Origin: Candidatus Aminicenantes bacterium
GTDB lineage: Bacteria; Acidobacteriota; Aminicenantia; Aminicenantales; Saccharicenantaceae
Direction of reading: 5' to 3'
Assembly (NCBI GenBank): GCA_963807525.1
Contig: CAWECI010000025.1
Location: 95,056 to 159,055, forward strand
Length of the DNA: 64,000 nucleotides
Shown here: one piece after another, positions 1-64,000 of the stretch
How positions within the stretch are numbered: position 1 is the first letter of the stretch
Layout of the letters: each line of letters opens with the position of its first letter
Program-made: the position numbers and the translations under genes
Notes under the pieces: generated by a model
Told to the model about the DNA's origin: nothing
Seen by the model: only the letters and a program-made list of their open reading frames with translations
Databases searched by the model: none

Positions 1-18
1 GAGGACACCTGGGGAGGT

Positions 19-1113
19 TCAGGCGTCGGGGATTGGCCAGCGCCTCCGGAAGGTCCGCAGCGGCTCTTCGAGCTCGACCATGAGGGACGGGGACATCTTC
101 TCAACGGGATCGTCCCCGGAGGGTGTTTTTTGGGGACTGTCCCCGGAGGGGACTGTCCCTCTTGATCTGACCGGGACGGTCTTTTTGCCCGCCAGAGCCT
201 TCAGGACCTCCATGACGCCATGGCCGAGGGACGGCAGGTCATAACCGCCCTCGAGCACCAGGGCCAAACGGCCGGAGGCGGTCCGGGCGGCCATGTCCGT
301 CAAGGCCCGGGCCAGACGGCCGAAGCCCGCCGCAGTCACGGCCATGCCGCCGAGCGGATCGCCGGCCGCGATGTCGAACCCAGCGCTGGAGATGATGAAC
401 TCCGGCTGGTACTCCGCCGCGATCGGGGCCAGGACCTTCTCGAAGATGTAGAGGAAGTCGGCGTCGGTCTTGCCTGCCAGCAGAGGGATGTTCAGGTTGT
501 AGCCGTGGCCTTCGCCGTGGCCGAAGAAGCGGGCCGCCCCGGTGCCCGGGTAGAGCGGCGACTGGTGGGTCGAGACGTACATCACGTCCCGCCGCTCATA
601 GAAGGCGTGCTCGGTGCCGTTGCCGTGGTGAAGGTCCCAATCGACGACGAGGACGCGGCGCAGGCCGTGCCGGCGGAGGAGATGCTCGGCGCCGATCGCG
701 GCGTTGTTGAAGAAGCAGAAGCCCATGGCTCGCGACGCCTCGGCATGATGGCCGGGCGGCCGGACCAGGGCGATCGCGTTGGGCACGGCCCCGTCCATGA
801 CCCGATCGAGCGATTCGAGGAAGCCTCCGGCGGCGAGCCGGGCCGTCTCCCACGTCATGGGGCCGGCGGTCGTATCGGCGTCCATCGGCACGGTCTTCCC
901 GGCCGTGGAGCGGACGAGATCGATGTAGCCCCGCTCGTGGACCCAGCCGAGCTCCTCTTCGGTGGCCGGCCGGGGCGGGATCGCGGTGAAGGAAACGGGA
1001 GGGTCGGTTTCGAGGAGCCGCAACAGGACCTCGATGCGGGCCGGCGACTCCACGTGGGCCGCGCCCATGTCATGGTCCATGTAGCGCCGGTCAATGACGA
1101 CGCCGGGCTTCAT
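19..1113 (-). CDS. Histone deacetylase family protein (class II-like HDAC / acetylpolyamine amidohydrolase-like)
   Basis: Motifs HVESPARI, RPPGHHA, GFCFFNN, DWDLHHGNGT, HQSPLYPGTG, SAGFD, LEGGY. Confidence 0.93.
   Translation of the reverse strand: MKPGVVIDRRYMDHDMGAAHVESPARIEVLLRLLETDPPVSFTAIPPRPATEEELGWVHERGYIDLVRSTAGKTVPMDADTTAGPMTWETARLAAGGFLESLDRVMDGAVPNAIALVRPPGHHAEASRAMGFCFFNNAAIGAEHLLRRHGLRRVLVVDWDLHHGNGTEHAFYERRDVMYVSTHQSPLYPGTGAARFFGHGEGHGYNLNIPLLAGKTDADFLYIFEKVLAPIAAEYQPEFIISSAGFDIAAGDPLGGMAVTAAGFGRLARALTDMAARTASGRLALVLEGGYDLPSLGHGVMEVLKALAGKKTVPVRSRGTVPSGDSPQKTPSGDDPVEKMSPSLMVELEEPLRTFRRRWPIPDA
132..164. repeat. REP-like GGGACTGTCCC doublet, copy 1 (inside the HDAC 3' end)
   Basis: ggggactgtccccggaggggactgtccctcttg; near-identical copies at 6576-6607 and 7479-7511. 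Confidence 0.8.
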
Positions 1114-1124
1114 CGTCCCTCCAA

Positions 1125-1226
1125 GACGGGGTCAGACCTATACCTTTTAACTTTTCCCGCTATCGAGGGCGACAAGTGGCGCGGGCCAATAAAGAGAAAG
1201 TTAAAAGGTATAGGTCTGACCCCGTC
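1125..1226. repeat. Perfect 30-bp inverted repeat (REP/REPIN-like), 42-nt spacer
   Basis: gacggggtcagacctataccttttaacttt (1125-1154) is the reverse complement of 1197-1226; related to the palindrome at 62366. Confidence 0.88.
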
Positions 1227-1242
1227 CGGATTCATCTCTTCT

Positions 1243-2748
1243 TTAGGGCTCGACGGGGCCGGGGCAGGCGTCCCCAGCCGCGTCCTTCTTGGGGAAGAAC
1301 CTTTCCAATTCCTCCGGCTTGGGCTTCGGCGTCGACAGGCTGACGATCACGAGGGCGCCGAGCGACGCGATGAGGGCCGGGTAGATGAGCGGGATGCCCC
1401 ACGGGTCGCCGTCGGGCGCCGGCACGCCGGGGATCTTGGACAGGATGAAGAAGGCCAAGCAGACCACGGTCCCGGTGATGATCGAAGCCAGGCCGCCGGC
1501 CTTGGTCACGCGTTTCCAGGCCAGGGCGGCGATGAGCGCGGGCGTGATCGCGACACCGTAGATCGTGTAGGCAAAGAAGCTCATCTCCAAGACCGACTTG
1601 AGCTGGGTGGCCAGCAAATAGGCGATGACGCCGATGGCCACGATCAGGACCTTCTGCAACGCGACCATCTTCTTGGGATCGGCGTCCTTCTTCATGAAGC
1701 GCTGGTAGATATCGCGCACGAGCGTCGTCGAGGGCGATAGAAGGTAGTTCATGCCGGTCGAAATGACGACCGCGCAGGCCGCGCCGAGGAGCAGCACGCC
1801 GACCGGGAAGGGCACGAGCTGCTTCGCGGCCATCAGCACGACCTTGCCTCCGGCCTTGGGCACGCTCAGGTCGATCTGGCCCTTGAGCTTGCTGAAGGCG
1901 AAGACGGCGATGACGACGACGATGGTCTCGACGAAGATCGTGCCGACCGTCCACCAGGCCACGGCCTTCTTGGCGTCCCGGCCCGACTTGGCGCTGTAGA
2001 ACTTCTGGTACATGCTCTGGACGCCCAGCAGCAGGAACATCGTCGAGAGGAAGTAGCCGATGGCTTTGAGCCAAGGATGGACGCCGAACTGGCTGTTGAC
2101 CACCGCGAAGTAGCCGGACGGGAGCGCGGCCTTGGCCGCCGGCAGGCCGCCCGAGGCCGTGATGACGAAGGGCACGGCCAGCAGGCAGGCCAGGACGATG
2201 ATGATGCCGTTCGGGAGGTCCGTGTAGGCGATCGCGACCATGCCGCCCAGGGCGGTGAAGAGGATGACGAACCCGGCCGCGATGATCGTGCCGTTGGCCT
2301 CGGAGATCTTGCCGTCGGTGATGACGTTGAGGATGAAGCCGCCGGCCACGAACTGGTAGGAGACGATCGAGACGAAGGACAGGATCAGGGCGACGGCCCC
2401 GAACAGCCGCGCCGCCGGCCCGTAGCGGACCTCGAGGACGTCGCCGACCGTGTATTGCCCGAAGGTGTGGATCTTGGCGGCCAGGAAGTAGATCAGGATG
2501 ATCCCGACCCAGGCGCCGCCGGCGAGCCACAAGGCGGAGAACCCGGCCTTGGAGGCGAACTCGGCCCCGCTGATGAACGTGCCCGAGCCGATCCAGGTGC
2601 AGATCAGGGTGAAGACCATGACCTGCCACTTGAGGCTCCGTCCGGCCACCATGAACTGTTCCTGGCTCTTGATCCGCCGGGACCGGATGAAGTTGAGGAC
2701 CGTGAGCGCGATGAGATACGCGAGGATGATGATGAGGTAGGTCGACAT
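1243..2748 (-). CDS. Sodium:solute symporter (SSS) family protein
   Basis: 501 aa, about 13 hydrophobic segments, FMVAGRSL, TWIGSGTF, FTALGGMVAIAYTD, LSPSTTLVRDIY. Confidence 0.92.
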   Translation of the reverse strand: MSTYLIIILAYLIALTVLNFIRSRRIKSQEQFMVAGRSLKWQVMVFTLICTWIGSGTFISGAEFASKAGFSALWLAGGAWVGIILIYFLAAKIHTFGQYTVGDVLEVRYGPAARLFGAVALILSFVSIVSYQFVAGGFILNVITDGKISEANGTIIAAGFVILFTALGGMVAIAYTDLPNGIIIVLACLLAVPFVITASGGLPAAKAALPSGYFAVVNSQFGVHPWLKAIGYFLSTMFLLLGVQSMYQKFYSAKSGRDAKKAVAWWTVGTIFVETIVVVIAVFAFSKLKGQIDLSVPKAGGKVVLMAAKQLVPFPVGVLLLGAACAVVISTGMNYLLSPSTTLVRDIYQRFMKKDADPKKMVALQKVLIVAIGVIAYLLATQLKSVLEMSFFAYTIYGVAITPALIAALAWKRVTKAGGLASIITGTVVCLAFFILSKIPGVPAPDGDPWGIPLIYPALIASLGALVIVSLSTPKPKPEELERFFPKKDAAGDACPGPVEP

Positions 2749-2779
2749 CCGCCCTCCTTCGGGCCGGACCGGTCCGGCC

Positions 2780-5700
2780 TCAGACTTGGAGATCGGGCGG
2801 CAGCTCGCCGCCCTTCCGCTCGAGCTTGACCGATAGCAGCCGGGTCATGTTCGGCTCGGCCATGGTCGTGCCGTAGATGTAGTCGGCCACTTCCATCGTC
2901 TTGTAGTTGTGGGTGATGATGATGAACTGGGTCTGGTGCTTGATCGTCTTCATCAAGTCGAGGAAGCGGGCCAGGTTGACGTCGTCGAGGGCCGCGTCGA
3001 CCTCGTCCAGGAAGCAGAAGGGCGAGGGCCGGTAGCGGAACAGGGCGAAGAGGAACGCCAGCGAGGTCAGGGACTTCTCGCCGCCCGAGAGGAGCGACAG
3101 GTTCTGGACGCGCTTGCCCGGCGGCTGGGCCACGATCTCGACGCCGCTCTCGAGCGGGTTGTCCGGCTCGAGCAGCTTGACCTCGGCGTTGCCGCCCTTG
3201 AAGAGGGCCGTGAAGAGCTCGGCGAAATTCTTGTTGACCTGCTCGAGGGCCTTGGCGAACTGGTCCTTGCTCTCCTCGTCGATCTTCTTGATGGCCTCGA
3301 CCGTCGAGGTGATCGAATCGCGGAGGTCCTGCCGCTGCTGGGTCAGGAACTCGAAGCGCTTCTTCTGCTCGGCGAACTCCTCCTCGGCCATCAGGTTGAC
3401 GGCCTTGAAGCGGGCGATGGCCTCCCGCGCTTCCTCGAGCTCCTTCTCCACGTCCTCGTCGGTCATCTCGGCCAGGGGCCGCCATTTCTTGAGGGTCCGG
3501 CGGGTCTTGACGGCCTGAGGCGCTTCGGCCCCGGCCTCGGCCGGCGCCGCGGCTTCGGCCGCGGGCTGGCCCTCGTCGCTGCCAGCCTCGTCGGCCCCGT
3601 TCTCCCCGATCTCCTCCTCGCCAAGGTCCTCGGCTTCGGCCTCTTCGGCGGCGGGGGAGGGGGCGCCGATCGGCGCGACGGTCTGGGCCTCGGCCCGGAG
3701 CTCGGCGATGGTCTTCTTGAGCTCCTGCCAGCACATCTCGTCGAGGTTGACCAGGTCGCGCTCGACCTCGGCCTTGCGGATCTCGTGGCGGATGCGCTCG
3801 TTCTTGGCCTCTTCTTCGGCCTCACGGCTTTTCTGGACGGCCGCCTCGAGGCCTTCGAGCGCCTTGCGGGCGTCGTCGAGACGGCCTTCGGTCGCTTCGA
3901 GCCCGGTCTCGGCCGCGGCCCTCTCCTCGGCCAGCGTCCGGCCGCTCTCCCGCAGGGCGGCGATCTCCTCGCGCAGGCGGGCCTGGTCCTCGTCGCCCTT
4001 CAGGATGTCGTTTTCGAGCGTTTGGATCTTGGAGGTCGCGGCTTCCTTGCGCTTCTCGGCGGTCCGGATCTGGTCGCCGAGGCCGTTCATCCTCTCCTGG
4101 ACGACGTCAAGCCCGGACTTGGCCTCGAAGAAGCGCCGTTCGAGGGCCGCCTCCCGGGCGGCGAATCCCGCCTGGTCGTGTTCCTGGCCTTCGATCTCCT
4201 GTCTCAGCGAAAGGACTTCGGCCTCGAGCCGGGTCAGCCCTTCGCCGGTGCCCCGAAGGACCTCCTCGAGCCGCTGCTTTTCGCCGCGGAGGACCTCGAT
4301 CTCCCGGCCGAGGATCGACCGCGTGGCGCGGATCTTCTCGCCGTCGCCGAGCCCGTACCGGTGCTCGCGCTCGCGGTCCTGGATGATGCGTTCGGTCCGT
4401 TCGAGCTCATCGCGGACGGCGGCCAAATCCCGCTCGACGGCCGCGACGGCCTTCGATCTTTCTTCGATCTCGGCCGCGACCGGCAGGGACTCGGACTCCA
4501 GGCGCGCCGCCTCGGCCTCGAGCCGTCGGATCTCGGAAGCGAGGGCGACGGCGCCTTCGGCCTTTTGGCCCAGCTTGAGGAGCCCCGAAGCCAGGAGCAG
4601 GTCGCCCGCCGGCGTCAGATAGTTGAGCTCCGGATGGTCGATCCAGGCCTTGACCGCCTCGCCCGCGTCCCGGACGATGACGGCGTCCTCGAGGCCAGCC
4701 AGGCGGCCCTTGAGCCGCTCATCAGGCTCGATGAGGCTCTTGAGAAGCCCGATGACCCCGGGGCGCGCCAGGACCTCGGCCGGAACCGCGGGCCGGGCCG
4801 CGGCTGGGACGAGCAGGTAATTGCCCCGCAGGCCCGCCGGCAATCCGCCGACGAGCTCCTCGGCCGGGATGACCCGGGACCGGGCGCCTTCGCGCCAGAA
4901 CGCATCGAACAGGACGGCGTTCTCGGGGCTCGTCCGGATGAGATCGGCCAGGATGCCGAGGCCGCCCGGCACGTCGGCCGGGCTGTCCTCGCGGGCCTTC
5001 TCGTCGATCCGGCGCAGGGCTTGGAGATGATAGGCCGTTTCGTCGCGCTTCGACTTGAGGGCTTCCAGCCGCCGGCGGGCCTCCTCGGCGGCGTTCTGGG
5101 CCGCGCCGAGGCCCGTCTTGAAGTCCTCGGCCCGGCTGACCAGGGCCTCGCGCAGGGCCCGGACCTCGGCGATGTCGCGCTCGAGGGCGGCCGTGCGGCC
5201 GGCGCTCTCGACGAGGGACGTGTCTTGCTCCGCGAACTGGGCGGCCAGCTTCTCGTCCTGGCGGGCGAGGAGCTCGAGCTCCTTCTCGGTCTTGACGTTC
5301 TCGTTCTTGATCTCGGTCAGGGCCTGGATCGTCTGGAGGTAGAACCCTCTCAGGCGTTCGACCTCGCGGCCGGCGAAGAGGCGCGCTTCGCGGGCGGCGG
5401 CGAGGTCCGTCTCGGCGATCGACGCCTCGGACCGGCTGGCCGCGAGCGACCCTTCGTGGCCGCCCAGCCGGCCCCGGAGCTCTTCGATCTCCCGGGTGAG
5501 GTAGAGCACGTCCTCGAGGAGCTCGTTGCGGTCGCTCTGGGCCCGCTTCTTCTTGTCCTCGAAGAACTCGATGCGCTTGGACTCGCGCTCGATGTCGCTC
5601 TCGATCCGGGCGGCCCGGGACTTGAGCCCGAAGACGCGTTCCTGACCGTCCTTGAGGGCTCTTTCCAGCTCCCAGAGCTCCTTGCGGCGGGCGGCGGCGT

Positions 5701-6487
5701 CCCTTTCCTCGCTCTTGAGGAGGGCCGTTGCGTCGGTCTCACGCTTCAGGCCGGCGTCGTAGAGGGCCGCGGCCTCCTGCTGGGACCTTTCGAGCACGAC
5801 GAGCTTCCGTTGGTAATGATGCGAGGTCAGCTCGCGGATGCGCTCGCGCAGGCGCCGGTAGCGGTTGGCGGCCTGGGCCTGGCGCTGGAGGGAGTTCTTG
5901 GCCTTCTCGACCTCGATGATGATGTCCTCGAGGCGGATGAGATTCTGTTCGGTGCTGTCGAGCTTCGATTGGGCCTGGCGCTTCTTGTCCTTGTAGTAGG
6001 CCGTGCCCGCGGCTTCCTCGATGAACACCCGCTTCTCGTTCGGCTTGGAGGTGACGAAATTGCCGATCGAGCCCTGCTCGATGACGAAATAATCGGAGGC
6101 CCCGATGGCGTGCTTCCAGAGCTCGTCCTGGATGTCCTTGAGACGGACGGTCTTGCCGTTCATCCGGTATTCGTTTTCGCCGGAGCGGAAGGCCCGGTGG
6201 GAGATGGTCATCTCTTCATCGTCGCCGGCCAGGCTCAGGACGGAGTCGGCCATGGACAGGGCCGGGCGCTTGGCGTTGCCCGAGAAGATGACCTCCTCGG
6301 TCCGATCGCCGCGGACGACCTTCTGGCGGCGGCCGCCGAGAGACCAAAGCATGGCATCGACGAGATTGGACTTGCCCGTGCCGTTGGGGCCGACGATGGC
6401 CGTGATGCCGGGGTGGAAGACGATCTTGGTGCGCTCGGCGAAGGATTTGAATCCCTGAAGCTCGAGCTTCTTGATGATCATGCTCAT
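2780..6487 (-). CDS. smc: Chromosome segregation protein SMC
   Basis: Walker A GPNGTGKSN, Q-loop IEQG, two coiled coils with central hinge, LSGGEKS signature, Walker B/D-loop LDEVDAALD, IIITHN. Confidence 0.96.
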   Translation of the reverse strand: MSMIIKKLELQGFKSFAERTKIVFHPGITAIVGPNGTGKSNLVDAMLWSLGGRRQKVVRGDRTEEVIFSGNAKRPALSMADSVLSLAGDDEEMTISHRAFRSGENEYRMNGKTVRLKDIQDELWKHAIGASDYFVIEQGSIGNFVTSKPNEKRVFIEEAAGTAYYKDKKRQAQSKLDSTEQNLIRLEDIIIEVEKAKNSLQRQAQAANRYRRLRERIRELTSHHYQRKLVVLERSQQEAAALYDAGLKRETDATALLKSEERDAAARRKELWELERALKDGQERVFGLKSRAARIESDIERESKRIEFFEDKKKRAQSDRNELLEDVLYLTREIEELRGRLGGHEGSLAASRSEASIAETDLAAAREARLFAGREVERLRGFYLQTIQALTEIKNENVKTEKELELLARQDEKLAAQFAEQDTSLVESAGRTAALERDIAEVRALREALVSRAEDFKTGLGAAQNAAEEARRRLEALKSKRDETAYHLQALRRIDEKAREDSPADVPGGLGILADLIRTSPENAVLFDAFWREGARSRVIPAEELVGGLPAGLRGNYLLVPAAARPAVPAEVLARPGVIGLLKSLIEPDERLKGRLAGLEDAVIVRDAGEAVKAWIDHPELNYLTPAGDLLLASGLLKLGQKAEGAVALASEIRRLEAEAARLESESLPVAAEIEERSKAVAAVERDLAAVRDELERTERIIQDREREHRYGLGDGEKIRATRSILGREIEVLRGEKQRLEEVLRGTGEGLTRLEAEVLSLRQEIEGQEHDQAGFAAREAALERRFFEAKSGLDVVQERMNGLGDQIRTAEKRKEAATSKIQTLENDILKGDEDQARLREEIAALRESGRTLAEERAAAETGLEATEGRLDDARKALEGLEAAVQKSREAEEEAKNERIRHEIRKAEVERDLVNLDEMCWQELKKTIAELRAEAQTVAPIGAPSPAAEEAEAEDLGEEEIGENGADEAGSDEGQPAAEAAAPAEAGAEAPQAVKTRRTLKKWRPLAEMTDEDVEKELEEAREAIARFKAVNLMAEEEFAEQKKRFEFLTQQRQDLRDSITSTVEAIKKIDEESKDQFAKALEQVNKNFAELFTALFKGGNAEVKLLEPDNPLESGVEIVAQPPGKRVQNLSLLSGGEKSLTSLAFLFALFRYRPSPFCFLDEVDAALDDVNLARFLDLMKTIKHQTQFIIITHNYKTMEVADYIYGTTMAEPNMTRLLSVKLERKGGELPPDLQV

Positions 6488-6575
6488 GATAAAAAGGCGC
6501 TTTCAGTCGAGTCGGCCCGACCCCCTGGGCCGAGCGAGAGGGCTATTGTAAGCGAATCGCCCCCTTTTTGGAATA

Positions 6576-6607
6576 GGGGCTGTCCCCGGAGGGGACTGTC
6601 CCTCTTG
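6576..6607. repeat. REP-like GGGACTGTCCC doublet, copy 2
   Basis: ggggctgtccccggaggggactgtccctcttg in the smc-tonB divergent intergenic region. Confidence 0.8.
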
Positions 6608-6612
6608 TCTTG

Positions 6613-6638
6613 GGAATAAGAGCGCCCCTGAATTGTAT
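6613..6638 (+). promoter_or_regulatory. Putative ECF-type promoter GGAATAA-N14-TGTAT upstream of tonB paralogue
   Basis: Same boxes and spacing occur at 32036-32061 before the ECF sigma gene. Confidence 0.55.
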
Positions 6639-6686
6639 TCAGTATGGAAGCGCAAGCTCCCGAGATTCTCCGGAAAGGAGGCGAAG

Positions 6687-7415
6687 ATGTTCCAAGATGC
6701 CCTGTTCGTCCCGGACCGGAATTGGCGGACGCGGGCGGCGGCCTTGCCGATCGCGACGCTGGCCCACGCCCTGGCCCTGACGCTCCTCGTGATGCTGCCT
6801 CTGTTGCGCCTCGGCGATCTGCCGAAGGTCGACATTTCGGACGTGATCGTCGTGCCGGCGCTTCCGACGACGCCGCTGCCGCCGCCGAAGGCGAGAACCG
6901 GCAACCCCGGGGCGCGCATCAAGGCCCGCCATATGGCGATCTCTTCGGGCGAGTCCTGGCGGCTGGCCCCCGTTGAGATACCTCAAGGGATCGTCGAGGA
7001 AAGCTTCGGGGCGGGCGGCGCGGAAAATGGGATCCCGGGCGGCGTCGATTATGGGGCAGGGGAGGGCGTCACCGCCAACCTGCTGGGGGCCGACCTTTAC
7101 CAGCTGGTCGGCAAGCCCGCCGAACCTCCCGTCCGCGCCGTCGGTGACGTCAAGTCGCCGCGGCTCATCCGGCGCGTCGAGCCCGGGTACCCCGAACTGG
7201 CCCGGCAGGCCCACCAGCAGGGGGTCGTCATCCTCGAAGCCACGACCGACATTTATGGCCGGGTTGTCGCTGTCAGGGTCCTCCGTTCGCTGCCGCTTCT
7301 CGACCAGGCCGCCATCGACGCCGTCCGGCAGTGGGTCTACGAGCCCCTGCTCCTCAACGGCCGTCCGCGGCCGGTGACTTTCACCGTGACCGTCACCTTC
7401 GTCTTGAAGAACTGA
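6687..7415 (+). CDS. Energy transducer TonB family protein
   Basis: SD AAGGAGG 5 nt before ATG 6687; N-terminal TM with His (ATLAH), Pro-rich linker, TonB_C domain YPELARQA..QGVVILEA..RSLPLLDQAAIDAVRQWVYEP. Confidence 0.9.
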   Translation: MFQDALFVPDRNWRTRAAALPIATLAHALALTLLVMLPLLRLGDLPKVDISDVIVVPALPTTPLPPPKARTGNPGARIKARHMAISSGESWRLAPVEIPQGIVEESFGAGGAENGIPGGVDYGAGEGVTANLLGADLYQLVGKPAEPPVRAVGDVKSPRLIRRVEPGYPELARQAHQQGVVILEATTDIYGRVVAVRVLRSLPLLDQAAIDAVRQWVYEPLLLNGRPRPVTFTVTVTFVLKN

Positions 7416-7453
7416 CGCCGGACTGAACGATCGTCTCCTCGGGAGACTGAGGA

Positions 7454-7511
7454 GGGACTGTCCCCGAATGGGGACTGAGGGACTGTCCCCGGAGGGGGAC
7501 TGTCCCTCTTG
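7454..7511. repeat. REP-like GGGACTGTCCC cluster, copy 3 plus partial units
   Basis: gggactgtcccc at 7454-7465, gggactga at 7471, full doublet at 7479-7511. Confidence 0.8.
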
Positions 7512-7565
7512 TCTGAGAGCTGACGAGATCCCTCGGGCGTGCGCCCCCTCCGTGTACCCCCTAAT

Positions 7566-7594
7566 TTGACAGGGAACCCCGTTTCGTTTAACTT
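7566..7594 (+). promoter_or_regulatory. Sigma70 promoter of tRNA-Thr
   Basis: TTGACA-N17-TAACTT ending 15 nt upstream of the tRNA. Confidence 0.7.
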
Positions 7595-7609
7595 ACTTAG
7601 GCCTCCCAA

Positions 7610-7685
7610 GCCAGCGTAGCTCAGTCGGTAGAGCAGCTGATTCGTAATCAGCAGGTCGGAGGTTCGATCCCTCTCGCTGGCTCCA
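7610..7685 (+). tRNA. tRNA-Thr(CGT)
   Basis: 76 nt; acceptor GCCAGCG/CGCTGGC, D-arm GCTC-AGTCGGTA-GAGC, anticodon stem GCTGA/TCAGC with loop TTCGTAA, T-loop GGTTCGATCC, encoded CCA. Confidence 0.97.
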
Positions 7686-7800
7686 TCGATTTTCTCCATT
7701 TAGCGCGCCAAAATCAGGGACTTAGACCCCGAGCCAAAGCAGATCCGGGTAGCAGATCTCCGCTGGACTCGACCCCAATTCCCAAGGCAAGATTGGTATA

Positions 7801-8976
7801 ATGGCTGTCATGAAGAAGGACGTGGTAATCATCGGTGCGGGCGCCGCGGGTCTTTTTTGCGCCGTCGAGTGCGGAAAGCGGGGCCGGTCGGTCGTCCTAC
7901 TCGAACACACCGGGACCATCGGGAATAAGATCCGGATCTCGGGAGGTGGCGCCTGCAACTTCACGAACCGCTTTTCGGACGGGACCCATTTTGTTTCGTC
8001 GAACCCGCACTTCGCGAGATCCGCTCTTTCCCGTTTCACACCGCAGGACATGATGGCGCTCCTCGAGCGCCACAAGATCCGGATCGTTGAAAGAAAATGG
8101 GGCCAGCTTTTCACCCGGGACGGGGCAGGATGGATCGTGAAAATGTTTCAAGACGAATGCGCCCGGGCGAAAGTCGAGACCCAACTCCATTGCCGAATAT
8201 TGGCAGTTTCAAAAAGAGAGCTGTTTGAAGTTGTTTCCAGCCAGGGCCATTTTGAGTCTGAATCGCTTGTGATCGCGACCGGAGGCCTCGCTAGGCCGAA
8301 GATCGGGGCCACGCCCTTAGGTTACCAACTCGCCCGGCAATTCGGGATGAATGTCATCGAACCTGTTCCCGCTTTGGTCCCACTTTTGTGGAGCGAAAAC
8401 GATCAAAATAGTTTCAGGGACTTGTCGGGACTCGCTTTCGATACGATCGTGAAATGCGGACGCCATCGTTATCGGGAAAATATTCTTTTCACGCACCGAG
8501 GATTGAGCGGGCCCGCCATTCTGCAAATATCTTCGCATTGGAAAGAAGGCCAGGCGATCTCGATCGATCTGTTTCCCGAAAGCGATATCTATCGGGAATT
8601 GATGATCCATCGGAGAGAAAAAACGGAGATGAGCACTTTTCTCGCCTCGTTTTTGCCGAAACGGTTCGCTAAAAAATGGTGCGGGCTCTATTTCCCTTCC
8701 AAGCCCTTGAACCGGACCTCTGAAAAAGAATTCAGATCGGCCGCGGAACGATTGCACGATTGGCAGGTGACGCCTCAAAAAAAGGACGGATACGGCGCCG
8801 CCGAAGTGACGGGCGGGGGGGTGGACACAGACGAAGTCTCCTCCAAAACCATGGAATCCAAAAAAATGCCCGGCTTGTTTATCGCGGGGGAAGTGCTGGA
8901 TGTGACGGGCGAACTGGGAGGATACAATTTGCAGTGGGCGTGGTCTTCGGGCTGGGCTGCTGGCCAATTCGCCTGA
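7801..8976 (+). CDS. NAD(P)/FAD-dependent oxidoreductase, HI0933/BaiN(YhiN) family
   Basis: GAGAAG, KIRISGGGACNFTN, LVIATGG, LFTHRGLSGPAIL, AEVTGGGV, GELGGYNLQWAWSSG. Confidence 0.93.
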   Translation: MAVMKKDVVIIGAGAAGLFCAVECGKRGRSVVLLEHTGTIGNKIRISGGGACNFTNRFSDGTHFVSSNPHFARSALSRFTPQDMMALLERHKIRIVERKWGQLFTRDGAGWIVKMFQDECARAKVETQLHCRILAVSKRELFEVVSSQGHFESESLVIATGGLARPKIGATPLGYQLARQFGMNVIEPVPALVPLLWSENDQNSFRDLSGLAFDTIVKCGRHRYRENILFTHRGLSGPAILQISSHWKEGQAISIDLFPESDIYRELMIHRREKTEMSTFLASFLPKRFAKKWCGLYFPSKPLNRTSEKEFRSAAERLHDWQVTPQKKDGYGAAEVTGGGVDTDEVSSKTMESKKMPGLFIAGEVLDVTGELGGYNLQWAWSSGWAAGQFA

Positions 8977-9019
8977 AGGATGCCGATATTAACAGGCTTT
9001 ATAAGAACTCAAATGTCAT

Positions 9020-9292
9020 CTATCGACCTTTTTTATCATCCGGAGCCTCGGGCCCAATAAGCTCGGTGGCTTTTCCTTGGCTTAAACTTTTGGGATCCTC
9101 CGCTCCCTTGGCTATTTTCTGATCTCGGTTTCCGCTTCCTTCGATGCCCTTTTCTGTCGGCTCGCGCTTCTTCGATTCCAGACGCTTCTTTGTCGTTAGC
9201 TTCGCGGTCTTCTGCCATTTTGCCTCTCTCGCGATCTCCGCCTTTCCCCTCGCCACCCTGTATGCTGAGGCCGTTAAGCTTATTTTTGCCAT
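9020..9292 (-). CDS. Small Lys/Arg/Glu-rich hypothetical protein (90 aa)
   Basis: Strong SD TAAGGAGG about 10 nt before the ATG; no recognisable domain. Confidence 0.55.
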   Translation of the reverse strand: MAKISLTASAYRVARGKAEIAREAKWQKTAKLTTKKRLESKKREPTEKGIEGSGNRDQKIAKGAEDPKSLSQGKATELIGPEAPDDKKGR

Positions 9293-9724
9293 GATGCTGA
9301 AACCTCCTTACTGTTCTTGCCAGAATTGCCCATTCATCATCCAAGCCACTCAAGAAGGGCGCGAACACTCCCGGTGGCCAGGGCGATGCTCGAATCCGCC
9401 CCCAGTTCCGGTCCCTTGGCCAATAAGCGAAGAGAGGCAATCCCTCCGAAATTACCGCCTTTGCCGTGGACAGACCAGACCGGGGCCGAGTGTTTCGTGG
9501 TTGGAAGTTGAGCCACTCGGGATTACACAGACAACTCAGTATATCACAATCCTACGGTCGGCATCAGAGCCGCGCGTGCGCCCCGCCTTGCGGGTGCCTT
9601 CAAACTCGTTTGATAAAAGGGGAGTATCAGCGGCGCCGCAGGTGAGCACAATCTGAGCACAGGCGATTGGGCGCACCACCAAAATACATTTATTATAAGC
9701 AGGTTGAGAAGCTAGGCCAGTTGG

Positions 9725-9769
9725 TTCGTAATCAGCAGGTCGGAGGTTCGATCCCTCTCGCTGGCTCCA
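9725..9769 (+). repeat. attR: duplicated 3' 45 nt of tRNA-Thr
   Basis: ttcgtaatcagcaggtcggaggttcgatccctctcgctggctcca, identical to 7641-7685. Confidence 0.92.
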
Positions 9770-9804
9770 GCCATGCTTCCCCAACGGCAGTGGCGTTCCT
9801 CACG

Positions 9805-9833
9805 TTGACTTCCCTCCCGGGCGGCGTTATCCT
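9805..9833 (+). promoter_or_regulatory. Sigma70 promoter of the kinase gene
   Basis: TTGACT-N17-TATCCT. Confidence 0.55.
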
Positions 9834-9860
9834 TGCGCCAAGCCGGAAAGTCATCGGGCC

Positions 9861-12335
9861 ATGAAATGCCCCCAGTGTCACGCCGATAATCCCGATACGT
9901 CCCGGTTCTGCGGCAGCTGCGCCGCGCTCCTAGGCCAGGATAGCACGCCCATCGACTCCTTGACGAAAACTATTCAAATTCCTGCCCATGCGCTTTCAAA
10001 GGGCACCCTCATCGCCGGGAAGTACCGGATCGTCGACGAGATCGGCCGGGGCGGAATGGGGATCGTCTACAAGGCCGAAGACATCGTCCTTCAGCGCACC
10101 GTCGCCCTCAAATTCCTCCCGGCGCAGTGGACGGCCGATCCCGAAGCGAGAGAGCGGTTCGTCCACGAGGCTCGGGCTGCGTCGGCCCTCGACCACTCCA
10201 ACATCTGCAACATTCATGAGATCGGAGAGGCCGCAGACGATCGGATGTACATCGCCATGGCCTTCTATGAAGGGAAGAGCCTGAGGGAAAAGATCAAGCA
10301 AGGTCTCCTGAAGCAGGAGGAAGCCCTGGACATCGCCGTCCAGGCGGCCACGGGCCTGGCCAAAGCCCACCAGAAAGGCATTGTCCACCGCGACATCAAG
10401 CCGGCCAACATGATCATCACGTCCGACGGTGTGGTGAAGATCTTAGACTTCGGCCTGGCCAAGCTCGCCGGCCAGATCAAGCTGACCCGCGAGGGAACGA
10501 CCGTGGGCACGGTCGCCTACATGTCTCCGGAGCAGGCGAAAGGCGAAGCCGTCGACCAGCGCACCGACATCTGGTCGCTGGGAGTTGTCCTCTACGAGAT
10601 GCTCTCGGGGATCCTCCCGTTTAAAGGGGATTACGAGCGGACGTTGATCCATTCGATCCTTAACCAGGAGCCGGAACGCCTGGGCGGGCGCCGGAAAGAC
10701 CTCCCTGCGGGCCTGGAGAATATCGTCTTCAAGGCCTTGTCCAAGGATCCCATTGACCGATACCAGAGCATGGACGAGCTGGTCGAGGACCTCCAATCGG
10801 TCGTGGCGGGCTTGCAGCCGGTCCGGGCCTCCTCCATGTTCCTCCGCGGCCGGTTCCTGGGGCTCAAGAAGGTCTTCGCCTACCCGGCGATGGCGGGAAT
10901 ATCGATTCTGGCCATCGTCGCGTGGCTTCTCATCTTCCCCAAACGCGGCCAGGCCTTCGATTCGATCGCCGTCCTGCCCATCGAAAACCTCACGGGTGAC
11001 CCCGGCCAGGAATACTTCGTCGACGGCGCCACCGATGAGCTGATCGGGCAGCTGGCCCAGATCGGCTCCTTGCGCGTGATCTCCCGCACGTCGGTCATGA
11101 AATACAAGGCGCTGAAGATACCCGTGCCGGAGATCGCCCGCGAGCTTAACGTGAAGGCCGTCGTCGAGGGGACCGTGCATCGGGTCGGCGACAGAGTGCG
11201 GATCCGGGTGGAGCTGATCAAGGCCCTGCCCGAAGAGCGAAACATCTGGAACCAGACCTACGACCGGGCCATGGCCGACGTGCTTGTCATGTATAGCGAA
11301 ATGGCGCGAACGATCGCAGGCAAGATGCAGGTCAAGCTGGCCCCGCAGGAAGAAACGCGTCTGGCGGCCGTCCACCAGGTCAATCCCGAGGCCTACCAGG
11401 CCTATCTCCAAGGCCAGTTTCACTGGTACAAGCTCACCCGACCGGACCTCGACAGCGCGCTTCAGTATTTCGAATTGGCCTTGGCCAAGGACCCCGGCTA
11501 CGCCCAAGCCTATGCGGGAATTGCCAGCGTTTGGATCGGGCGCCAGCAACAGGGCTTTGTTCCAACCCGCGAATCGGCGCCGAAAGCGAAGGCGGCCGCC
11601 GCAAAGGCCCTGGAGCTCGACAGCATGCTCGCGGAAGTTCATGAAACTCTGGCGGGCATCAGAACATGGACAGATTGGGATTGGGAAGGCGGGGAGGCGG
11701 AGTACCGTCGGGCGATTGAACTCAATCCCAACCTCCCGGGGCCACGCGCCAGTATCTCGCATTTATTGAACATCCTGAAGCGCCCCGAGGAGGCGATGAC
11801 GCAAATCCAGCGGGCCCTCGAATTGGATCCTCTCAATGCGTTGTTCCGGGGTCATTACGCCATGGACCTGATGTACGCGCACCGGTATGACGACGTCATC
11901 GCCGTGATCCGCGAAACGCTCAAAACCTCGCCGAACGACCCCATCGCGTTGTCAACTCTCCGGTCCGCCTACCACATGAAACGCATGTACCCTGAAGCGA
12001 TTGAAGCGTGGAAAGCGTCGTATGCCGCGAGGGGGGATGAAGCGGCTGAGGAGGCCCTGGCGCGCGGCTTCAAAGAAGGCGGTTACCCGAGAGCTTTGCA
12101 GCGTGTGGCCGAGACACTGGCGGCGCGGGCGCGGACAGCCTATGTGCCGGCCTGGCAGATCGGCACGCTCTATACCCGGGCCGGGATGAAGGATGAAGCC
12201 CTCGACTGGCTGGAGAAGGCTTATCAAGCTCATGATCCCAACATGCCTTATATCAGCGTGGATCCCATATTTGACGACATCCGGGACGATCCGCGCTTCA
12301 GGGATCTTCTGCGCCGGATGAACCTGGAATACTGA
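9861..12335 (+). CDS. Hanks-type Ser/Thr protein kinase: N-terminal zinc ribbon, TM, TolB-N-like domain, TPR repeats
   Basis: CPQC..CGSC; GRGGMGIVYKA, VALKFL, HRDIKPAN, DFGLAK, GTVAYMSPEQ; TM AMAGISILAIVAWLLIF; SIAVLPIENLTGD; TPR-like helices. Confidence 0.94.
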   Translation: MKCPQCHADNPDTSRFCGSCAALLGQDSTPIDSLTKTIQIPAHALSKGTLIAGKYRIVDEIGRGGMGIVYKAEDIVLQRTVALKFLPAQWTADPEARERFVHEARAASALDHSNICNIHEIGEAADDRMYIAMAFYEGKSLREKIKQGLLKQEEALDIAVQAATGLAKAHQKGIVHRDIKPANMIITSDGVVKILDFGLAKLAGQIKLTREGTTVGTVAYMSPEQAKGEAVDQRTDIWSLGVVLYEMLSGILPFKGDYERTLIHSILNQEPERLGGRRKDLPAGLENIVFKALSKDPIDRYQSMDELVEDLQSVVAGLQPVRASSMFLRGRFLGLKKVFAYPAMAGISILAIVAWLLIFPKRGQAFDSIAVLPIENLTGDPGQEYFVDGATDELIGQLAQIGSLRVISRTSVMKYKALKIPVPEIARELNVKAVVEGTVHRVGDRVRIRVELIKALPEERNIWNQTYDRAMADVLVMYSEMARTIAGKMQVKLAPQEETRLAAVHQVNPEAYQAYLQGQFHWYKLTRPDLDSALQYFELALAKDPGYAQAYAGIASVWIGRQQQGFVPTRESAPKAKAAAAKALELDSMLAEVHETLAGIRTWTDWDWEGGEAEYRRAIELNPNLPGPRASISHLLNILKRPEEAMTQIQRALELDPLNALFRGHYAMDLMYAHRYDDVIAVIRETLKTSPNDPIALSTLRSAYHMKRMYPEAIEAWKASYAARGDEAAEEALARGFKEGGYPRALQRVAETLAARARTAYVPAWQIGTLYTRAGMKDEALDWLEKAYQAHDPNMPYISVDPIFDDIRDDPRFRDLLRRMNLEY

Positions 12336-12424
12336 CCTCCATGGAAACTCCAGGAATTCTTCTTAAAAACCCCAATTCGGCTATAATAGTTAAAAGACAT
12401 CGCAAATTTTCGAGGGAGGAAATC

Positions 12425-13009
12425 ATGAAGCGTTTTGGCCTGGCCATCGGTGTTATCCTGGTCCTGGCTCTCGTCTTAGCTCTGCCTTCCCCATCATCCG
12501 CCCAGGGGCCTAAAGTGGCGGCAAGCCTCAAAGCTAGCGTGATGCAAAGGTTGGGAACGGATTGCGATATCACCATCGATTACAGCCGGCCCGGGGTCAA
12601 GGGCCGGAAGATCTGGGGCGGCCTGGTCCCATACGGCATGACCCCTGGAAATCAATATTCCAAGAACAAGCCCTTTCCCTGGAGGGCCGGCGCCAACGAG
12701 AACACGACCATTGAATTCAAGAAGGACGTCCTCGTCGAGGGGAAGCCTCTTCCGGCCGGGAAGTACGGCCTCCATATGATCCCCGGCGAAAAGGAATGGA
12801 CGATCATCTTCAGCAAGAAGAACGCCGACTGGGGAAGCTTCGCCTACGACCAGGCCGAGGATGCCCTCCGCGTCACGGTCACTCCCGTCATAGCCCCCCA
12901 CCAGGAGTGGTTGATGTTCGGGTTCGATGATCTGGCCGGGACATCGGCGACCGCCTACCTCCACTGGGAACAGCTGAAAGTCCCCTTCAAGATCCAGGTC
13001 GCGAAATAG
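12425..13009 (+). CDS. DUF2911 domain exported protein
   Basis: SD GGAGG before ATG 12425; signal peptide; ASVMQRLG, IDYSRPGVKGRKIWGGLVPYG, WRAGANENT, AGKYGLHMIP. Confidence 0.85.
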   Translation: MKRFGLAIGVILVLALVLALPSPSSAQGPKVAASLKASVMQRLGTDCDITIDYSRPGVKGRKIWGGLVPYGMTPGNQYSKNKPFPWRAGANENTTIEFKKDVLVEGKPLPAGKYGLHMIPGEKEWTIIFSKKNADWGSFAYDQAEDALRVTVTPVIAPHQEWLMFGFDDLAGTSATAYLHWEQLKVPFKIQVAK

Positions 13010-13063
13010 CTGCAGCAGGGTCTCCCGGAACGGCTTAACTGGGGCGCGCACGCGTTGCGGCCG

Positions 13064-15574
13064 ATGAACGGGACTATCCTCAAGAAGCTCATCACCATGG
13101 CCGTGGGATTGGCCCTGTTTCCCAGCATTCACGGGCTGGCCCAGCCGGCCGGGATCGTCGGTTCCGCCGATCTCGAGATCGCGCTTCACAAGCTCGACGT
13201 CCTCGGCAGCGTCCTCTACGTGGCCGCCCACCCGGACGATGAAAACACGGCCGTCCTGTCTTATTTCTCGAAGGGGCTAAAATTCCGGACGGCCTACCTG
13301 TCCCTTACGCGCGGCGAAGGCGGCCAGAATCTGATCGGCCCCGAGCAGGGCGCCGAGATCGGCATCATCCGGACCCAGGAGCTCCTGTCGGCCCGCCGGA
13401 TCGACGGAGCCGAACAGTACTTCACGCGCGCCGTCGATTTCGGCTATTCCAAAACGGCCGAGGAGACATTCGAGTTTTGGGGAAAAGAAAGAGTCCTGTC
13501 GGACATCGTCTGGGTGATCCGGAAGTTCCGGCCGGACGTGATCATCACCCGCTTTACCCCGGACAACGCCGGCGGCCATGGCCACCACCGGGCGTCCGCG
13601 ATCCTGGCCCAAGAGGCCTTCGCCGCCGCCGCTGACCCGGCGAGATTCCCGGAACAACTGAAGTATGTGTCGCCATGGAAGGCCAGGCGGCTGTTCTGGA
13701 ACGGTTTTCCCCAGGCCAAGGACGAAACCCGGAACATGTTGCGGCTCGACACGGGCGAATACAATCCGCTGCTGGGGAAATCCTATAACGAGATGGCCGC
13801 GGAGGGCCGTTCCCAACATAAGAGCCAGGGATTCGGCTCGGCCGCGCGACGCGGCACCCAGTACGAATATTTCGATCTCCTGGCCGGGGAGCCGGCGAAG
13901 AACGGCCTTTTCGAGGGGATCGACGTCACTTGGGACCGCGTCCCTGGCGGACACAAGGTGGGTGTCCTCCTCGCCGAAACCTCGAAGTCGTTCGATCCGG
14001 AGCGTCCATCAAAGTCCATCCCCGGCCTGCTGGCTGTCTATGGAGAATTGGCCAAGCTCCCCGACGAGAATTGGGTCCGTCTCAAGAAAGAGGAATTGGC
14101 CCGCGTCATCCAGGCCTGTGGCGGGATCTGGATGGAGGCCATGGCCGGTGATTTCGCCGCAGCGCCGGGGGACGAGATCCATGTCAAAACGACGATCATC
14201 AACCGGTCCGACAAGCCCTTCGCCATCCACAGCCTGAGCTTCCCGAAACTGGGGCCGGAGACGATCCTCGACCGGACCCTCAATGACAACGAGCCCGCGG
14301 TCATCGAAGACACCCTCAGGATCCCCAGGGATTTTCCGCTGTCTCAGCCCTATTGGCTGGACGCCGCTCATCAGGAGGGTCTCTTTTCGGTCGGAGACCA
14401 GAATCTCATCGGACTCGCTGAAAACCCGCCTGCCATCGTCGCCAAGATCACGCTCACCGCCGACGGCCATCTCCTGGAATATTCCCTCCCCCTGGCCTTC
14501 CGCTGGACGGACCAGGTCAACGGCGAGCTCCTGCGGCCCTTCGAGGTCCGGCCGCGCCTGACGATCAAGATCGACGATAAGGTCCAGATCTTCGCCGGCC
14601 TTAGTTCCAAGAGGATCAAGCTCCGGCTGAAGAGTCAATCCCCGAACGTGGCCGGTGAAATCCGGCTCAAGGGGCCGGACCGGTGGAAAGTCAGCCCGGC
14701 CAGCCTGTCTTTTTCACTGGCCGGCAAATATGAAGAGTGCGAGGTCGCGTTTGACGTGACCCCGCCGAAGGCCGCCGACGAGAGCGACCTCGTGGCGGAA
14801 GCCGAGGTCGGAGGCGAGACGATCAGCCGGGAGCTGGTCGAGATCTCCTACCCTCACATTCGCCGCCAGGTCTATTTCCCAGAGAGCCGGTTCAAGGTCG
14901 TCAAGCTGGACATCAAAACGGACGGGAAGAGGATCGGCTACATCATGGGGGCGGGGGACGAGATCCCCAACGCCCTTCGAAATCTCGGCTATGACGTCCT
15001 CGAGCTCGGCGACGACATGGTCGAAAACGCGGACCTCTCTCCCTTTGACGCCATCATCGCCGGGGTCAGGGCCTATAACACGCGGGACGTCCTCAAGCTC
15101 GCGAATGAGAGGCTTCTCCAGTACGTCGAGCGCGGCGGGACGCTCGTCGTCCAGTATAACGTGGCCTCCGGCTCGCTGGCCGACCGCATCGGCCCTTATC
15201 CCTTCACGATCGGGAGGGACCGGGTGAGCGTCGAAACCGCGCCGGTCGTCTTTCTGGCTCCCGATCATCCGCTCCTCAACCTTCCCAACAAGATCACGCC
15301 CGCGGATTTCGAGGGCTGGATCCAGGAGCGGGGCCTGAATTTCGCCTCCCAGTGGGACGAACGATATGAGACAGTCCTCGCCTGCCACGATCCCGACGAG
15401 CCCGACAAGAAGGGCGGCCTGCTCTACACCCACTACGGGAAAGGGATCTTCATCTACACCGGCTATGCCTGGTTCCGGCAGCTGCCGGCCGGCGTGCCGG
15501 GCGCGTATCGGCTTTTCGCCAACATCATTTCGGCGGGGAAAACCACTGGAAAACCACCCGACGGAAAGAACTGA
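13064..15574 (+). CDS. Exported PIG-L/LmbE-family deacetylase, multidomain (Ig-like middle, C-terminal GATase-like domain)
   Basis: Signal-like N-terminus; AAHPDDEN, LTRGEGGQN, RTQELLSARRIDG, GHGHH; C-terminal YIMGAGD..LVVQYN..YTGYAWFRQLPAGVPGAYRLFAN. Alternative TTG start at 13055. Confidence 0.88.
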   Translation: MNGTILKKLITMAVGLALFPSIHGLAQPAGIVGSADLEIALHKLDVLGSVLYVAAHPDDENTAVLSYFSKGLKFRTAYLSLTRGEGGQNLIGPEQGAEIGIIRTQELLSARRIDGAEQYFTRAVDFGYSKTAEETFEFWGKERVLSDIVWVIRKFRPDVIITRFTPDNAGGHGHHRASAILAQEAFAAAADPARFPEQLKYVSPWKARRLFWNGFPQAKDETRNMLRLDTGEYNPLLGKSYNEMAAEGRSQHKSQGFGSAARRGTQYEYFDLLAGEPAKNGLFEGIDVTWDRVPGGHKVGVLLAETSKSFDPERPSKSIPGLLAVYGELAKLPDENWVRLKKEELARVIQACGGIWMEAMAGDFAAAPGDEIHVKTTIINRSDKPFAIHSLSFPKLGPETILDRTLNDNEPAVIEDTLRIPRDFPLSQPYWLDAAHQEGLFSVGDQNLIGLAENPPAIVAKITLTADGHLLEYSLPLAFRWTDQVNGELLRPFEVRPRLTIKIDDKVQIFAGLSSKRIKLRLKSQSPNVAGEIRLKGPDRWKVSPASLSFSLAGKYEECEVAFDVTPPKAADESDLVAEAEVGGETISRELVEISYPHIRRQVYFPESRFKVVKLDIKTDGKRIGYIMGAGDEIPNALRNLGYDVLELGDDMVENADLSPFDAIIAGVRAYNTRDVLKLANERLLQYVERGGTLVVQYNVASGSLADRIGPYPFTIGRDRVSVETAPVVFLAPDHPLLNLPNKITPADFEGWIQERGLNFASQWDERYETVLACHDPDEPDKKGGLLYTHYGKGIFIYTGYAWFRQLPAGVPGAYRLFANIISAGKTTGKPPDGKN

Positions 15575-15692
15575 GGGCGAGCGGGAGCGGCCTCCTTTCT
15601 TCTCGTCGTGGGGACGCCTGTACGCAGCCGTCCTGTTGAATCTGGCCCTCCAGATCCTTCTCTTCTATATTTTCACCAAGGCATTCAGGTAG
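15546..15692 (+). CDS. Small single-TM protein (48 aa), symporter small-subunit-like; CTG start
   Basis: (M)ENHPTERTEGERERPPFFSSWGRLYAAVLLNLALQILLFYIFTKAFR; overlaps the deacetylase stop and abuts the bshC ATG. Confidence 0.6.
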   Translation: MENHPTERTEGERERPPFFSSWGRLYAAVLLNLALQILLFYIFTKAFR

Positions 15693-17309
<1,617 letters not shown>

Positions 17310-17336
17310 AGGATCCTGTCCGAAAAGGAGACGGCT

Positions 17337-18074
17337 ATGGATTTGGACGCTCTGGCGTTTGGGGCCCACGCTGATGACGTGGAACTCGGCTGCGGCGGCA
17401 CGCTGGTCAAACTGTCGGGACTGGGCCACAGCACGGGCGTTGTTGTGCTGACCCGGGGGGAGATGGCGACGCAGGGCAGTGCCGAGATCCGGGGCCGGGA
17501 GTTCACGAACGCCGCGACGATCCTGGGCCTGAAGGTCCATCGGATGTTGGACATCCCCGACGGGCGGGTCGAGGTGACGTGGGAGAACAAGCTCAAGATC
17601 ATCGGCGTTCTGCGCGCCCATAAGCCGAAAATCGTTTTCGCGCCCTATTGGGTCGACCGTCACCCGGACCACGAGCAGGCCTCGCATCTTGTGCGCCAGG
17701 CGGCCTACCTCTCGGGATTGAGGAAGATCGAAACGGATGAGCCGCCCTTCCGGCCCTATAAGATCATCTATTATCAGACTCGGTTTGAGTTCACCCCCTC
17801 CTTTATTGTCGATATCTCCGGCGTGCACGACGTGAAGATGAGGGCCGTCCGGGCCTATGGATCCCAATTCCACCGTCCCGGCCAGGCCGAACCCGGGAGC
17901 GACGGAACGCTCATCGGCCGGCCCGAATTCCTGGACTCCATCGAGATCCGGGCCAGGCACTACGGCGCCCAGATCGGCGCCAAGTTCGGCGAGCCCTTTC
18001 TGGTCAGGGAGGCCATCGGAGTGGAGGACCCCGTCGGATTCTTCGGACCCGAGTACCTATGGACGATCCCATGA
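17337..18074 (+). CDS. bshB1: Bacillithiol biosynthesis deacetylase
   Basis: LAFGAHADDVELGCGGT, TRGEMATQG, DRHPDH, AVRAYGSQF, RARHYG..AEPF; lies between bshC and bshA. Confidence 0.9.
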   Translation: MDLDALAFGAHADDVELGCGGTLVKLSGLGHSTGVVVLTRGEMATQGSAEIRGREFTNAATILGLKVHRMLDIPDGRVEVTWENKLKIIGVLRAHKPKIVFAPYWVDRHPDHEQASHLVRQAAYLSGLRKIETDEPPFRPYKIIYYQTRFEFTPSFIVDISGVHDVKMRAVRAYGSQFHRPGQAEPGSDGTLIGRPEFLDSIEIRARHYGAQIGAKFGEPFLVREAIGVEDPVGFFGPEYLWTIP

Positions 18075-19204
18075 GGTCCGCCATGAAGATCGGGATCGTC
18101 TGCTATCCGACGCACGGCGGGAGCGGGGTCGTGGCCTCGGAGCTGGCCATCGGCCTGGCCAAGAAGGGCCACGAGATCCATATCATCAGCTATGCCACGC
18201 CGTTCCGACTGCGCACGTTTTACCGGAATATTTTCGTCCACGAGATCGAGGTTACGACATATCCGCTGTTCAAGTATCCGCCGTACGAATTGAGCCTGGT
18301 CACCAAGCTGGTCGAGATCGCGGAGACGCGCGGCCTCGACATCATCCACGCCCATTACGCCGTGCCTCATGCCGCCAGCGCCTACCTGGCCAGGCAGATC
18401 CTCAATTCTGAGTGCTTGAAGACCATCACGACCCTCCACGGCACGGACATCACCCTCGTCGGCGCCGACCCGTCCTTTGCCCGGGTGGTCAAGTTCGCCA
18501 TCGATCAATCCGACGGCGTCACGGCCGTTTCCCGCTACCTCATGCAGCGCACGGTCGAGGAATTCGACATCCGCCGCGAGATCCGGGTCATCCCCAACTT
18601 TGTCGAGATCGCCAGGCCGGCGCAGAATCGCGACCTGTGCTCACGGGAGACGCTGGCGCCGAAGGGGGAGAAGATCCTGATGCACGCGTCCAATTTCCGT
18701 CCTGTGAAACGGATCGCGGACGTTGTCCGCATCTTCGCCAGGGTCCGCGAGCGCGTCCCGGCCAAGCTCATCCTGATCGGCGACGGGCCGGAGCGGCTGT
18801 TCATCCAGCAGCTCGTTCGGGAGCTGAAGCTCAACGCCGACGTCCAGTTCATGGGTGAACAGGACCAGCTCGAGGCCCTCTTTCTCTGTGCCGATCTGTT
18901 CCTCCTGCCGAGCGAGCAGGAAAGCTTCGGCCTCACCGCCCTCGAGGCCATGAACTGCGGCGTCCCGGTGATCGGCACCGCGATCGGGGGCCTGCCCGAG
19001 GTCATCATGCACGGGGAGACAGGGTACCTGTTCCCCGTCGGCGACATCGCGGAGATGGCGGCGAGTGCCGTGGCCCTTCTCGGCGACCCGGCGAGGCACG
19101 CCCTTTTCAGGGCGCAGGCCCGGAAGCGGGCCGAGCAATTCTTTGACGCCGACCGGATCATTCCGCTTTATGAAGCCTTTTATGAAGAAATCCTGAGATC
19201 CTAG
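18071..19204 (+). CDS. bshA: N-acetyl-alpha-D-glucosaminyl L-malate synthase
   Basis: KIGIVCYPTHGGSGVVASELA, HAHYAVPHA, TTLHGTDITLVG, SNFRPVKR, ESFGLTALEAM; alternative start 18083. Confidence 0.93.
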   Translation: MRSAMKIGIVCYPTHGGSGVVASELAIGLAKKGHEIHIISYATPFRLRTFYRNIFVHEIEVTTYPLFKYPPYELSLVTKLVEIAETRGLDIIHAHYAVPHAASAYLARQILNSECLKTITTLHGTDITLVGADPSFARVVKFAIDQSDGVTAVSRYLMQRTVEEFDIRREIRVIPNFVEIARPAQNRDLCSRETLAPKGEKILMHASNFRPVKRIADVVRIFARVRERVPAKLILIGDGPERLFIQQLVRELKLNADVQFMGEQDQLEALFLCADLFLLPSEQESFGLTALEAMNCGVPVIGTAIGGLPEVIMHGETGYLFPVGDIAEMAASAVALLGDPARHALFRAQARKRAEQFFDADRIIPLYEAFYEEILRS

Positions 19205-19207
19205 CGT

Positions 19208-20925
19208 ATGCATTCCCTGGACTGGATCGTCCTGACGTCATTCCTCCTGTTCGTAGCCGCCTACGGAGTCTGGAAGACCCGAGGGAAAAAGGACATGCCG
19301 GGCTATTTCCTGGCCAACAAATCGACTCCCTGGTACGGCGTCACCGTTTCCATCATGGCCACCCAGGCCAGCGCCATAACCTTCCTTTCCATGCCCGGCC
19401 AGGCCTACGTCGATGGCATGCGGTTCGTCCAGTTCTATTTCGGCTTGCCCATTGCCATGGTCATCCTCTCGATCACGGCCGTTCCGCTGTTCCATAAGCT
19501 CAAGGTGTACACGGCGTATGAATTCCTGGAGCAGAGGTTTGACCTGAAGAACCGGGCCCTGGGGAGCCTCCTCTTCCTCATCCAGCGGGGGCTCGCGGCC
19601 GGATTCACGATCCTGGCCCCGGCCCTGATCATCTCCGTTATCCTCGGCTGGGATTTCCGCCTGACGATCTTCATGATCGGGGGCCTGGTCGTCCTCTATA
19701 CGGCCGCGGGGGGACTGAGGCCGTCAATAAGACGCATCTTCTGCAGATGGCCATCGTGACGGTGGGCATGGGCGCGGCGTTCTTCATGATCTTCCGCCGG
19801 CTGCCGCCCGACATTTCATTTTCGAGCGCCGTCCATCTGGCCGGAAAGCTGGGCAAGCTGAATGTCGTCAATTTCACCTTCAACTGGGCGGACCGATACA
19901 ATTTTTGGTCGGGCCTCATCGGCGGGGCCTTCGTAGCCCTGTCATACTTCGGGACGGATCAATCTCAGGTCCAGCGCTACCTGGCCGGACGGTCCGTCGC
20001 CCAAAGCCGCATGGGGCTCCTCGCCAACGGCGTGGTCAAGGTCCCCATGCAGTTCGTCATCCTCTTCATCGGCGCCATGATCTTCGTTTTTTACCAGTTT
20101 GTGACGCCGCCGCTGTTCTTCAACCCAGTCGAAACGGCCCATGTCAAGAACGGGGCCTACGCGGCAGCCTATACGAAGCTCGAGGCGGACTATCGAGGCC
20201 TGAGCGGGGAGAAGCAGGACCAACTCCGGCGGATGCTGACGGCCATCGATAACCACAATAAAGGGGACGAGGCCGAGGCCATGGAGAAGCTCCGGCTGGT
20301 AAAAGAATCGGAATCCGGCCTCCGGCGGGACGCCATCGACCTCGTCAAGAAGAACGATCCCCTGGCCGAGACGAACGATACGAACTACATTTTCCTGAGC
20401 TTCGTGACCCGCTATCTCCCGGTCGGACTGGTCGGACTGATCCTGGCCGCTATCCTCTCGGCGTCGATGTCGGCGTCCTCCGCCGAGCTCAGCGCCCTGG
20501 CTTCCGTCACCGTGATCGACATCTACAAGCGTCTTATAAGGCGCAACGCCCCAGACCGGCACTATGTCCGCGCGTCGAAGGCGGCCACGGTTTTTTGGGG
20601 GCTCTATGCCATCGCGTTCGCCCAATTCGCGAACCACCTCGGCTCCTTGATCGAAGCCGTGAACATCATGGGGTCCCTGTTTTACGGGACGATCCTCGGG
20701 ATATTCCTCATCGCCTTCTATTTCAAGAGGATCGGCGGCAACGCGACCTTCGTGGCCGCGGTCATCGCCGAATTCACCGTGCTGGCCTGTTTCTTCTTTA
20801 CGAAGATCCCTTATCTCTGGTTCAACGTCATCGGCTGTGCCCTTCTCGTGATCCTGGCCAACATCATGAATCCTATTTGGCCGGGCAGGAGGACGGGATC
20901 GCCCGCACCGGCCTGTTCCGCCTGA
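19208..20925 (+). pseudogene. Sodium:solute symporter, split by a 1-nt deletion in a G6 run (19708-19713); may be a sequencing artefact
   Basis: ORF 19208-19759 (MATQASAITF, GMRFVQFYFG) and ORF to 20925 (YFGTDQSQVQRYL) join as YTAAGGTEAVNKTHLLQM if one G is added. Confidence 0.85.
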
Positions 20926-21022
20926 CTCTCCCGTCTTCCTGAGACGGGATTTCGGCTTCATTAAGCGCCGAAGGCACAATGTTAGGGGGCCGGCAATAAC
21001 GCGGGTCCTGCTCTCTCTTTCA

Positions 21023-21052
21023 TTGACTTCTTCCCTCCGAAGGCTCTAGAAT
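21023..21052 (+). promoter_or_regulatory. Sigma70 promoter, near-leaderless
   Basis: TTGACT-N18-TAGAAT, ATG 10 nt downstream. Confidence 0.55.
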
Positions 21053-21062
21053 CGCATCGCTG

Positions 21063-23468
21063 ATGGAAAAAGGGGACCAACTCGATTCCTGGAAAGAGAT
21101 CTCTGCCTACCTCAAACGCAATATCAGAACCTGCCAGAACTGGGAGCGAGAGCTCGGTCTTCCCGTCCATCGACTCGACGGTTCGCCCAGGGCCAGGGTT
21201 TTCGCCTACACCGGCGAGCTGGACGCCTGGCGAAACGATAAGTGTCTCGAACGGGGCGACCTGCAGGCGAAAGTGAAAACCCGGCGGCTGTTCATGGTCG
21301 CCTTCGCTCTGCTCGGCATCGTCGTCCTCGGCGCCGTCGTCTTGAGATATCTCTTCCGCGGGAGCGCAGGGGGCCCTACGGCGCTCGAGAACTCCGTCGC
21401 CATCATCAGCTTCGAGAACCAGACGGGTGACGCAGCGCTCGATATCTATCGCAAGATGATCCCCAGCCTCCTGATCACGAGCCTGGAACAAACGCAGAGC
21501 TTCTATGTGATGAGCTCCGAGCGCCTCGAGGATATCCTGAAGCAGATCGGCAAGGACGGCGCGGAGTTTATCGACGACGAGATCGGGTTCGAGGCCTGCC
21601 GCAAGGTCGGAGTGAAGGCGCTGGTCACTGGCAGTTTTTTCAAGGCCGGCGGCACATTCATGACGGACGTGAAAGTCCTTGATGTCAGGACCAAGCGGCT
21701 CCTCGGGACGGCCAAGGCCCAGGGGGCGGGGCCGGAGAGCCTTTTCCTGAATCAGGTCGATGATCTGAGCCGCCAGATCTCGACGAGCCTGGGTATTGCC
21801 AAAGACAGGCTCGACGCCAGCCTGAGGTCAGTCGAGGGCTTCGGCACGAAGTCGGCGGAGGCCTACAAGTATTACCTGCTGGGGTCAAGGGACCTCGATA
21901 ATCACCTCTACGCTCGGGCCCGCGAATCCTTGGAGAAGGCCGTCCGGATCGATCCGGATTTCGCTGACGCCTTTGGGCAACTGGCGAGCGCATATTATGG
22001 AGACGGCGACGAGCCGGCCTCCTTCCTGGCCATCGAAAGGGCACATGCCCTTTCCAAGAATGCCCCGGAAAAGGAAAGGCTTCAAATCGAAGCCAGCTAC
22101 GCCCAAGCCATTGAAACAGACAGCGAGAAAGAGCTAGCCATCGTCCAGGAGTTCGCGGCGAAGTTTCCCAAGGAGAAGTCGGCCCATATCTGGCTGGGCT
22201 GGTTGTACGAGACGTCGGACCCGACGAAAGCTATGGCCGAGTATCAGATCGCGCTCGATCTCGACCCCAATTCGACAGCAAGCCTGAACGCTCTCGGGTT
22301 GATGTACGTGGAACGGAAAGAATTCGACAAAGGCCTGGAACTCCTGCGAAGGGAAACGGCCGTCGCGCCGGAGAATCGCAACGCTTGGGATTCCCTGGCC
22401 CAGGCCTATTTCCGGGCCGGGAAGGTCGCCGAGGCAAAAGCCGGGTTCTTGCAGCTGCTTGAGAAATGGCCGGATACGAACTGGTCCGTTTCGGTCCTCC
22501 AGTATATCTATGCGCTCGAAGAGGATTATGGGGGAGCCCTGAGACAGTGGGACGGGCTCCTCGGGGTCTGTACGCCTCAGCAAAGGCCGCTGATCTATTG
22601 GTGGAAGGGATTCTACGGGTGTTGGCTTGGCGACTCGGTAGGTTGTCTGAGCGACCTCAAGCGGGCCGCGGAGATGCTCGAGGCGATGGGGAGAAAAGGC
22701 GAGGTGGCCGAGATCATGCGGCTCCGCGTCTGGCTATATCTCGATCGGCATGAGTACGATCTGAGCCGGAAGTCTCTCGCGGACTATCGGGCTTTTTGCT
22801 CAAGGGAAATGCCGCAATATACGGCCTATTCTGATGCTCTGTATGACGAAGCGCTCGGGCATATCGAATGCGGATCGGGAGATGCGGACCGGGCGGAGCA
22901 GTGCTTGGAGGATATGGAGGCGCTCATCCCCAAGGTCAAGGCCTTGGTCCCCCGGAACCCTCTCGTCCAGGCAGGAACGAGCATGATCGACGACAACGCT
23001 CAAAGAGCCCTGGAATACGGGGCGAAGCGGCTTCGAACCGAGGTGGAACTGGCTCATGGGCGCATCGATGAGGCCGTCGGAAGCCTGGAGAGGACGCCGC
23101 CCCGGCCGCTGCCGACGTTCATCGGCACGAGCATCTTCCTTTATCTGATGTCCTACAATATTCCCTTCCTTAATGATGCCCGCGCCAGAGCCTATGCGGC
23201 CAGGGGCGATCTGGACAAGGCTATCGCCGAATACGAGCGGCTGACCACGTTCGACCCGAAGAACGAGGCCCAATTCCTCATCCATCCGAAATACCATTAC
23301 CGGCTGGGCTTGCTCTACGAACAGAAGGGCCAGAAGGCCAAGGCCGCCGAGCGCTACCGGAAGTTCCTTGACCTCTGGAAAGACGCCGATCCCAGCCTGC
23401 CCGAGGTGGAGGATGCAAGGAAGAGGCTGGCCTTGCTGCCCTCGAAGCCGGCTGCAAGTTGTCCATGA
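21063..23468 (+). CDS. Membrane-anchored TPR protein with N-terminal HTH-like DNA-binding domain and TolB-N-like domain
   Basis: LDSWKEISAYLKRNIRTCQNWERELGLPVHR; TM LFMVAFALLGIVVLGAVVL; VAIISFENQTGD; many TPRs; YRKFLDLWKDADP. Confidence 0.8.
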   Translation: MEKGDQLDSWKEISAYLKRNIRTCQNWERELGLPVHRLDGSPRARVFAYTGELDAWRNDKCLERGDLQAKVKTRRLFMVAFALLGIVVLGAVVLRYLFRGSAGGPTALENSVAIISFENQTGDAALDIYRKMIPSLLITSLEQTQSFYVMSSERLEDILKQIGKDGAEFIDDEIGFEACRKVGVKALVTGSFFKAGGTFMTDVKVLDVRTKRLLGTAKAQGAGPESLFLNQVDDLSRQISTSLGIAKDRLDASLRSVEGFGTKSAEAYKYYLLGSRDLDNHLYARARESLEKAVRIDPDFADAFGQLASAYYGDGDEPASFLAIERAHALSKNAPEKERLQIEASYAQAIETDSEKELAIVQEFAAKFPKEKSAHIWLGWLYETSDPTKAMAEYQIALDLDPNSTASLNALGLMYVERKEFDKGLELLRRETAVAPENRNAWDSLAQAYFRAGKVAEAKAGFLQLLEKWPDTNWSVSVLQYIYALEEDYGGALRQWDGLLGVCTPQQRPLIYWWKGFYGCWLGDSVGCLSDLKRAAEMLEAMGRKGEVAEIMRLRVWLYLDRHEYDLSRKSLADYRAFCSREMPQYTAYSDALYDEALGHIECGSGDADRAEQCLEDMEALIPKVKALVPRNPLVQAGTSMIDDNAQRALEYGAKRLRTEVELAHGRIDEAVGSLERTPPRPLPTFIGTSIFLYLMSYNIPFLNDARARAYAARGDLDKAIAEYERLTTFDPKNEAQFLIHPKYHYRLGLLYEQKGQKAKAAERYRKFLDLWKDADPSLPEVEDARKRLALLPSKPAASCP

Positions 23469-23546
23469 AAGCGCTCGTGATCTGGGGACGAGGGGCCTGC
23501 CGCCTCTTAGTAGAATGGCCTGGGCGAGGTCGAGATGCGAGGGCCA

Positions 23547-23705
23547 ATGTCTAAACGGAAGACCGTGATCGGCATTGGAATTGTCCTGGTCCTCGTGATC
23601 TCGATATGGATGAGCATCGCCTCGAACCCGATCAGCGGGATCGCGGTTTTCTTTGTCCTGACAGGCCTGCTGTGGGCGCTGGCCAAGACCAGGCACTGGA
23701 TCTAG
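23547..23705 (+). CDS. Small two-TM hypothetical protein (52 aa), below the ORF-track cutoff
   Basis: GAGGG SD; MSKRKTVIGIGIVLVLVISIWMSIASNPISGIAVFFVLTGLLWALAKTRHWI. Confidence 0.55.
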   Translation: MSKRKTVIGIGIVLVLVISIWMSIASNPISGIAVFFVLTGLLWALAKTRHWI

Positions 23706-23795
23706 GGCGCGCTCGCCGCATCGATCCCGCGGGATATTGAGTCGTCCCTGCCCAGGTGCTACATTGTGGCAGGGAGCACCCGGAAGGAGATCTCC

Positions 23796-25727
23796 ATGGG
23801 GAAGCAGAAAGCGGCTCTGGCATTAAGCCTTGTCTTGGTCGTCGCGATCGCGGCTTCGGGACAAACCAAGCCCCGGGCCCGCGACTTGGGCATCCCCTTC
23901 GACGGCACGCCGGGCGCCTATAACGCCATCACCGACGTCGCGGGCGTCGAGGTCGGGATGACCACGCTCATCTCCGGCAAAGGACCTCTCGTCGTCGGCC
24001 AAGGACCGGTGCGGACGGGCGTGACCGCCGTCATCCCTCGCGGAAAAGGAAGGCTGAACCAGGTCTTCGCGGCCTGGTTCACGCTCAACGGCAACGGCGA
24101 GATGACGGGCACGACCTGGCTCGACGAATCGGGCTTTCTGGAGGGCCCCGTTCTGATCACGAACACCCACAGCGTCGGCGTCGTCCACGACGCGGTCATC
24201 GCCTGGCAGCTGGCGCGGATGGGGGACAGGTTCCCGACCTGGTCCCTGCCTGTCGTCGCCGAAACCTGGGACGGGGACCTCAATGATATCAACGGCTTCC
24301 ACGTTAAACCGGAACACGTCTATCAGGCCCTCGACGGCGCCAAGTCCGGGCCGGTGGCCGAAGGGAACGTCGGCGGCGGCACGGGCATGATCGTCCACCG
24401 CTTCAAGGGCGGCACCGGCACGTCCTCGCGAAAGGTCATGATCGGCCGGGCCTCCTATACGGTCGGCGTCCTCGTCCAGGCGAACTACGGCGGCAGGGAC
24501 CAGTTGACGATCGCCGGCGTCCCCGTCGGCAAGGAGATCCCGGACCTCATGCCGCATGGCGGGGAAGGAGACGCCGGGTCGATCATCGTCGTCATCGCCA
24601 CCGACGCGCCGCTCCTGCCCCACCAGCTCAAGCGCATAGCCGAGAGGGCCTCCCTCGGGATCGGCCGGACCGGCGGCATCGGCAGCAACAGCTCGGGCGA
24701 CATCTTCATCGCCTTTTCGACGGCCAACCCGGGCGCGGCGGGAAGCTCCGATCCGGTCAAGGTCGATATGCTGCCCAACGACTGGATCAATCCCCTGTTC
24801 ACCGCGACCGTCCAGGCCACCGAGGAAGCCATCGTCAATGCCATGGTCGCCGCGGAAACGATGGAGGGCATCAACGGCCGCGTCGTTTACGCCATTCCAC
24901 ACGATCGCTTGAGGGCCATTCTCAAGAAATACGGACGCCTCGTCGAGCCGGGGACGAAGGAGCCGCTGCCTGCCCAGGCCCCCGGGTCCGTGTTCCTGGA
25001 GAACCTGACCTGGGTCCAGGCGGAAAAAGCGCTCAAGGAACATGATGTCGTCCTCTTCGCGCTCGGCGCCCGCTCGAAAGAACACGGCCCCCATCTGCCG
25101 CTCAAGAACGACTATGTCCTCGCCGAATACCTGATGAAGCGCGTCGCGGACGAGGTCCCCGTCGCCGTCCTGCCGACGGTGCCCTACGGATATTACCCCG
25201 CCTTCCTCGAGTATCCGGGCTCAGTCTCGATCGGGGCCGAGACCTTCAAGAACTTCGTCATGGATATCTGCAAGTCCATGCACGGCTACGGGCGCGACAA
25301 GTTTTACTGTCTCAACACCGGCGTCTCGACGATCGGGCCGCTGGCCGAAGCGTCGAAAGAGCTGGCCGCCCTAGGCATCTTCCTCCGCTCCCTCAACGTC
25401 CTCGAGGCGGACGGCGCGCTGCCCGCCGGGCTCCTGAAACAGGAGGGCGGCACTCATGCCGACGAGAACGAGACCTCGATGATGCTCTATATCGCGCCCG
25501 AGATCGTGGACATGTCCAAGGCGGTCAAGGATTACGACCCCCGGCCCGGCCGTCATGGCCTCACTCGCGATCTCCAGGGGAAGGGCACATACAGCGCGAC
25601 CGGCATCTATGGCGACCCAACCCTGGCTAACCCGGAAAAGGGGAAGGTCATCGTCGAGGCGACGGTCCGCGAGATCGTCCGCCAGGTCCGTGACCTGATG
25701 GCCCTCAAGGCGAGCGGTATAAGATAA
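23796..25727 (+). CDS. Fusion: exported P1/DmpA (S58) aminopeptidase + creatininase-family amidohydrolase
   Basis: SD AAGGAG; signal peptide; NAITDVAGVEVG, NGNGEMTG, EGNVGGGTGM, VQANYG, G|SIIVVIATDAP; then ENLTW, EHGPHLP..D, HADENETS. Confidence 0.88.
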   Translation: MGKQKAALALSLVLVVAIAASGQTKPRARDLGIPFDGTPGAYNAITDVAGVEVGMTTLISGKGPLVVGQGPVRTGVTAVIPRGKGRLNQVFAAWFTLNGNGEMTGTTWLDESGFLEGPVLITNTHSVGVVHDAVIAWQLARMGDRFPTWSLPVVAETWDGDLNDINGFHVKPEHVYQALDGAKSGPVAEGNVGGGTGMIVHRFKGGTGTSSRKVMIGRASYTVGVLVQANYGGRDQLTIAGVPVGKEIPDLMPHGGEGDAGSIIVVIATDAPLLPHQLKRIAERASLGIGRTGGIGSNSSGDIFIAFSTANPGAAGSSDPVKVDMLPNDWINPLFTATVQATEEAIVNAMVAAETMEGINGRVVYAIPHDRLRAILKKYGRLVEPGTKEPLPAQAPGSVFLENLTWVQAEKALKEHDVVLFALGARSKEHGPHLPLKNDYVLAEYLMKRVADEVPVAVLPTVPYGYYPAFLEYPGSVSIGAETFKNFVMDICKSMHGYGRDKFYCLNTGVSTIGPLAEASKELAALGIFLRSLNVLEADGALPAGLLKQEGGTHADENETSMMLYIAPEIVDMSKAVKDYDPRPGRHGLTRDLQGKGTYSATGIYGDPTLANPEKGKVIVEATVREIVRQVRDLMALKASGIR

Positions 25728-25800
25728 ACGGGGGCTTGGACCTTCTCCCGGTTGAAAAAACCGAATAATGGGCTATTAATGGAATAAGGGGGTGGATCCG

Positions 25801-26085
25801 ATGAAGAAGATCGCGTTCGTCGTTCTTTTGGGGGTCTTGGCAGCGCTTCTGGCCGACTGCATCGTCTACCCGACGATCGGCCCGCCGGCGCTCCGGGCGG
25901 AGGCCGCGATCGGACGGCCCGGTCCCGGCTATGTCTGGATATCCGGCTACTGGACCTGGAGCGGAGGCGGCTATCGCTGGCACTCCGGCTACTGGGCCAG
26001 GGCCCGGCGCGGCCGGGCTTGGGTCGACGGCCGCTGGGAACAGCGCGGCCAGCGGTGGGCCTGGCATAAGGGCTACTGGCGATAG
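25801..26085 (+). CDS. YXWGXW/WXXGXW repeat-containing exported protein
   Basis: Signal/lipobox-like N-terminus; YVWISGYW, RWHSGYW, WVDGRW, WHKGYW. Confidence 0.82.
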   Translation: MKKIAFVVLLGVLAALLADCIVYPTIGPPALRAEAAIGRPGPGYVWISGYWTWSGGGYRWHSGYWARARRGRAWVDGRWEQRGQRWAWHKGYWR

Positions 26086-26159
26086 AAGTTGCGAACGGGA
26101 CCCTAACCCGTTAGAATCCTCCTCGGTTCGAAGCACCTGAGGATCTTCGAGGAGGTACC

Positions 26160-26645
26160 ATGCTCAAATCCCGTTCTGCTGCAGTGTCCGTCGTCGGGGC
26201 GATCGTCTTCGGGGCGGCTCTCTTCGCCGCCGCCAGCCTGGTCGGGGCCGGCGATCACGGGTCCGCCGGACAGGTTCGGACCGCCGTCAAGCCCGCCCAT
26301 AAGCTCCTGCCCGTCAAAGCCGTCGCCAACATCCAGCCCCTCGCCAAGGCGCTGGGCAATCCCGTCGCCTTTGGCTTTGTCCAGTACGATGGCTCGATCA
26401 GCGCGACGAGCGGCAATTTCACCGCGGAATGGAACCAGACGACCGGCCGGTATTACATTCATATCGCCGGAGTCTCCTATCAACGGGGACCTTATATCAC
26501 TTTCGTGACCGCCGAAGGCAATGGGGGGATCTATCTTCCGGCGACATGGGAAGATAACGGCGCGCTGGTTATTTATATCGGCGAGATCACCGGCGATACA
26601 GGGATCCAAGCCGGATTCCAGTTCGTGACATATAAAGTCTCCTGA
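26160..26645 (+). CDS. Exported hypothetical beta-rich protein
   Basis: SD GAGGAGG; signal peptide; AFGFVQYDGSISATSGNF..GRYYI. Confidence 0.7.
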   Translation: MLKSRSAAVSVVGAIVFGAALFAAASLVGAGDHGSAGQVRTAVKPAHKLLPVKAVANIQPLAKALGNPVAFGFVQYDGSISATSGNFTAEWNQTTGRYYIHIAGVSYQRGPYITFVTAEGNGGIYLPATWEDNGALVIYIGEITGDTGIQAGFQFVTYKVS

Positions 26646-26692
26646 GCCGATCCGGAGGGCCTGCCCCCCGTGCCGGGACAGCCCCTCAGAGA

Positions 26693-27637
26693 TCAGACAG
26701 CAGGAGCGACCGGCGCCGGCACCGCGTCCTGTGCCTGCCGCTTGAAGGCGTCGTATTCCGGGCCGAGCTGAGCCAGGAACTCGAGGCTGAACCCGCGGTA
26801 GGCGTACCACACAGGAAGGGTCACGACCGTGCTGATGTACGGGATAGCCAGCAGGATAAAGCCGATGCAGCAGGTGAGAAGACCGGCCGCGGCGACGGCG
26901 ATAATGAAGGCGATGACGAGGAAGAAGATGAGGACGCCGTAGCCGATGAAGTGAAAGGGGGCCTTGCCGAACGCGCGCAGGAAGCTCTTCCAAGCCTGGC
27001 CGCACGTGATCCGGTCGCGGTACATCAGGGCGGCGACGAAATCCCTGAGGAAGAGGTGAATGTAGCCCCAGATGACGATCAGCCCGAACATCACCAGCCC
27101 CAATCCGATGATGAAACCGATGGGCAGCGCCGGGCTGATGTCGGCCTCATAGAGCGCGGTGCCGCGGGCGAAGAAAACGGCGATGACCGCCCCGAACGTA
27201 ACGAACGCGCCGATCGCCAGCAGGAGCCGCCACACGAACAGGGAGTTGCCTTCCTTCCGGTACTCCCGCCAGGGCTTGGCGACCTCGACACTGTTCTTGA
27301 CGACGTTGTCCATGAGCATGAACGTGCCCCTGGCGCCCGCCCAGGTCAGGACGACGTACAGGGCGATCATGACCACGGCCCCGAAGAGAATGAGGTAGGA
27401 CCAGAGCGGATGCGCCATCAGCCAGGTCCAGGCCGTATGCGGGAAATAGACGGCGTCCCTGAAGTTCCCGTGCTGGCCGAAGCGGGCCCCGCTGCCGCTG
27501 TTCCAGACCCCAAAGAGCCCGGCCAGGAAGGCGTTGAAGCCGACGACGAACCACTTGTGGAGGTCGAACGGCTTGAACAGCGCGATCTTCATCCGGTTCC
27601 AGGCATGGCTGAGCGGTTCCATGAAATGAACGGTCAT
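26693..27637 (-). CDS. Hypothetical multi-pass membrane protein
   Basis: SD GGGAGG; 314 aa with about 6 TM segments; LLTCCIGFILLAIPYISTVV. Confidence 0.8.
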   Translation of the reverse strand: MTVHFMEPLSHAWNRMKIALFKPFDLHKWFVVGFNAFLAGLFGVWNSGSGARFGQHGNFRDAVYFPHTAWTWLMAHPLWSYLILFGAVVMIALYVVLTWAGARGTFMLMDNVVKNSVEVAKPWREYRKEGNSLFVWRLLLAIGAFVTFGAVIAVFFARGTALYEADISPALPIGFIIGLGLVMFGLIVIWGYIHLFLRDFVAALMYRDRITCGQAWKSFLRAFGKAPFHFIGYGVLIFFLVIAFIIAVAAAGLLTCCIGFILLAIPYISTVVTLPVWYAYRGFSLEFLAQLGPEYDAFKRQAQDAVPAPVAPAV

Positions 27638-27814
27638 TGGGACCTCCCGACGTTGGCCTTGTTATTGATCTCCCCAGCTCATAATACGGAATTGCGGGCC
27701 TCTTGTTCAAGGACCTTGTCGCGCCCCGCTTCGGGCGGCGTTGCCACCGGGGGTCAAATCCGATACTATTGATAGGGTTTTTCGCGGCCTGGCCGCGCGA
27801 TCCAGGGAGCGCTC

Positions 27815-29188
27815 ATGAGATCCGTGTGGAAATTCTTGTCCTCGATCAAGCTGGCCATCGTCCTGATCATCCTCCTGACCGTCGCCTCGGTCATCGGCAC
27901 GCTCATCCCGCAGGGCCGCAGCGCCGCTGAGTACACCTCCCGCTACGGCGTCCTGGCCGGCCTGTTCACGGCCCTCCGCCTGACCGCCCTCTATCGCTCC
28001 GTCTGGTTCCTGGTCCTTCTCCTCCTGTTCGCCGCGAACACGATCGTCTGCACCGTGACCAGGTTCGGCCCCAAATGGCGGCGCGCCTTCCGCCCGGTCC
28101 CCGACTTCGATCCCAAGTCCGTATGCTCGATGCGCTCGAGTTGCCGGTTCCGGCTGCCGCTCGGCCTTGAGGCGGCGCGCGGGAAGGTCGAGAGGGAGCT
28201 CAGGGGCCACCGCTACGCCATGAATCGATCGACGGGCGAGGGGAAGGCCCTCCTCCAGGCCCGCAAGCGGCGGCTGGGGTGGTTCGGCTCGGACATGGTC
28301 CACCTGGGCCTCCTGGTGATCCTCGCCGGCGGCCTCACCAGCGGCCTGGCCAGCCGGAAGTCGCCGTTGGCCCTGGCCGGCGGCCAGTCGGCCCCCGTGC
28401 CCCAAACCTCGTTCACGCTGCGCCTGGACACGTTCGAGACCGAATATTACCCGGGCGGCGAGATCAAAGATTGGAAGAGCACGGTGACCATCGTCGACGG
28501 CGGCGCGCCGGTCAAGACCGGGACCATCGAGGTCAACAGGCCCCTGAAGTACCGGGGCGTCACGTTCTACCAGCAGGGCTATGGCCTCGATTGGGACCTG
28601 GCCCGCTGCGTCCTCGAGCTCAAGAAGCCGGGCGACCCGGCCTTCTCCCGCGCGGTCTCGCTCAGGGTCGGCGAGCGAGCCCCCGTCGACGACCCCGACG
28701 TCACCCTGATCGCCATCCGCCGCTTCGTCCCCGATTTTATCCTTGGCGAGGGGAACCAGGTCCAGAGCCGGTCCGAAGATCCCAACAACCCGGCCGCCCT
28801 CGTCGAAGCCTGGAAAGGGGAGGAGCGCGTTTTTTCCGGCTGGGTCTTCGCCAAGTTCCCCGAGTTCGGGCAGGGACATGGGACAGGCGCGGCGGCCGGC
28901 CGCAACGCCCCGAAGGTCGCCGTCGTCCTGAAAGAATATACCCCGAGCCCCTATTCCGTCCTCGAAGCGGCCCGGGACCCGGGGGCGACCCTGATCTGGA
29001 TCGGCTGCGCGCTCATCTCCGTTGGCTTCTTCCTGGCCTTCTATTGGCCGCCCCGCGAGATCCGGATCGTCCTCGAGGCGTCTCCGGAGCGGGTCGATCT
29101 GGCCGCCGGCGGGCAAGCCTCGAAAAGCCGGGAATCGTTCCAAGCCGAATTCGATAAGATCTTCGAATCCATCCGGAGGCCGGAATGA
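27815..29188 (+). CDS. resB: Cytochrome c biogenesis protein ResB/CcsB (system II)
   Basis: LSSIKLAI..SVIGTLIPQ, SDMVHLGLLVIL, IEVNRPLKYRGVTFYQ, RDPGATLIWIGC. Confidence 0.92.
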   Translation: MRSVWKFLSSIKLAIVLIILLTVASVIGTLIPQGRSAAEYTSRYGVLAGLFTALRLTALYRSVWFLVLLLLFAANTIVCTVTRFGPKWRRAFRPVPDFDPKSVCSMRSSCRFRLPLGLEAARGKVERELRGHRYAMNRSTGEGKALLQARKRRLGWFGSDMVHLGLLVILAGGLTSGLASRKSPLALAGGQSAPVPQTSFTLRLDTFETEYYPGGEIKDWKSTVTIVDGGAPVKTGTIEVNRPLKYRGVTFYQQGYGLDWDLARCVLELKKPGDPAFSRAVSLRVGERAPVDDPDVTLIAIRRFVPDFILGEGNQVQSRSEDPNNPAALVEAWKGEERVFSGWVFAKFPEFGQGHGTGAAAGRNAPKVAVVLKEYTPSPYSVLEAARDPGATLIWIGCALISVGFFLAFYWPPREIRIVLEASPERVDLAAGGQASKSRESFQAEFDKIFESIRRPE

Positions 29189-30027
29189 CCGAATCGACGC
29201 TGTTCACGATCGCCTTCGTCGCCTACGTTCTCGCGCTGCTCGTCTATTTCGCGGCCCTCTTCGCCCGGCGCGATAGGTGGGCCGGCGGCGGGCTTGTCCT
29301 GGCCGTTATCGGCTTTCTCTTTCATACCGCCGCCCTGGTGCTGAGGACCGTGGCGAGCGGTCACGCGCCGTTCACGAACATGTTCGAATCGCTCTCGTTC
29401 CTCTCCTGGGCCATCGTGTTGGCCCTGGTCGTCTTCGGCCGGTCCGCGCGCGTGTCGCGGCTGGGGCCCTACCTCATGCTCATCGTCGTGGCCCTGGTCG
29501 CCTTGGCCTCGTCCCCCCTCATGCCCAAGGAGGCGACGCCGCTCGTCCCGGCCCTTCAGAGCTACTGGCTGTGGCTCCACGTCTCCGTGACCATGCTCGG
29601 GGAGGCCTTTTTTGCCGTGGCTTTCGTGGCCAGCCTGCTTTTTATCGCGGCCCCCGCCGTCGATTTCCTGAGGCGCCATCTGCCCTGGCTTAGGATCCGG
29701 GCCGTCAACGTCGAGGAGAAGAAGGCCCGACTCGACGCCTTGGCTTACAGAGCCGTAGCCGTCGGTTTCCCGCTCTTCACCCTGGGCGGGCTCATCTTCG
29801 GCATGGTCTGGGCCTACCGGGCCTGGGGCAGCTATTGGTCATGGGACCCGAAGGAGGTCTGGAGCCTGATCACCTGGTTCGTCTTCGCCCTCTATCTCCA
29901 TACGCGGATCGTCATGGGCTGGAAGGGCAAGAGATCGGCTCTCGTCGCCATCATCGGCTTCTTGGCCGCGCTGTTCACCTACTTCGGCGTCAACTATCTG
30001 CTCGCCGGCCTGCATTCTTACGCCTGA
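29185..30027 (+). CDS. ccsA: Cytochrome c synthase CcsA/ResC (system II)
   Basis: GHAPFTNMFES, LQSYWLWLHV, WWD motif WGSYWSWDPKE, LHTR, GLHSY; ATGA overlap with resB. Confidence 0.94.
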   Translation: MTESTLFTIAFVAYVLALLVYFAALFARRDRWAGGGLVLAVIGFLFHTAALVLRTVASGHAPFTNMFESLSFLSWAIVLALVVFGRSARVSRLGPYLMLIVVALVALASSPLMPKEATPLVPALQSYWLWLHVSVTMLGEAFFAVAFVASLLFIAAPAVDFLRRHLPWLRIRAVNVEEKKARLDALAYRAVAVGFPLFTLGGLIFGMVWAYRAWGSYWSWDPKEVWSLITWFVFALYLHTRIVMGWKGKRSALVAIIGFLAALFTYFGVNYLLAGLHSYA

Positions 30028-30092
30028 GGACGGCCCGAACGGCTTTTGACAGGTCTCGGGCCTTCGGCTAGCATGAGGACGTAGAGGAACCG

Positions 30093-30629
30093 ATGAAGAA
30101 GATCCCAGGCGTCCCTGCCCTCGCGGCTCCCGTCGCTATCCTCGCCCTTGTCCTGGCGGCCGCCCTGCCCGGACAGAACTCCACGTATGTCGGCGCCCAG
30201 AAGTGCGCCCTATGCCACAAGGCGGACGCGCGCGGCGCGCAATATAAGATCTGGCAGAACAGCCGGCACTCCAAGTCCTTTGAGGCCCTGCAGTCGCCCA
30301 AGGCCGCGGAGGCCGCGAAGTCCATGGGCGTCGATAAGCCGGCCGAAAGTCCGCAGTGCCTCAAATGCCATGTTCCGCTCTTCGACAAGGCCCCCGAGAT
30401 CAAGGAGGAGGGCGTCACCTGTGAAGTTTGCCACGGCCCAGGCAGCGCCTACCGGAAACTCCCCGTCATGCAGGACCGGGCCAAGGCCGCGGCGAACGGC
30501 CTCATCCTCTATGGCGGCCCGGACGCCATCAAGGCCCAGTGCCTGACGTGCCATGCCGACGCCCACGGCATCAAGTTCGATTTCGAGGCTTCCTGGGCCA
30601 AGATCAAGCACCCGATCCCCGGCAAGTGA
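30093..30629 (+). CDS. Exported tetraheme cytochrome c (c554-like)
   Basis: Signal peptide; CALCH, CLKCH, CEVCH, CLTCH; YVGAQKC, EGVTCEVCHGPGS. Confidence 0.9.
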   Translation: MKKIPGVPALAAPVAILALVLAAALPGQNSTYVGAQKCALCHKADARGAQYKIWQNSRHSKSFEALQSPKAAEAAKSMGVDKPAESPQCLKCHVPLFDKAPEIKEEGVTCEVCHGPGSAYRKLPVMQDRAKAAANGLILYGGPDAIKAQCLTCHADAHGIKFDFEASWAKIKHPIPGK

Positions 30630-30639
30630 ATCCGCCCGG

Positions 30640-31290
30640 ATGAACGAAACCGCGAAGGCGAGCCCGCTCGCCGCCCTCCTGTTCGCCGGGCTCCTTGCCG
30701 CCGTCGCTCCGGTCTCTTCGTCGCCCGTTCCCCAAGAGGACGCGACCTGTCTCCATTGCCATGCCCGCCCCGGGCTCAAGTCCGAGTCGGGGCAGACGGT
30801 CTATGTTGACGGGAACGTCTATGACGCTTCGGTCCACGGCCAGGCCGGCGTCAATTGCGTCGACTGCCATCGCGAGCTCAAAGATGTGAAGCAGCTCCCC
30901 CATGCCAAGGGCCTCGCGGCCGTGAGGTGCGCGGACTGCCATGCGGATTACGCGCGGACCACGACGGGCGGCGTCCATGACACCTGGAGTCCCCGGCTGG
31001 AGGCCGCCCCGGTGCTCTGCAGGGACTGCCACGGCGGCCATGATATTCTTCCATCGTCGGACCCTCGCTCGACCGTCACTCCCGCCAGCCGCCCGGCGAC
31101 CTGCGGTCGATGCCACCCCGGTGCCGGCCCGAATTTCGCCCGGGGCCGGGTCCACGAACTCGGCGGGGCCGCCGGGCGGACTCCGGCCGGAGTGGTCCGG
31201 ATCCTCTATAAGGCCCTGATCGCTATCATGGGCGCCTTTTTCCTGGCTTATATCGCCGCCGACCTCATTCGTTCCCGGAGGCGGCCATGA
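30640..31290 (+). CDS. Pentaheme cytochrome c with C-terminal membrane anchor
   Basis: CLHCH, CVDCH, CADCH, CRDCH, CGRCH; PGAGPNFARGRVH; TM ILYKALIAIMGAFFLAYIAAD. Confidence 0.9.
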   Translation: MNETAKASPLAALLFAGLLAAVAPVSSSPVPQEDATCLHCHARPGLKSESGQTVYVDGNVYDASVHGQAGVNCVDCHRELKDVKQLPHAKGLAAVRCADCHADYARTTTGGVHDTWSPRLEAAPVLCRDCHGGHDILPSSDPRSTVTPASRPATCGRCHPGAGPNFARGRVHELGGAAGRTPAGVVRILYKALIAIMGAFFLAYIAADLIRSRRRP

Positions 31291-32042
31291 GGGCGCCGGC
31301 CGTCGATCCCGGAATTCTCATTCCCGACGACGAGGTCTTCGTCCGCATGACCCTGACCGAGCGCTGGCAGCATGGCCTTCTGATGGCCTCGTTCGTTCTT
31401 CTCATCCTGTCCGGACTCCCCGTTCTCTCGGAAGACATTGAGGTCATCCGGCTCCTCGCCGGCCGGGCCGCGACTTTCACCGTGCGCGGTCTTGTCCACC
31501 GGGCCGCGGCCGTCCTCCTCATCCTCGACCTCGTTTGGCAGCTGGCCTACACGTTCTTCACCCCCCGCGGCAGGCAGAACCTGCGGGACCGGAAATGGCG
31601 CCGCCAGGATACGCGCGACGCCCTGGCCGTTTTCCGTCCCCTGGCGCCGCGGCCCGAGTTCGACCGCTACAGCTTCGCGCAGAAGTTCGAGTACTGGGCG
31701 CTCATCTGGGGCTCGGCCGTCATGATCGTCACGGGCGCCTTGATGTGGCTCCCGAGCCTGTCCCTGTCGCTCTTCCCGCTCTGGCTCCATCAGGTCTTCG
31801 TCGTCGTCCACGGCTACGAAGCCATCCTGGCTTTTGTGGCCATCCTCGTCTGGCACATGTACACGGCCCACCTCGATCCCGAGATCTTCCCGATGAGCGG
31901 GGTCTGGCTCAACGGCCGGATGACCGGCGCCGAGCTGAAGCGCTTTCACCCCCTCGAGCACCGCCGCCTCCTGGAGAGCCGGGACCGACTCCATCGCGAG
32001 CTCTTGGCCCCGAAAAATGCTATGATGAACGGCAAGGAATAA
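31287..32042 (+). CDS. Di-heme cytochrome b subunit (FdnI/HydC-like)
   Basis: Four TMs with His ligands (WQHG, VHRA, VHGY, WHMY); KFEYWALIWG; ATGA overlap. Confidence 0.85.
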   Translation: MRAPAVDPGILIPDDEVFVRMTLTERWQHGLLMASFVLLILSGLPVLSEDIEVIRLLAGRAATFTVRGLVHRAAAVLLILDLVWQLAYTFFTPRGRQNLRDRKWRRQDTRDALAVFRPLAPRPEFDRYSFAQKFEYWALIWGSAVMIVTGALMWLPSLSLSLFPLWLHQVFVVVHGYEAILAFVAILVWHMYTAHLDPEIFPMSGVWLNGRMTGAELKRFHPLEHRRLLESRDRLHRELLAPKNAMMNGKE

Positions 32043-32061
32043 TTCCCGCGACCAGGTGTAT
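32036..32061 (+). promoter_or_regulatory. Putative autoregulatory ECF promoter GGAATAA-N14-TGTAT (leaderless transcript)
   Basis: Ends 5 nt before the ECF ATG; same motif at 6613-6638. Confidence 0.55.
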
Positions 32062-32066
32062 GAGAC

Positions 32067-32657
32067 ATGGGAGCTCCGACGAGAGCGAACGAGCAACCGG
32101 AGGATGCCGTCCTCGTCCGGAAAGCCCAGCAGGGAGACATGGACGCTTACGAGAGCCTGGTCCGGAGATACCAGCAACGGGTCTACGCCCTGTGCCGCCG
32201 TCTGACCGGCGCGCACCAGTCGGCGGACGACCTGGCCCAGGAAACGTTCATCAAAGCTTATTTCGCGCTGGCCCGCTTCGACGCCCAATGGCCGCTCTAT
32301 CCCTGGCTTCGGAGGATCGCCGTCAACACCGGGCTGAACTACCTCAAGACCCGGGGCCGGGAAAGGTCCCTCGAGGACGGCCCGGCCGACGGCCGGCGCC
32401 TGCCGCCGGCCCCGGCGACCGACGATCCCGTGGATCGGCTCGAAAGCGCCGAATTCCAGGCCAGGCTCGACTGGGCGGTGGATTCCCTTCCCGCCGACCA
32501 GAGAAGCGTCTTCGTCCTGAGATTCCATGAGAGCCTGAGCTACGAGGAGATCGGAAGGACCCTCGGACTGCCGCTCGGCACCGTCATGTCGCGGCTGAAC
32601 CGGGCCCGCCAGAAGCTGAAAGAGCTTCTCGCGGATTCCCTCGGAAGGGGAGCTTGA
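32067..32657 (+). CDS. ECF RNA polymerase sigma factor
   Basis: ADDLAQETFIKAY, WLRRIAVN, LSYEEIGRTLGLPLGTVMSRLNRAR. Confidence 0.93.
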   Translation: MGAPTRANEQPEDAVLVRKAQQGDMDAYESLVRRYQQRVYALCRRLTGAHQSADDLAQETFIKAYFALARFDAQWPLYPWLRRIAVNTGLNYLKTRGRERSLEDGPADGRRLPPAPATDDPVDRLESAEFQARLDWAVDSLPADQRSVFVLRFHESLSYEEIGRTLGLPLGTVMSRLNRARQKLKELLADSLGRGA

Positions 32658-32658
32658 G

Positions 32659-33657
32659 ATGAGACACCGCAAACTCCAGGAACTCATCGGGGCCTACGCC
32701 GATGGCGAGCTCCGGCCGGCCGACCGGCCGCGGGTGGAGAAGCATCTCAAGCGCTGCCCGGACTGCCGGCGGGACCTCGAGTTCATCCGCCGTCTTTCGA
32801 AACTCGCCGAGACGCCTCCGACGGGACCTCAGGACAGGGACTACTGGGACTCTTTCCCCGGACGGGTCCGGGCCGGGATCGCCCGCGAGCTGGCCGGAGC
32901 CCCCGCACCCCAAGTTGCGGAGGACAAGATGTTCAAAGACTCATTCTTCCAGCCGGAACCGCGGACACGGCAGAGGGCCCTGCTCCTGCCGCTGTCCGTC
33001 ATCGGCCATGCGGTCGTTCTGATCCTGCTCATCATGCTGCCCCTTCTCAAGATGGGGCAGCTGCCGACGGTCGAGGTCTATAGCGCGTTCCTGGCGCCCC
33101 CGCCGCCGCCCCCGCCGCCTCCGCCGCCGCCGGCCAAGCGGAAAGCGTCGGCGCAAAGCGCCCGGATCAAGCGCGTCCAGGCCGCCGCGCCGACCGAGGC
33201 CGGCCGCCTGGTGGCCCCCGTCGAGATCCCCGAACAGATCGCTGAGGAAACGCTCTCCGACGTCGGCGTCGAGGGCGGTGTCGAAGGCGGCGTCGAGGGC
33301 GGCGTCGTCGGCGGCGTTCTCGGAGGCGTTGTGGGCGGCGTCCTGGGCGGCGTCGTCGGCGAGGTCGAGGCGCCGGTGCGGGCCATCGGCGACGTCAAGC
33401 CGCCGAAGCTCGTGCGGGAGGTGGCGCCGGTCTACCCGGAGATCGCCCGGCAGGCCCGGGTGGAGGGCATCGTCATCGTCGAGGCGACGACGGACGTCTA
33501 CGGCCGGGTGACGAGCGTCAAGGTCCTGCGCTCGATCCCGCTCCTGGACCAGGCGGCCATCGACGCGGTGCGGCAGTGGGTCTACGAGCCCATGATCATC
33601 AACGGCCGGCCCCGGCCGGTCGTCTTCACCGTCACCGTCCGGTTCCAGCTGAAATGA
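32659..33657 (+). CDS. Zinc-finger anti-sigma (zf-HC2) - TonB fusion protein
   Basis: AYADGEL..HLKRCPDC (HxxxCxxC); then MFKDSFF, TM with SVIGH (SxxxH), poly-Pro, GGV repeats, TonB_C. Confidence 0.88.
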   Translation: MRHRKLQELIGAYADGELRPADRPRVEKHLKRCPDCRRDLEFIRRLSKLAETPPTGPQDRDYWDSFPGRVRAGIARELAGAPAPQVAEDKMFKDSFFQPEPRTRQRALLLPLSVIGHAVVLILLIMLPLLKMGQLPTVEVYSAFLAPPPPPPPPPPPPAKRKASAQSARIKRVQAAAPTEAGRLVAPVEIPEQIAEETLSDVGVEGGVEGGVEGGVVGGVLGGVVGGVLGGVVGEVEAPVRAIGDVKPPKLVREVAPVYPEIARQARVEGIVIVEATTDVYGRVTSVKVLRSIPLLDQAAIDAVRQWVYEPMIINGRPRPVVFTVTVRFQLK

Positions 33658-33764
33658 TTACCCCTTCGGGGTGAGGCTCTTCCCCCCTAGCAATCATCAC
33701 CCTGGGCGATTGCCAACCCGCGGGGCCTGTCCGATACTGGCAATCGAGAGTGATGGGAACAGCG

Positions 33765-34616
33765 ATGAAGGTCTCTAAAGCCCGCCTGGTCCTGGCCCTT
33801 CTGGGGATCGGCCTTCTCGTCCCCCTGGCGGCCCGGGCCGAGATCATCGTCCGGCTCGAGGTGACGGCCGAGAACGTGGCGATCCATCTCGAGCCGAGCG
33901 ACCGCAGCCCCGTCGTCGAGGTGCTGCCTCGCGGCGCCGTCGTCAAGCAGTCGAGCGCCATGAAGTTCAGGACCAACTGGTACTACGTCCTCTTCACGTC
34001 GTCCAAGTCCGGCCGGACGCTGACCGGCTATGTCCTGGATACCTGCGTCCGCAAGCTGAACTCGACCCTCAGGGTGGTCGATCTGACGCCCGCCGCGGAG
34101 GTCGCCGACCCGGCCGAGTTCGACCTGACCGCCCGCGTCCTGCCCAGGATCGAATGGGGCAGGAAAGAGGAGATCATCCTGCGGGCCGAGGGCCGGCCCC
34201 TCAGCCGCGACCTGTCGGGCGACATGGTGTTCCTGCGCTATCAGCGGCTGGTCCTGGGCAAGCGCTGCCTGGTGACCTATGTCCTGATCGACCGCAAGCT
34301 GGCCTCGCTGCGCCTGCACCTCCTCGAACGCTACGCGAACAAGGACCGCTACGTCGCGGATTACAACAGGATCCGGGAGTTCCTGAACGGCAAGATCGGC
34401 CAGCCCCGCTATAACAACGTCGTCTGGAAGGACTGGGCCTACGCCGGGAAAGGCGAGAACCTGGGCCAGGCGGTCACGACCGGCAGCCTGAGCCTGTCCT
34501 CGGAATGGGCCGTGGGCGATACCGGGCTCCGGCTGAGCCTGACCGGCGAGAACAGCGAAGTCCGCTTCGACGCCGAGATCAACGCCCTCAAAACACGGAA
34601 TCCGGCCTCTTTCTAA
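33765..34616 (+). CDS. Exported hypothetical protein with N-terminal SH3b-like region
   Basis: Signal peptide ending AARA; VTAENVAIHLEPS..WYYV..GYV. Confidence 0.7.
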   Translation: MKVSKARLVLALLGIGLLVPLAARAEIIVRLEVTAENVAIHLEPSDRSPVVEVLPRGAVVKQSSAMKFRTNWYYVLFTSSKSGRTLTGYVLDTCVRKLNSTLRVVDLTPAAEVADPAEFDLTARVLPRIEWGRKEEIILRAEGRPLSRDLSGDMVFLRYQRLVLGKRCLVTYVLIDRKLASLRLHLLERYANKDRYVADYNRIREFLNGKIGQPRYNNVVWKDWAYAGKGENLGQAVTTGSLSLSSEWAVGDTGLRLSLTGENSEVRFDAEINALKTRNPASF

Positions 34617-34681
34617 CCCTCCTTACTTCTCGGCCCCCTTCTTCGCACCCCCCCGGGGAAGGGGGCCCTTCTGTCCCGGCG

Positions 34682-35635
34682 TCAGACCATGTCTTTCTGA
34701 ACGAAGCTCATGCTGACCCGGTTCCGGCCCAGCCACTTGCTGTGCATCATGAGCTGCTCGCCGCGCTTGATCAGGGATTCGACCGTGTCGTAGCGCAGGA
34801 CGAGGCTCGCGCCCATGGACACCGTGGCGTTGAGCATCCCGGTCTCGGTCGTGATGTACGACTCGGCGACGAGGAGGCGCAGCTTGTTGGCGACGATGTC
34901 CAGACGCCCTTCGTCGATGTTGAGCAGGATGATGAGGAACTCCTCGGTGCTCCAGCGTCCGACGATGTCGAAGAACCGGATGTTCTTCTGGAGGGTCCGG
35001 GCGACGGTCCGGACGATCTTGCCGGCGTTGAACCGGCCGTGCTTTTCGAGGATCTTGCCGTAATTGTCGATGTCGACGTAGATCAGGCCGAACGACAGGC
35101 CGTATTTCTGGAACTCCTGCAGCCGCGTGGCCAGGGTCATGTCCAGGTACTGCTTGGACGGGACCCCGGTCTCGGTCTCGACGAGCCCCATCTTCTCGAG
35201 CTCGGGCAGCCCGAGCGGCAGGGTGATCTTCGGCGCGCTGCCGCTGAAGGTCTCGACGGCGCCCAGGACCTGGCCCTCGTCATTGAACACAGGGATAATC
35301 CGCAAGCTGGCCGGCACCCGGAAACCCTCTTTGCGCTGGAGATAGACCTCGAGGGTGCGCGGCGCCCCGTCCTGCAGGGTCATGGCCACGGGGCATTTGT
35401 CCCGGCAGACGTTGACCCCGCCGGGGTCCACGAACAGGGGGGGCTCCTCATGGCACTTGGTCCCCAGAACGGCGGCCGTCTCGCGGCCCGTGATCTGTTC
35501 GGCCGCCTTGTTCCAGAAGACGACCTGGCGCTGCGGATCGAGCCAGGCCACCCCGTCCTGGACTTGGTCGAGGACGCTGTTGCAGATGCTCTTCGAAATG
35601 CCCGGGAAGATGTCGAGGATGTTGTTTTCGGCCAT
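34682..35635 (-). CDS. PAS + GGDEF-domain protein with degenerate active site (RWSTEEF)
   Basis: WNKAAEQITG PAS; LIYVDIDNYGKILEKHG, DIVGRWSTEEF, TVSMGAS. Confidence 0.87.
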   Translation of the reverse strand: MAENNILDIFPGISKSICNSVLDQVQDGVAWLDPQRQVVFWNKAAEQITGRETAAVLGTKCHEEPPLFVDPGGVNVCRDKCPVAMTLQDGAPRTLEVYLQRKEGFRVPASLRIIPVFNDEGQVLGAVETFSGSAPKITLPLGLPELEKMGLVETETGVPSKQYLDMTLATRLQEFQKYGLSFGLIYVDIDNYGKILEKHGRFNAGKIVRTVARTLQKNIRFFDIVGRWSTEEFLIILLNIDEGRLDIVANKLRLLVAESYITTETGMLNATVSMGASLVLRYDTVESLIKRGEQLMMHSKWLGRNRVSMSFVQKDMV

Positions 35636-35659
35636 TATCGTCCCTCGGTTTTGCTTTTC

Positions 35660-35738
35660 ATTCTAAGGGCAACCTATGAATTGTCAATCTTTTTTTGCCA
35701 GGGCCGCGGTTGACAAACCCCTAACCGCATGTTATCTT
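35660..35738. promoter_or_regulatory. Back-to-back divergent sigma70 promoters
   Basis: Minus strand TTGACA(35687-82)-N16-TAGAAT; plus strand TTGACA(35710-15)-N17-TATCTT with extended TG. Confidence 0.65.
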
Positions 35739-35765
35739 GCCGACGCCGCCCAGGGGTGCGCTGCC

Positions 35766-36854
35766 ATGGACAAGCTTCTCGGGACACGCCTTAAGAAGGC
35801 CCGCGAGGAGGTTAACCTGAGCCAGGGCGCGTTCGCCAAGGCCTTGGGGCTTTCGTCCGAGTACATCTCCCTGCTCGAGTCCGGCAAGCGGACGCCGAGC
35901 TTCGAGACCCTCCAGAAAGTGGCCGGGTTCCTCAACAAGAACGTCTCCTATTTCTTCGAAGACCGGCGGCCGGCCTTCGAGGCCCTGTTCGACCGGGCCG
36001 AATCCGACGACCGGGTCCGCAAGGACCTGCAGAAGTTCCGGGCGACCTGCGAGCGCTATCTCGAGCTCGAGGAGACGACCGGCCGCCGGCTCGATCTGGC
36101 CCCGTCCTATGCCCGGATCTCCCCGGAGCGGCTGGCCGAGGAGGAGCGCCGCCGTCTCGGACTGGGCAACGAGCCCATCCGCGACGTCCTGGCCCTCTGC
36201 GAGGTCAACGGCTGCCGGATCGTCCGCCAGACGCTCCCCGATGAGGCCCGCATCGCCGGCCTTTTCGTTTATGACCAGGAGCGCAAGGCCGCCTTCGCCC
36301 TGATCAACGCCAACGAGCCGCCCGGGCTACAGACGCTCATCGCCGCGCACCTGTACGGCCACTACCTCATGGACCGGGCCGACAGCCCCATCTTCGACAA
36401 TCCCGACGTCGTCGTGGACGAGTACGTCTCGCTCTACCCGCCGCGGGAACAGTCCGCCCAGACCTTCGCCTCGCGCTTTCTCGTGCCGCCCGGGAAGCTG
36501 GCCGAGCTCATCGAGAAGGACCTTCGGTCCCGGTCCCTGACCTTCGATGATGTCCTCTTCCTCAAGCGTTATTTCGGCGTCAGCACGCGGGCCATGCTGC
36601 GGACCCTGCGGGGCCGGGGCATCCTGGCCGAGGCCAAGTTCGAGGAGTTCTTCAAGAGGGGCCCCGAGGACCGGGAACAGGAGGTCTTCGGCGGCCTGTC
36701 GGGCCAGGAGGAGCGGCGCACGCGGACCCTGTTCCGGAAATCGCGGACCATCCTCTCGGACCGCTTCCGGCTGCTCCTCGCCGAGGCCGCGGCCATGGAC
36801 AAGTCCCGTCCGGCCGCCCCGGCGCCGGCTCCGACCGGAGGATCCGATGAGTAA
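35766..36854 (+). CDS. XRE-family HTH + ImmA/IrrE (M78)-like domain protein
   Basis: LKKAREEVNLSQ..LSSEYISLLESGKRTP; ERRRLGLGNEPI; metal motif reads AHLYGH instead of AHELGH. Confidence 0.85.
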   Translation: MDKLLGTRLKKAREEVNLSQGAFAKALGLSSEYISLLESGKRTPSFETLQKVAGFLNKNVSYFFEDRRPAFEALFDRAESDDRVRKDLQKFRATCERYLELEETTGRRLDLAPSYARISPERLAEEERRRLGLGNEPIRDVLALCEVNGCRIVRQTLPDEARIAGLFVYDQERKAAFALINANEPPGLQTLIAAHLYGHYLMDRADSPIFDNPDVVVDEYVSLYPPREQSAQTFASRFLVPPGKLAELIEKDLRSRSLTFDDVLFLKRYFGVSTRAMLRTLRGRGILAEAKFEEFFKRGPEDREQEVFGGLSGQEERRTRTLFRKSRTILSDRFRLLLAEAAAMDKSRPAAPAPAPTGGSDE

Positions 36855-37290
36855 AACGCTCCGTTTCCTGATCATCTTCCTGATCTTCGACGCCGTCGTC
36901 ATCGGCGGCTATTTCCTGATCAAGGCCCTTGGCTCCGGCCAGGCCAAAGACCCGACGGCCGGCGTCGCTTGGGTGACCATGGACGAGGCCTACCAGCCCG
37001 CGACCGAGCTCGAGCAGTTCGTCAAGACGGATGCCGAAGAGAACGGCCTCCTGCCCCTCCAGTTCCGCAGCTTCGGCCGCAGCGCCGCCGCCCTCAAGAG
37101 GTTCCGCGGCGCCAAGCTTGCCGGCGCCAGCGTCTCGGTCCTCGAGATGCAGTTCAAGGGCCTCGATGATTGGGCCGTCGCGGAGCTCTGGATCAAGACC
37201 GCGGACGGACGGGAGATCCGCCGGACCGTCCTTTACGTGCTGACCTCCAGCACCTGGAAGGTCGGCGATAGCGGCCGGCTGGCCGACTGA
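36847..37290 (+). CDS. Hypothetical single-TM protein
   Basis: ATG overlaps the XRE gene stop; TM FLIIFLIFDAVVIGGYFLI. Confidence 0.75.
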   Translation: MSKTLRFLIIFLIFDAVVIGGYFLIKALGSGQAKDPTAGVAWVTMDEAYQPATELEQFVKTDAEENGLLPLQFRSFGRSAAALKRFRGAKLAGASVSVLEMQFKGLDDWAVAELWIKTADGREIRRTVLYVLTSSTWKVGDSGRLAD

Positions 37291-37325
37291 GCGCGCCGCC
37301 GCGCGCCTCGCTTCGCGGAGGGTCC

Positions 37326-38237
37326 ATGACCATCAAATCCCTCAAGACCGACGTCCTCATCGCCGGGGCCGGCCCGGCCGGGCTGACGGCCGGCCTCTAT
37401 GTCGCCCGAGCCGGAAAAAAGGCCCTCATCCTCGAGGGCCGGGGGACCTCCCGGATGTCCATTCCCTATACGATCGAGAACTACCCCGGCTTCCCCTCGA
37501 TCGGCAGCGTCGAGCTGCTGGACCTGTTCCGGCGCCAGGCGGTCGCGCTCGGGGCCGAGGTCCTCCCCGGCGAGGCCATCGCCCTGGCGCTCGACGGCAG
37601 CCCCAAGTACGTGACGACCAAGAAAGAGATCATCGAGTGCGGGGCCGTCATCCTGGCCACCGGCCGGCCCGTCCCGAAGGCGCGCCTCATCGCCGGCGAG
37701 GGCGAGCTCGTCGGCCAGGGCGTGAGCTACTGCGCCACGTGCGACGGACCGTTGTTCAAGGGCCTGACCGTGGCCGCCGTCGGCGATTCCGAGGAGGCGC
37801 TGGAGGAGGTCCACGCTCTGCAGGCCCTCGGATGCATGGTCCTGTGGGTGCCCGGCGGCAAAGGCCAAGCGCCGGACTCGCCCGCGGCCCGGGCCCTCGA
37901 AGGCCGGGGCGTGACCATCCTGCGGGAGGCCAAGGTCAAGGAGATCCGCGGCGGGGACAGGGTCGAGACCATCGTCGTCGAATCGCCGGCCGGATCGGAG
38001 ACGCTGGCCGTGGCGGCCGTCTTCATCTTCCGCGAGATCCCCTCCGGCCCGCTGTTCGAACGGGCGGGCGTGGCCCTCGACCACAAGCAGTGCGTCACCG
38101 TGGACCGGTTCCAGGGCACGAACATCCCCGGCGTTTTCGCGGCCGGGGACATCACCTGCGGCGGGCTGCAGGTCGTGACCGCCGCCGGCGAAGGCTGCGT
38201 GGCCGGCATGCAGGCGCTCGTCTACCTCAGGAAATAG
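37326..38237 (+). CDS. Thioredoxin-reductase-like FAD-dependent disulfide oxidoreductase
   Basis: GAGPAG, IENYPGF, ILATG, GVSYCATCDG (CxxC), TNIPGVFAAGD. Confidence 0.88.
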   Translation: MTIKSLKTDVLIAGAGPAGLTAGLYVARAGKKALILEGRGTSRMSIPYTIENYPGFPSIGSVELLDLFRRQAVALGAEVLPGEAIALALDGSPKYVTTKKEIIECGAVILATGRPVPKARLIAGEGELVGQGVSYCATCDGPLFKGLTVAAVGDSEEALEEVHALQALGCMVLWVPGGKGQAPDSPAARALEGRGVTILREAKVKEIRGGDRVETIVVESPAGSETLAVAAVFIFREIPSGPLFERAGVALDHKQCVTVDRFQGTNIPGVFAAGDITCGGLQVVTAAGEGCVAGMQALVYLRK

Positions 38238-38442
38238 GTTGCCCTAGAATCTGGGAAGTTCTCCGACCGGCTGTGCTCGGGATATCGATCCTTGCCCCCG
38301 CGCCCAGGAAACCTTGTAGCTGGTTTCCCCCAGCCTCCGGCCGGGCCCCCTTTCCATTACGGGGGCCTTGGATCGACATCCCTCGCCGCCTCATATCGAA
38401 CTTCCCATGGGGATGGGCCGCGGCTTCTATTTTGGAGCTGGC

Positions 38443-39411
38443 CTAGGCGGCCTGACCGTTGCGGGGCGAGTGCCTGTTGAGCCGGAAGGTGATGCGCTTG
38501 GAGCGGGAGATGGTGACCCGGCCGCCGATCGGCACGGCCATCAGGTTGCGCTTGATGTCGTGGCCGAAGTTCGTGACCGTCAGGATGGGCAGAGGATAGC
38601 CCTGCTTGCGGCGGTCGCGGATGACGTCGGCGAGATAGGTCCGGATGAACCGGACGGCCTCGCGCTGGGTTCTCTTCGGGACCGGCGGCTTTCCCGGCGG
38701 CGTGACCGAGCCGATGACGATGCCCTTGATCCCGGCGAAAACGTTGTGACGGCGCAGGGCCGCCAGGAGCCGGTGCAGGTCCTCGACGTCGACCTGGATA
38801 TCCTCGAAGAACAGGACGTGCCGCCGCCAGCTGAACTGGGGCGGCTGGCCCCGGTTGAGGAAGTTGACGAAGGTCGAGAGATTGCCGCCGATCGGGATGC
38901 CGGAGAGCTTCCGGGGCGGGGGAGGGGTCAGCCAGATCGAGCCCTTGTAGTGGATCTCCTCGCCGTTGATGAGGGCCAGGAGGCTCCGGAAATCGCCCTT
39001 GCCGACCTTGAGCGACGGGAAGTAGATGACCGGCACGCGGCAGGCGTAGTAGATCTCGTTCAGCAGGAAGGTGAAATCGGAGAAGCCGATGAACAGGGGC
39101 CGCCGGGCCCGGATGACGCGCAGGTCCTTGGCGTCGATCTTGCGGACCAGGTCCTCGGCGCCCGTCCCCCCGGCGACCGAGATGATCAGGTCGAGCTCGC
39201 GGATGGACTCCTTGAAGACAGCGGCCCGGGCCTCGACCGGCGCGGTCACATGGTCGATCTCGGCGTCGCTCGAGTAAAGGTGGGGGCTCTGATAGACGGT
39301 CCGGACGCCGAGCGCCTTCTTGAGATGCCGGGCCGTCCGGTCGAGCAACGGCTTCTCCTTGGGCGAGAGGCAGGTCGAGGGCGCGATGAAGCCGATCTTC
39401 TCGTAGGTCAT
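38443..39411 (-). CDS. LD-carboxypeptidase (S66) family protein
   Basis: IGFIAPS, GGTGA, FIGFSDFT (Ser), GGNLSTF, FFED (Glu), FGH (His). Confidence 0.85.
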   Translation of the reverse strand: MTYEKIGFIAPSTCLSPKEKPLLDRTARHLKKALGVRTVYQSPHLYSSDAEIDHVTAPVEARAAVFKESIRELDLIISVAGGTGAEDLVRKIDAKDLRVIRARRPLFIGFSDFTFLLNEIYYACRVPVIYFPSLKVGKGDFRSLLALINGEEIHYKGSIWLTPPPPRKLSGIPIGGNLSTFVNFLNRGQPPQFSWRRHVLFFEDIQVDVEDLHRLLAALRRHNVFAGIKGIVIGSVTPPGKPPVPKRTQREAVRFIRTYLADVIRDRRKQGYPLPILTVTNFGHDIKRNLMAVPIGGRVTISRSKRITFRLNRHSPRNGQAA

Positions 39412-39500
39412 GAGGGCACCGGAGCAGGAAAGACGTCTAGCCTAACAGAACGCGCCGGCCCGTTCAACGCGGGCCTCGGGACCCGGCCGCGTCCCCGGGA

Positions 39501-40940
39501 TCAGAAGGATTTGAGCTTCTGGCCCGGACCCGAGAGCTGCAGGGCCTTGAGGGCCTTCAGCTCGATCTGGCGGATCCGCTCGCGGGTCAGCTTGAAATGC
39601 TGGCCCACCTCTTCGAGCGTGTATTCCCGTCCGTCCCCGAGCCCGTAGCGCATCCGCAGGACGAGGGTCTCCCGCTCCGGCAGGGTGCGCAGGGCCGCTT
39701 CGATCTGCTCGCGGAGATTGATGTGGATGACGGTGTCCGGAGGAGAGGGAAAGGCCTTGTCCTCGAGCAGGTCGCCGAGAGAGCCCTCGCCGTTCTCCCC
39801 GAGGGGCGTCTCGATCGAGACGGGGTCCTGCGAGCTGTAGAGCATCTCCAGGACCTTGTTGACGGGCAGGTTCATCTTCCTCGCCAGCTCCTCGGGGTTG
39901 GGCAGCTTGCCGCTTTCCTGGACCGAGGTCTGGGAGATCTTCTTGAGCCGGTGGATGGTCTCCGTCAGGTGAACGGGGATGCGGATCGTGCGTCCCTGGT
40001 CGGCGATGGCCCGGGTGATCGACTGGCGGATCCACCAGGTCGCGTACGTCGAGAACTTGTGGCCGCGGCGGTAGTCGAACTTCTCCGCGGCCCGCATCAG
40101 GCCGATGTTGCCTTCCTGGATGAGGTCGAGGAGCTGCAGTCCGCGCCCCTGGTACTTCTTGGCGATCGACACGACCAGCCGCAGGTTGGCCGATACAAGA
40201 TCGCCCTTGGCCCGCTCGCGGGTCCGGCGTCCCGACTGGATGGCCTGCAGGATGGACTTGTGGATCTGGCGGGCCTGCTTGGGGTCCGTCCTGAGGCTCT
40301 CCCTGAGGCGCAGCTGCACGGTCTGAACGGTCCTGTCCTGGTATTCGGGCTTGAGCTCGAGCTCGCGGGCCATCCGGACGATCCGGACGGCCAGCCGGCC
40401 GCGGGCGAAGCGGTTGCGGACCAGGGGCCGGACCTTCATCAGGCGGCCGCAGACGGCCCGGATCTTGTGGACCCTCTCCAGGACCTCGGCCCGCCGGTCT
40501 TCGAGGCTGTCCTCCGTGAAGCTGTCCTCGGCCATGTTGAAATACTTGACGAAGGCCTCGGGCGTCCTCTTGAGCAGGGCCTCCAGAGCCACCAGCTCGT
40601 CGAGGGTGTAGGGCGTCTTGACGAGGGCCTTCAGGATGGCCTTCTCGCCCCGCTCCATGCGCCGGGCCAGGCTGATCTCCTGCTCCCGCGACAGGAGCAG
40701 AATGCTGCCCATCTCGCGCAGGTAGATCTTGACCAGGTCGGCGGTCTGCTCGATGTCCTCCGGGGACGTGAGGCCTTTGCCGCGGCCGTGCCCGTTCCCG
40801 GGCTCGCCGAGGCGTTCCCTCAGGGCTTCGGCATCGGCGCCGGAGAAAGGATCCTCGTCGTCTCCGAAGATCTTCCCCGAAGTGCCCGGCATGATCCCGA
40901 GGAGCTCTTCGCCGTCCTTGTATTTATATTCGGTAGCCAT
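39501..40940 (-). CDS. RpoD-like sigma70 factor (group 1/2) lacking a clear region 1.1
   Basis: [11 protein letters not shown] (1.2), [52 protein letters not shown]. Confidence 0.9.
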
Positions 40941-41113
40941 GTTCGTCTCCCTTTATCTATTAATCTTATAGGAAAACTACAATGCCTGACTTTTCGTTCC
41001 GTCTCCGGGGCGTTTTGTTCATTTTCCCAGCCCATAAACTCCGGTATCTTAACGGGGTCGAGGGGGAAACCGTTTCACCCTCGGAGGGCGGGATTTCCGG
41101 ACAAGAAGCGCGG

Positions 41114-41142
41114 AGGATACCCTCTCCGGTCCCGCCTGTCAA
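41114..41142 (-). promoter_or_regulatory. Sigma70 promoter of the rpoD-like gene
   Basis: TTGACA-N17-TATCCT on the minus strand, about 165 nt leader. Confidence 0.6.
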
Positions 41143-41343
41143 GAAAAAACTTTACATCCCGGAACATCTGTCCGCCAGGCGCCCCTGCCTGATCGGGGCC
41201 TTCCCGCCTGGAAACACGCCCTTTTCGGATCTCGGTCATTTTGGACCCTCCCGGCTGCCTCCCCCCACTTCAAGATTCGTGCCAGGATGCAGGGGAGTAC
41301 GGGAGAAAGTGTCACATTTTGAGGACACCCGATGGGGGGCTTT

Positions 41344-42381
41344 TCAGTCGCAGACGAAGCCGTGCTTTTCGAAATACTTCTGATGGTATTCTTCGGCCTT
41401 GTAGAACGCAGAGGCCGGGACAAGCTCGGTGGCCAGGCGCTTCTTGAAACGACCCGACTTCGAGACTTCGTCCCTGACCTTCAGGGCCGCTTCCTTCTGG
41501 GCCTCGCCGTGATAGAAGATGGCCGACCGGTACTGGGTGCCGCGGTCGGGTCCCTGCCTGTTGACCTGAGTCGGGTCGTGGAGCTCGAAGAAGCGCCTGA
41601 CGAGATCGGCATAGCTGATCTTGGCCGGGTCGAAGGTGACCTGGACGGCCTCGGCGTGGCCCGTTTTGTCGGTGCAGACCTCTTCGTAGGTCGGCGCGAC
41701 CGTATGTCCCCCCGTGTACCCGACGACGGTGGACACGACGCCGGGTATCTGACCCAGCTTGTGCTCGACTCCCCAGAAACAGCCGGCGGCGAAGGTCGCG
41801 ACCTCAGTCGCCGCCGTCGCCGTCTTGGGGGCGGCCGCGGCGTCGGAGGCCGCCGCCTCGGGTTTGAAGTCGAGCGAGGCCGAATTCACGCAATAGTGAA
41901 CGAAGGTCGGCTCGGGGCCGTCATCGAAAACGTGGCCCAGATGAGCGCCGCAGACCGCGCAGCGGACCTCGATCCTTTTCGCCAGCAGCGAATAATCGTC
42001 CTTGTATTCCAGGTTCTTCTCGTCGGCCGGGGCCGTGAAGCTCGGCCAGCCGGTGCCGTGCTCGTACTTGGCCTCGGAACGGAAAAGGGGCGTGCCGCAA
42101 CCGGCGCAGACATAGACGCCCTTATCCCAGAAATCGTTGTATCGGCCGGTGAACGGCCTTTCCGTATTGCACTTTCGCATGACCTCGAACCGTTCCGGGG
42201 TCAAGGCGGCCTTCCATTCCTTTTCGGACTTCCTGATTTTCTGAGCCATCTGGCGTCCTTCCCGGGAGGCGTGGACGACGAGCCGCGGGTCCGTGCCGGC
42301 GAGGGCGTTAAGGGCCCGCCAGCCGGCGAAGCCGAGGAGCGTCGCCGCCGCGAAGATGACGATCTTGACCCTGAGGGGCAC
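41344..42381 (-). CDS. msrAB: Bifunctional methionine sulfoxide reductase MsrB-MsrA with N-terminal anchor
   Basis: CAGC/CAVC zinc sites, HLGHVFDDGP, YCVNS; FAAGCFWGVE, GYTGG, GHAEAV, AEEYHQKY. Confidence 0.94.
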   Translation of the reverse strand: MPLRVKIVIFAAATLLGFAGWRALNALAGTDPRLVVHASREGRQMAQKIRKSEKEWKAALTPERFEVMRKCNTERPFTGRYNDFWDKGVYVCAGCGTPLFRSEAKYEHGTGWPSFTAPADEKNLEYKDDYSLLAKRIEVRCAVCGAHLGHVFDDGPEPTFVHYCVNSASLDFKPEAAASDAAAAPKTATAATEVATFAAGCFWGVEHKLGQIPGVVSTVVGYTGGHTVAPTYEEVCTDKTGHAEAVQVTFDPAKISYADLVRRFFELHDPTQVNRQGPDRGTQYRSAIFYHGEAQKEAALKVRDEVSKSGRFKKRLATELVPASAFYKAEEYHQKYFEKHGFVCD

Positions 42382-42506
42382 TCACGTCTCCGTTCCCTGA
42401 ATTCCTACTAAAATAGTATACATTAGGCCGGCTAAAAAGCAAGTTGCCCCCCCGCCCCCGCCCCCTGATCCGGCCCGGGAAATTTCCTAAATTGGACACT
42501 TTAGGA

Positions 42507-42536
42507 TTGACAAGACCAAAAAAGCGGCCCTATAAT
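42507..42536 (+). promoter_or_regulatory. Consensus sigma70 promoter with no downstream sense CDS
   Basis: TTGACA-N18-TATAAT. Confidence 0.7.
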
Positions 42537-42542
42537 GAAAAC

Positions 42543-42656
42543 GCTGGCTGGAGAGGGATCCTCCTTAGCCCCGCTTCCTTTTCCTTTGAAACCTTGGCGC
42601 CTCACCAGCCAGCCTTCCGATCTCACCCCATCAGGCTGGCCCGCAGGCGCCTTTTC
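42543..42656 (+). ncRNA. Candidate structured sRNA
   Basis: Begins at the predicted +1; GCTGGCTGG(42543-51) pairs with CCAGCCAGC(42605-13); anti-SD-like CCTCCTTA in a pyrimidine-rich loop; alternative stem 42608-15/42633-40. Confidence 0.4.
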
Positions 42657-42658
42657 CC

Positions 42659-45588
42659 CTAGTTGGATTTCTGCGCGGCGTCCTTCTTCGGGGCGGTTTC
42701 GGCCGGCCTCAAGCCCTTGGCCCGTTCCTTGAGATAGTCCTTGAGCTCGAGGTAGGGGACGCCGTCGGTCTACCAGTCCGGCGCCGGCTTGCCCATGAGG
42801 TAGTGGTCGAAGAACTCCTTCATCCGCACGGTGTAGTCCTTCTGGTTGGCCGGCTTCTGCAGGCCGTGGTTCTCGCCGACGTATTCGAGCATGACGACCG
42901 GCTTCTTGAGCCGGCGCAGCGTGTTGTAGTATTCGATGCCCTGGTTCCAGACGACCGCGCCGTCCTTGTCGTTGTGCAGGATGATGAGCGGCGTGCTTGA
43001 CCCGCTCGGCGTAGTAGACCGGCGAGTTGCGCTGGTAGGCCTCGAGGTTGTCCCAGTAGCCGCCCTTGAACCGGCCCTGGCTCGATTCGAAGATGGGCTG
43101 GTTGGCCGAGCCGGAGTTGAAGTAGATCGAGCTGTACATGCTGATCATGTTGGTCAGCGGCGCCCCGGCCACGGCCGCGGCGAAGTCGGCCTGGGTGACG
43201 AGGAACGCCGTCTGGTAGCCGCCCCAGGAGTGGCCCTGGAGCCCGACCTTGGAGCGGTCGACGACGCCCGCGGCCACGGCCGCGTCGATCGCCGGCAGGA
43301 CGCACCAGACGGCCGACATGCCCGGGTCGTTGATCTTGTAGGTGATGTCCGGCATGAGCACGGCGTAGCCGTTGCTCGTGTAGACCGACTTGTTGAAGCC
43401 GTTGGCGGAGGGCTGGGCGTACCGGTTGAGCTGCTGGGACATCTTCTCGTAGAAATAGACGATCGTCGGGTAACTCTTGCCCTTCTCGTAGTTGGCGGGC
43501 AGGAAGAGGGCGGCCTGGAGCGGCTTGTCCAGGCCGCTCTTGGGATCCGTCTTGTAGTCGAGGAGCATGGACCCGCTCGACCACAGGAAGTCCTTCTGCT
43601 GGGGGTTGGCCTCGGTCAGGCGCCGGCCGTTCCCGAGCCCGGCGTCCGCGGCGTAGTAATCGGGATAGTCCTTGTAGGTGTCGCGGGTGTAGAGATAGAC
43701 GTCGGCCTTCTTGGCCTTCATCAGGCCGCCGAAGCCGGCGTCGTCCCAGAGGAGAAGGGTCGGGGCCGTCCGGCCCTTGTCGAGCCGGGCGAAGCCCGCC
43801 TTCTTCGTCCATTCGCCGTAGACGCCGAAGTACTGGGGCTGGGCGAGGTCGATGGCCTTCTCCTCGGGATCGAGGCGCAGGCCGCCGGTAGCGGAGCTTG
43901 TCCTTGAAGCCGTTCCCGGTCAGGTTGACGGCCTTGCCGGTCCCGCCGACGGGGACGTTCCAGACGTCCCAGCCGTCCGAGAGGAGCACGTTCAGGCCGT
44001 CCTTGGTCCAGCCGACCGGATAGTCGGGCGGCTTGACGACGTTGTGGTCGTCCTCCTCGTTGACGAACGAGGCCGGCACGTCCTTGGTGATGTTGATCGA
44101 ATGCTCGGCCGCCATGTCGAAGGTGTAGAAATGGCCGTCGTCGTAATAGAGGAAGTGGGCCCCGTCGAAGAGCGGCATGAACATGTAGCGGCACTTCTTC
44201 AGGGCCAGCGTCCGCTTGCCCGTCTTCATGTCGATGACATAGACGTCCGAGTAGTTGCGGCCGTCGAGGTTGCCGTCGAGCTCGTAGGCCCGGACGTCCT
44301 GGCCGATGGCGAACCGGTCCTTGGGCGCGGGCTCGACCTCGCGGACGTCGTCGTCGGCCAGCCGGATGAATTTTTTTTCGTCGACCCGGTATTCGGCCAG
44401 ATAGCTGAAGATTTGTCCGCGTGCTCCTCCACCTGCTGCTCGGACTGGAGGCGCTTGTCCTGGCCATGCCAGATGACCAGGTCGGGCATGTCCTCGTCGG
44501 CGATCTCGTCGTTCTTCGGAGCCGGCCGCGGCCGGGCCCTCCGGACCGGTCTTGGCGGCGTCCGGTCCCTTGGCCTCGGCGTCCTTCTTCTTCTTGGCCT
44601 CGTGGATGCCGAAGAGAACGGCGTCGAAGCTCTCGGTCCACTCGGGCGCCCGGTCCGGGCTGACGGCCATCCCGGCCGGGAAGGTCTTGTCGGCGGCCGG
44701 GTCGTAGACGATCTTGCGGGGCCCCGCGGGGTCCTTGAAGCCGCTGAAGGCGACGACGCTCCAGAGCTTGTCCTCGAAGGCCTTGTCTTCCTTGCCTTTG
44801 AGGACGGCCAGGGCTTCGCCCTTTTCCGACCAGGCCAGGGATTTGTACGAGGCCTTGTCGTCGTCCAGGGAGACGACCGAGCCGGAGCGCATGTCCCGGA
44901 GCTCGAGGCCGTTGCCCGCCTGGCCCAAGGCGTCGATGACCAGGGCCAAGTGGGCGCCCGGCTTGTCGAACGCGTATTCGGCGACGTTGCCGATATTGAC
45001 CTCTTTTCCCGAAGCGAGCTCGCGAAGCAGGAGGTCCGAGCCCGTCCACTTGTCCTTTTCCTTGTCCTGGCTCTCCGGGGCGTAGCGATGGAGGGCCGCA
45101 TAGCCCGGGTTTTCGCCCGAGAAGTCCAGTCCGCGGACCTTCTCGAATTCGGTCTTGGCCCCCGTGGCCAGGTCGACCAGCACGGCCGTCGTCTGGACCC
45201 TCTTCTTGTCCTTGCGCAGGGCCTTCATGTCCTTGGAGCCCGGGTAGGACAGGAACGCGGCCCATTTCGAATCCGCGGAGAAACCCGTCCGCAGGGGCGC
45301 GCCGTAGCGCGGCGCCTCGCCGATCGGGAACCGGTATTCCTTCGTCCCGGCGACCTGGCGCACGACGATCTCGCTCTCTCCCTCGAGCGGGCTCGTCCGG
45401 TACATGAACCAGGTCCCGTCGGGGGAGAGCTCGGCCGCGCCGATCGACTTCCAGGCCAGGATGTCCTGGAGCGCGACGGGGCGCGGGCCGGCCGGTTTGT
45501 CGCCGGCCTTGTCCTGGGCGGCGAGGAGGAGGCCGGCGAAGAGACAAGCGATGACGAGGAGGAGGAGAACGTTGCGGAGTTTGCTCAT
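42659..45588 (-). pseudogene. S9 family (prolyl oligopeptidase-like) exported peptidase, four indels plus an in-frame TAG (real decay or assembly error)
   Basis: Signal peptide; GHSWGG (Ser), HNDKDGAV (Asp), GENHG (His) spread across frames; shifts near 44521, 44412, 43881, 42995; TAG at 42770-72. Confidence 0.85.
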
Positions 45589-46562
45589 AGGGGTGTTCCT
45601 TGTCGTTCCTTTTTTCGTTTTTCCTGATACATCAAGAAATCGGCGTGGGACAGGAAGTCATCGAGCTGCTGGTATTTCTGGGGATCGATGCGCACCAGGC
45701 CCATGCTGATCGACAGCCTCAAGCGCGGATAGTCCTTGAGGTGGAAGGCCGCGACGCCTTCGTCGATGCGGGCCGGCAGCCCGCGCTCGCCCTGCCCCTT
45801 CGAGCGCATGGCCAGGACGGCGAACTCGTCGCCGCCGATGCGCCCGATGACGTCGGATTCGCGCAGGGTCGTCCGGAGGATCATGGCCACGCCTTTCAAG
45901 AGGAGATCGCCGACGGCGTGGCCGTACGTGTCGTTGACCTCCTTGAGGTTGTCGATGTCCAGAAAGACCAGGTAGTTGTCGTTCTTGATGCGCTTGGCGA
46001 TCTTCATCTGCTGGAGGCCGAAGGAATAGAAGCCGCGGCGGTTGTTGAGCCCGGTCAGATGGTCGGTCAGCGACAGGCCCTCGAGCTTCTCGTTGCTCAG
46101 CTGCAGCTTCCGCAGGGCCAGCTGCAGCCGCCGCTCGGTCGTCTTCCGGTCCGTGATGTCGAGGAGGATCCCGTCGAAATGGCGGGTCACCCCGTCGGGG
46201 CCGCAGATCCGGCGGCTGTGGTCGCGGACCCAGAGCTTCTTGCCGTCCCGCTGGCGGAGCTCGTACTCCTGGACGGCCGTCGATTGCTCCTTCAGCTTGG
46301 CCATGTGCTCCCGCCGGTCCTCGGGGCGAACGTAGAACTCCCTGACCTCGTGCGAGTGGAGATCTTTGGGGTCCTCGAAGCCGAGCATGCGGGCCAAGAC
46401 GGCGTTGGCCTCGACGATCCGGCCTCCCGGCGTCGTCCGGTAGACCCCGACCGGGAGCTGTTCGACGAGGGCCCGGTAACGGTCCTCGCCGTCATGACCT
46501 GTGGATGCGGCCGGCCGGCGGGCCCGCCGCCCGGGGGACTGGGAGGGATCGCGGGTGCTCAT
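45585..46562 (-). CDS. PAS + GGDEF diguanylate cyclase
   Basis: PAS IVEANAVLARMLG; DHLTGLNNRR, FLDIDNLKEVNDTYGHAVGD, RIGGDEF. Confidence 0.92.
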   Translation of the reverse strand: MSTRDPSQSPGRRARRPAASTGHDGEDRYRALVEQLPVGVYRTTPGGRIVEANAVLARMLGFEDPKDLHSHEVREFYVRPEDRREHMAKLKEQSTAVQEYELRQRDGKKLWVRDHSRRICGPDGVTRHFDGILLDITDRKTTERRLQLALRKLQLSNEKLEGLSLTDHLTGLNNRRGFYSFGLQQMKIAKRIKNDNYLVFLDIDNLKEVNDTYGHAVGDLLLKGVAMILRTTLRESDVIGRIGGDEFAVLAMRSKGQGERGLPARIDEGVAAFHLKDYPRLRLSISMGLVRIDPQKYQQLDDFLSHADFLMYQEKRKKERQGTPL

Positions 46563-46745
46563 GTCCGTTCGAATCTAGCAAAGACAGCCGCTCCATGTCA
46601 AAGTCGGCTCGGAAGAATAGTCGCGCTCTCATGGGGAAAGTTTGAAGACCCCTGAAACTTCCCTCGCCCGCCGCGCGCTTCGGCTAAACTTTTCCAAATC
46701 GAGCTCGACTATCCTTCCTCGCCTTAGATTGGTCGGATCGGAAGA

Positions 46746-46807
46746 AAATGGGGACGCTTCTATTTTTCCCTTCAGAGGACTCTGGAAAAATAGAAGCGTC
46801 CCCATTT
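46746..46807. repeat. Perfect 24-bp inverted repeat, 14-nt loop
   Basis: aaatggggacgcttctatttttcc / ggaaaaatagaagcgtccccattt. Confidence 0.88.
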
Positions 46808-46862
46808 CCCGTGATACGCTAAGAATAAAGTTGTAGGAATAGGGGACAGGCTCGAGAAGGCC

Positions 46863-46890
46863 TAAACGCGTTATAAGGGACGGGCGTAAT
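46863..46890 (+). promoter_or_regulatory. Putative ECF autoregulatory promoter (AAAC-N17-CGTAAT), leaderless
   Basis: Resembles SigW/X-type AAAC/CGT boxes; ends 5 nt before the ECF ATG. Confidence 0.4.
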
Positions 46891-46895
46891 CTCCG

Positions 46896-47468
46896 ATGGA
46901 ACAAGGGACAAGGCCTCCCGTGGACGAAAAGGACATCATCGAGGGCTGTCTGCGGGGGAGCCTCGCCGCGGAGAAAGCGATGGTCGACGCCTATGGGACG
47001 CTGGTGCTTTCGGTCGCTCTCAATGTCCTGGCCAACAGGGAGGATGCCGAGGACGTCTGCCAGGAGACATTCCTCCAGACCTTCCGGCATCTCGACCGCT
47101 ACGACCGGGAGCGGAGCTTCAAGACCTGGCTCCTGACCATCGCCTACAGGAGATCGCTCGACACGCTCAGAAAGCGCAGGCGGTTCAGGGAATTCGCCGT
47201 CCGGGCCGCGTCCGCGGAGGCCGCGGCCTCTGAGCGGGAGGATCCCGGCCCGGGATCGCCTGCCCCCCTGCCGTCGAAGCTGCTCGAGACCCTGTCGCCG
47301 CGCGAGCGGACGGCGCTCTGCCTGTGGGCCAACGAGGGCTACGCGGCCAAGGATATCGCCGAGGTCCTGTCGTGCTCAGCCTCCACAGCCCGCGTCAACC
47401 TCTTCAACGCCCGCCGCAAGGTCAAGGCCCTCCTGGAGAATGATCATGGACTTCTGCAACACGGTTGA
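46896..47468 (+). CDS. ECF RNA polymerase sigma factor
   Basis: EDAEDVCQETFLQTF, SFKTWLLTIAYRR, YAAKDIAEVL..STARVNLFNARRK. Confidence 0.92.
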   Translation: MEQGTRPPVDEKDIIEGCLRGSLAAEKAMVDAYGTLVLSVALNVLANREDAEDVCQETFLQTFRHLDRYDRERSFKTWLLTIAYRRSLDTLRKRRRFREFAVRAASAEAAASEREDPGPGSPAPLPSKLLETLSPRERTALCLWANEGYAAKDIAEVLSCSASTARVNLFNARRKVKALLENDHGLLQHG

Positions 47469-47922
47469 TCTCCTCTATCGCGCCGTCCCGGTGCCGCGGT
47501 TCCGGGACTGGCTCATCCGGGCCCATATCGAGCGGTGTCCCGGCTGCCAGGCCCGGCTGCTCAGCCGGGATGAGGCCCTGAGCCTGCTCGTCCGGCCGTC
47601 CGACCTCGGCGCCATCGACCGCCTCTGGCCGTCGATCTCCCGGCGCGCCGGTCGGGCCCCGGTCGTCGCCGAACCGACGATGGGACGGGGATCTTATGTC
47701 TGGCGCTGGGCGGCTGTGCCGGCCATGGTCCTGGCCGTGACCCTTTCTGGCTTCTGGCTTCTCCGTCAAGTCGAACGATCGACGTCCGGCGCGGCCCTCG
47801 CGGCCTCGACTCCGCGCTTCGAGCTCGACTATGTCAACGTGGGCGGCGCGCCCGCCCAGACTTTCGTCTATCAGCCCCAGGGGACGGATACCGTCTTTGT
47901 CTGGGCTTCGAAGGCTCCCTGA
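47446..47922 (+). CDS. Putative zinc-binding anti-sigma factor (HxxxCxxC, single TM)
   Basis: HIERCPGC; TM WAAVPAMVLAVTLSGFWLL; overlaps the ECF 3' end; alternative start 47440. Confidence 0.78.
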   Translation: MDFCNTVDLLYRAVPVPRFRDWLIRAHIERCPGCQARLLSRDEALSLLVRPSDLGAIDRLWPSISRRAGRAPVVAEPTMGRGSYVWRWAAVPAMVLAVTLSGFWLLRQVERSTSGAALAASTPRFELDYVNVGGAPAQTFVYQPQGTDTVFVWASKAP

Positions 47923-47936
47923 AAAGGAGGAGTGAC

Positions 47937-49631
47937 ATGAAAACGATGAAAGACCTCATGATCTTGGGGATCGTCGTTCTGGGCCTTTCGGCTCTGGGCT
48001 CGACCGTGGCCCGAGCCGAAAATAGCCCGGGACAGGCCTTGAAGGGATCCGCGACGATGTTCGAGCTCAAGATGAGGATCCTCGAAGGCAGCCGGGAAGC
48101 GCCGGGCCAGCCGTCCAAGCCGGTCACGGCCTCATTCCTGAAATTCCAGAACTTCATAAACTTCGATACCCCCGAGGACGTCCAGGTCGAGGCGCAGATC
48201 AAGAAGCTCTACAACCTTAAGGGGCTAGGCCTGATGACCGAAGCGCCGCTCGTTTGGGAGAAGGGCAAGTCCGAGAAGGCCCTCCATATGTTCCGCCTGA
48301 ACGGCCAGGAATACCTGGTCCTGGTGACCCCGGGACGGCTGATCGATAAGAACCAGTTCCGGATCGAGGTGTACGAGCAGGCCGGAGAACAAAAGACGAA
48401 TCTTCTGGACACGGAGTTCTCCCTGCCGGACAAGAGCGCGGCTGTGTTCGGCTTCGAGAACACACAGGACAAGCCCTATTTCATCACGTTGAGGATCTCC
48501 GCCTGGGGAGGGGTCCTTGGCGGAGTGGTCGGTGGCGTTGTCGGTGAGCCTACAGGCGGCGTCGTCCCCGGGGTCCTGAAATCCGGAGCCAAGGTCATGC
48601 CGCCTAAGCTCGTCAAGCAGGTCGATCCTATCTATCCGGAGATCGCTCGGCAATCCAAGGTGGAGGGCATCGTCATCCTCGAGGCCACGACCGATACTTA
48701 TGGACGGGTCGCGAACGTCAGGATCCTGCGCTCGATCCCGCTTCTCGACCAAGCGGCCATCGACGCGCTCCGCCAGTGGGTCTATGAGCCGATGGTCGTC
48801 GAGGGCAAGCCCGAGCCTGTGACCTTTACCGTGACCGTGCGGTTCGCCCTGGATGAGAAGAAGCCCGAGGTCGGCGGGGTGGTCGGGGGGGTCCTCGGCG
48901 GCGTCCAAGGTGGGGTCTCCGGCGGGGTCAAGGGCGGTGTCCAGGGTGGGGTTGAAGGCGGAGTCTCCTCGGTCACTTTCGGCGCCCTTGATATCCAAGC
49001 CTATAAGGAATTCGAAGGCGACGCTGTCCGGGCCGTCGGCGATATCAAGCCGCCCAGGCTCATCAAAGAGGTCGCCCCCGTTTATCCCCTCAAGGCCCGC
49101 CAGGGACAAGTTGAAGGGATCGTCATCCTCGAAGCCAAGGCCGACGAGCAGGGCACCGTCGTCGATGCCCGGATCCTGCGCTCCATCCCGCTCCTCGACC
49201 AGGCCGCGATCGACGCCGTCAAGCAGTGGAAATACGAACCCCTGATCATCAATGGCAAGGCCCGCCAGGTTATCTTCACGGTGACGGTCCGGTTCATGCT
49301 CAAGGAAGGGGACCAGGCCAAGACCATCGAGAAGTTTGCGGCCGGCGCGGTCAAAGCCGCAGGCGAGATCCAACCCCCTAAGCTCATCAAGGAGGTCGCG
49401 CCGGTCTATCCCGAGGTGGCCCGTGTCGCCGGTGTCCAGGGCGTGGTCATCCTGAGCGTCAAGGCCGATGAGACCGGCAAGATCGTGGACGCCATGATCT
49501 TGCGTTCCATCCCGCTGCTCGACCAGGCGGCCATCGACGCGGTCAAGCAGTGGGTCTACGAGCCGACGATCATCGACGGCAAGGCCGTGCCTATCGTCTT
49601 CACCGTGACCGTCCGCTTCCAGCTCAAGTAG
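47937..49631 (+). CDS. Exported protein with three tandem TonB_C domains
   Basis: SD AAGGAGGAG; signal peptide ending VARA; about 190-aa N-domain; three PPxLxKxVxPxYP..RSIPLLDQAAIDA units; GGV repeats. Confidence 0.88.
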   Translation: MKTMKDLMILGIVVLGLSALGSTVARAENSPGQALKGSATMFELKMRILEGSREAPGQPSKPVTASFLKFQNFINFDTPEDVQVEAQIKKLYNLKGLGLMTEAPLVWEKGKSEKALHMFRLNGQEYLVLVTPGRLIDKNQFRIEVYEQAGEQKTNLLDTEFSLPDKSAAVFGFENTQDKPYFITLRISAWGGVLGGVVGGVVGEPTGGVVPGVLKSGAKVMPPKLVKQVDPIYPEIARQSKVEGIVILEATTDTYGRVANVRILRSIPLLDQAAIDALRQWVYEPMVVEGKPEPVTFTVTVRFALDEKKPEVGGVVGGVLGGVQGGVSGGVKGGVQGGVEGGVSSVTFGALDIQAYKEFEGDAVRAVGDIKPPRLIKEVAPVYPLKARQGQVEGIVILEAKADEQGTVVDARILRSIPLLDQAAIDAVKQWKYEPLIINGKARQVIFTVTVRFMLKEGDQAKTIEKFAAGAVKAAGEIQPPKLIKEVAPVYPEVARVAGVQGVVILSVKADETGKIVDAMILRSIPLLDQAAIDAVKQWVYEPTIIDGKAVPIVFTVTVRFQLK

Positions 49632-50013
49632 GGGAGGGCCCGCCGACTTTCTTCAGGCTCAGGATCCAATCCTCGAGGACCTTGATTGAGGCCGGGCCCA
49701 GAGCCTTGGTCGGAGGCATCCTGTCGCCTTTGATGCCCTTCTCGCCGCGGACCTTCTTCAGGACGTAGCTCGACTCGGGCGCGGCCGTGTCGATGATCTT
49801 CAGCGAGGGAACCTCCCGGCTCGGGGCGTCGATCGCCGCCTCGATCTTCTTCGCTTCCCAGCTCAGGCCGCGCGGGGGGAACTTGCCGTGGTGACAGTCC
49901 AGGCAATTCTTGGCGAAAACGGATGCGACCTCGCCTGGCACCTTGATCTGGGCCCACGCTCCCATGGCAGCGATGGCGAGAAGGGCGAGACCCGCGGGCA
50001 AGATCTTCTTCAT
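49624..50013 (-). CDS. Monoheme c-type cytochrome (planctomycete cytochrome c-like)
   Basis: Signal peptide; single CLDCH; RMPP distal Met; IKVLEDWI. Confidence 0.82.
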   Translation of the reverse strand: MKKILPAGLALLAIAAMGAWAQIKVPGEVASVFAKNCLDCHHGKFPPRGLSWEAKKIEAAIDAPSREVPSLKIIDTAAPESSYVLKKVRGEKGIKGDRMPPTKALGPASIKVLEDWILSLKKVGGPSPT

Positions 50014-50064
50014 GGGCGGCTCCTTGGCCGGTGCGGGACGCCTGCCCGTCCAGAACTCTCCGGC

Positions 50065-50859
50065 TCATCCCTTCGGGGTATATTTATACTCGGATCCGAG
50101 CAGGCTGTGGGGGATCAGAAAGACGATGAGCGTGACGAGCGAGGCCGCGATGACCAGCGGCCGGACCGGCTTGCCCTTGCGGCCGGCGATCCAGGCCGCG
50201 ACCCAGAACAGGAACGCGATGAGCGTCTTGTTGTCGGTCAGGTCCATGCCCGCCGGGAAGCCGGCCCAGGCGACGCCGAAGGCGAACTTCTGGACCAGGG
50301 GCCCGAGCACGAAGCCGCCGAGGAAAAGAAAAGCGAGCGTCCAGAGCGTCAGCCGGCGCGGGTCCCTCTTCTTGTCGATCGCGGCCAGGCCCGCCGCTGT
50401 CGCCAGGAGCATGCCGGCGAACATGACCAGGGCATGGGGGATCAGGAGGCCCAGCGGGACCGGGTCCTTGAAGCGAACGACCGCCGGGGCCTCGCCGGTC
50501 ACCGTCTTCGATTCGCCCGCGTTCGTCAGGACGATCCGATAGGCGATCTTGCCGGCGGCCGGCTGCTGAGGGAGGCTCCCGACGAGCCGGTCGTCTTGCC
50601 GGATGAGCGCCGAGCCCGCCCACGCGTCCGTCGTCCCGACCCGCTGCCACTCGACCCGGCCTTCGATCGGCGCCGGCGCCAGCAGGGCCAGCTTGGCGTC
50701 CGCTCCGGTGTCGGCGCTGCGCGGCAGTCGGTACTTGATGTCCACGCCGCCGACCGCGGCCTGGCCCCTGATCGGGTAGGTCGGCCCCGTGACGCGCTGA
50801 TAGACCGCCGAGGCCAGGGTGACGACGACGGCCAGGGTCCAGAACAGGCCTTTTCGCAT
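50065..50859 (-). CDS. Hypothetical membrane protein
   Basis: YQRVTGPTYP N-terminus; four C-terminal TMs; IPHSLLGSE. Confidence 0.8.
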   Translation of the reverse strand: MRKGLFWTLAVVVTLASAVYQRVTGPTYPIRGQAAVGGVDIKYRLPRSADTGADAKLALLAPAPIEGRVEWQRVGTTDAWAGSALIRQDDRLVGSLPQQPAAGKIAYRIVLTNAGESKTVTGEAPAVVRFKDPVPLGLLIPHALVMFAGMLLATAAGLAAIDKKRDPRRLTLWTLAFLFLGGFVLGPLVQKFAFGVAWAGFPAGMDLTDNKTLIAFLFWVAAWIAGRKGKPVRPLVIAASLVTLIVFLIPHSLLGSEYKYTPKG

Positions 50860-50864
50860 GTCGC

Positions 50865-51557
50865 CTACCCTTTGACTTCGATCGAGCCGAGCACGGCCGA
50901 TCCGTGGATAGTCAGCGTCGCCGACGTCGCCCCTTCGGCCGCCGGCTTGTGGTTCTCGATCGAGCCGAGCACCGGGGTGCCCTGGAGGGCGACCTGCCAG
51001 TCGCGGGGCACGAAGACCGTGATGCTGCCGAAGACGACGGACAGGACGAGCGTGGCCTGTCCGCCGGCAAGCCGGGCGTTCCGCAGATCGATGTCGGCCG
51101 AGCCGAAGACGATGTCGGCCTTGCCGCCGCGGAAGTTCTGGGATTCGATCCTGTGGACCTGGCCCGAGAAGACCTGGTTGACGGAAAGATCGTCCCCGGC
51201 GGTCATCTCAGGTAGTTTTTTTTTGTCCGGATGCCAGGCCGGCCGCAACAGGACCCACAACCCGACGGCGATGATGGCCAGCGGCCAGACGTAGTGCCAG
51301 ACCGCCCGGTCGAAGATCCTCAGCCTAAGAAGCAGGAAGAACGTGCCGAACAGGATGAAGAAGACGGCCGAGCCCACGTTCCGGAAGTTGTTGCTGAACA
51401 GGATGGAGACGCCGATGAGGATGAAGAGAACCGGCCAATAGCGGCCGACGAGGTCGCCGAAATCCACGCGGCCCATCTGGTCCAGCAGGAAGAGGACGCC
51501 CAGAAGGATCAGCAGGAGGCCCCAAAAGATGCGGCCCTGGTTCTTGTGCTCTCTCAT
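50865..51557 (-). CDS. LiaF/LiaI-like cell-envelope stress membrane protein (DUF5668 + DUF2154-like)
   Basis: RIFWGLLLILLGVLFLL, YWPVLFILIG; FRGGKADIVFGSADIDLR, VFGSITVFVPRDW. Confidence 0.82.
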   Translation of the reverse strand: MREHKNQGRIFWGLLLILLGVLFLLDQMGRVDFGDLVGRYWPVLFILIGVSILFSNNFRNVGSAVFFILFGTFFLLLRLRIFDRAVWHYVWPLAIIAVGLWVLLRPAWHPDKKKLPEMTAGDDLSVNQVFSGQVHRIESQNFRGGKADIVFGSADIDLRNARLAGGQATLVLSVVFGSITVFVPRDWQVALQGTPVLGSIENHKPAAEGATSATLTIHGSAVLGSIEVKG

Positions 51558-51616
51558 TGTTCCCTCCGCCAGGCACTAGGATATCAGAACGGTCCGGGTC
51601 TGTAAAAAGGCCCGGA

Positions 51617-52429
51617 TCAGAGACGGCGGATGCCCATGCCGCCGCTGACCTCGATCGCCGCCCCGGTCGAATAGCCGAAGTCGCCGCGCGCCAGGGCCGC
51701 CACCGCCCGGCCCACGTCTTCGGGCTTGCCCCAGCGCCCCTGCGGGATGAGACCCGCGGCGATGAGCTTGTCGTACTTGGCCTTGACCGCCGCGGTCATG
51801 CCCGTGGCGATGATGCCGGGGCGCACCTCGAAGACATCGATCCCCCGGCCGGCCAGGGCGTCGGCGAACAGGGTCGCGGTCATGCTCAGGGCCGCTTTCG
51901 AGACGCAGTACTCGGGCCGCGAGACGGACGACCAGGCGGCCGAGATCGACGTGATAAAGATGATGGCTGGGCGCCGGCCGTCCTTGACCGGTTTCTGGGC
52001 GGCCATTCTCCGGGCCGCGTTCTGGGTCAGGAAGAACGGCCCCCGGGCGTTGACGGCCATGAGCCGGTCGTAGCTCTCCGGGCCCGTCTCCAGGATGTCC
52101 GTCCGCCGGAGCGGCGCGACGCCGGCATTGTTGACCAGGACGTCGATCCGGCCGCAGACGCCGTAGGCGGCGGCGAGCATGCGGTCGTGATCGTCGATGC
52201 GGGAGATGTCGCCGGCGACGGGAAGGAAGCGGCCGCCGAGCTCCTCGACCCGGGCCTTGACCTCGAAGAGTCCCTTGGTCCCATTTCCGGGATCGAATTC
52301 GATGTCGATGCCGACGATGTCGAAGCCTTCCCGGGCCAAGGCCATAACGATGCCCCGGCCGATGCCGCGGCCGGCTCCGGTGACCACCGCGGCCGGCGCG
52401 GCCGGTTGTTTCTTCGGGCTCACGCTCAT
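51617..52429 (-). CDS. SDR family oxidoreductase (3-ketoacyl-ACP-reductase-like)
   Basis: TGAGRGIG, NNAG, S..YCVSK, RPGIIATGMT, GRWGKPEDVG. Confidence 0.92.
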   Translation of the reverse strand: MSVSPKKQPAAPAAVVTGAGRGIGRGIVMALAREGFDIVGIDIEFDPGNGTKGLFEVKARVEELGGRFLPVAGDISRIDDHDRMLAAAYGVCGRIDVLVNNAGVAPLRRTDILETGPESYDRLMAVNARGPFFLTQNAARRMAAQKPVKDGRRPAIIFITSISAAWSSVSRPEYCVSKAALSMTATLFADALAGRGIDVFEVRPGIIATGMTAAVKAKYDKLIAAGLIPQGRWGKPEDVGRAVAALARGDFGYSTGAAIEVSGGMGIRRL

Positions 52430-54441
52430 TCCTCCTCGACGATGGTCCGGTCATTCCGATAATCGGCCCAAACGGATTCGAACCAGCCTTCCGGGTGGGG
52501 GATCGGCCGCACCGGGACCCATCTCTTCTCGGGCAGTCCCTGGCCGTCCACGCGGATCTCGAGAATGTGCGAGGAGACGAAGTCCGCCGGCGCGGCCAGC
52601 GAAAAGGCCCACGGCGTCCCGAGCATGGAGTGGGGGATCGTCCCGGCCGTGTCGGGAACGAGATAGGACCCCCGGCTCTTCCCGCCGCGCCCGAGGTACT
52701 CGTCGATGGCTTCGAGATAGACGGCCTGGGTCAGGGCCAGGCCCAGAGCCTGGAAGCCTCGGGGCAGGTCGCGGGCCGAGGCGACGCCGATGTCCCGTCG
52801 GGCCCTGAGCCACAGCCCGCGGGCCCGCGTCTTTTCGAGGCGCACCTGGCCCGGGTTCCGGACGACCGCGCCGCAGGCCGACATGCGCCGCCGCACTTCC
52901 GCCAGGCAGGCCTCCGGGGTCAGGGCGTTCGACCGGAGATCGAGCATGGCCTCGGCCTGACGCCACTTCCCGAGGACGAGCGGGGCCGCGGCCCGGGCGA
53001 AGTCGGGTTCCGGCAGGGGCCCCCCGGCGCGCTGGCGCGAGATGAACAGCGCGGCCCGGGCGGCGCCGACCTGCCCGGCGTTGAGCGCCGAGCCGCCCGG
53101 CCTGGTCACGCCGTGGGTGCCGCAGAGCTCGCCGACCGGGAAGAGTCCGCGGAGGCTGGACTCCCACCAGATCGAGCCCCGGAAACCGCCGTTGTTGTGC
53201 TGGGCGCAGACGGCGATCTCCAGCGGCTCGCGGCGAAGGTCGATGCCGTGGGCCCGGTAGAGCTCGACGGCCGGAGGGTTCATCCGGATCAGGCGCGCGA
53301 TCGGCGTCGGCCGCAGCGCGTCCGACTTCTCGAGATAGGCCGCGGCCTCGGGGCCGAGCTGTTTCGGCTCGAACGGCCGGAGGCGGCCGTCGCCGCGGGC
53401 GTCGCTCCGGAAATCGAGGAAGACCCGGCGGCCTTTGACCACGGTCTCGTTATAGACGATGAGGTCGATGAGCGACGATCCGCCGTCGACGGCCCGCCGC
53501 GGGTCGAACGGCCACTGGTAGCCTTTGAGGAAGACGGCCGTGGCCAAGGCGCCCATGTCCGAGAAGTAATCGTTGAGGAACTCCCGCGGGTCCTTGCCCG
53601 CGGCGTCGGTCGAGATATAGCGGGGCACCGCCTGCTGGTAGCTTCCGGAGACGTTCCAGCGGAACTTGGTCGAAGCCAGGCCGAACTGGGATTCGGTCAG
53701 GTTCTGGGCCACGGCGCCCGCCTCGAAGAGCAGCCCGTGCGACCCGGCCTGGCTCTCCGGATAGACCGAATGCTCATACAGGCCCCCCGGGCCGCCCGTG
53801 GCCGCGACGACATTCGCCGCGTTGAAAAGGACGAAACCGCGGTCCGGCCGTCCGAGCTTCCGGGTATCGAGGGCCAGGGCGCCGATCGCCTTCTTGGCCA
53901 CCCCCCGGCCGGATGTGAGCAGGGCGATCACCGCGTGTCCGTCGAAGGTCCGGATCCTCCGCCGCTTGACCTCCCGGGCCAGGGCTTCGAACATGAGCTT
54001 GGAGGTCAGCGGCCCGGCCGAGGTGGCCCGCTGGCGCGGATCGTGGTCGGTCTTGTAGCCGACATAGGCGCCGAAGCGATCGTGAGGGAACGGCACACCC
54101 AGGCCGACGAGGTGGAAAAAGGCCTCGAGCGAACCCTGGGCTTCGACGAGAGCGATATCGCCGTGCATGGAGCCGCCGGCGGCCAGGTCGCAAGCCATGT
54201 CGGCGGCGGAATCGGGCACGTCGCCGGCCAGCGAGAGCTTGTAGTAGGTCTGCTTGTCGGAGCCGGATTCGGCCGAAGCTCCCGTTCCGAGCCGCTCGGT
54301 GACGATGGCGATGTCGGTCTGCCCGAGCTCGTGCAGACGGACGGCCGCGTTGAGCCCGGCCGCCCCGCTGCCGATGATGAGCGTGTTCAGGGAGTGGACC
54401 GGGAAGGCCCGCCCGCCGATCCGGACCTGGCCCGATCTCAT
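52426..54441 (-). CDS. FAD-binding protein, SdhA/FrdA/NadB flavoprotein superfamily
   Basis: IIGSGAAG, SGSDKQTYYK, GYKTDHDP..RATSAGP, ATGGPG, CAQHNNGG, GELCGTHGVTRPGGSALNAGQVG; ATG 54441 overlaps the upstream stop. Confidence 0.88.
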   Translation of the reverse strand: MRSGQVRIGGRAFPVHSLNTLIIGSGAAGLNAAVRLHELGQTDIAIVTERLGTGASAESGSDKQTYYKLSLAGDVPDSAADMACDLAAGGSMHGDIALVEAQGSLEAFFHLVGLGVPFPHDRFGAYVGYKTDHDPRQRATSAGPLTSKLMFEALAREVKRRRIRTFDGHAVIALLTSGRGVAKKAIGALALDTRKLGRPDRGFVLFNAANVVAATGGPGGLYEHSVYPESQAGSHGLLFEAGAVAQNLTESQFGLASTKFRWNVSGSYQQAVPRYISTDAAGKDPREFLNDYFSDMGALATAVFLKGYQWPFDPRRAVDGGSSLIDLIVYNETVVKGRRVFLDFRSDARGDGRLRPFEPKQLGPEAAAYLEKSDALRPTPIARLIRMNPPAVELYRAHGIDLRREPLEIAVCAQHNNGGFRGSIWWESSLRGLFPVGELCGTHGVTRPGGSALNAGQVGAARAALFISRQRAGGPLPEPDFARAAAPLVLGKWRQAEAMLDLRSNALTPEACLAEVRRRMSACGAVVRNPGQVRLEKTRARGLWLRARRDIGVASARDLPRGFQALGLALTQAVYLEAIDEYLGRGGKSRGSYLVPDTAGTIPHSMLGTPWAFSLAAPADFVSSHILEIRVDGQGLPEKRWVPVRPIPHPEGWFESVWADYRNDRTIVEEE

Positions 54442-55463
54442 CGGATCGTTCGTCCTTTCAGCGCCGGGGAGGCCAGGAGCGCCGTCGCGGCCAGGAACAC
54501 GAGGCCGAAGACGGTCCAGGCGTCGGTCGCGAAGAAGAGCACGCCGCAGGTGATGATCCACAGGAACCCGAAATAGATCCACCAGCTTCTCTTGAAAAAG
54601 AGGACGCCGACGAGGATGAGGGTCAGGGCCAGGAAACCGGCCAACGCCGCGCGCAGGTCGGCCGTTTCCTTGATGATCAGGCCGGCGTAGATCGCGGGGA
54701 CGAACAGCCACAGCCCCCGGCGCTTCCTCAGGGTGATCAAGAGGGCCGCCCCCAACGCCGCGGCAGCGAATCCGAAGGTGGCCACGGCCTCGAGCCAGCC
54801 GGGGGGACCGGGCCGCCGTCCTTCCGCCAGCCTCTCGATCCTGACCATCATCGTCCTCTCCATGACGAAATGGGCCGGTTCGAGGAGCCAGAAACTGAAC
54901 AGGCGCCCTATGATCCCGGGCGGCGGACCGCCCCGGCTTCGGGCGTAGAACCGCGTCCCCCCGTCGGCCGTCGGCTCGAGGGCGAACGTGCCCCAGTTCC
55001 TGAGCGTCAGGGACTCGCCGGGCGCCACGAAGGCGACCTTCCAGCCCGGCAAGAACGTTTTTTTTGGCAGGCCGAACAGATAATCCGGCTTGACGCCGCG
55101 GACGAGGTCCTTGGCCTGCCGCGTCTGCCACTCCGGCCGGATCGCATAAGTATTGTGGATGTCCGCGAGGGTCAGGTTCTCGAGCCAGGTGTGGCTGTAG
55201 AAACCGGCCCGGTCCTGGCCGATCTGGATAAGCCATTCCCAAACCTTCGTCGGCGGCGCTTTGACGGTGATGGCCCGGGTGCCGGTGACGACGCCGCCGA
55301 TCCAGGCGTCGTCACCGAGCACGGCCCGCGTCCGCTCCTGCGGCGTCGTTCCCCAATTGGCGAAAAAGGGACGGGCCAGGAGGGAATAGGCCGCGATGGC
55401 GGCCAGGATAATAACGAAGGACGTGCCCGTGATCACGAGCCAGGTCCTCTCGGCCTTGTTCAT
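54438..55463 (-). CDS. Membrane protein with SRPBCC-like domain
   Basis: WGTTPQER, TRAITVKAPPTKVWEWLIQIGQDRAGFYSHTWLEN, HFVMER; C-terminal TMs. Confidence 0.75.
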   Translation of the reverse strand: MNKAERTWLVITGTSFVIILAAIAAYSLLARPFFANWGTTPQERTRAVLGDDAWIGGVVTGTRAITVKAPPTKVWEWLIQIGQDRAGFYSHTWLENLTLADIHNTYAIRPEWQTRQAKDLVRGVKPDYLFGLPKKTFLPGWKVAFVAPGESLTLRNWGTFALEPTADGGTRFYARSRGGPPPGIIGRLFSFWLLEPAHFVMERTMMVRIERLAEGRRPGPPGWLEAVATFGFAAAALGAALLITLRKRRGLWLFVPAIYAGLIIKETADLRAALAGFLALTLILVGVLFFKRSWWIYFGFLWIITCGVLFFATDAWTVFGLVFLAATALLASPALKGRTIR

Positions 55464-56800
55464 CCGTTGTGTCCTTTCGCCGCGGCCTTGCCGTATTCCG
55501 GGTCCCGCACGGCGCAGCCGACGTGTCTCTGGCGGCGCAGGAGGTGCGAACAGAGGGAGCACGTCGTGCAGACCTTCTTTGGCGAGAGACGGCCGTGGCG
55601 GATGAGATCGGCCGCGAAGTCCGGATAGGCGAGGGCGCCCCGGCCGAGCCCGAACGCGGCGCTGCGTCCGGCCGAGACCATGGCCGCGGCGACCCCGGGG
55701 CCGAGGGTGCGGAGCCAGGAATACCCGGCCCCCACGACCGGGGTCCAGGGCGACGACCGCTGGATCTCGGTGGCGATCCGGAGATGGCGGGCCACGCCTT
55801 CGAGCGGGTGCTCGTCCGGAAGCGGGCCGCCGGGGACGGGTTCGTCGAACGGCCGCCCGTAGTGGGACCTCCAGGCCGGGATGCCGAGGGACAAGGCCAG
55901 GAACCAGACGCCCGCCCGGGCCAGCAAGGCCACGAGGGCCTTGGTTTCCGTGAGGTCGATCCGGTCCGGGTCATCGGCGTCCATGCCGAACCCGTACGGG
56001 AAGGGGAGACAGTCCGTCGCGGAGATCCGGCTGGTGACCAGGATCCCGGGCGCTTCCTCGCGGATGTGCCGGACGATCTCCAGCAGCAGCCGGGCCCTGT
56101 TCTCGAAGGGACCGCCGTAGCGGCTGCCCTCGCGGCTGCGCGCGGCCAGCGTCTCCGAAACGAGATAGCCGTGACAGGCCTTGATATCGACGCCGTCGAA
56201 CCCCGCCGCCGCGGCCAGGCCGGCGGCCTCGACGAAATCGTCCCGGATGGCCGCCAGCTCGCCGTCGGAAACGACCAGAGCGTCGGGCGGCAGCTCGTGG
56301 AGGGGATCGAGGTGGGGGTTGTGCTGGACGATGATCGGCCGGGGTAATCCCTCGGGCTTGGCGAACCGGCCCGAATGCGTCAGCTGGAGAAGGAGGAGGG
56401 GGTTGTGACCGGCGCCCCATTCTCTGCGGGCCGCGTCCCGGGTCTCCTCGACGAGCCGGGCGAACCCCCCCTGCGTTCCTTCGGTCACCATCAGCTGGTT
56501 CGGGTTCGAGCGGCCGCCCGGCCGGACGGCGGCGGCCTCGCACCAGATCAGGCCGGCCCCTCCGGCCGCCGCCCGCCGGTAGCGGCGCCGCGTCAGATCG
56601 GAGGGTGCACCCGAGGCCTCGGCGTCCGCCCCCTCCATGGGCAGGACGGCCAGCCTGTTGGGGACCTCGCGCCCGCCGAAGAGGGCCCGGTCGAGGAGGA
56701 TCGAGATCTCGTCCTGGTAAGGGATGTCGAGTCCGAGACGCTCGGCCTCGACGCGGAGATCGCCCGCTCCCCGCAGCCGGAATCTCTCGTGCGTCGCCAC
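55460..56800 (-). CDS. NADH:flavin oxidoreductase / Old Yellow Enzyme family
   Basis: NRLAVLPMEG, LIWCEA, QLTHSGR, GFDGVDIKACHGYL, YGGPFENR, FGLGR, C-terminal CTTCSLC..C. Confidence 0.92.
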   Translation of the reverse strand: MATHERFRLRGAGDLRVEAERLGLDIPYQDEISILLDRALFGGREVPNRLAVLPMEGADAEASGAPSDLTRRRYRRAAAGGAGLIWCEAAAVRPGGRSNPNQLMVTEGTQGGFARLVEETRDAARREWGAGHNPLLLLQLTHSGRFAKPEGLPRPIIVQHNPHLDPLHELPPDALVVSDGELAAIRDDFVEAAGLAAAAGFDGVDIKACHGYLVSETLAARSREGSRYGGPFENRARLLLEIVRHIREEAPGILVTSRISATDCLPFPYGFGMDADDPDRIDLTETKALVALLARAGVWFLALSLGIPAWRSHYGRPFDEPVPGGPLPDEHPLEGVARHLRIATEIQRSSPWTPVVGAGYSWLRTLGPGVAAAMVSAGRSAAFGLGRGALAYPDFAADLIRHGRLSPKKVCTTCSLCSHLLRRQRHVGCAVRDPEYGKAAAKGHNG

Positions 56801-56801
56801 T

Positions 56802-57797
56802 CTATGTCCTGGGGCCGGCGGCCATGCGCCGCACGGCCTGGAGGTCGCGCTTGACCCGGGGCTCGCAGACCGCCGGCCAGCGGTCCCGGGCCAGAACGGA
56901 GAGCTTCCCGGCGTCGAGCAGCGCCTGGGTCTTGACGCCGAGGCCGACGAGCCGAACGAGCTCGGGCACGGCCAGGTCCGGGAAACGGGCCAGGAAGTCG
57001 GGATCGGCGACCGGGATGGCGAAGTCGCCGCCGTGGTCCTCGACGGTCAGCGTCAGATGCGGGTGGGCCGCCGCGAGCGTCTCGATGATGGCCGGAAGAT
57101 CGATCACCCCCTTGCCGGCCTCGGCCGTGAACGAGACGAAGCCGTCGGGCCCGAGCTTCAGGCCGCCGTCCTTGACGTGGGTGGTCACGACCCAGGGCAG
57201 GAGCCGGCGCGAAGCCAGGACCGGGTCCTCGAGCATGGTCAGAAGGTTCATCGTGTCCAGGCAGATGCCCAGCCCTTCGCCGGGCGCCGCCCCGCACATG
57301 TCGAAGAGGCGCAGCAGCTCGAAGGAGGTGAACTCGAAGTGGGTCTCGATCGCCAGGATGACGCCCAGGTCCCGCAGCATCGGCCTCTGCTCGCCGAGCG
57401 AGGCGGCCATGAGCCGGAGGAGCTCCTGGGTCGGCCGGGCGTCCTTGGCCCAGCGCATCAGCCCGCCCGAGCAGGAGCGGACCGTCGCGGCGCCCAACTG
57501 GCGGGCCTGCTCTGCGGCGCGCCGGTTGATCGCGGCGATATCTTTCGGCCGGCCGGTGGCGAGGTCGACGGGGATGTGTTCGCCCCCGCCCCACTCGAGG
57601 TACAGGCGGTTCTCCCGGGCGAAGCCGCCGAGCTCCTGCAGGAAGGTCTTGTCGATGACCGTGCCGGGCGGCACGTTGACCTCGGAGAATTGGACCCCGT
57701 CGGCCCCGTTCAGGACCGCCCACTCGATAAGCTCGAACGGCGACAGATCGAGGGGCTTCAGGCTGTAGCTGTCGATTCCGACCCTGAGCGCTTTCAT
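56802..57797 (-). CDS. Sugar-phosphate isomerase/epimerase (xylose isomerase-like TIM barrel)
   Basis: GIDSYS, LAIETH, CLDTMN, THVKDG, TVED metal motifs. Confidence 0.87.
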   Translation of the reverse strand: MKALRVGIDSYSLKPLDLSPFELIEWAVLNGADGVQFSEVNVPPGTVIDKTFLQELGGFARENRLYLEWGGGEHIPVDLATGRPKDIAAINRRAAEQARQLGAATVRSCSGGLMRWAKDARPTQELLRLMAASLGEQRPMLRDLGVILAIETHFEFTSFELLRLFDMCGAAPGEGLGICLDTMNLLTMLEDPVLASRRLLPWVVTTHVKDGGLKLGPDGFVSFTAEAGKGVIDLPAIIETLAAAHPHLTLTVEDHGGDFAIPVADPDFLARFPDLAVPELVRLVGLGVKTQALLDAGKLSVLARDRWPAVCEPRVKRDLQAVRRMAAGPRT

Positions 57798-58079
57798 GTC
57801 CCCGTCCGGCGGTCCTCATTCTATCAGTTTTCAAGGACCCTTGACCAGCCTGCTTTATTCATAAAAACGCCCATATTTCTTTGTCTCACTCTGATCAGGC
57901 GTTTTTACCCTGCGGGCGAACCGATCCGACCCCATCTGCTTCGTTCTCGGGGATTCGCAGTACCAAAGAGTACAGCTTCACCCCTCGGCCTCCCATCTGG
58001 GGCCGCCTCGATTCGTGAATAATTCAGGCCAGATGTACCGGCTTGAAAAAACGGGGGCCTTGGGATATCCTACCGTCCC

Positions 58080-58787
58080 ATGAGACGGACTTTTGCGGCC
58101 CTGGCGCTGCTTTTGGCGCTCATCCCGGCCGCGGCCCGCGGCCAGTCGTCGCTGGTCGCGGAGATCGCCGGGGACAAGGCGGCCACCCCGAAGCTCTTTT
58201 TCAGCCTCAAGTTCGGGCTCAACTTCTCGCACTTGACGGGAGCCGTCGATATGCGGCACACCGGCGGCGTCAGCTTCGGTCTCACCGCGACCATCCGGCT
58301 GAGCGACCGCTTCTCCCTCGTGCCCGAGATCACCCCCTTCCTGCGCAAGGGCGTTTCGGACATTCCCCTGGGCACGACCGGCGACCCGGGGCTCGATCCG
58401 TTCTTTGCCGACCCGGCGTCTTCGGAGCTCGCCCTGGACTACGTGGACTTCCCGGTCCTCGTGACCTACCGTCTGGGCCGGTTCCATCTCGGCGCCGGGC
58501 CTTATGTCGCCCTGCTCAGCACCGCCCGGGAGATCTTCCGGAGCGAGCCCACGACCGACCAATCGCTGAGGTTCTCGCGCGATGTCACGAGCCAGTACAA
58601 GACGACGGATGCCGGGCTGGCCGTCGAAGCGTCCTGGACCATGGCCAAGCCCCGGCGGGGCCTGGGCCTGATCCTCCACGTCCGCTATGAGGCCGGGCTC
58701 CTGAACGTCCGGGCCGCCCCGTCGGCGACGGGCTCCGGCCGGAACTCGGTCATCCAGGTCTTTCTGAGCTTTCCGTTCGTTCTCTGA
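58080..58787 (+). CDS. Outer-membrane beta-barrel (porin/PorT-like) protein
   Basis: Signal peptide; FSLKFGLNFS, LDYVDFPVLVTY, GAGPYVALL, RYEAGL, terminal aromatic strand. Confidence 0.8.
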   Translation: MRRTFAALALLLALIPAAARGQSSLVAEIAGDKAATPKLFFSLKFGLNFSHLTGAVDMRHTGGVSFGLTATIRLSDRFSLVPEITPFLRKGVSDIPLGTTGDPGLDPFFADPASSELALDYVDFPVLVTYRLGRFHLGAGPYVALLSTAREIFRSEPTTDQSLRFSRDVTSQYKTTDAGLAVEASWTMAKPRRGLGLILHVRYEAGLLNVRAAPSATGSGRNSVIQVFLSFPFVL

Positions 58788-58830
58788 TAAAGGCCCGCAA
58801 GGCCGCGCATTTTTCCGGAGGAGAGTCGAG

Positions 58831-59454
58831 ATGCTGAACAAGATGCAGGACGCCCTGATCGCCGGCAAGAAGGCCGAAGTCGAAGCGCTCGTCGACCAGG
58901 CCCTGGCCGCCGGGATACCGGCCGGCACAATCCTGAACGAAGGCCTGATCCCGGGCATGGCGCGGCTCGGCGTCCAGTTCAAGGCCAACGAGGTCTTCAT
59001 CCCCGAGGTCCTCGTCGCCGCCCGGGCCATGAACGCGGGCCTGGCCAAGCTCGAGCCGCACCTGGCCAAAGCCGGGGTCAAGCCGCGCGGCGTCGTCGTG
59101 ATCGGCACGGTCAAGGGCGATCTCCACGACATCGGCAAGAACCTGGTGGCCATGATGCTTCGCGGCAACGGCTACAAGATCGTCGACCTGGGCGTCGACG
59201 TCGCGCCCGAGAAATACCTGGAGGCGGCCAGGGCGAACCAAGCCAGCGTCATCGCCCTGTCGGCCCTGCTGACGACGACCATGGTCCAGATGAAGACGGT
59301 CATCGAGGCCGTCGAGAAGGCCGGGCTCAAGGTCCCGATCGTCATCGGCGGCGCGCCGGTCACCAAAGATTATGCCGACCAGATCCACGCCAGCGGCTAC
59401 GCCCCCGACGCCGCCTCCGCCGTCGAGGAGATCAGCCGCCTCATCGCCGCCTGA
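58831..59454 (+). CDS. Methyltransferase cognate corrinoid (cobalamin-binding) protein
   Basis: EVFIPEVLVAARAM, GTVKGDLHDIGKNLV (DxHxxG), SALLTTTM, IGGAPV. Confidence 0.94.
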   Translation: MLNKMQDALIAGKKAEVEALVDQALAAGIPAGTILNEGLIPGMARLGVQFKANEVFIPEVLVAARAMNAGLAKLEPHLAKAGVKPRGVVVIGTVKGDLHDIGKNLVAMMLRGNGYKIVDLGVDVAPEKYLEAARANQASVIALSALLTTTMVQMKTVIEAVEKAGLKVPIVIGGAPVTKDYADQIHASGYAPDAASAVEEISRLIAA

Positions 59455-60458
59455 TGACCTCTCGCGAGCTGGTCGTCGCCAGCCTCGAGCTCCGCGGCCC
59501 GGAGCGAGTGCCGCGCCAGCTCTGGACCCTGCCCTGGGCCCAATGGACCTGGCCCCGGGAGCTGGCCGGGATCGCCCGGAGGTTCCCTGACGACATCGTG
59601 ACCTGTCCCGCGTTCCTGCGCGAGCCGCTGCGGACGAGCGGGCAGGAATACGAGCCCGGGCTCTTCGTCGATGAATGGGGCTGCCGCTTCGAGAACAAGC
59701 AGCGCGGCATCATCGGCCAGGTCAAGGAGCCCGTCCTCCGCAGCTGGGACGATCTCGACGCCGTCCGGGTGCCCCGCGAGCGGCTGAGCGTCGACACCGG
59801 TCAGGTCGACCGATTTTGCGAGGCCTCGGAGGCCTTCGTGCTGGCCAAGACCTGGTCCCGCCCGTTCGAGCTCGTCCAGTTCCTGCGCGGCCCGGAGAAC
59901 CTCTATGTGGACCTGGCCGAGCGGCCGGCCGGGCTCGAGCGCCTCCTCGAGAAGGTCCACGCGTTCTATCTCGAGGAAATGGCGATCTGGGCCTCGACAG
60001 ATGTCGACGCCCTTGTTTTCGCCGACGACTGGGGCGGACAGGGCTCGCTTCTCGTCGCGCCCGCCCTGTGGCGGGAGCTGTTCAAGCCGCTCTACCGGGA
60101 CTATGTCGAGATGGCCCACCGCCACGGCAAGTACGCTTTCATGCACTCGGACGGGCACATCGAGGCCATCCTGCCGGACCTCGTGGAGATCGGCCTCGAC
60201 GCGCTGAACTCCCAGCTCTTCACCATGGACATCGACGGGATCGGGGCGCGCTTCGCCGGGCGGCTGACCTTCTGGGGCGAGGTCGACCGGCAGCACCTCC
60301 TGCCGTACGGCACGCCGGCCGAGGTCCGGGCGGCGGTCTGCACGGTGCGGCGGGCCCTCTGGCGCCGGGGCGGGGTCATCGCCCAGTGCGAGTTCGGCAT
60401 CGGCGCCAGGCCCGAGAACGTGGCGGCGGTGTTCGAAGCCTGGGACGAGCCCTTTTGA
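59454..60458 (+). CDS. Uroporphyrinogen decarboxylase/MtaA-like superfamily protein
   Basis: DEWGC, LRGPENLYVDL, FADDWGGQ, HSDG, FWGEVDRQ, QCEFG; TGATG overlap with the corrinoid gene. Confidence 0.85.
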   Translation: MTSRELVVASLELRGPERVPRQLWTLPWAQWTWPRELAGIARRFPDDIVTCPAFLREPLRTSGQEYEPGLFVDEWGCRFENKQRGIIGQVKEPVLRSWDDLDAVRVPRERLSVDTGQVDRFCEASEAFVLAKTWSRPFELVQFLRGPENLYVDLAERPAGLERLLEKVHAFYLEEMAIWASTDVDALVFADDWGGQGSLLVAPALWRELFKPLYRDYVEMAHRHGKYAFMHSDGHIEAILPDLVEIGLDALNSQLFTMDIDGIGARFAGRLTFWGEVDRQHLLPYGTPAEVRAAVCTVRRALWRRGGVIAQCEFGIGARPENVAAVFEAWDEPF

Positions 60459-60466
60459 CGGCAGAG

Positions 60467-60475
60467 TGATATAAT
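60467..60475 (+). promoter_or_regulatory. Extended -10 promoter
   Basis: TGATATAAT followed by SD GAGGAGG. Confidence 0.55.
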
Positions 60476-60527
60476 TCGAAGATAGCCGGGAGGACCGGCG
60501 GTCCCCTCGGGCCTGAGGAGGTCACAT

Positions 60528-61358
60528 ATGACACGAACGATGCGCTGGGCCTTTTTGGTCCTGGCGGCGGCGGCCGCGCTGGCCGTCCCCGCGTTCCCCA
60601 ACGATACCTTGGTGAGCAGTGCGTGGACCTCCGCGCCGGTCAAGATCGACGCCCAAGGCCAGGATTGGCAGGGCGTCCCCATGCTGACCGACAAGGACTC
60701 CAAGGCCGAATACGCCCTCGTCAACGACGGCCAGAACCTCTATATCCTCTTCGTGTTCAAGACGCCCGAGGCGGCCTCGACGATCGAGGCCACGGGCTTG
60801 AAGATCTACTATGGCGCCGCGGACAAGAAGAGCAAGGATCGCGGCGTGCACTTTCTGAAGAAGAGCGTGACCGCCGAGGCGCTGATCGCCAGCCTGGAAA
60901 AACAGGGCGAGACCCTGACCGAGGCCCGCCAGGCCGAGCTCCGGCAAAAGAAGGACTATATCCTGTTCGAGGCCGACGTCATCAACCCCAAGAAGGTCCC
61001 GGCGCCGACCGATCCGGCCGTCAAGACCGAGCCGCCCCTCTTCCATGCGGCCCGGGCCCAGGGCCTGGTGTACGAATGCCGCATTCCCCTCAGCCGCACC
61101 AACCAGCCCGGCGGCTTGGGCGTCGAGGCGGGCGGCGCCGTCAAGATCGGCTTCGATTGGGGCGGCCTGACGGACGAGATGAAGCGGAACATGATGGCCC
61201 CGAGCGGCCTGTCCGGCGCGCGCACCTCGACCGGCGACAGCCTCGCCAACCCGCGGAACGATGAGGCCAGGGACAGCGGGGCCATGCTGAGGCACGATCC
61301 GAGAACGAAGGAGCACGCCTTCTGGATCGACGTCAAGCTGGCCGCCGAAGGCCGCTAG
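60528..61358 (+). CDS. Exported hypothetical protein (CBM9/DOMON-like start)
   Basis: Signal peptide ending AFP; PVKIDAQGQDW, NDGQNLYILF, YECRIPL, FWIDVKLA. Confidence 0.75.
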   Translation: MTRTMRWAFLVLAAAAALAVPAFPNDTLVSSAWTSAPVKIDAQGQDWQGVPMLTDKDSKAEYALVNDGQNLYILFVFKTPEAASTIEATGLKIYYGAADKKSKDRGVHFLKKSVTAEALIASLEKQGETLTEARQAELRQKKDYILFEADVINPKKVPAPTDPAVKTEPPLFHAARAQGLVYECRIPLSRTNQPGGLGVEAGGAVKIGFDWGGLTDEMKRNMMAPSGLSGARTSTGDSLANPRNDEARDSGAMLRHDPRTKEHAFWIDVKLAAEGR

Positions 61359-61423
61359 GCCTCAGCGACCCGACGTCCCTGCTTGTTCGGGCGGGCACAT
61401 GTCCGCCCCGGGGGCCCGCGGGG

Positions 61424-62341
61424 TCAGAACGGCCGTGACGCCAGATAGGCCCCGATCAAGGCCAGGCCGACCGCCAGGAGCTTCCAACCCGTCAAGCGTT
61501 CCTTGAGGAAGATCGCCGCGATGATGACGATGAAGATCGTGTTGAGCTGATTGAGGACCGCGGCGACCGAGGCCTTGACGTACGTCATGCCGCCCATCCA
61601 CAGGATCAGCGAAAGATAGGACCCGAAGAAGGCCGCCGGGATGAGGACCGGCAGGTTGCGCCGTTCGAGGAGAGGGGCCAGCAGGGCCCTCCGGTTCCTC
61701 AGGAAGGGCGTCAGGACGGCCAGGGCCGCCGCCCCGCCGGCCAGGCGGACGAAGGTTGACCAGAAGACCGAGACCGAGCCCAGCACGGGCTTGACCATGA
61801 CGATGCCGAAGGCGACGAAGAACATCGCCAGGATGCCGTAAAGGATGCCCCAGGCGAGGTCCTTCCGTCCGATCTTTTCGAGCTTCCCTTCTTTGGCCAG
61901 GGTCAGGATGGCGGAGACGACGAGCCCGGCCCCGGCCAGCTGGATGAAGGTCAGCCGCTCGCCGAGCAGGGCGAACGACAGGGCGATGACGAAGGGACTG
62001 TAGAAACAATCGACGATCGCGGTCAGGCCGGCCCCGAGCCGGTTGAGGGCGTAGAAGAACAGCGTGTCCGAGACGGCGATGCCGAGGACCCCGCTCGCGA
62101 GAAGCAGCCAGGTCGTCGACGCGGGCACGGCCGGGAAGATGGGCTGGCCCAGGATGAGGAGCGTCGCGACGATGGCCGCCAGAGCCAGGACCGTCTTGCC
62201 CAGGTTCAGGGCGATCGGGTGGATGCGCCGCCCGCTGACGCGAAAGAGGACCACGGCGATGGCCCAGGCGAGGGCCGAAGAAGCGGCCAGCGTTTCCCCG
62301 AGCCCGTGCGGCGATCCAAGCGGATCCAACATGCCTGCCAT
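61424..62341 (-). CDS. DMT/EamA family transporter
   Basis: Ten TMs in two repeats; LAWAIAVVLFR, GVLGIAVSDTLFFYALNRLGA, LGERLT, LKERLT; alternative start 62332. Confidence 0.92.
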   Translation of the reverse strand: MAGMLDPLGSPHGLGETLAASSALAWAIAVVLFRVSGRRIHPIALNLGKTVLALAAIVATLLILGQPIFPAVPASTTWLLLASGVLGIAVSDTLFFYALNRLGAGLTAIVDCFYSPFVIALSFALLGERLTFIQLAGAGLVVSAILTLAKEGKLEKIGRKDLAWGILYGILAMFFVAFGIVMVKPVLGSVSVFWSTFVRLAGGAAALAVLTPFLRNRRALLAPLLERRNLPVLIPAAFFGSYLSLILWMGGMTYVKASVAAVLNQLNTIFIVIIAAIFLKERLTGWKLLAVGLALIGAYLASRPF

Positions 62342-62365
62342 CCTATAGGAGGACTGTCTTGGCCG

Positions 62366-62420
62366 CAAGATGGGGTCAAACCTACCTTTAATTACATTTT
62401 GGCAAAAGGTAGGTTTGACC
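62366..62420. repeat. REP-like palindrome disrupted by the IS (right arm continues at 63783-63800)
   Basis: caagatggggtcaaacctacctttt / aaaaggtaggtttgaccccgtcttg after removing the IS and one TSD; one mismatch in 25. Confidence 0.85.
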
Positions 62421-63782
62421 CAGTAGTGTCCCAACGTTAGTTAAATAGATTCAGTTGGTTAGAAGAGTATCTCGGGGTGGTTTAGGTTTGGCTGAAGTCA
62501 TTAAGGAATTGAGATAAGTGGCGACTTTTTCAAAAAGGGTCACGCTCAGGATCTGGAGAATTGTGTAAAGACTTCGGTCCGATTTTCAGTTTCTTTTTGA
62601 TGATGGCAACAAGAAGATAGACCGAGATCGGCAATCCAGATTTGGGTCTTTGACAGCATTCTCGGAGGTTCCGTAAGAATGACTTTAATGCGGAGATGTT
62701 GCTTGATCCATTTGAAGAACAATTCGATCTTCCACCGGCAGCGAAACAGTTCGGCAATCAGAAATCGACGGCAACGTGAAAGTTGTTGGTCAAGAAAGAT
62801 CAAGCCGCTTTCTGTTTCTGGGCGTCGAAGTCACGGATCCTTCGGAGCCGCTCGGGATAATCTCTCCGGGCATAGAAGCCGTGGAGGGCGATGATTTGAT
62901 CGGCTTGTACTCCTTTTGATTTGTCGACGCGGATGGGAGTAGATCCTCCGGAACCGAAAATTGCTTTTGGCCCGGATGATGAAGAAGGCCTCAGGGACTG
63001 ATGCAGATGCGTAGAGACGCGGGCAAAGTCGAGGATAGCCCCGGTCGAAAAGGTAAATAGCACCGGATTCGATGAGGAGGTCGTCGAGAAAATTGACCTC
63101 GTGCGTTTTTCCCGTTGGTTACGTAGATCAAAATCGGAATACTGCCGCGTAAATCCAGGAGGGTGTGGAGCTTGATCGCGCCTTTGTGCCGACGGAATCT
63201 GGCCCAGGGGAAAAGCGAGAGGCAAAGGTCGATCGTAGTGGCATCGAAGGCATAGACGGTTCTGTTGAAGCTCGACACCAAAATTTTCGTCGGCATATAG
63301 ATGACGGGCTTGGATGCATTAAGACTTGGGCGAAGTCGGCATAGATACGCCAATCGCGGGATTGGTTGGCGTGAGCCAGCGTATTGCGTGAGACTTTTCC
63401 GCGGATGCCCATATGATAGAGTTTCTGTTTGCGTGCCCCGTAAGACAGGCTTCGATATCGCGGAGACTTTCGCGATAGGTGAGCTGGGCAAAGGCCATGC
63501 AGAGGAACTGGTCCAAGCAGGAAAAGGTTTTGATTTTGTAATTGCCATGGTAGCGCTCGACGCGAGTGCCGAAACTCTCGTAGATGGGCAAAAAGTCCAT
63601 CAGTTGGGAGAAAATGGTTTTTCCAGAATTCATTAGCCCACTCCTTCTCTGGTTAGAGCTGAGGAAGTATGAGCATTTCGGGCAATTACAATTCAAATCG
63701 ATTCCGGCCCAAAACCCGGCTAGTCTATTGATAAACTAATAATGATAGAGATAGTCTTAAACCGAACGTTGGGACACTACTG
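62421..63782 (-). mobile_element. IS4-family insertion sequence (1362 bp)
   Basis: Perfect 18-bp TIR cagtagtgtcccaacgtt / aacgttgggacactactg; 10-bp TSD AGGTTTGACC (62411-20, 63783-92). Confidence 0.95.
62437..63633 (-). pseudogene. IS4-family DDE transposase (DUF4372 + DDE_Tnp_1), multiply frameshifted
   Basis: MNSGKTIFSQL, FAQLTYRESLRDIE, DATTIDLCLSLFPWARFR..KGAIKLHTLLDL, RWKIELFFKWIKQHLRIK, C-terminal QLNLF. Confidence 0.92.
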
Positions 63783-63844
63783 AGGTTTGACCCCGTCTTG
63801 GCTGACCGGCCCCTTCCGCGGTCCTATGGCGGCCTGCGTCCGGA

Positions 63845-63874
63845 TTGACCAGCGTAATGACGGCGTGCTATAAA
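63845..63874 (+). promoter_or_regulatory. Sigma70 promoter
   Basis: TTGACC-N18-TATAAA with TG extension; SD TAAGGAG downstream. Confidence 0.55.
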
Positions 63875-63894
63875 CGCGCCTAAGGAGACGCGCG

Positions 63895-64000
63895 ATGAGC
63901 AAGCCGAGATCTATCCCGTTCCTGGTCCTGGGGCTGGTCGTTCTGGCCTTGTCGGCCGTGCCGGCGGCCCAGGGGCTCCGGCCGGTCCCCGGGCGGACCG
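63895..64000 (+). CDS. 5' fragment of an exported protein (runs off the window)
   Basis: SD TAAGGAG; MSKPRSIPFLVLGLVVLALSAVPAAQ signal peptide. Confidence 0.65.
   Translation, partial: MSKPRSIPFLVLGLVVLALSAVPAAQGLRPVPGRT

Follow-up and report, generated by a model that had tools for sequence, protein, structure and literature searches.

Why would an operon for an ECF sigma factor and a stand-alone tonB gene some 25 kb away be preceded by the same two short boxes? The question arises from a stretch of 64,000 nucleotides (the window, in what follows) in the genome of a Candidatus Aminicenantes bacterium, a 3.86-Mb MAG with 65% G+C. We examined how rare the boxes are, whether relatives keep them, which sigma factor is likely to read them and how the tonB gene came to carry them.

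Two identical boxes and the genes behind them

The motif GGAATAA-N14-TGTAT occurs exactly at 6613-6638 and at 32036-32061, both on the forward strand, and these are its sole two matches in the window. A sequence-only reading of this DNA had reported identical boxes and spacing with unrelated spacers, and this was accurate: the boxes are exact matches and the spacers agree at 3 of 14 positions. A third common element, TGTAT-N5-ATGG(A/G)AGC, follows both pairs of boxes at equal offset. No exact match was found in 100 dinucleotide-preserving shuffles of the window. In the whole 3.86-Mb genome, 0.040 exact copies are expected from base composition and three were observed (P ~1e-5), while the reversed sequence of the genome, used as a control, contained none. 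The third copy, at C14:12695-12720 (-), lies 39 nt before a gene for a 216-aa secreted protein, and all three copies point at a gene start. A PWM scan of the genome, which had been proposed as a check, returned three sites scoring 28.9, 27.0 and 22.4, above the control maximum of 20.5 in the reversed genome. Matches scoring 20-22 in the A+T-rich contigs C13, C21, C24 and C35 were set aside as noise, since the control reaches 20.5.

The first site precedes the gene that we call tonB2:

6613..6619, forward strand: -35 box GGAATAA of the tonB2 promoter, exact
6634..6638, forward strand: -10 box TGTAT of the tonB2 promoter, exact
6644, forward strand: predicted transcription start of tonB2, a purine 6 nt after TGTAT
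6646..6661, forward strand: 5' leader hairpin GGAAGC-GCAA-GCTCCC, stem kept in 15 orthologues
6675..6681, forward strand: RBS AAGGAGG of tonB2, invariant and 5-6 nt before the ATG in all orthologues
6687..7415, forward strand: tonB2, a stand-alone diverged TonB paralogue of 242 aa with a TonB_C domain (Pfam 8e-18; also NCBIfam)

The translation of tonB2 contains a proline-rich spacer, PALPTTPLPPPKA, and an ATLAH membrane helix with the conserved His; the Ser of the SxxxH motif is Ala, as in the housekeeping copy. The gene is monocistronic and is followed by a tRNA at 7610-7682, which was also the sole match in an Rfam scan of 6450-7800, the leader being unmatched. No exbB-exbD pair is encoded with tonB2 (four ExbB homologues are found elsewhere in the genome, one adjoining the tonB gene of contig C16), and no receptor gene is adjacent. 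Across the 15 orthologues, the leader hairpin has differing loops and paired insertions, and RNAalifold gave five pairs with no clean compensatory change, so that the structure is no more than suggestive. The palindromes GGGGCTGTCCCC/GGGGACTGTCCC lie at 6569-6603, directly before the -35 box, in the DNA that separates tonB2 from the divergent smc gene; hairpins of this GGGGAC...GTCCCC kind recur there in relatives and elsewhere in the window (e.g. 46750-46810). One tonB2 orthologue (L087, G020:C6:729300-730409) has an extra G right after the start codon (ATGTTCCAAGGACGCG) and intact promoter boxes; the extra G is either a frameshift, making the gene a pseudogene, or a sequencing error.

The second site precedes the ECF operon:

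32018..32026, forward strand: candidate housekeeping-type element TGcTATGAT, a predicted extended -10, upstream of the ECF -35 box
32036..32042, forward strand: -35 box GGAATAA of the ECF operon promoter, exact
32054..32058, forward strand: AGGTG, possible RBS for longer transcripts started upstream; overlaps the -10 box
32057..32061, forward strand: -10 box TGTAT of the ECF operon promoter, exact and conserved in orthologues
32067..32657, forward strand: ECF sigma factor gene with Sigma70_r2 and r4 domains; its ATG is the predicted transcription start
32659..33657, forward strand: anti-sigma factor, an N-terminal ZAS domain fused to a full TonB (zf-HC2 and TonB_C domains)
33061..33566, forward strand: 506-bp tract identical to the housekeeping tonB of contig C16, the longest exact DNA common to both

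The sigma factor has 196 aa and comprises sigma-70 regions 2 and 4 only. The gene of its cognate anti-sigma factor begins 2 nt past the stop of the sigma gene. The sigma factor is matched best by RpoE, AlgU, Mtb SigE and SigW; among NCBIfam models, the superfamily TIGR02937 scored above its cut-off and all equivalog models below theirs. In the anti-sigma factor, zf-HC2 matched at 2.5e-11 and H29-x3-C33-x2-C36 could be read from the translation. The domain search found zf-HC2 and TonB_C in this protein and no FecR domain. The ZAS-TonB fusion is conserved across the order. Next comes a gene for a 288-aa secreted protein (33750-34616), which accompanies the fusion at a further 14 loci in the genus and in a single additional family, where identity is about 33%; the protein has no family match, and its gene has a sigma-70-like site of its own, TTGCCA-N17-GATACT, at 33710-33738.

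The third genomic copy belongs to the region C14:12008-12720 (-) (locus L001/L067), whose 216-aa product carries a signal peptide. It has no Pfam or NCBIfam match, and a single-sequence AlphaFold model is all-beta at low confidence (pLDDT 54). Orthologues with the motif were found in only four other genomes of the genus, where it precedes the gene in 4 of 4 cases. Two candidate sites with one mismatch lie 39-45 nt before genes (C32:32409 and C12:74526). In other families, single-genome candidates precede genes for a DUF885 protein, an M28 peptidase, a probable beta-barrel and a 221-aa secreted protein, the last not detectably related to the 216-aa protein.

Conservation of the motif and the sigma factor that probably reads it

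The boxes had been taken for an ECF-type promoter, and conservation upstream of orthologues had been named as the test of that reading; we ran it. Among 41 relatives, the motif lies upstream of the ECF gene at 24 of 26 loci, a set that extends to five other families of the order; the boxes persist and the spacers diverge. Among GTDB species representatives, where ECF identity ranges from 46% to 89%, the strict motif was found at 40 of 47 loci, one-base variants at six and none at one. The strict motif was not recognisable upstream of two ECF orthologues (L029/L143 and L034). In the window, the cytochrome b561-like gene that lies upstream uses the TAA of the second GGAATAA (32036-32042) as its stop codon. 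However, the -35 box is kept at loci where the upstream gene differs (L017, L018), and it is thus no by-product of the cytochrome gene's stop codon. The related records are all Candidatus Aminicenantes or Aminicenantales MAGs. Several public MAG records with the operon (L101, L106, L120-L124, L132 and others) are titled 'uncultured Eubacteriales', 'Clostridiales' or 'Candidatus Desulfaltia', probably taxonomic mislabels.

All 15 orthologues of tonB2, which share 65-78% protein identity with the query and are confined to the genus, carry GGAAT(A/T)(A/T)-N14-(T/A)GTAT, and its distance to the start codon does not vary. The -35 box reads GGAAT(A/T)(A/T) in 15 of 15 and the -10 box (T/A)GTAT in 14 of 15, with TGTAA in one, and the 14-nt spacer is unconserved. 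The layout can be summarised as GGAATWW-N14(+/-1)-TGTAT, with 16 bp from GGAAT to TGTAT, box positions carrying 1.3-2.1 bits each and spacer positions 0.03-0.5. The third core base of the -35 element is T in every site (GGAAT, where elements of the GGAAC/GAAAC type have AAC), and the -10 element reads TGTA, not CGTA. A pattern scan of 41 genomes gave 57 matches against 7 in the control, and within the genus nearly all matches precede the ECF operon, tonB2 or the gene of the 216-aa protein.

Among the 25 sigma-70-family genes of the genome, the motif lies upstream of the ECF gene at 32067 only, with a score of 25.0 against 11.3 at most for the others and a null 95th percentile of 7.3. A second ECF-ZAS operon in the window (at ~46896) was considered as a source of the reader and rejected, its own upstream region lacking the motif (score 10.3). 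The motif also tracks the ECF gene across genomes: all 20 ECF-bearing genomes of the genus have at least one motif, and the five without the fusion and an orthologous ECF (best matches at or below 42% identity) have no credible one, with the reservation that the compared genomes are MAGs, in which absences of genes and motifs are uncertain. Three of these five lack any motif and two have one match each, in one case in A+T-rich DNA and in the other an orphan resembling the remnant of an ECF 5' end. tonB2 is also missing from four of the five, and presence of the fusion against presence of tonB2 gives 17/3/1/4 for the genus (Fisher p = 0.012). The genome G013, 73% complete, has tonB2 with a motif spacer of N12 and no detectable ECF or fusion. 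At L072 (G011:C22:2125-2570), without detectable ECF or fusion, an orphan motif is followed by ATGGGAGCGCC, which resembles the ECF 5' end, and the contig ends 320 nt on; this motif may be the scar of an operon loss.

These observations allow another explanation, namely that the motif is genuine but serves another sigma factor, or else a DNA-binding regulator, and so would be an input to the ECF operon and not autoregulation. The genome encodes about 25 sigma-70-family proteins, overlapping promoter recognition is known among ECF sigmas (PMC5758882), and the pairing of sigma factor and promoter is here drawn from sequence. However, the other sigma genes all lack the motif upstream, and the ECF-less genomes have no credible motif although they retain many other ECFs. 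Moreover, the layout suits a promoter and not an operator: the two boxes lie at a set distance from each other and from a purine, and the sequence between them is free. We thus regard this explanation as quite improbable. The motif is assigned to the ECF factor at 32067 because it is unique to it among the 25 sigma genes, has no credible copy in the genomes of the genus without it and is conserved at its orthologues; the link between the two is inferred from position, conservation and co-occurrence. In our judgement it is very likely that the motif is the promoter of this ECF gene and that tonB2 belongs to its small regulon. The proposal that the tonB gene at 6687 is in the regulon of the ECF at 32067 is in this way very probably right, on grounds of conservation, specificity and co-occurrence.

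The motif before tonB2 might still be an unused relic, with tonB2 expressed otherwise or not at all. Promoter and leader of tonB2 were demonstrably inherited through a duplication (see below), and a frameshifted tonB2 is possible in one genome (L087). Against this, the boxes are near-invariant and the spacer is randomised over the 15 orthologues, a pattern of purifying selection that argues for selection on the boxes throughout the genus; no alternative sigma-70-type promoter was found in 6450-7700 around tonB2, and the gene retains a strong RBS and an intact frame. A relic therefore seems even less probable than a foreign regulator. Finally, coincidence in A+T-richer intergenic DNA, conceivable for short, A+T-rich boxes (12 specified bases) when PWM scores of 20-22 arise by chance in A+T-rich contigs, has a negligible chance of being right against the expectation and empty controls given above and is already refuted by the comparative data, the motif being conserved at orthologous positions in dozens of genomes.

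Predicted start sites and the duplication origin of tonB2

Six nt beyond TGTAT, most of the examined promoters of the ECF, tonB and 216-aa protein genes have a purine (A or G) and then TG, 4 of 23 reading T or AA; transcription most likely starts at this purine. Between the end of the second site and the ECF ATG at 32067 there are 5 nt, as had been noted, and the ECF transcript had consequently been called leaderless. Outside this clade, the ECF gene shows the arrangement TGTAT-N5-NNGGGAGC-N5-ATG AGG CC, in which GGGAG acts as the RBS of the ECF gene within a leader of ~17 nt. Comparison of 32062-32081 with the loci L118-L165 showed that the ATG used by the other families, 12 nt downstream, reads ACG in this genus, and that the only in-frame ATG of the genus ECF is the one at the predicted transcription start. 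Since the downstream ATG is now ACG and the sole ATG sits at the predicted start, an ECF-driven transcript would begin with AUG. A leaderless ECF-driven transcript is thus plausible, for this genus only.

There are also signs of conventional translation. At the ECF sites in the genus, TGTAT always has AGG before it; the tonB2 sites have GAT or AAT instead. At 16 of 18 genus loci, moreover, the ECF -35 box is preceded at a distance of 8-12 nt by a conserved AAAAGNGTAT(C/G)ATG, often with GCGACA 17 nt further upstream; in this genome, the candidate element (32010-32030) sits within the 3' end of the cytochrome b gene. A second, housekeeping-type promoter probably lies upstream of the ECF gene, its longer transcript using AGGTG as RBS. 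The leaderless claim can accordingly be kept in a restricted form: it is plausible for the ECF-driven transcript of this genus, other families use the GGGAG RBS with the ATG 12 nt downstream, and the conserved AGGTG together with the likely upstream housekeeping promoter would permit conventional translation in this genus as well.

The predicted tonB2 transcript likewise opens with AUG (MEAQ...), the start of a 110-aa frame at 6644-6976 (+) that is out of frame with tonB2; this frame is possibly a vestige of the ECF start region. In L089, L090 and L125, the equivalent codon is GUG (read as Met, MEAQ/MEEA) and is in frame, so that it would extend TonB by 9-26 residues.

tonB2 had been described as the twin of the anti-sigma factor without its ZAS domain. 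Its product is 51% identical to anti-sigma residues 91-332. A closer relative is the housekeeping tonB on contig C16 (~53975-54746), which is directly followed by exbB, has a promoter of the housekeeping type (TTGTCA-N17-TATACT) and shares the 506-bp tract with the fusion, while the membrane-anchor (5') regions of the two are only 52-65% identical. In the tree, the fusion pairs with the housekeeping TonB of its own genome, including in a closed genome. Together, the identical tract and the same-genome pairing point to recurrent gene conversion between the two genes. The C-terminal domain of TonB2 is close to that of the fusion and the housekeeping TonB, and its linker and membrane anchor differ. 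Judging by these comparisons, it is the working TonB, and not tonB2 at 6687, that today is the twin of the outer half of the anti-sigma factor; the description of tonB2 as a twin holds in an evolutionary sense, its promoter and leader being a copy of the 5' end of the operon.

Motif-bearing TonB paralogues adjoin the fusion or lie in its vicinity in at least four further lineages (L076, L089/L168, L090 and L125). The motif-bearing tonB directly follows the fusion in G027 and the L125 lineage and lies 4 kb from it in G032/L168; G034 also has one. In the tree, the tonB2 genes of the genus form an old clade, with the G034 copy as its sister (support 99/97), while the tonB copies of G032/L168 group with the fusion of their own genome (100/96), as does the L125 copy (96/90). 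These well-supported branches force at least three origins of a spare tonB, unless gene conversion has blurred a single one. Promoter and leader of the ECF and tonB genes match at 44 of 63 positions in G032, including AATGAGGCCGAT, which corresponds to the ECF start codon and three further codons. They match at 34 of 59 positions in L125 and at 26 of 52 in the genome studied here, with the pattern ATGGRAGC...TCC.GA. This homology within single genomes, which extends beyond the boxes, indicates that the spare tonB genes are operon copies in which the promoter and the first ECF bases survive and the sigma and zinc-finger coding parts are gone. The boxes before tonB2 and the ECF gene are thus identical because tonB2 arose by duplication of the operon.

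A putative circuit and its relation to known systems

In the circuit that we infer, GGAAT(A/T)(A/T)-N14-TGTAT would be read by RNA polymerase carrying the ECF sigma of 32067; sigma dependence and start sites are predictions, as is any effect of TonB2 back onto the TonB-type anti-sigma factor. The sigma factor would be kept at the membrane by the anti-sigma factor, in which a zinc-finger domain is joined to a complete TonB. Once released, it would transcribe its own operon (positive autoregulation), the monocistronic tonB2 at 6687 and the gene of the 216-aa secreted protein on another contig. In the genus, the start purine of the ECF gene would be the A of the start codon and the ECF-driven transcript leaderless, and a housekeeping-type promoter just upstream would probably provide basal, conventionally translated ECF expression. 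Genes of the tonB2 type stem from duplicates of the operon that retained the promoter and first ECF bases after the sigma and zinc-finger parts had gone. The TonB2 protein may supply extra TonB capacity; alternatively, it may vie with the anti-sigma factor for TonB boxes or ExbBD.

A bolder idea, which we put forward tentatively and consider unlikely on present evidence, is that the circuit senses demand on the TonB system or damage to it. The periplasmic half of the anti-sigma factor, kept identical to the working TonB by gene conversion, would probe the TonB boxes and ExbBD motors that the working TonB uses; the sigma factor would be freed when this half is engaged or lost. It would then turn on the spare TonB, itself an offspring of the operon, and this TonB would compete with the sensor, closing a homeostatic loop. 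If so, the cell would gauge the load on its outer-membrane energising system without a receptor signalling domain.

In its layout, the promoter resembles the autoregulated promoters of the RpoE/SigW type. ECF promoters have spacers of 14-17 bp, an AA-core -35 and a GTA-type -10 element (PMC5758882); an 'AAC' core is typical of the -35 and not obligatory, and the -10 is group-specific (PMC5758882). The sigma-W promoter of B. subtilis, for example, reads TGAAAC-N16-CGTA (PMC5758882). The promoter described here shares the bipartite structure, the AA-core -35, the GTA-type -10 and the short fixed spacer of this type (PMC5758882), and also an A/T-rich stretch just after the -35 and a position directly upstream of a sigma/anti-sigma operon. 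The regulon is likewise small, its promoters are near consensus, and the sigma factor matches RpoE, AlgU, SigE and SigW. It differs in its -35, GGAAT(A/T)(A/T), with T where AAC is usual, in its -10, TGTAT, in the start codon located at the predicted transcription start in the genus, and in an anti-sigma factor that is a zinc finger-TonB fusion.

Two systems that couple ECF signalling to TonB offer partial parallels. In the Has system of Serratia marcescens, the TonB paralogue HasB is encoded in an operon under a sigma/anti-sigma cascade (PMC3602595, PMC9249621), also without linked exbBD (PMC3602595), which shows that such linkage is not obligatory for a TonB protein. tonB2 is similar in being a dedicated TonB paralogue without its own exbBD and under putative ECF control. 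In contrast, hasB is last in an operon with receptor and hemophore and tonB2 is monocistronic; the anti-sigma factor HasS is FecR-like, whereas the one described here is itself a TonB without a FecR domain. In addition, we found no receptor gene among the regulon members in this genome, and the spare tonB descends from the anti-sigma operon. tonB2 thus resembles Has in one respect only and is not a member of the Has type. FecI-FecR-FecA (PMC9249621) similarly ties ECF signalling to the TonB system and the cell envelope. However, fecIR is not autoregulated, whereas the present operon bears the motif of its own sigma, a FecR domain is lacking here, and the output is a TonB and small exported proteins, not a transporter.

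The zinc-binding anti-sigma factors of the RsrA, ChrR and RslA type share the N-terminal HxxxCxxC domain encoded right after the ECF gene, consistent with a weak NCBIfam match of the RsrA type. Unlike in these, the rest of the protein is a membrane-anchored TonB, whose periplasmic half is identical to the housekeeping TonB. Our literature searches brought up neither a TonB-domain anti-sigma factor nor an account of this system in Aminicenantes.

The promoter itself is thus of the ordinary ECF type with a sequence of its own; what is unusual is what it connects and how its second copy arose. A very unusual zinc finger-TonB anti-sigma factor is tied to an output that is also a TonB. The compact set of sigma factor, anti-sigma factor and promoter is probably orthogonal and could be tested in E. 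coli. For the Aminicenantes, to our knowledge a lineage without cultured members, the results give a testable assignment of sigma factor, promoter and regulon. Moreover, a spare tonB has been made repeatedly by operon duplication and deletion, with the promoter kept each time, which suggests that selection has favoured sigma-controlled TonB capacity.

Follow-up and report, generated by a model that had tools for sequence, protein, structure and literature searches.

The analysed window, a 64,000-nucleotide stretch from the genome of an uncultured Candidatus Aminicenantes bacterium, carries the bacillithiol (BSH) genes bshC, bshB1, and bshA inside a gene module for an exported hydrolase and a Na+/solute symporter. 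Comparative genomics suggests that this module acts outside the cytoplasm to recover or process bacillithiol-type compounds. To the more specific reading, extracytoplasmic hydrolysis and Na+-coupled re-uptake of a putative bacillithiol-related GlcN(Ac)-malate compound, we assign a probability of about 0.5. To our knowledge, BSH biology has been worked out almost solely in Firmicutes, which have no periplasm. In Acidobacteria, Bacteroidetes, and Chlorobi the bacillithiol pathway is predicted, and it has been proposed that no other low-molecular-weight thiol of bacteria is as widespread as bacillithiol (PMC6282198). Neither the module nor BSH uptake or salvage was found described in the literature.

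Organization of the locus

The genes are arranged on the + strand in the order DUF2911, exported PIG-L hydrolase, 48-aa membrane peptide, bshC, bshB1, bshA, and SSS symporter.

12341–13009, + strand, DUF2911 protein (PF11138, 162 bits; gathering score 27)
13064 (ATG, 836 aa) or 13055 (TTG, 839 aa) to 15574, + strand, large PIG-L/LmbE-type zinc hydrolase (PF02585)
15546–15692, + strand, 48-aa single-TM peptide, presumed small subunit of the symporter
15693–17309, + strand, bshC, bacillithiol cysteine-adding enzyme (TIGR03998, 493.5 bits; cut-off 265.8)
17337–18074, + strand, bshB1, GlcNAc-malate deacetylase (TIGR04001, 256.4 bits; cut-off 182.5)
18059–19204, + strand, bshA, GlcNAc-malate synthase, GT4 (TIGR03999, 537.2 bits; cut-off 273.7)
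19208–20925, + strand, SSS-family Na+/solute symporter in two ORFs (PF00474, TIGR00813)
19708–19713, + strand, G6 run, one base short by comparison with six relatives

ORF calls and HMM scores confirm the ORFs and family assignments of the original prediction (PIG-L, TM protein, bshC, bshB1, bshA, and SSS). Its tight operon stands as regards the compact order and is corrected in three respects: the peptide ORF has no ATG, GTG, or TTG start, the symporter is in two ORFs, and the DUF2911 gene is added upstream. Along the 12341–20925 string, neighboring genes are spaced by between −29 and +54 nt. The small ORF shares 29 nt with the hydrolase gene, the bshC ATG comes immediately after the TAG stop of the small ORF, bshB1 follows bshC after 27 nt and overlaps bshA by 16 nt, and the symporter begins 3 nt behind bshA, for which ATG 18083 may be an alternative start to 18059. 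The only promoter-like sites lie at 9805 and 21023, and about as many would be expected after shuffling. Judged by this layout, the string from DUF2911 to the symporter is very probably a single operon. At least 14 Aminicenantes species, with 60–89% identity, share this gene order, and the arrangement is therefore not due to chance.

The bacillithiol genes

All three Bsh proteins exceed the NCBI equivalog cut-offs. BshC carries both Pfam domains (PF10079, 344 bits; PF24850, 104 bits), and BshA is clearly separated from other GT4 families, the next-best of which scores 125 bits. BshB1 has no signal peptide, and its translation contains intact GAHADDVE and RHPDHEQ motifs (zinc-binding/catalytic AHxDD and HxDH). 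Profiles for Bdr/YpdA (TIGR04018) and YtxJ/BrxC (TIGR04019), which detect their targets in the positive controls Bacillus, Thermus, and Deinococcus, gave no match in this genome or in 40 Aminicenantales relatives. BSH in the Aminicenantales is thus predicted to lack its usual cytoplasmic partners.

Since carriers without Bdr and YtxJ may not use BSH as a cytoplasmic redox buffer, this absence also favors an outward BSH function instead of salvage. Exported BSH or a derivative would then be a shuttle that binds metal, acts as a reductant, or carries sulfur; the hydrolase would unload or process it, and the symporter would return the carrier part. The unit is a self-contained accessory block, as such a role would suggest, and low-molecular-weight thiols have been proposed as periplasm–cytoplasm sulfur shuttles in Chlorobiaceae (PMC6282198). 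We nevertheless consider this explanation quite unlikely: the unit contains no exporter gene, genes of metal or sulfur metabolism are not linked to it, and the module coexists with ordinary BSH systems in Bacteroidota. An example of the latter is locus L021, where a BrxC gene lies 35 nt downstream of the hydrolase gene; this juxtaposition agrees with the salvage reading but, found at only one of about 100 loci, is an anecdote.

The exported hydrolase

The hydrolase matches PF02585 with 60 bits (gathering score 28.2). It is composed of a signal peptide, the PIG-L domain, a helical linker, beta-sandwich domains, and a ThuA-like C-terminal domain; its N-terminus is signal-peptide-like, and signal-like N-termini are present across the homologs as well. 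In the H59-P-D-D-E63 motif, H59, P60, D61, and D62 are invariant among 30 homologs, as is H178. The AF2 model has a pLDDT of 88 and a pTM of 0.86, and no solved structure of the full-length protein was found. In Foldseek searches, the N-domain matches Dac, BC1534, and BshB (6ull), whereas the hits of the C-domain are ThuA-like proteins and the GH42 trimerisation domain. Because no Cys or His is invariant in the C-terminal domain, a catalytic GATase triad was rejected for it. An apparent BshA–hydrolase fusion ORF at locus L094 was also discarded; over its first ~390 residues it reads through bshA in the wrong frame, giving an Arg/Pro-rich sequence.

The only curated relatives of the hydrolase are four thiol-pathway PIG-L enzymes, among which Mca is the best in all nine homologs tested. 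All scores stay below the equivalog cut-offs, with 38–52 bits for Mca (cut-off 277; 52 bits for the hydrolase of this window) and at most 35.6 bits for the others (182–224). The structural matches are also consistent with a generic amino-sugar scavenger, a reading that we regard as rather unlikely. In such a system, the exported de-N-acetylase would act on chitin, peptidoglycan, or other GlcNAc glycosides, the symporter would import the GlcN-type product, and the bsh genes would be nearby through a common GlcNAc/GlcN pool or operon shuffling. Diacetylchitobiose deacetylases are among the best Foldseek matches of the N-domain, and the middle and C-terminal domains resemble accessory domains of carbohydrate enzymes (GH42 trimerisation, GLMA_2nd, NPCBM_assoc), but no glycoside hydrolase genes lie beside the module in the annotated loci.

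The peptide and the symporter

The 48-aa reading of the peptide requires a CTG at 15546, which occupies the position homologous to the ATG, GTG, or TTG start in relatives and is preceded, 6 nt upstream, by an SD-like GGGGA. The motif PPxLxSW+xxYxxVxxxLxxLIxLFYxFT+xF is conserved across phyla. Searches with five orthologs gave no significant Pfam or NCBIfam family, known SSS small-subunit families included. Wherever the bsh genes are not inserted, the peptide stop and the SSS start overlap as ATGA. Small gene and symporter gene are thus normally neighbors, and bshCBA has been inserted between two partners. The small gene is missing from three Aminicenantes operons, which counts against the salvage reading.

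The symporter is encoded here by ORFs 19208–19759 and 19747–20925, whereas all six relatives compared have one intact ORF. At the site of the G6 run, L002 and L016 have G7, and the others have GGGCGGG or GGGCGGC; the split in this assembly is thus attributed to one G missing at 19708–19713. Both halves are recognized by PF00474 (67 and 54.5 bits) and TIGR00813 (97 and 113 bits), with the frame broken between them. This frameshift, too, counts against salvage. The nearest solved relatives are SiaT (5nv9), SMCT1, SMVT, and NIS, all ahead of SGLT. Within the SSS family, the symporter accordingly belongs to the carboxylate/anion branch, closest to the sialic-acid carrier SiaT, and this proximity to carboxylate rather than sugar carriers argues against the amino-sugar scavenger.

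Conservation of the module and its gene orders

Aminicenantes, other Acidobacteriota, Ignavibacteriota, and Bacteroidota share a conserved DUF2911/large PIG-L/peptide/SSS module, which about one-third to one-half of the sampled Bacteroidota and Acidobacteriota genomes contain. The outer genes are an ancient cross-phylum module. The DUF2911 protein has a signal-peptide-like N-terminus, and no solved relative of it was found. Of ~99 related loci, about a third have its gene close to that of the hydrolase, either upstream or downstream; the gene is part of the conserved unit, a recurrent fourth member of the module. The hydrolase gene has no adjacent symporter gene in many Cytophagales and Bryobacteraceae, a further point against salvage.

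Splitting of the module by bshCBA (bigPIGL-small-bshCBA-SSS) is found only in Aminicenantales. Other Acidobacteriota families have bsh genes next to the module, in at least four further orders: DUF2911-bshCBA-bigPIGL-small-SSS (L083), bshA-bigPIGL-small-SSS-DUF2911 (L094 and L095), a bshC/bshA-bshB1 cluster 1.5 kb from the hydrolase (L086), and a convergent bshC adjoining SSS-bigPIGL (L081 and L082). Scavenging of amino sugars leaves these bsh–module arrangements, at least five in all, unexplained. It is favored by the many module loci without bsh genes within 8 kb and by locus L084, where genes for a ROK/NagC-like regulator and a TonB-dependent barrel immediately precede the module. Likewise, the regulator and the barrel precede the module in family f35, where mutL is positioned between the module and bshC, and the f35 locus looks like generic amino-sugar uptake. 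In f35, f23, and f47, bshC lies 5–8 kb away from the module, but this was downgraded as linkage evidence because mutL, the ROK regulator, and the TonB-dependent barrel lie between.

The gene orders also bear on whether any functional link exists. It is conceivable, but in our view very unlikely, that bshCBA entered a permissive operon of an Aminicenantes ancestor at random and was then passively inherited. The bshC-bshB1-bshA order does behave as a movable block, and physical linkage alone accounts for joint presence or absence within Aminicenantales. Chance insertion is nevertheless difficult to reconcile with the independent juxtapositions in other families, in different orders and orientations, with the ~0.5% chance of finding two given genes within 12 kb (an estimate for a 4.5-Mb genome), and with a phyletic pattern that is nested in two phyla. 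In a comparison with congeners without the operon, the S58-creatininase flank gene gave only partial matches of 47–49%, and these congeners thus offer no orthologous context for the empty site.

Co-occurrence of the module and bsh genes

Of the 41 Aminicenantales genomes, 11 have both bshC and the hydrolase gene, 29 have neither, and in one more the locus is cut by a contig end; where present, the two genes are always adjacent. The whole unit is accessory in Aminicenantales, present or absent as a block, an all-or-none pattern that the amino-sugar scavenger does not explain. In the phylum sample (251 genomes), 117 genomes have both the hydrolase and BshC, 15 only the hydrolase, 27 only BshC, and 92 neither, the co-occurrence statistics being confounded by phylogeny. 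BshA is present in 12 of the 15 hydrolase-only genomes, 10 of which encode a shortened true BshC homolog (hhalign 99.5%). In other phyla, 49 of 50 module carriers have BshC. In Bacteroidota, the hydrolase is found in 0 of 11 BshA-negative and 90 of 240 BshA-positive genomes, a weak test since BshA is almost universal there; the other 150 BshA-positive genomes are without the module. Bacillus, too, has bsh genes and is not known to carry the module.

All sampled ortholog-level carriers have bshA, and a canonical or shortened BshC as well, save two with only a candidate short BshC-like ORF. At L094 and L095, a 260-aa ORF upstream of bshA contains collinear GQQ...DHD and SP...GxSE motifs (hhalign 33%, E 4.5e-4, two sequences only). 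The confinement of ortholog-level carriers to bshA-positive genomes is left unexplained by amino-sugar scavenging. Paralog-level hydrolase homologs in three genomes with neither BshA nor BshC count against BSH salvage. Independent occurrence of the PIG-L/SSS and bsh genes is therefore seen in one direction: bsh genes are often found without the module, but the module is almost never found without bsh genes. The shared pathway of the original prediction is supported in part, by the splitting of the partners by bshCBA, the further bsh–module gene orders, and the nesting of carriage in bshA-positive genomes.

Proposed extracytoplasmic bacillithiol cycle

In the proposed cycle, BSH, its disulfide, an S-conjugate, or the precursor GlcNAc-malate would reach the periplasm, either by the cell's own export or from other BSH-producing bacteria. 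The exported PIG-L enzyme would cleave an amide of the GlcN(Ac)-malate core, through deacetylation as by BshB or Cys-GlcN cleavage as by Bca/Mca, and DUF2911 may bind the substrate. The two-part Na+ symporter, formed by the large subunit and the peptide, would import the anionic sugar-acid product, most plausibly GlcN-malate, which would re-enter synthesis at BshC. The operon encodes no BSH exporter, which weighs against salvage.

A more far-reaching interpretation is tentative and somewhat doubtful. PIG-L, the micro-protein/SSS pair, and DUF2911 might constitute an undescribed periplasmic bacillithiol cycle of Gram-negative-type bacteria, with an extracytoplasmic BSH/BS-conjugate amidase (or GlcNAc-malate deacetylase) and a GlcN-malate importer feeding BshC. 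Aminicenantales-like lineages might then make BSH mainly for a non-cytoplasmic role rather than for redox buffering in the cytoplasm. The bsh-tied module is a concrete candidate for the export, use, and recovery of BSH in diderm producers. If true, a function would be assigned to four uncharacterised families, namely the ~840-aa PIG-L protein, the unannotated micro-protein, the SSS subfamily, and DUF2911. Carriers include the culturable Dyadobacter, Emticicia, Pedobacter, and Melioribacter, making genetics and enzymology feasible.

Comparison with known systems

The locus resembles the BshA/BshB1/BshC pathway of Bacillus subtilis and other Firmicutes in having all three enzymes, above equivalog cut-offs and with the BshB1 motifs intact. 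It differs in that a single bsh cassette is placed within a module encoding exported and membrane proteins, that the cassette is accessory within its Aminicenantes genus, and that Aminicenantales carriers lack the Bdr/YpdA and YtxJ/BrxC of the canonical bacillithiol redox system. The hydrolase has the same fold and zinc-binding motifs as Mca, Bca (BshB2), MshB, and BshB1. These enzymes are cytoplasmic and 220–300 aa long, whereas the hydrolase is ~840 aa long, possesses a signal peptide and additional beta-sandwich and ThuA-like domains, and scores far under their cut-offs. Archaeal Dac, a diacetylchitobiose deacetylase among its top structural matches, uses the PIG-L fold on a GlcNAc glycoside. 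However, Dac is a small cytoplasmic enzyme that acts together with GlmA, a partner without counterpart at this locus, and its sequence similarity to the hydrolase is marginal.

As in SSS transporters with a small subunit (e.g., VC_2705-type, TIGR03648/TIGR03647), translation of the SSS core is coupled to that of a single-TM micro-protein. The peptide is unlike any known SSS small-subunit family, and the symporter has an extra helical insertion of ~100 residues. Its closest solved relative, SiaT (PDB 5nv9), carries an N-acetylated sugar acid. Gram-negative bacteria turn over periplasmic glutathione through CydDC export, gamma-glutamyltranspeptidase, and peptide/GSH importers. The proposed scheme would be the BSH counterpart of this periplasmic gamma-glutamyl cycle, with a common logic in which the thiol exits the cytoplasm, an exported hydrolase cleaves it, and the fragments are re-imported; the analogy is one of function only, as the protein families are unrelated.

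Gene organization of the probable operon

Seven genes lie on the + strand between positions 12341 and 20925 of the window, including the bacillithiol (BSH) synthesis genes bshC, bshB1 and bshA.

Genes of the probable operon (position, strand, feature)
12341-13009, +, DUF2911 protein (PF11138, 162 bits)
13064 (ATG) or 13055 (TTG) to 15574, +, large PIG-L protein (hydrolase)
ending at 15692, +, small membrane ORF, with a 48-aa reading from CTG 15546
15693-17309, +, bshC (TIGR03998, 493.5 bits; cut-off 265.8)
17337-18074, +, bshB1 (TIGR04001, 256.4 bits; cut-off 182.5)
18059-19204, +, bshA (TIGR03999, 537.2 bits; cut-off 273.7)
19208-20925, +, SSS symporter, split into 19208-19759 and 19747-20925

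From DUF2911 to SSS, the junctions measure +54, -29, 0, +27, -16 and +3 nt. Only at 9805 and 21023 does the strand carry sigma-70-like sites, and such matches barely exceed shuffle expectation. The string from the PIG-L gene to the symporter is present as originally predicted, with all three Bsh proteins above their cut-offs, but the unit extends further upstream to include DUF2911.

The small ORF of the window contains no ATG, GTG or TTG start. The CTG at 15546-15548, preceded by an SD-like GGGGA 6 nt upstream, opens the 48-aa reading and appears to be the start codon; the predicted 48-aa transmembrane ORF requires this codon. About eight close species (loci L001-L006, L016 and the window) retain the CTG, which is found throughout the closest clade; in more distant relatives the homologous codon is ATG (L011, L013, L014 and L017), TTG (L018) or GTG (L019). 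The peptide motif PPxLxSW+xxYxxVxxxLxxLIxLFYxFT+xF is common to several phyla, and no family in Pfam or NCBIfam matches the peptide.

The symporter gene is in place, although as two ORFs rather than the one implied by the original prediction. The run at 19708-19713 has one G fewer than in six relatives, all of which encode SSS as a single ORF. An assembly error, a recent pseudogene and a phase-variable tract are possible explanations. In two long-read MAG loci (L004 and L009), bshC, bshA, SSS and the hydrolase gene carry several frameshifts each; assembly artefacts are thus a frequent cause of broken frames in these genes.

The operon is flanked by a Ser/Thr kinase that contains a zinc ribbon and TPR repeats (9861-12335) and, downstream, by an 801-aa TPR-rich protein (21063-23468). 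Kinase homologs are located upstream in L001, L002 and L013, downstream in L006, L007 and L009, and on both sides in L008. The G+C content of 8001-24000 is 0.54-0.62, versus 0.63-0.70 across most of the remaining window, and this block starts beside a tRNA-Thr islet. The low G+C, combined with patchy occurrence within the genus, hints that the operon sits on a variable island.

The outer genes in other bacteria

At least 587 relatives of the large PIG-L protein occur in one-genome-per-species contigs, and the best 80 of these belong to Aminicenantes and other Acidobacteriota, to Ignavibacteriota and to Bacteroidota. Most of the 80 have the order hydrolase-small gene-SSS, with the stop of the small gene overlapping the start codon of SSS (ATGA); DUF2911 frequently lies close by. 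Judged by this spread, the four outer genes (hydrolase, small gene, SSS and DUF2911) form an old module. Insertion of bshC-bshB1-bshA between the peptide gene and the symporter is found only in Aminicenantes (L001-L010, L012, L013, L015 and L016), so that the separation of these two genes noted in the original prediction is real, whereas elsewhere they overlap.

The peptide gene tracks the symporter, not the hydrolase. Among the loci examined it is found solely where a symporter is adjacent, and it stays upstream of SSS even when the order is small-SSS-hydrolase (L084). Three Aminicenantes operons (L010, L012 and L015) have lost it; there, bshC starts 10-28 nt past the hydrolase gene, and no micro-protein gene is present anywhere across the fetched 18 kb.

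In other Acidobacteriota families, bsh genes adjoin the module in several other arrangements. L083 has the order DUF2911-bshC-bshB1-bshA-hydrolase-small-SSS, and L094 and L095 have bshA-hydrolase-small-SSS-DUF2911. In L086, bshC is followed by an oppositely oriented bshA-bshB1 pair, at a distance of 1.5 kb from the hydrolase, and in L081 and L082 bshC lies next to SSS-hydrolase in convergent orientation. Three Acidobacteriota families (f35, f23 and f47) show looser linkages, over 5-8 kb, which were discounted because unrelated genes intervene. In a Bacteroidota MAG, the large PIG-L gene is followed after 35 nt, on the same strand, by a gene for a monothiol bacilliredoxin BrxC (L021:10555-10911; PF11009, 84 bits), the sole case among about 100 loci.

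In L084 (9732-14053, - strand), small-SSS-hydrolase is immediately preceded by genes for a ROK/NagC-like regulator and for a TonB-dependent outer-membrane barrel that carries a CarboxypepD_reg domain, a layout resembling a nutrient-uptake locus. These two genes leave room for a reading of the module as a generic amino-sugar scavenger, as do the carbohydrate-type accessory domains and the many loci that lack bsh genes or a symporter; we regard this reading as rather unlikely.

Co-occurrence with bacillithiol synthesis

Of 251 genomes sampled from the phylum, 117 contain hydrolase and BshC together, 15 hydrolase only, 27 BshC only and 92 neither. Ten of the 15 hydrolase-only genomes belong to family f36, all with BshA at 480-505 bits, and they encode a true, though shortened, homolog of BshC (hhalign 99.5%, E 4e-23). 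This protein (L107-L110, for example L107:1851-3020) is about 380-390 aa long, without the first ~85 residues, and scores 30-45 bits against TIGR03998 in two pieces, far under the cut-off; automatic annotation would probably miss it. In two more genomes, bshA immediately precedes the hydrolase and is itself preceded by a 260-aa ORF (L094:6946-7725, L095:1092-1901). No canonical BshC was found in either, and the ORF, which has the BshC motifs GQQ...DHD and SP...GxSE in collinear order and a weak profile match (33%), may be a compact BshC. The last three contain paralog-level matches only, without BshA or BshC.

In other phyla, 49 of 50 hydrolase carriers have BshC. BshA is almost universal in the Bacteroidota sample (240/251), where the hydrolase is found in 90 of 240 BshA-positive versus 0 of 11 BshA-negative genomes (Fisher p = 0.009, kinship ignored). 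Among the 41 closest genomes of the probably anaerobic Aminicenantales, the same 11 have hydrolase and BshC, the two genes always being adjacent; 29, many of them >90% complete, have neither, and in one further genome the contig ends 1 kb upstream of bshC.

The main signal is an asymmetry: in these samples the module is, at the ortholog level, confined to bshA genomes, whereas bshA is common without the module. The independence that would have spoken against the original prediction is thus seen in one direction only. The asymmetry, together with the repeated juxtaposition of bsh genes and module, argues for a functional tie. Pure chance, as an explanation of the association, is very improbable, being hard to square with the other gene orders and the co-occurrence counts.

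Neither Bdr/YpdA nor YtxJ/BrxC was found in the window's genome and 40 Aminicenantales relatives, including bshCBA carriers. Bacillithiol synthesis in these genomes thus comes without its usual cytoplasmic, disulfide-reducing partners. The absence of Bdr and YtxJ would suit an outward shuttle role for BSH, which we consider improbable.

Hydrolase, symporter and proposed role

An AlphaFold2 model of the hydrolase built with 30 homologs is confident (pLDDT 88, pTM 0.86), except for a low-confidence N-terminal helix that is signal-peptide-like in all homologs. The PIG-L domain, which matches Dac, BC1534 and BshB 6ull, is followed by a helical linker, beta-sandwich domains and a C-terminal ThuA-like/class-I glutamine-amidotransferase-like domain. 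Among homologs, HPDDE is invariant, as is a His downstream of it, and the C-terminal domain has no invariant Cys or His. The nearest solved relatives of the symporter are SiaT (a sialic-acid carrier), SMCT1, SMVT and NIS, all scoring ahead of SGLT, which places it on the carboxylate/anion side of the SSS family.

We propose that the hydrolase would cleave a GlcN(Ac)-malate-containing compound outside the cytoplasm and that the symporter would re-import the product, supplying BshC. This reading, to which we give roughly even odds (about 0.5), agrees with the hydrolase being exported, with its amidase/deacetylase fold and with the carboxylate type of the symporter.

Comparison with known systems

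Hiras et al. predict BSH in these phyla and do not mention the module (PMC6282198). Our literature search found no paper on the module or on any bacillithiol uptake or salvage system. What the window adds is an accessory, all-or-none Aminicenantales unit without Bdr or YtxJ, a quantified nesting of the module within bsh genomes in two phyla, and the assignment of the symporter to the anion branch. Mca, MshB, BshB2 and BshB1 are the only curated families matched by the hydrolase, Mca ranking first in 9/9 homologs at 38-52 bits. By these profiles the hydrolase resembles thiol-pathway enzymes, yet is a member of none, since its scores lie far under the cut-offs of all four.

Follow-up and report, generated by a model that had tools for sequence, protein, structure and literature searches.

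Can an anti-sigma factor be at the same time a TonB protein? The question is raised by an operon in the 64,000-nt stretch of Candidatus Aminicenantes DNA analysed here (the window), in which the gene of an ECF sigma factor is followed by a single ORF. An earlier note on this DNA described the ORF as starting 1 nt after the ECF gene and as consisting of a cytoplasmic zinc finger, a transmembrane (TM) helix with the TonB motif SxxxH, a proline-rich spacer and a TonB_C domain, and proposed that the anti-sigma factor was itself a TonB. Every element of that description is present. The fusion is a real, conserved and so far undescribed variant of ECF and cell-surface signalling, and its anatomy, as well as its regulatory link to a second tonB gene, is well supported.

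An anti-sigma domain joined to a TonB paralogue

The ECF ORF ends with TGA, and the fusion ORF begins 1 nt further on (Table 1). The sigma factor has the layout of ECF group IV, i.e. it consists of the sigma2 and sigma4 regions only (Pfam Sigma70_r2, 5e-17; Sigma70_r4, 2e-15), and its TIGR02937 score is above the cut-off. In the 332-aa protein encoded by the second ORF Pfam recognised zf-HC2 at aa 6-37 (2.5e-11) and TonB_C at aa 256-331 (2.8e-19) but no FecR or DUF4880 domain, and the NCBIfam anti-sigma and tonB_Cterm models both match. Inspection of the sequence by eye revealed H3, the H29-x3-C33-x2-C36 motif, S113-x3-H117 inside the TM segment, a run of twelve prolines at 147-158 and an (x-G-G-V) repeat at 205-235. 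The AF2 model, for which an alignment of 24 orthologues served as input, shows four helices in the N-domain (2-14, 23-32, 34-51 and 60-79; pLDDT 80-92) and a TM helix that spans residues 103-130; the linker is disordered, and the C-terminal domain is predicted with confidence.

Table 1. Features of the sigma/anti-sigma operon and of the type A tonB gene, with positions counted from the first nucleotide of the window
Feature	Coordinates	Strand	Evidence
ECF-type promoter motif GGAATAA-N14-TGTAT, type A tonB	6613..6638	+	Exact match
Stand-alone diverged tonB (type A, 242 aa), putative regulon member	6687..7415	+	TonB_C 8e-18
ECF-type promoter motif GGAATAA-N14-TGTAT, sigma/anti-sigma operon	32036..32061	+	Exact match
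ECF (group IV) sigma factor, 196 aa	32067..32657	+	Pfam r2, r4; NCBIfam sigma70-ECF 3e-30
Anti-sigma::TonB fusion protein, 332 aa	32659..33657	+	ORF, Pfam, orthologue alignment, AF2
Cytoplasmic class I zinc anti-sigma domain, aa 1-80	32659..32898	+	zf-HC2, PDB profile matches, AF2
TonB-type N-terminus: juxtamembrane MFKDSFF and TM helix (P111, S113-x3-H117, LPLL)	32929..33048	+	Alignment with both stand-alone TonBs
Periplasmic half: Pro12, conserved linker, GGV repeat, TonB_C	33061..33653	+	Gene-conversion tract common with housekeeping tonB
TonB_C domain	33424..33651	+	Pfam 2.8e-19; Foldseek to TonB C-terminal domains

As a sequence profile, the N-domain matched DdvA, RsiW, RslA, ChrR and RsrA in the PDB, and Foldseek returned weak matches to RslA, RsiW, ChrR and DdvA. 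The C-terminal domain could be superposed by Foldseek on TonB from the FoxA, BtuB and FhuA complexes with TM-scores of 0.78-0.85. Profile matches and the structural model together identify aa 1-80/90 as a class I zinc anti-sigma domain, and the remainder of the protein as a complete TonB paralogue with the FxDSF motif, the His-bearing TM helix, Pro12, the linker and the TonB-fold C-terminus. The sigma gene and the fusion ORF are translationally coupled. That the anti-sigma domain binds and inhibits the sigma factor is a prediction from their adjacency and conservation.

When the first 150 residues of the fusion (anti-sigma domain and TM helix) were used as query against 301 genomes, a sample of the class, they were matched end to end in about 98. 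These belong to one order and to eight families (f1-f9 minus f8), with identities going down to 33-40%. Source names assign the window to Candidatus Aminicenantes/Aminicenantales, a group represented by metagenome-assembled genomes only. Among 31 close loci the fusion ORF was complete in 18 (330-333 aa) and ran off the contig end in 13, whereas it was interrupted in none; the 20 distant orthologues (329-336 aa) have the same layout, several of them being located on single-contig genomes of 2.4-4.3 Mb. The earlier note had named a stop or frameshift between the anti-sigma and TonB parts, or orthologues that are always separate genes, as observations that would speak against a fusion. Neither was found: in 51/51 loci there is one uninterrupted ORF, which has its full length (329-336 aa) unless the contig stops within it. 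The ECF gene abuts this ORF in 50 of the 51 loci, that is in all 31 close loci, where it ends 1 nt ahead of the fusion or overlaps it by 4 nt, and in 19 of the 20 distant ones; in locus L079 the upstream ECF frame was not recovered. Over all loci the spacing is a 1-nt gap or an overlap of 1 or 4 nt, with an 11-nt gap in two. The ECF orthologues found upstream of the fusion are 48-90% identical. These counts bear out the view that chance juxtaposition is unlikely, and they confirm the fusion as real and conserved in one order of the class.

The residues H29, C33, C36, Y62, W63, F92, F96, P111, H117, P128 and L129 are invariant in an alignment of 24 fusions, of which at least 90% also have H3 and S113. 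The relative P0151 has kept the zinc anti-sigma domain and TonB_C, but its TM helix is of a generic type without the His, therefore the TonB-type anchor is not universal. The proposal that the anti-sigma factor is a TonB thus holds insofar as a whole TonB paralogue is present, but the anchor cannot be generalised to all relatives. In databases the relatives are named either 'energy transducer TonB' or 'anti-sigma factor RsiW'. A whole-protein homologue search was dominated by proteins with three TonB_C domains, and a search with aa 1-150 only returned two truncated or frameshifted proteins. In a search among representative sequences with the N-terminal profile, TonB_C was found in 2 of the best 150 zinc anti-sigma proteins, a number that is no census beyond the lineage, as the sequences representing this family at 50% identity are fragments that stop at the repeat.

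Three tonB genes and exchange between two of them

The genome encodes three related TonB proteins: the fusion, a 257-aa housekeeping TonB, whose gene lies in a tonB-exbB-exbD cluster on contig C16 with exbB-exbD at 54799-55971, and the type A TonB (tonB-A), with about 54% identity to the TonB part of the fusion and about 51% to the housekeeping TonB. There are also five ExbD homologues and Plug-domain transporters in the genome. As proteins, the fusion and the housekeeping TonB are identical from position 135 of the fusion up to its end, and the underlying DNA differs by 3 mismatches in 593 bp (99.5% identity; 33061-33653 vs. G000 C16:54153-54745). Within-genome identity of the two copies, compared in 15 genomes, ranged from 75% to 99.7%, and in the distant families it was 75-80% at the DNA level. 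In a maximum-likelihood tree of this segment the fusion and housekeeping copies were not separated but clustered by genome; ten label changes were needed, the same number as with shuffled labels. In six genomes the two copies were sister pairs with 89-100% support, and in one subclade the conversion had occurred in the common ancestor. Tree and identities show repeated gene conversion between the fusion and the housekeeping tonB in the periplasmic half, which is a new observation.

The TM helix carries P-x-S-x3-H in the fusion and P-x-A-x3-H in the housekeeping protein in 15/15 genomes, and conversion stops at the membrane, with the TM helix and the cytoplasmic domain unexchanged. The tonB-A gene is not converted. 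Gene conversion explains why the periplasmic half is more conserved across the order (85-95%) than the cytoplasmic domain (31-55% identical), and also why so many contigs break inside the fusion gene. These natural domain swaps show that a genuine TonB and the fusion can exchange their periplasmic halves without giving up their separate anchors, and they point to a sensor half that would work like the one of a real TonB. It must be noted that gene conversion may persist neutrally, and by itself it is no proof of selection for mimicry.

The genus g1 offered the opportunity to compare the distribution of the genes, because 24 of its genomes were covered by the searches for the fusion and for tonB-A alike. 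Both genes were found in 16 of these, the fusion alone in two (both fragmented assemblies) and tonB-A alone in another two, in one of which a fragment of the ECF gene lies at a contig edge beside tonB-A. The remaining four had neither, and the ECF orthologue was missing in the same four. Genera g3 and g7 are without ECF, fusion and tonB-A. Within g1 and across genera the three genes are present or absent together, an exception being G099, where tonB-A with the promoter motif occurs in an assembly without ECF orthologue or fusion. The distance between the fusion and tonB-A genes is usually 5-50 kb, and they are adjacent in G077, G166 and G190.

A promoter motif common to the operon and tonB-A

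The earlier note had also claimed that the operon shares its promoter with the tonB at 6687. Exact copies of GGAATAA-N14-TGTAT precede both, 31 nt ahead of the ECF ATG (motif at 32036) and 74 nt ahead of tonB-A (motif at 6613), and the claim stood up to comparison between genomes. The whole 3.86-Mb genome contains three exact sites, compared to about 0.04 expected by our own arithmetic from base composition. The third site precedes the gene of a 216-aa secreted protein on contig C14, for which we found no Pfam match and no conserved counterpart. The housekeeping tonB does not have the motif, it is preceded instead by a sigma-70-like promoter.

The distance from the motif to the ECF gene is constant in the close loci, 31/31 of which have it, with a varying spacer sequence, and the motif was also found in 17-18 of the 20 distant loci; in two distant operons (L074 and L079) no promoter motif was recognisable. 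Among 22 type A tonB starts, recovered from 25 loci, 21 had the motif at about -74 of the start codon, again with varying spacers, and it also precedes the tonB-A orthologues of G143, G190 and G177. Scanning ten genomes for exact GGAATA(A/T)-N14-TGTAT gave 28 matches, whereas the reversed control gave none. The matches precede the ECF gene, mutually orthologous tonB-A genes (in f1, f4 and f5) and a few non-conserved secreted proteins. A GGAAx -35 element combined with a short GT-containing -10, a trait of autoregulated ECF promoters, is present ahead of the operon, and we take GGAAT-N17-GTA to resemble a SigR/SigH-type ECF promoter. From position and conservation we infer that the sigma factor reads GGAATA(A/T)-N14-TGTAT. 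These comparisons support a promoter link between the sigma operon and the tonB at 6687 that is conserved across genomes. A candidate promoter sequence for a sigma reporter is GGAATAATTCCCGCGACCAGGTGTAT. Because the -10 element of the operon promoter ends 5 nt before the ECF ATG, the operon mRNA is probably leaderless or nearly so. The 5'UTR of tonB-A contains a hairpin, which is conserved almost without covariation.

Comparison with known systems and a possible mechanism

It is instructive to compare the operon with systems in which ECF sigma factors respond to the cell surface. The FecI-FecR-FecA system of E. coli and Pseudomonas distributes TonB, a regulator of the FecR type and the receptor over three proteins, and FecR, which has a FecR/DUF4880 fold, binds the STN domain of the receptor (PMC9249621). 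The operon described here is similar in that the ECF factor would be held by a single-pass inner-membrane regulator spanning the periplasm, with the Ton system in the signal path, but the regulator is a zinc anti-sigma domain fused to TonB, it has no FecR domain, and there is no receptor nearby. As the earlier note had stated, neither a FecR-like protein nor a receptor is encoded in the window: an adjacent STN-bearing receptor, which characterises FecIRA, was looked for, and the 64,000 nt gave no Plug and no FecR domain match. The single STN match of the genome lies on contig C13, and its two FecR-domain ORFs are likewise outside the window. In the HasI/HasS/HasR system of Serratia marcescens a dedicated TonB paralogue, HasB, is encoded in the ECF/anti-sigma operon (PMC9249621). 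A sigma/anti-sigma pair encoded together with a specialised TonB paralogue is common to both, but HasS and HasB are separate proteins and the signal comes via HasR, whereas here the anti-sigma factor itself is TonB-like and the presumably inducible TonB stands alone.

Bacteroides Dma also unites in one polypeptide a domain that binds sigma in the cytoplasm, a helix in the inner membrane and a disordered tether leading through the periplasm to the outer membrane, but it ends in an 8-stranded outer-membrane beta-barrel, whereas the fusion has a TonB-type anchor and ends in a soluble TonB C-terminal domain. With the class I zinc anti-sigma factors RsiW, RslA, ChrR, RsrA and DdvA the fusion shares the H-x3-C-x2-C motif with an N-terminal His, the 4-helix domain and the location of the gene directly after that of the ECF factor; their sensor parts, however, are not TonB: RsrA has none, ChrR has a cupin, DdvA a CHAT domain and RsiW a small extracytoplasmic domain. 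The SxxxH TM helix, the Pro-rich spacer and the C-terminal fold are those of TonB of E. coli and P. aeruginosa, from which the fusion differs by about 90 extra cytoplasmic residues, i.e. the anti-sigma domain, and by a GGV repeat in place of the Glu-Pro/Lys-Pro repeats. Full-text literature searches found no published description of an anti-sigma::TonB fusion.

On balance, we lean towards the view that this operon of Candidatus Aminicenantales encodes an autoregulated ECF sigma/anti-sigma switch whose anti-sigma factor, a TonB paralogue, senses the Ton system, and that the switch induces an alternative TonB. The anti-sigma domain would hold the sigma factor at the inner membrane, the TM helix of the fusion would dock on ExbB-ExbD, and the C-terminal domain would meet the partners of the working TonB, namely the TonB boxes of outer-membrane transporters and ExbD. 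In this way the fusion could sample the state of the Ton system, be it demand, energisation or integrity. The engaged or destabilised anti-sigma factor would then be removed, most probably by regulated proteolysis as in the case of RsiW, RseA and FecR, and the freed sigma factor would direct the synthesis of more of the module and of the alternative TonB, tonB-A. Regulated proteolysis is the usual release route for single-pass anti-sigma factors; to our knowledge, every characterised single-pass anti-sigma factor of this class is released in this way. The earlier note had suggested that engagement of a TonB box, or loss of pmf, could release the sigma factor directly; proteolysis is at least as likely. 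Relying on this established knowledge, and because the linker of the fusion is predicted to be disordered, we prefer release by proteolysis to a relay that would act directly, by mechanical force or a change of conformation. Coupling of the fusion to ExbBD is suggested by one invariant His and the shared motif; the generic TM helix of P0151 and the wide occurrence of TonB_C in non-transducer proteins of the lineage argue against it.

Those last two observations would fit an ordinary envelope-stress anti-sigma factor, which uses TonB_C as a mere periplasmic or outer-membrane contact module, does not couple to ExbBD and is cleaved by site-1/site-2 proteolysis upon envelope damage. The same genome has TonB_C in non-transducers, and the second ECF operon, at 46896, provides an example: it is present as the earlier note had stated, but it contains no fusion, its TonB_C being on a separate secreted protein with three such domains. 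The disordered linker would also suit a contact module. Set against this, the whole TonB N-terminus (FxDSF, P-x-S-x3-H, LPLL) is conserved throughout the order even though conversion does not homogenise it, and the output of the putative regulon is a tonB rather than typical envelope-repair genes; we give this explanation some credence, though clearly a minor share. The exchange with the housekeeping gene can be read in two further, related ways. The fusion may carry, on a Ser-type TM anchor of its own, a conversion-updated copy of the periplasmic half of the housekeeping TonB for surveillance, such that engagement, titration, de-energisation or destruction of TonB directly frees the ECF sigma factor and installs a replacement TonB, a suggestion we regard as doubtful. 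Or the copy may act as a decoy or guard: agents that hijack, titrate or destroy TonB would also strike the anti-sigma factor's copy, and thereby switch on a diverged back-up TonB. Candidates for such agents are bacteriocins or phage proteins bearing a TonB box, or the loss of ExbBD. Repeated conversion, by which the sensor half stays in step with the housekeeping TonB (99.5% in this genome), and the unconverted, distant tonB-A are what this explanation would predict, but conversion may be neutral, the two copies are only 75-80% identical in the distant families, and we know of no TonB-targeting agent for Aminicenantes; we consider a decoy function unlikely.

Two explanations concern the gene itself. 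An internal start at Met91 could yield a free TonB co-expressed with the sigma factor, making two products from one gene. In the alignment M91 coincides with the position at which the stand-alone tonB starts, and 4-5 nt ahead of this codon there is a GGAGG in 24 of the 26 Met-bearing loci, all but one of which are from g1 (the sequence is missing in L021 and L023). Position 91 is, however, Leu, Val or Ile in genus g2 and in families f2 and f4, and the housekeeping TonB has Leu there, within a longer N-terminus. As a family feature the internal start is unsupported, since GGAGG is conserved in g1 only and residue 91 varies in other genera and families, and the two-product explanation as a whole appears quite improbable. 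The other is an assembly or frameshift artefact that joined a small anti-sigma gene to a tonB. Such a suspicion could arise because the 3' half is repeated almost exactly at another locus and 13 of the 31 close contigs end within it. However, the stretch that joins the anti-sigma domain to the TM helix is unique sequence, 51 genomes, single-contig assemblies among them, have this ORF in frame, and the 3 mismatches identify two distinct copies; with 51 uninterrupted orthologues and two distinct copies we reject an artefactual origin, to which we would assign hardly any probability.

Textbook TonB-dependent signalling is a relay of three proteins. In the present case a single polypeptide unites the regulator with TonB, and what is conserved as output is a further TonB. 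For an uncultured phylum, domain swaps that occurred naturally between sensor and working TonB provide an unusual kind of evolutionary evidence of function, and the parts are small (196 aa, 332 aa and a 26-bp promoter), which makes reconstitution in E. coli feasible. If the surveillance reading were true, the operon would represent cell-surface signalling without a dedicated receptor, or a guard or decoy for the Ton system. If the logic of the switch that we favour is true, it would provide a route for the cell to monitor its own outer-membrane energising machinery, and a compact, receptor-independent coupling of outer-membrane events or of the pmf-driven motor to transcription.

Promoter motif and operon copies in and outside the window

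The genome of the window contains a third exact GGAATAA-N14-TGTAT site, 65 nt upstream of a gene for a secreted protein of 216 amino acids, in which a Pfam search found no match; this protein is possibly an extra member of the regulon. In another genome of the class (G177) the motif precedes the gene of a secreted 220-aa protein, which bears a weak likeness (1e-5) to the N-domain of the three-TonB_C protein discussed below. One genome, G067, has the entire operon encoding the ECF sigma factor and the anti-sigma::TonB fusion twice, and each copy carries the motif. In G099, which is 95% complete, neither an ECF orthologue nor the fusion was detectable, despite the presence of a tonB-A orthologue (the diverged stand-alone tonB) with the motif.

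Features in the window and in other places
Feature	Location	Strand	Description
tonB-A 5'UTR	window 6639-6686		conserved hairpin GGAAGC-GAAA-GCTTCC, then AAGGAGG
Upstream neighbours of operon	window 30093-32042	same as operon	directly 5'
Linker repeat	window 33265-33363 and orthologues		EGGVEGGVEGGVVGGVLGGVVGGVLGGVVGE
922-aa ORF	window 42820-45588	minus	
Second ECF operon	window 46896-49631		sigma, anti-sigma, secreted three-TonB_C protein
Its sigma gene	window 46896-47468		
Its anti-sigma gene	window 47440-47922		H-x3-C-x2-C, one TM; overlaps sigma gene
Two operon copies	G067 C2:1426289 and C3:2077403		
tonB-A orthologue	G099 C2:542608-543018		with promoter motif
Third exact motif site	G000 C14, around 12720	minus	outside window

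Surroundings of the operon and other features of the window

Two of the upstream neighbours encode multihaem c-type cytochromes, and another encodes a membrane protein resembling cytochrome b561. These genes lack the promoter motif, and they are not kept alongside the operon in the orthologous locus L001. The tonB-A 5'UTR hairpin lies directly 3' of the -10 element, with a single compensatory change among 16 sequences; a related sequence, ATGGGAGCTCC, is found at the ECF start region.

The last product of the second ECF operon is a secreted 564-aa protein that has an N-domain of unknown kind as well as three TonB_C domains connected by GGV linkers, and its Aminicenantes homologues number in the hundreds. 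The N-terminal part of the 922-aa ORF resembles a normal secreted protein, its C-terminal half is Arg/Gly/Pro-rich nonsense, and other frames hold long overlapping ORFs; it is likely that this ORF reflects a frameshift or an assembly error.

A linker repeat shared with the housekeeping TonB

AF2 confidence was low over the linker repeat of the fusion. The repeat is common to the fusion and the housekeeping TonB and is invariant across 24 orthologues from eight families, which is unusual for a TonB spacer.

What the first reader, a model, noticed from the sequence alone, without database searches (positions are those of the whole stretch)
42507..42656. Consensus promoter driving a structured, anti-Shine-Dalgarno-bearing RNA with two mutually exclusive folds
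Seen: TTGACA-N18-TATAAT points at no sense gene. The predicted +1 (G42543) is the first base of a 9-bp stem (plus GAGG/CCTC) closing a C/U-rich loop with GGATCCTCCTTA, close to the 16S 3' tail GGAUCACCUCCUU. GCCAGCCT(42608-15) can instead pair with AGGCTGGC(42633-40), followed by CCTTTT. The RNA converges on the S9 peptidase stop. Inference: a trans-acting sRNA that masks RBSs, or a switchable antisense RNA.
Basis: partly seen in the sequence, partly recalled or inferred. Interest (0 to 1): 0.65.

Follow-up and report, generated by a model that had tools for sequence, protein, structure and literature searches.

The report
Conserved small RNA targeting PilZ-like mRNA
The gap holds a real gene for a small RNA of about 75-115 nt, uncatalogued and nearly invariant across the uncultured order Aminicenantales; its C/U-rich interior pairs with, and has co-evolved with, the ribosome-binding site of a small PilZ-like protein gene elsewhere in the genome, so it is a new example of a familiar kind of regulator, with its target identified.

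Summary
A perfect TTGACA-N18-TATAAT promoter (42507-42536) is followed, starting at the predicted +1, by a 72-nt module (42543-42614) closed by a 9-bp stem. A hairpin plus U-tract follows and reuses the stem's 3' arm.

It is a real gene. The module is 83-99% identical in 45 of 60 relatives. A covariance model finds it in 161 of 301 genomes of the class, and every confident hit lies in one order. Of 121 distinct loci, 109 keep a sigma-70 promoter at the same place, while the neighbouring genes vary. Rfam has no such family.

The decisive result concerns the target. The C/U-rich interior is complementary to the 5'UTR and RBS of a small PilZ-like gene on another contig (about 27 nt plus the first codons in this genome). 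The only variable stretch of the RNA co-varies with that UTR in at least five lineages, giving perfect 16-23-nt duplexes; 0 of 5000 permutations do as well. Seven of eleven genomes without the RNA have at most 9 nt of complementarity.

It is most likely a trans-acting, RBS-masking sRNA. The 16S-like GGAUCCUCCUUA is less conserved than the seed, and the alternative fold is lineage-specific. This is a new family with a known mechanism.

The parts
42493..42502 (+). TGGACACTTT box upstream of the -35, conserved in most loci of this genus (UP-like element or regulator site; function unknown)
   Evidence: Upstream sequences of same-genus loci
42507..42512 (+). -35 hexamer TTGACA
   Evidence: TTGACA or TTGACT sits at the equivalent place in 104 of the 109 loci with a good promoter
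42531..42536 (+). -10 hexamer TATAAT (18-nt spacer)
   Evidence: 72 of 121 distinct loci score 12/12 and 109 score at least 9/12; the spacer is 18 nt in 93
42543..42614 (+). Conserved 72-nt sRNA core, starting at the predicted +1
   Evidence: 83-99% identity in 45 of 60 relatives, including six other families; CM R1 hits in 161 of 301 genomes of the class; at least 120 contigs carry the exact 26-mer; no Rfam match
42543..42551 (+). 5' arm of closing stem P1 (GCUGGCUGG)
   Evidence: 95.9% of cells paired; one compensatory G-C to A-U change; otherwise invariant
42605..42613 (+). 3' arm of P1 (CCAGCCAGC); here also part of the 5' arm of the terminator hairpin
42553..42556 (+). GAGG, which pairs either with CCUC 42600-42603 (extending P1) or with the local CCUC 42560-42563
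42556..42567 (+). GGAUCCUCCUUA, the 16S-tail-like (anti-SD-like) stretch. In this genus it is complementary to codons 1-6 of the PilZ-like mRNA
   Evidence: It is replaced in f3 g31 and f5
42569..42600 (+). Seed: CCCCGCUUCCUUUUCC plus the variable linker UUUGAAACCUUGGCGC. It is complementary to the 5'UTR/RBS of the PilZ-like gene (own genome contig C21:95790-95815, outside the window)
   Evidence: best non-self site in the genome; intermolecular covariation; cofold ddG -35.2 against -7.0 +/- 3.0 for shuffles
42596..42655 (+). Lineage-specific terminator: GGCGCC...GCCAGCCU / AGGCUGGC...GGCGCC followed by UUUU
   Evidence: Present in most same-genus loci and absent from most other lineages
42661..42663 (-). 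Stop codon (TAG) of the convergent S9 peptidase reading frame

Best explanation
This is the gene of a trans-acting, base-pairing small RNA. A consensus sigma-70 promoter starts transcription at about G42543. The RNA ends either at the genus-specific hairpin and U-tract (about 42655, giving about 113 nt) or, in other lineages, at U-rich sequence right after the closing stem (about 75-85 nt). A 9-bp closing stem (plus GAGG/CCUC) presents a roughly 40-nt pyrimidine-rich interior. That interior pairs with the short 5'UTR, the Shine-Dalgarno region and, in this genus, the first codons of the mRNA of a 121-aa PilZ-like protein encoded elsewhere (contig C21:95821-96186). Occluding the ribosome-binding site most likely represses translation, and possibly destabilises the mRNA. 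Shown by computation: the gene, its promoter, its conservation, the complementarity and its co-evolution with the target. Inferred: that the RNA is made, that the duplex forms in cells, and the sign of the effect (repression).
For: The promoter is a 12/12 match and is kept at the same position in 109 of 121 distinct loci, whatever the sequence between the hexamers. The core is 83-99% identical in 45 of 60 relatives, across six other families, and is found by the CM in 161 of 301 genomes of the class, with all confident hits in the same order. Neighbouring genes vary, and the next downstream ORF is mostly on the opposite strand. There is no conserved ORF, because linker lengths differ by non-multiples of 3. 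In the own genome, the best non-self complement of the interior is the PilZ-like gene's 5'UTR, GCGCCAAG-UUUCGAAGGAAAAGGAAG, 5 nt before the AUG, together with AUGCUGAGCAGGAUC. The cofold ddG is -35.2 kcal/mol, against -7.0 +/- 3.0 for shuffled targets. The site is present in eight other same-genus genomes. Intermolecular covariation: sRNA CCUUAAAAACC goes with UTR GGUUUUUAAGG (22-23 nt perfect; Saccharicenans G103, G105, G127, G130). CCUUUGAAA goes with UUUCAAAGG (21 nt; G115, G135). CCUUGAAAC goes with GUUUCAAGG (21 nt; G121). CCUUUUUC goes with GAAAAAGG (18-20 nt; G148, G158, G190, G210). UUUUCUAAA goes with UUUAGAAAA (16 nt; G143). Shuffling the RNA-UTR assignment among 40 genomes never reached the observed complementarity (0 of 5000). 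Co-absence: the closed genome G057, and G044, G038, G046, G047, G048 and G040, lack the RNA and have at most 9 nt of complementarity at the orthologous RBS. A divergent Hfq homologue is present in 29 of 31 genomes, including this one.
Against: Structural covariation for the closing stem is almost nil, with one compensatory pair, because the RNA hardly varies. Several genomes that have the RNA show only 7-10 nt at the gene taken as orthologue (f4 G039/G053, G051, G059, G220, G251, G270, G162, G107). Two genomes that have the site (G042, G056) and two with 10-11 nt of it (G054, G055) lack a detectable copy of this RNA; for G042/G056 assembly gaps are possible, since G252 of the same genus has the RNA. 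The near-invariance of about 40 nt across an order exceeds what one target of 14-23 nt explains, so other partners probably exist. The permutation test does not correct for relatedness.
Confidence: 0.75

Rival explanations
1. The RNA and the pairing are as described, but the outcome is activation or stabilisation of the PilZ-like mRNA, for example by protecting its 5' end or opening an inhibitory structure, rather than repression.
For: The complementarity starts practically at the predicted 5' end of a very short UTR. A duplex there could protect against 5'-end-dependent decay.
Against: The duplex covers the Shine-Dalgarno region in all lineages, and the first codons in this genus. That geometry is the one typical of repression. 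The 70-nt target segment folds only weakly on its own (-16.6 kcal/mol), so there is little structure to open.
Confidence: 0.1
2. The RNA chiefly acts through a protein or the ribosome: a decoy that mimics the 16S 3' tail or a pyrimidine-rich ligand and titrates a factor. On this view, pairing with the PilZ-like mRNA is secondary.
For: About 40 nt are near-invariant, more than one mRNA target explains. GGAUCCUCCUUA resembles the genome's own 16S tail GGAUCACCUCCUUUC. The closing stem is invariant and is shared with sibling RNAs whose interiors differ.
Against: The 16S-like stretch is the part that is lost in f3 g31 and f5, while the seed is kept. The variable linker tracks the mRNA, as expected for RNA-RNA pairing. 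No candidate protein partner was identified.
Confidence: 0.08
3. The element is a cis feature of its neighbours: the minus-strand terminator of the S9 peptidase gene, or an antisense or roadblock element for it. On this view the + strand promoter is fortuitous.
For: An S9-like peptidase is the convergent downstream neighbour in 49 of about 112 loci. The hairpin at 42596-42651 folds on both strands.
Against: The module and its promoter recur at loci with other neighbours. The promoter is kept in 109 of 121 loci. The minus strand has no U-tract after the hairpin, and no terminator-like site was called there. Most of the conserved sequence lies outside the terminator hairpin.
Confidence: 0.03
4. 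The two loci share a DNA element (a protein-binding site or a short inverted repeat homogenised by gene conversion). The match then has no RNA-level meaning.
For: In this genus the match reads like an inverted copy about 45 nt long with a central mismatch patch.
Against: At both loci the shared sequence lies inside the predicted transcripts and in antisense orientation. In other families only 14-23 nt remain, centred on the RBS. No third copy exists in the genome.
Confidence: 0.03

Closest known systems
Cuckoo RNAs / alpha-r14 family (CcsR1-4/RSs0680 of Rhodobacter, NfeR1 of Sinorhizobium)
   Same: Both are trans-encoded sRNAs with their own promoter and terminator. Both display an ultraconserved pyrimidine-rich, anti-Shine-Dalgarno-like motif in unpaired regions, predicted to occlude ribosome-binding sites (PMC4615179, PMC10746234).
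   Different: Cuckoo RNAs have 2-4 adjacent hairpins, each with CCUCCUCCC in its loop, and stems that vary freely. They occur in Alphaproteobacteria. Here there is one long-range stem around a roughly 40-nt interior, the stem itself is invariant, the motif is different (CCCCGCUUCCUUUUCC), and the lineage is Aminicenantales. No Rfam family matched even at E up to 10.
RsaE/RoxS of Bacillales (Rfam RF01820) and other C-rich-motif sRNAs of Firmicutes
   Same: Both are highly conserved sRNAs whose unpaired C-rich stretches pair with G-rich Shine-Dalgarno regions (own knowledge).
   Different: There is no sequence or structure match. The seed here is C/U-rich rather than a CCCC motif, and the phylum is different.
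RepG of Helicobacter pylori (own knowledge: Pernitzsch et al. 2014)
   Same: In both, a C/U-rich loop pairs with a purine-rich stretch in the 5'UTR of one conserved signalling gene, and the target stretch varies between strains.
   Different: RepG pairs with a homopolymeric G repeat whose length tunes regulation. Here a mixed A/G sequence at the RBS co-varies with the sRNA linker. The two are not homologous.
3' tail of 16S rRNA (anti-Shine-Dalgarno)
   Same: GGAUCCUCCUUA against GGAUCACCUCCUUU of the genome's own 16S.
   Different: The match needs a 2-nt deletion. This stretch is not conserved in all lineages that carry the RNA, and the genome's own 16S tail is intact, so nothing needs replacing.

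Membership tests
Trans-encoded base-pairing sRNA (RBS-masking class) | Independent transcription unit: own promoter, no sense gene served | tested here: met
   12/12 sigma-70 promoter, conserved at the same position in 109 of 121 loci. The downstream gene is convergent here, and neighbours vary elsewhere. This is in silico evidence only.
Trans-encoded base-pairing sRNA (RBS-masking class) | Transcript detected with defined 5' and 3' ends | not testable with these tools
Trans-encoded base-pairing sRNA (RBS-masking class) | Non-coding: no conserved ORF | tested here: met
   The linker length varies by 1-8 nt, not in multiples of 3, the 3' parts are unrelated between families, and the only + strand ORFs begin upstream of the +1.
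Trans-encoded base-pairing sRNA (RBS-masking class) | Accessible seed complementary to the translation-initiation region of an mRNA encoded elsewhere | tested here: met
   The seed is largely unpaired in both predicted folds. There is about 27 nt of complementarity plus codons 1-6 to the PilZ-like mRNA on contig C21.
Trans-encoded base-pairing sRNA (RBS-masking class) | Pairing maintained in evolution (compensatory changes between sRNA and target) | tested here: met
   Five linker variants are each matched by the cognate UTR. The permutation test gave 0 of 5000. This is not corrected for phylogeny.
Trans-encoded base-pairing sRNA (RBS-masking class) | Chaperone (Hfq/ProQ) dependence | tested here: inconclusive
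   A divergent Hfq-family gene is present (28.9 bits against a cut-off of 27; own genome C9:123032-123190; found in 29 of 31 relatives). Binding cannot be tested here.
Cuckoo / alpha-r14 sRNAs | 2-4 adjacent hairpins, each with the loop motif CCUCCUCCC (PMC4615179) | tested here: not met
   The motif is absent from the sequence. The fold is a single long-range stem. There was no Rfam hit.
Any Rfam 15 family | Covariance-model score at or near the gathering threshold | tested here: not met
   The only match at E up to 10 is mir-550 (16.8 bits against 81), a chance match to the stem. At gathering thresholds the whole window gave only a tRNA.
Intrinsic terminator of the minus-strand S9 gene | GC-rich hairpin followed by a U-run on the minus strand, directly after the stop codon | tested here: not met
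   No minus-strand terminator-like site was found. On the minus strand the hairpin is followed by AAGGUUUCAAAGG.
PilZ domain (target protein) | Pfam PF07238 match above the gathering score | tested here: inconclusive
   The own protein gave no hit. Three orthologues score 20.1-21.4 bits against a cut-off of 22.5. A paralogue in the same cluster scores 26.1 bits and is 37% identical to the target protein. The protein is therefore called 'PilZ-like' only.

The most novel reading that the evidence does not exclude
The RNA may be more than a one-target repressor. On this reading it is an order-wide, nearly invariant hub RNA that arose as an antisense copy of the translation-initiation region of a PilZ-like (c-di-GMP-effector-like) gene. 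Its invariant closing stem, shared with sibling RNAs that carry other C/U-rich interiors, would be the docking platform for an unknown partner such as the divergent Hfq. The 16S-tail-like stretch would then give it a second, global action on Shine-Dalgarno sequences.
Probability: 0.12. Interest if true: 0.7.

Novelty: new member of a known kind. Interest (0 to 1): 0.55.

Why it matters
Aminicenantes (OP8) have no cultured representative, and a full-text search found no paper on their small RNAs. This is an RNA regulator with a named target, supported by co-evolution between two unlinked loci, which is about the strongest evidence sequence alone can give. It links post-transcriptional control to a conserved cluster of PilZ-like proteins and a LuxR-type regulator, hinting at control of a c-di-GMP-type output in these sediment and digester bacteria. 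The family could be added to Rfam, where it would annotate hundreds of metagenome-assembled genomes. The mechanism itself is conventional.

Tried and rejected
(1) Known RNA families: Rfam at E up to 10 on 3 kb and at gathering thresholds on the whole window gave nothing relevant. ARAGORN called no tRNA or tmRNA here.

(2) Replacement of a missing 16S tail: the genome's own 16S ends normally.

(3) A second copy or paralogue in this genome: none was found. A look-alike at C15:96207 is an ordinary GGATCC-centred terminator hairpin.

(4) BLAST hits to GCTGGCTGGAG in genomes lacking the RNA: all seven that carry the motif lie in sequence that reads as protein-coding, and none has the closing arm of the stem.

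(5) A second target: an aldo-keto reductase gene (C26:7386) has 13 nt of seed complement at its RBS. Its same-genus orthologues do not keep the site, and other families lack a close orthologue, so it was rejected as a conserved target. The other genes of the PilZ cluster have at most 8 nt.

The Pfam Hfq model later did find a divergent Hfq, so the earlier negative was a sensitivity failure.

(7) Structural covariation: too little variation to prove the closing stem.

Full report
WHAT IS THERE. The finding lies in the 279-nt gap between two minus-strand genes: msrAB (41344-42381; PMSR and SelR domains) and an S9-type peptidase whose frame ends with TAG at 42661-42663. The + strand carries the only promoter-like site of the region, TTGACA-N18-TATAAT at 42507-42536, a 12/12 match against 0.1 expected from shuffles. 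Seven bases after the -10, G42543 opens GCUGGCUGG. This pairs with CCAGCCAGC at 42605-42613, and GAGG/CCUC extends the helix. The helix encloses a roughly 40-nt pyrimidine-rich interior that includes GGAUCCUCCUUA (42556-42567). Downstream, GGCGCC...GCCAGCCU (42596-42615) can instead pair with AGGCUGGC...GGCGCC (42633-42651), followed by UUUU. For the 114-nt RNA this alternative fold is the minimum-energy fold (-43.3 kcal/mol, against -36.5 with the closing stem enforced).

IT IS A CONSERVED GENE. The window comes from a metagenome-assembled genome of Candidatus Aminicenantes (65% G+C). BLAST of 166 nt around the feature found a homologue of the module in 45 of 60 relatives. Identity was 83-99% within the genus. 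It was still 84-96% over exactly the 72-nt module (42543-42614) in six other families of the order. Nearly all carry Aminicenantes, Acidobacteriota or placeholder labels (one is labelled Clostridiales). A covariance model (R1) hit 161 of 301 genomes sampled across the class. Every confident hit is in the same order, and the one hit outside it is weak and lies in GC-rich sequence of a different kind. Some genomes carry two or three copies; this one has a single copy. Among 32 distinct core sequences, about 40 consecutive nucleotides (GCUGGCUGGAGAGG..AUCCUCCUUAGCCCCGCUUCCUUUUC) and the 3' part (AAACCUUGGCGCCUC..CAGCCAGC) are invariant or nearly so. Only a short linker between them varies in length and sequence. 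The 26-mer retrieval inflates this invariance. However, the BLAST- and CM-based sets agree, and they add divergent forms in one genus of family f3 and in family f5.

STRAND AND ENDS. Of 121 distinct loci with enough upstream sequence, 109 have a sigma-70-type promoter scoring at least 9/12 at the equivalent place, and 72 of them score 12/12. The spacer is 18 nt in 93 loci. The -10 ends 6 nt before the first G of the module in 65 loci and 11 nt before it in 22. The sequence between the hexamers is not conserved between families. This is the signature of selection on a promoter, and it fixes the strand. After the closing stem, 43 of 122 loci have a U-tract within 14 nt. In those lineages the closing stem with its U-tail is probably the terminator. 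The separate hairpin seen here is missing from several loci of this genus (L016, L019, L023, L024, L026, L088) and from most other lineages. The next downstream ORF is on the opposite strand in most loci. An S9-like peptidase is the convergent neighbour in 49 of about 112 loci, and the other neighbours are unrelated. The RNA is therefore neither the leader of a downstream gene nor merely the peptidase terminator. The minus strand has no U-run after the hairpin, and no terminator-like site was called there. No conserved ORF exists. Rfam 15 has no match: the only hit at E up to 10 is a chance mir-550 alignment to the stem. No paper in the library joins Aminicenantes and small RNAs.

THE TARGET. 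Recurrent 24-27-nt BLAST hits in many same-genus genomes led to the 5'UTR of a conserved small gene, in antisense orientation to the RNA. In the own genome this gene is at contig C21:95821-96186 and encodes 121 aa. Its upstream sequence reads GCGCCAAG-UUUCGAAGGAAAAGGAAG-ucgau-AUGCUGAGCAGGAUC. The reverse complement of the RNA interior reads GCGCCAAGGUUUCAAAGGAAAAGGAAG-cggg-GCUAAGGAGGAUC. This is by far the best non-self site in the genome. Cofolding gives a net gain of -35.2 kcal/mol after unfolding both partners. Shuffled targets give -7.0 +/- 3.0, and random genomic 70-mers give -5.2 +/- 3.3.

THE TARGET PROTEIN. The protein has no Pfam hit of its own. Three orthologues score 20-21 bits on the PilZ model, against a cut-off of 22.5. 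A paralogue 1.5 kb downstream passes the cut-off at 26.1 bits and is 37% identical to the target protein. The cluster reads: PilZ-like, PilZ-like, LuxR/GerE-type regulator, PilZ, coaE.

CO-EVOLUTION OF THE RNA AND THE TARGET. Orthologues of the gene were fetched from 50 genomes of nine families, and their start regions were compared with the RNA of the same genome. The invariant seed CCGCUUCCUUUUCC faces GGAAAAGGAAGCGG a few nucleotides before the AUG in families f1, f2, f3, f6 and f7. The variable linker of the RNA is mirrored in the UTR:
- CCUUAAAAACC with GGUUUUUAAGG: 22-23 nt of perfect duplex in four Saccharicenans genomes.
- CCUUUGAAA with UUUCAAAGG: 21 nt.
- CCUUGAAAC with GUUUCAAGG: 21 nt.
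- CCUUUUUC with GAAAAAGG: 18-20 nt.
- UUUUCUAAA with UUUAGAAAA: 16 nt.

Cognate pairs beat non-cognate ones in 30 of 40 genomes. No permutation out of 5000 of the RNA-UTR assignment reached the observed total. The test does not correct for shared ancestry, but at least five different variants are involved. Seven genomes in which neither BLAST nor the model finds the RNA have at most 9 nt of complementarity at this RBS; they include the closed genome G057. Two exceptions, G042 and G056, have a congener that carries the RNA. The fit is not universal. Family f4 and a few other genomes carry the RNA but show only 7-10 nt at the gene taken as orthologue.

HOW IT MOST LIKELY WORKS. The RNA is made from a strong promoter. 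Its closing stem, or in this genus a 5' hairpin plus terminator, leaves the seed single-stranded in either predicted fold. The seed pairs with the whole short 5'UTR, the Shine-Dalgarno region and, here, codons 1-6 of the PilZ-like mRNA. This geometry blocks 30S binding, so repression is the expected outcome. That step is inference. A divergent Hfq homologue is present in 29 of 31 genomes, so chaperone help is possible. It is therefore not the core of the function. In family f1 it lines up with AGGAGGAU in the first codons of the target. The alternative fold is lineage-specific, and nothing indicates a conserved switch.

WHAT REMAINS OPEN. The closing stem is supported by conservation of complementarity (95.9% of cells paired) and by energy, but by only one compensatory change. 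The degree of invariance suggests further partners. One candidate second target, an aldo-keto reductase, is not conserved.

COMPARISON AND VERDICT. In mechanism this is closest to the anti-Shine-Dalgarno sRNAs of Alphaproteobacteria, the cuckoo / alpha-r14 / NfeR1 RNAs (PMC4615179, PMC10746234), and to C-rich sRNAs such as RsaE/RoxS. It is not a member of those families: the defining motif and architecture are absent and no covariance model matches. Two first-stage notes of this scan flagged what is evidently the same RNA in other genomes, and another report describes a different conserved sRNA family in the same order. Those notes served as leads only. The verdict is a new sRNA family of a known kind, with an unusually well-supported computational target.

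Noticed in passing
window 42661-45590 (minus strand): The S9-type peptidase gene is read in three frames, with about four frame changes (near 44500, 44400, 43885 and 42990) and an in-frame TAG at 42770-42772. Homologues in other genomes are continuous across these points. It is either a pseudogene or carries indel errors from a long-read assembly.
   Followed up: partly
own genome contig C21, about 95730-95765; also L168, L170, L175, L176, L186 and others: Upstream of the PilZ-like target gene, every family keeps an inverted repeat of the form TCACCCC-N12-14-GGGGTGA. It abuts TTGACC and is followed by a conserved GGCATTnTAG box. This is probably an operator overlapping the -35, so the target is also under transcriptional control by an unidentified regulator.
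   Followed up: no
L238 (G300), L240 (G196), L243 (G055), L244 (G048), L245 (G059): These are sibling RNAs with the same closing stem, GCUGGCUGG...CAGCCAGC, and at least two (G300, G055) have a readable upstream promoter. Their C/U-rich interiors differ (for example CCCUCCGUUUUCCCCUCCUUUCCCUCCUUUC). They occur mostly in genomes that lack the main type. This suggests a wider superfamily built on one stem.
   Followed up: partly
window 42493-42502: A TGGACACTTT box lies 4-5 nt upstream of the -35 and is conserved in most loci of this genus. Other families have A/T-rich sequence there.
   Followed up: no
window 42557-42562 and 42596-42601: Two self-complementary hexamers, GGAUCC and GGCGCC, lie in the invariant parts of the RNA. 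They could support RNA dimers, or they may be coincidental.
   Followed up: no
own genome contig C9:123032-123190 (minus strand): A divergent Hfq-family gene scores 28.9 bits, against a cut-off of 27. tblastn with E. coli and B. subtilis Hfq missed it. It is present in 29 of 31 genomes of the order.
   Followed up: partly
own genome contig C21:95821-98050: The cluster holds three small PilZ-like genes around a LuxR/GerE-type regulator whose N-terminal region gave no Pfam match. It lies between proS and coaE. Only the first gene carries the sRNA site.
   Followed up: partly
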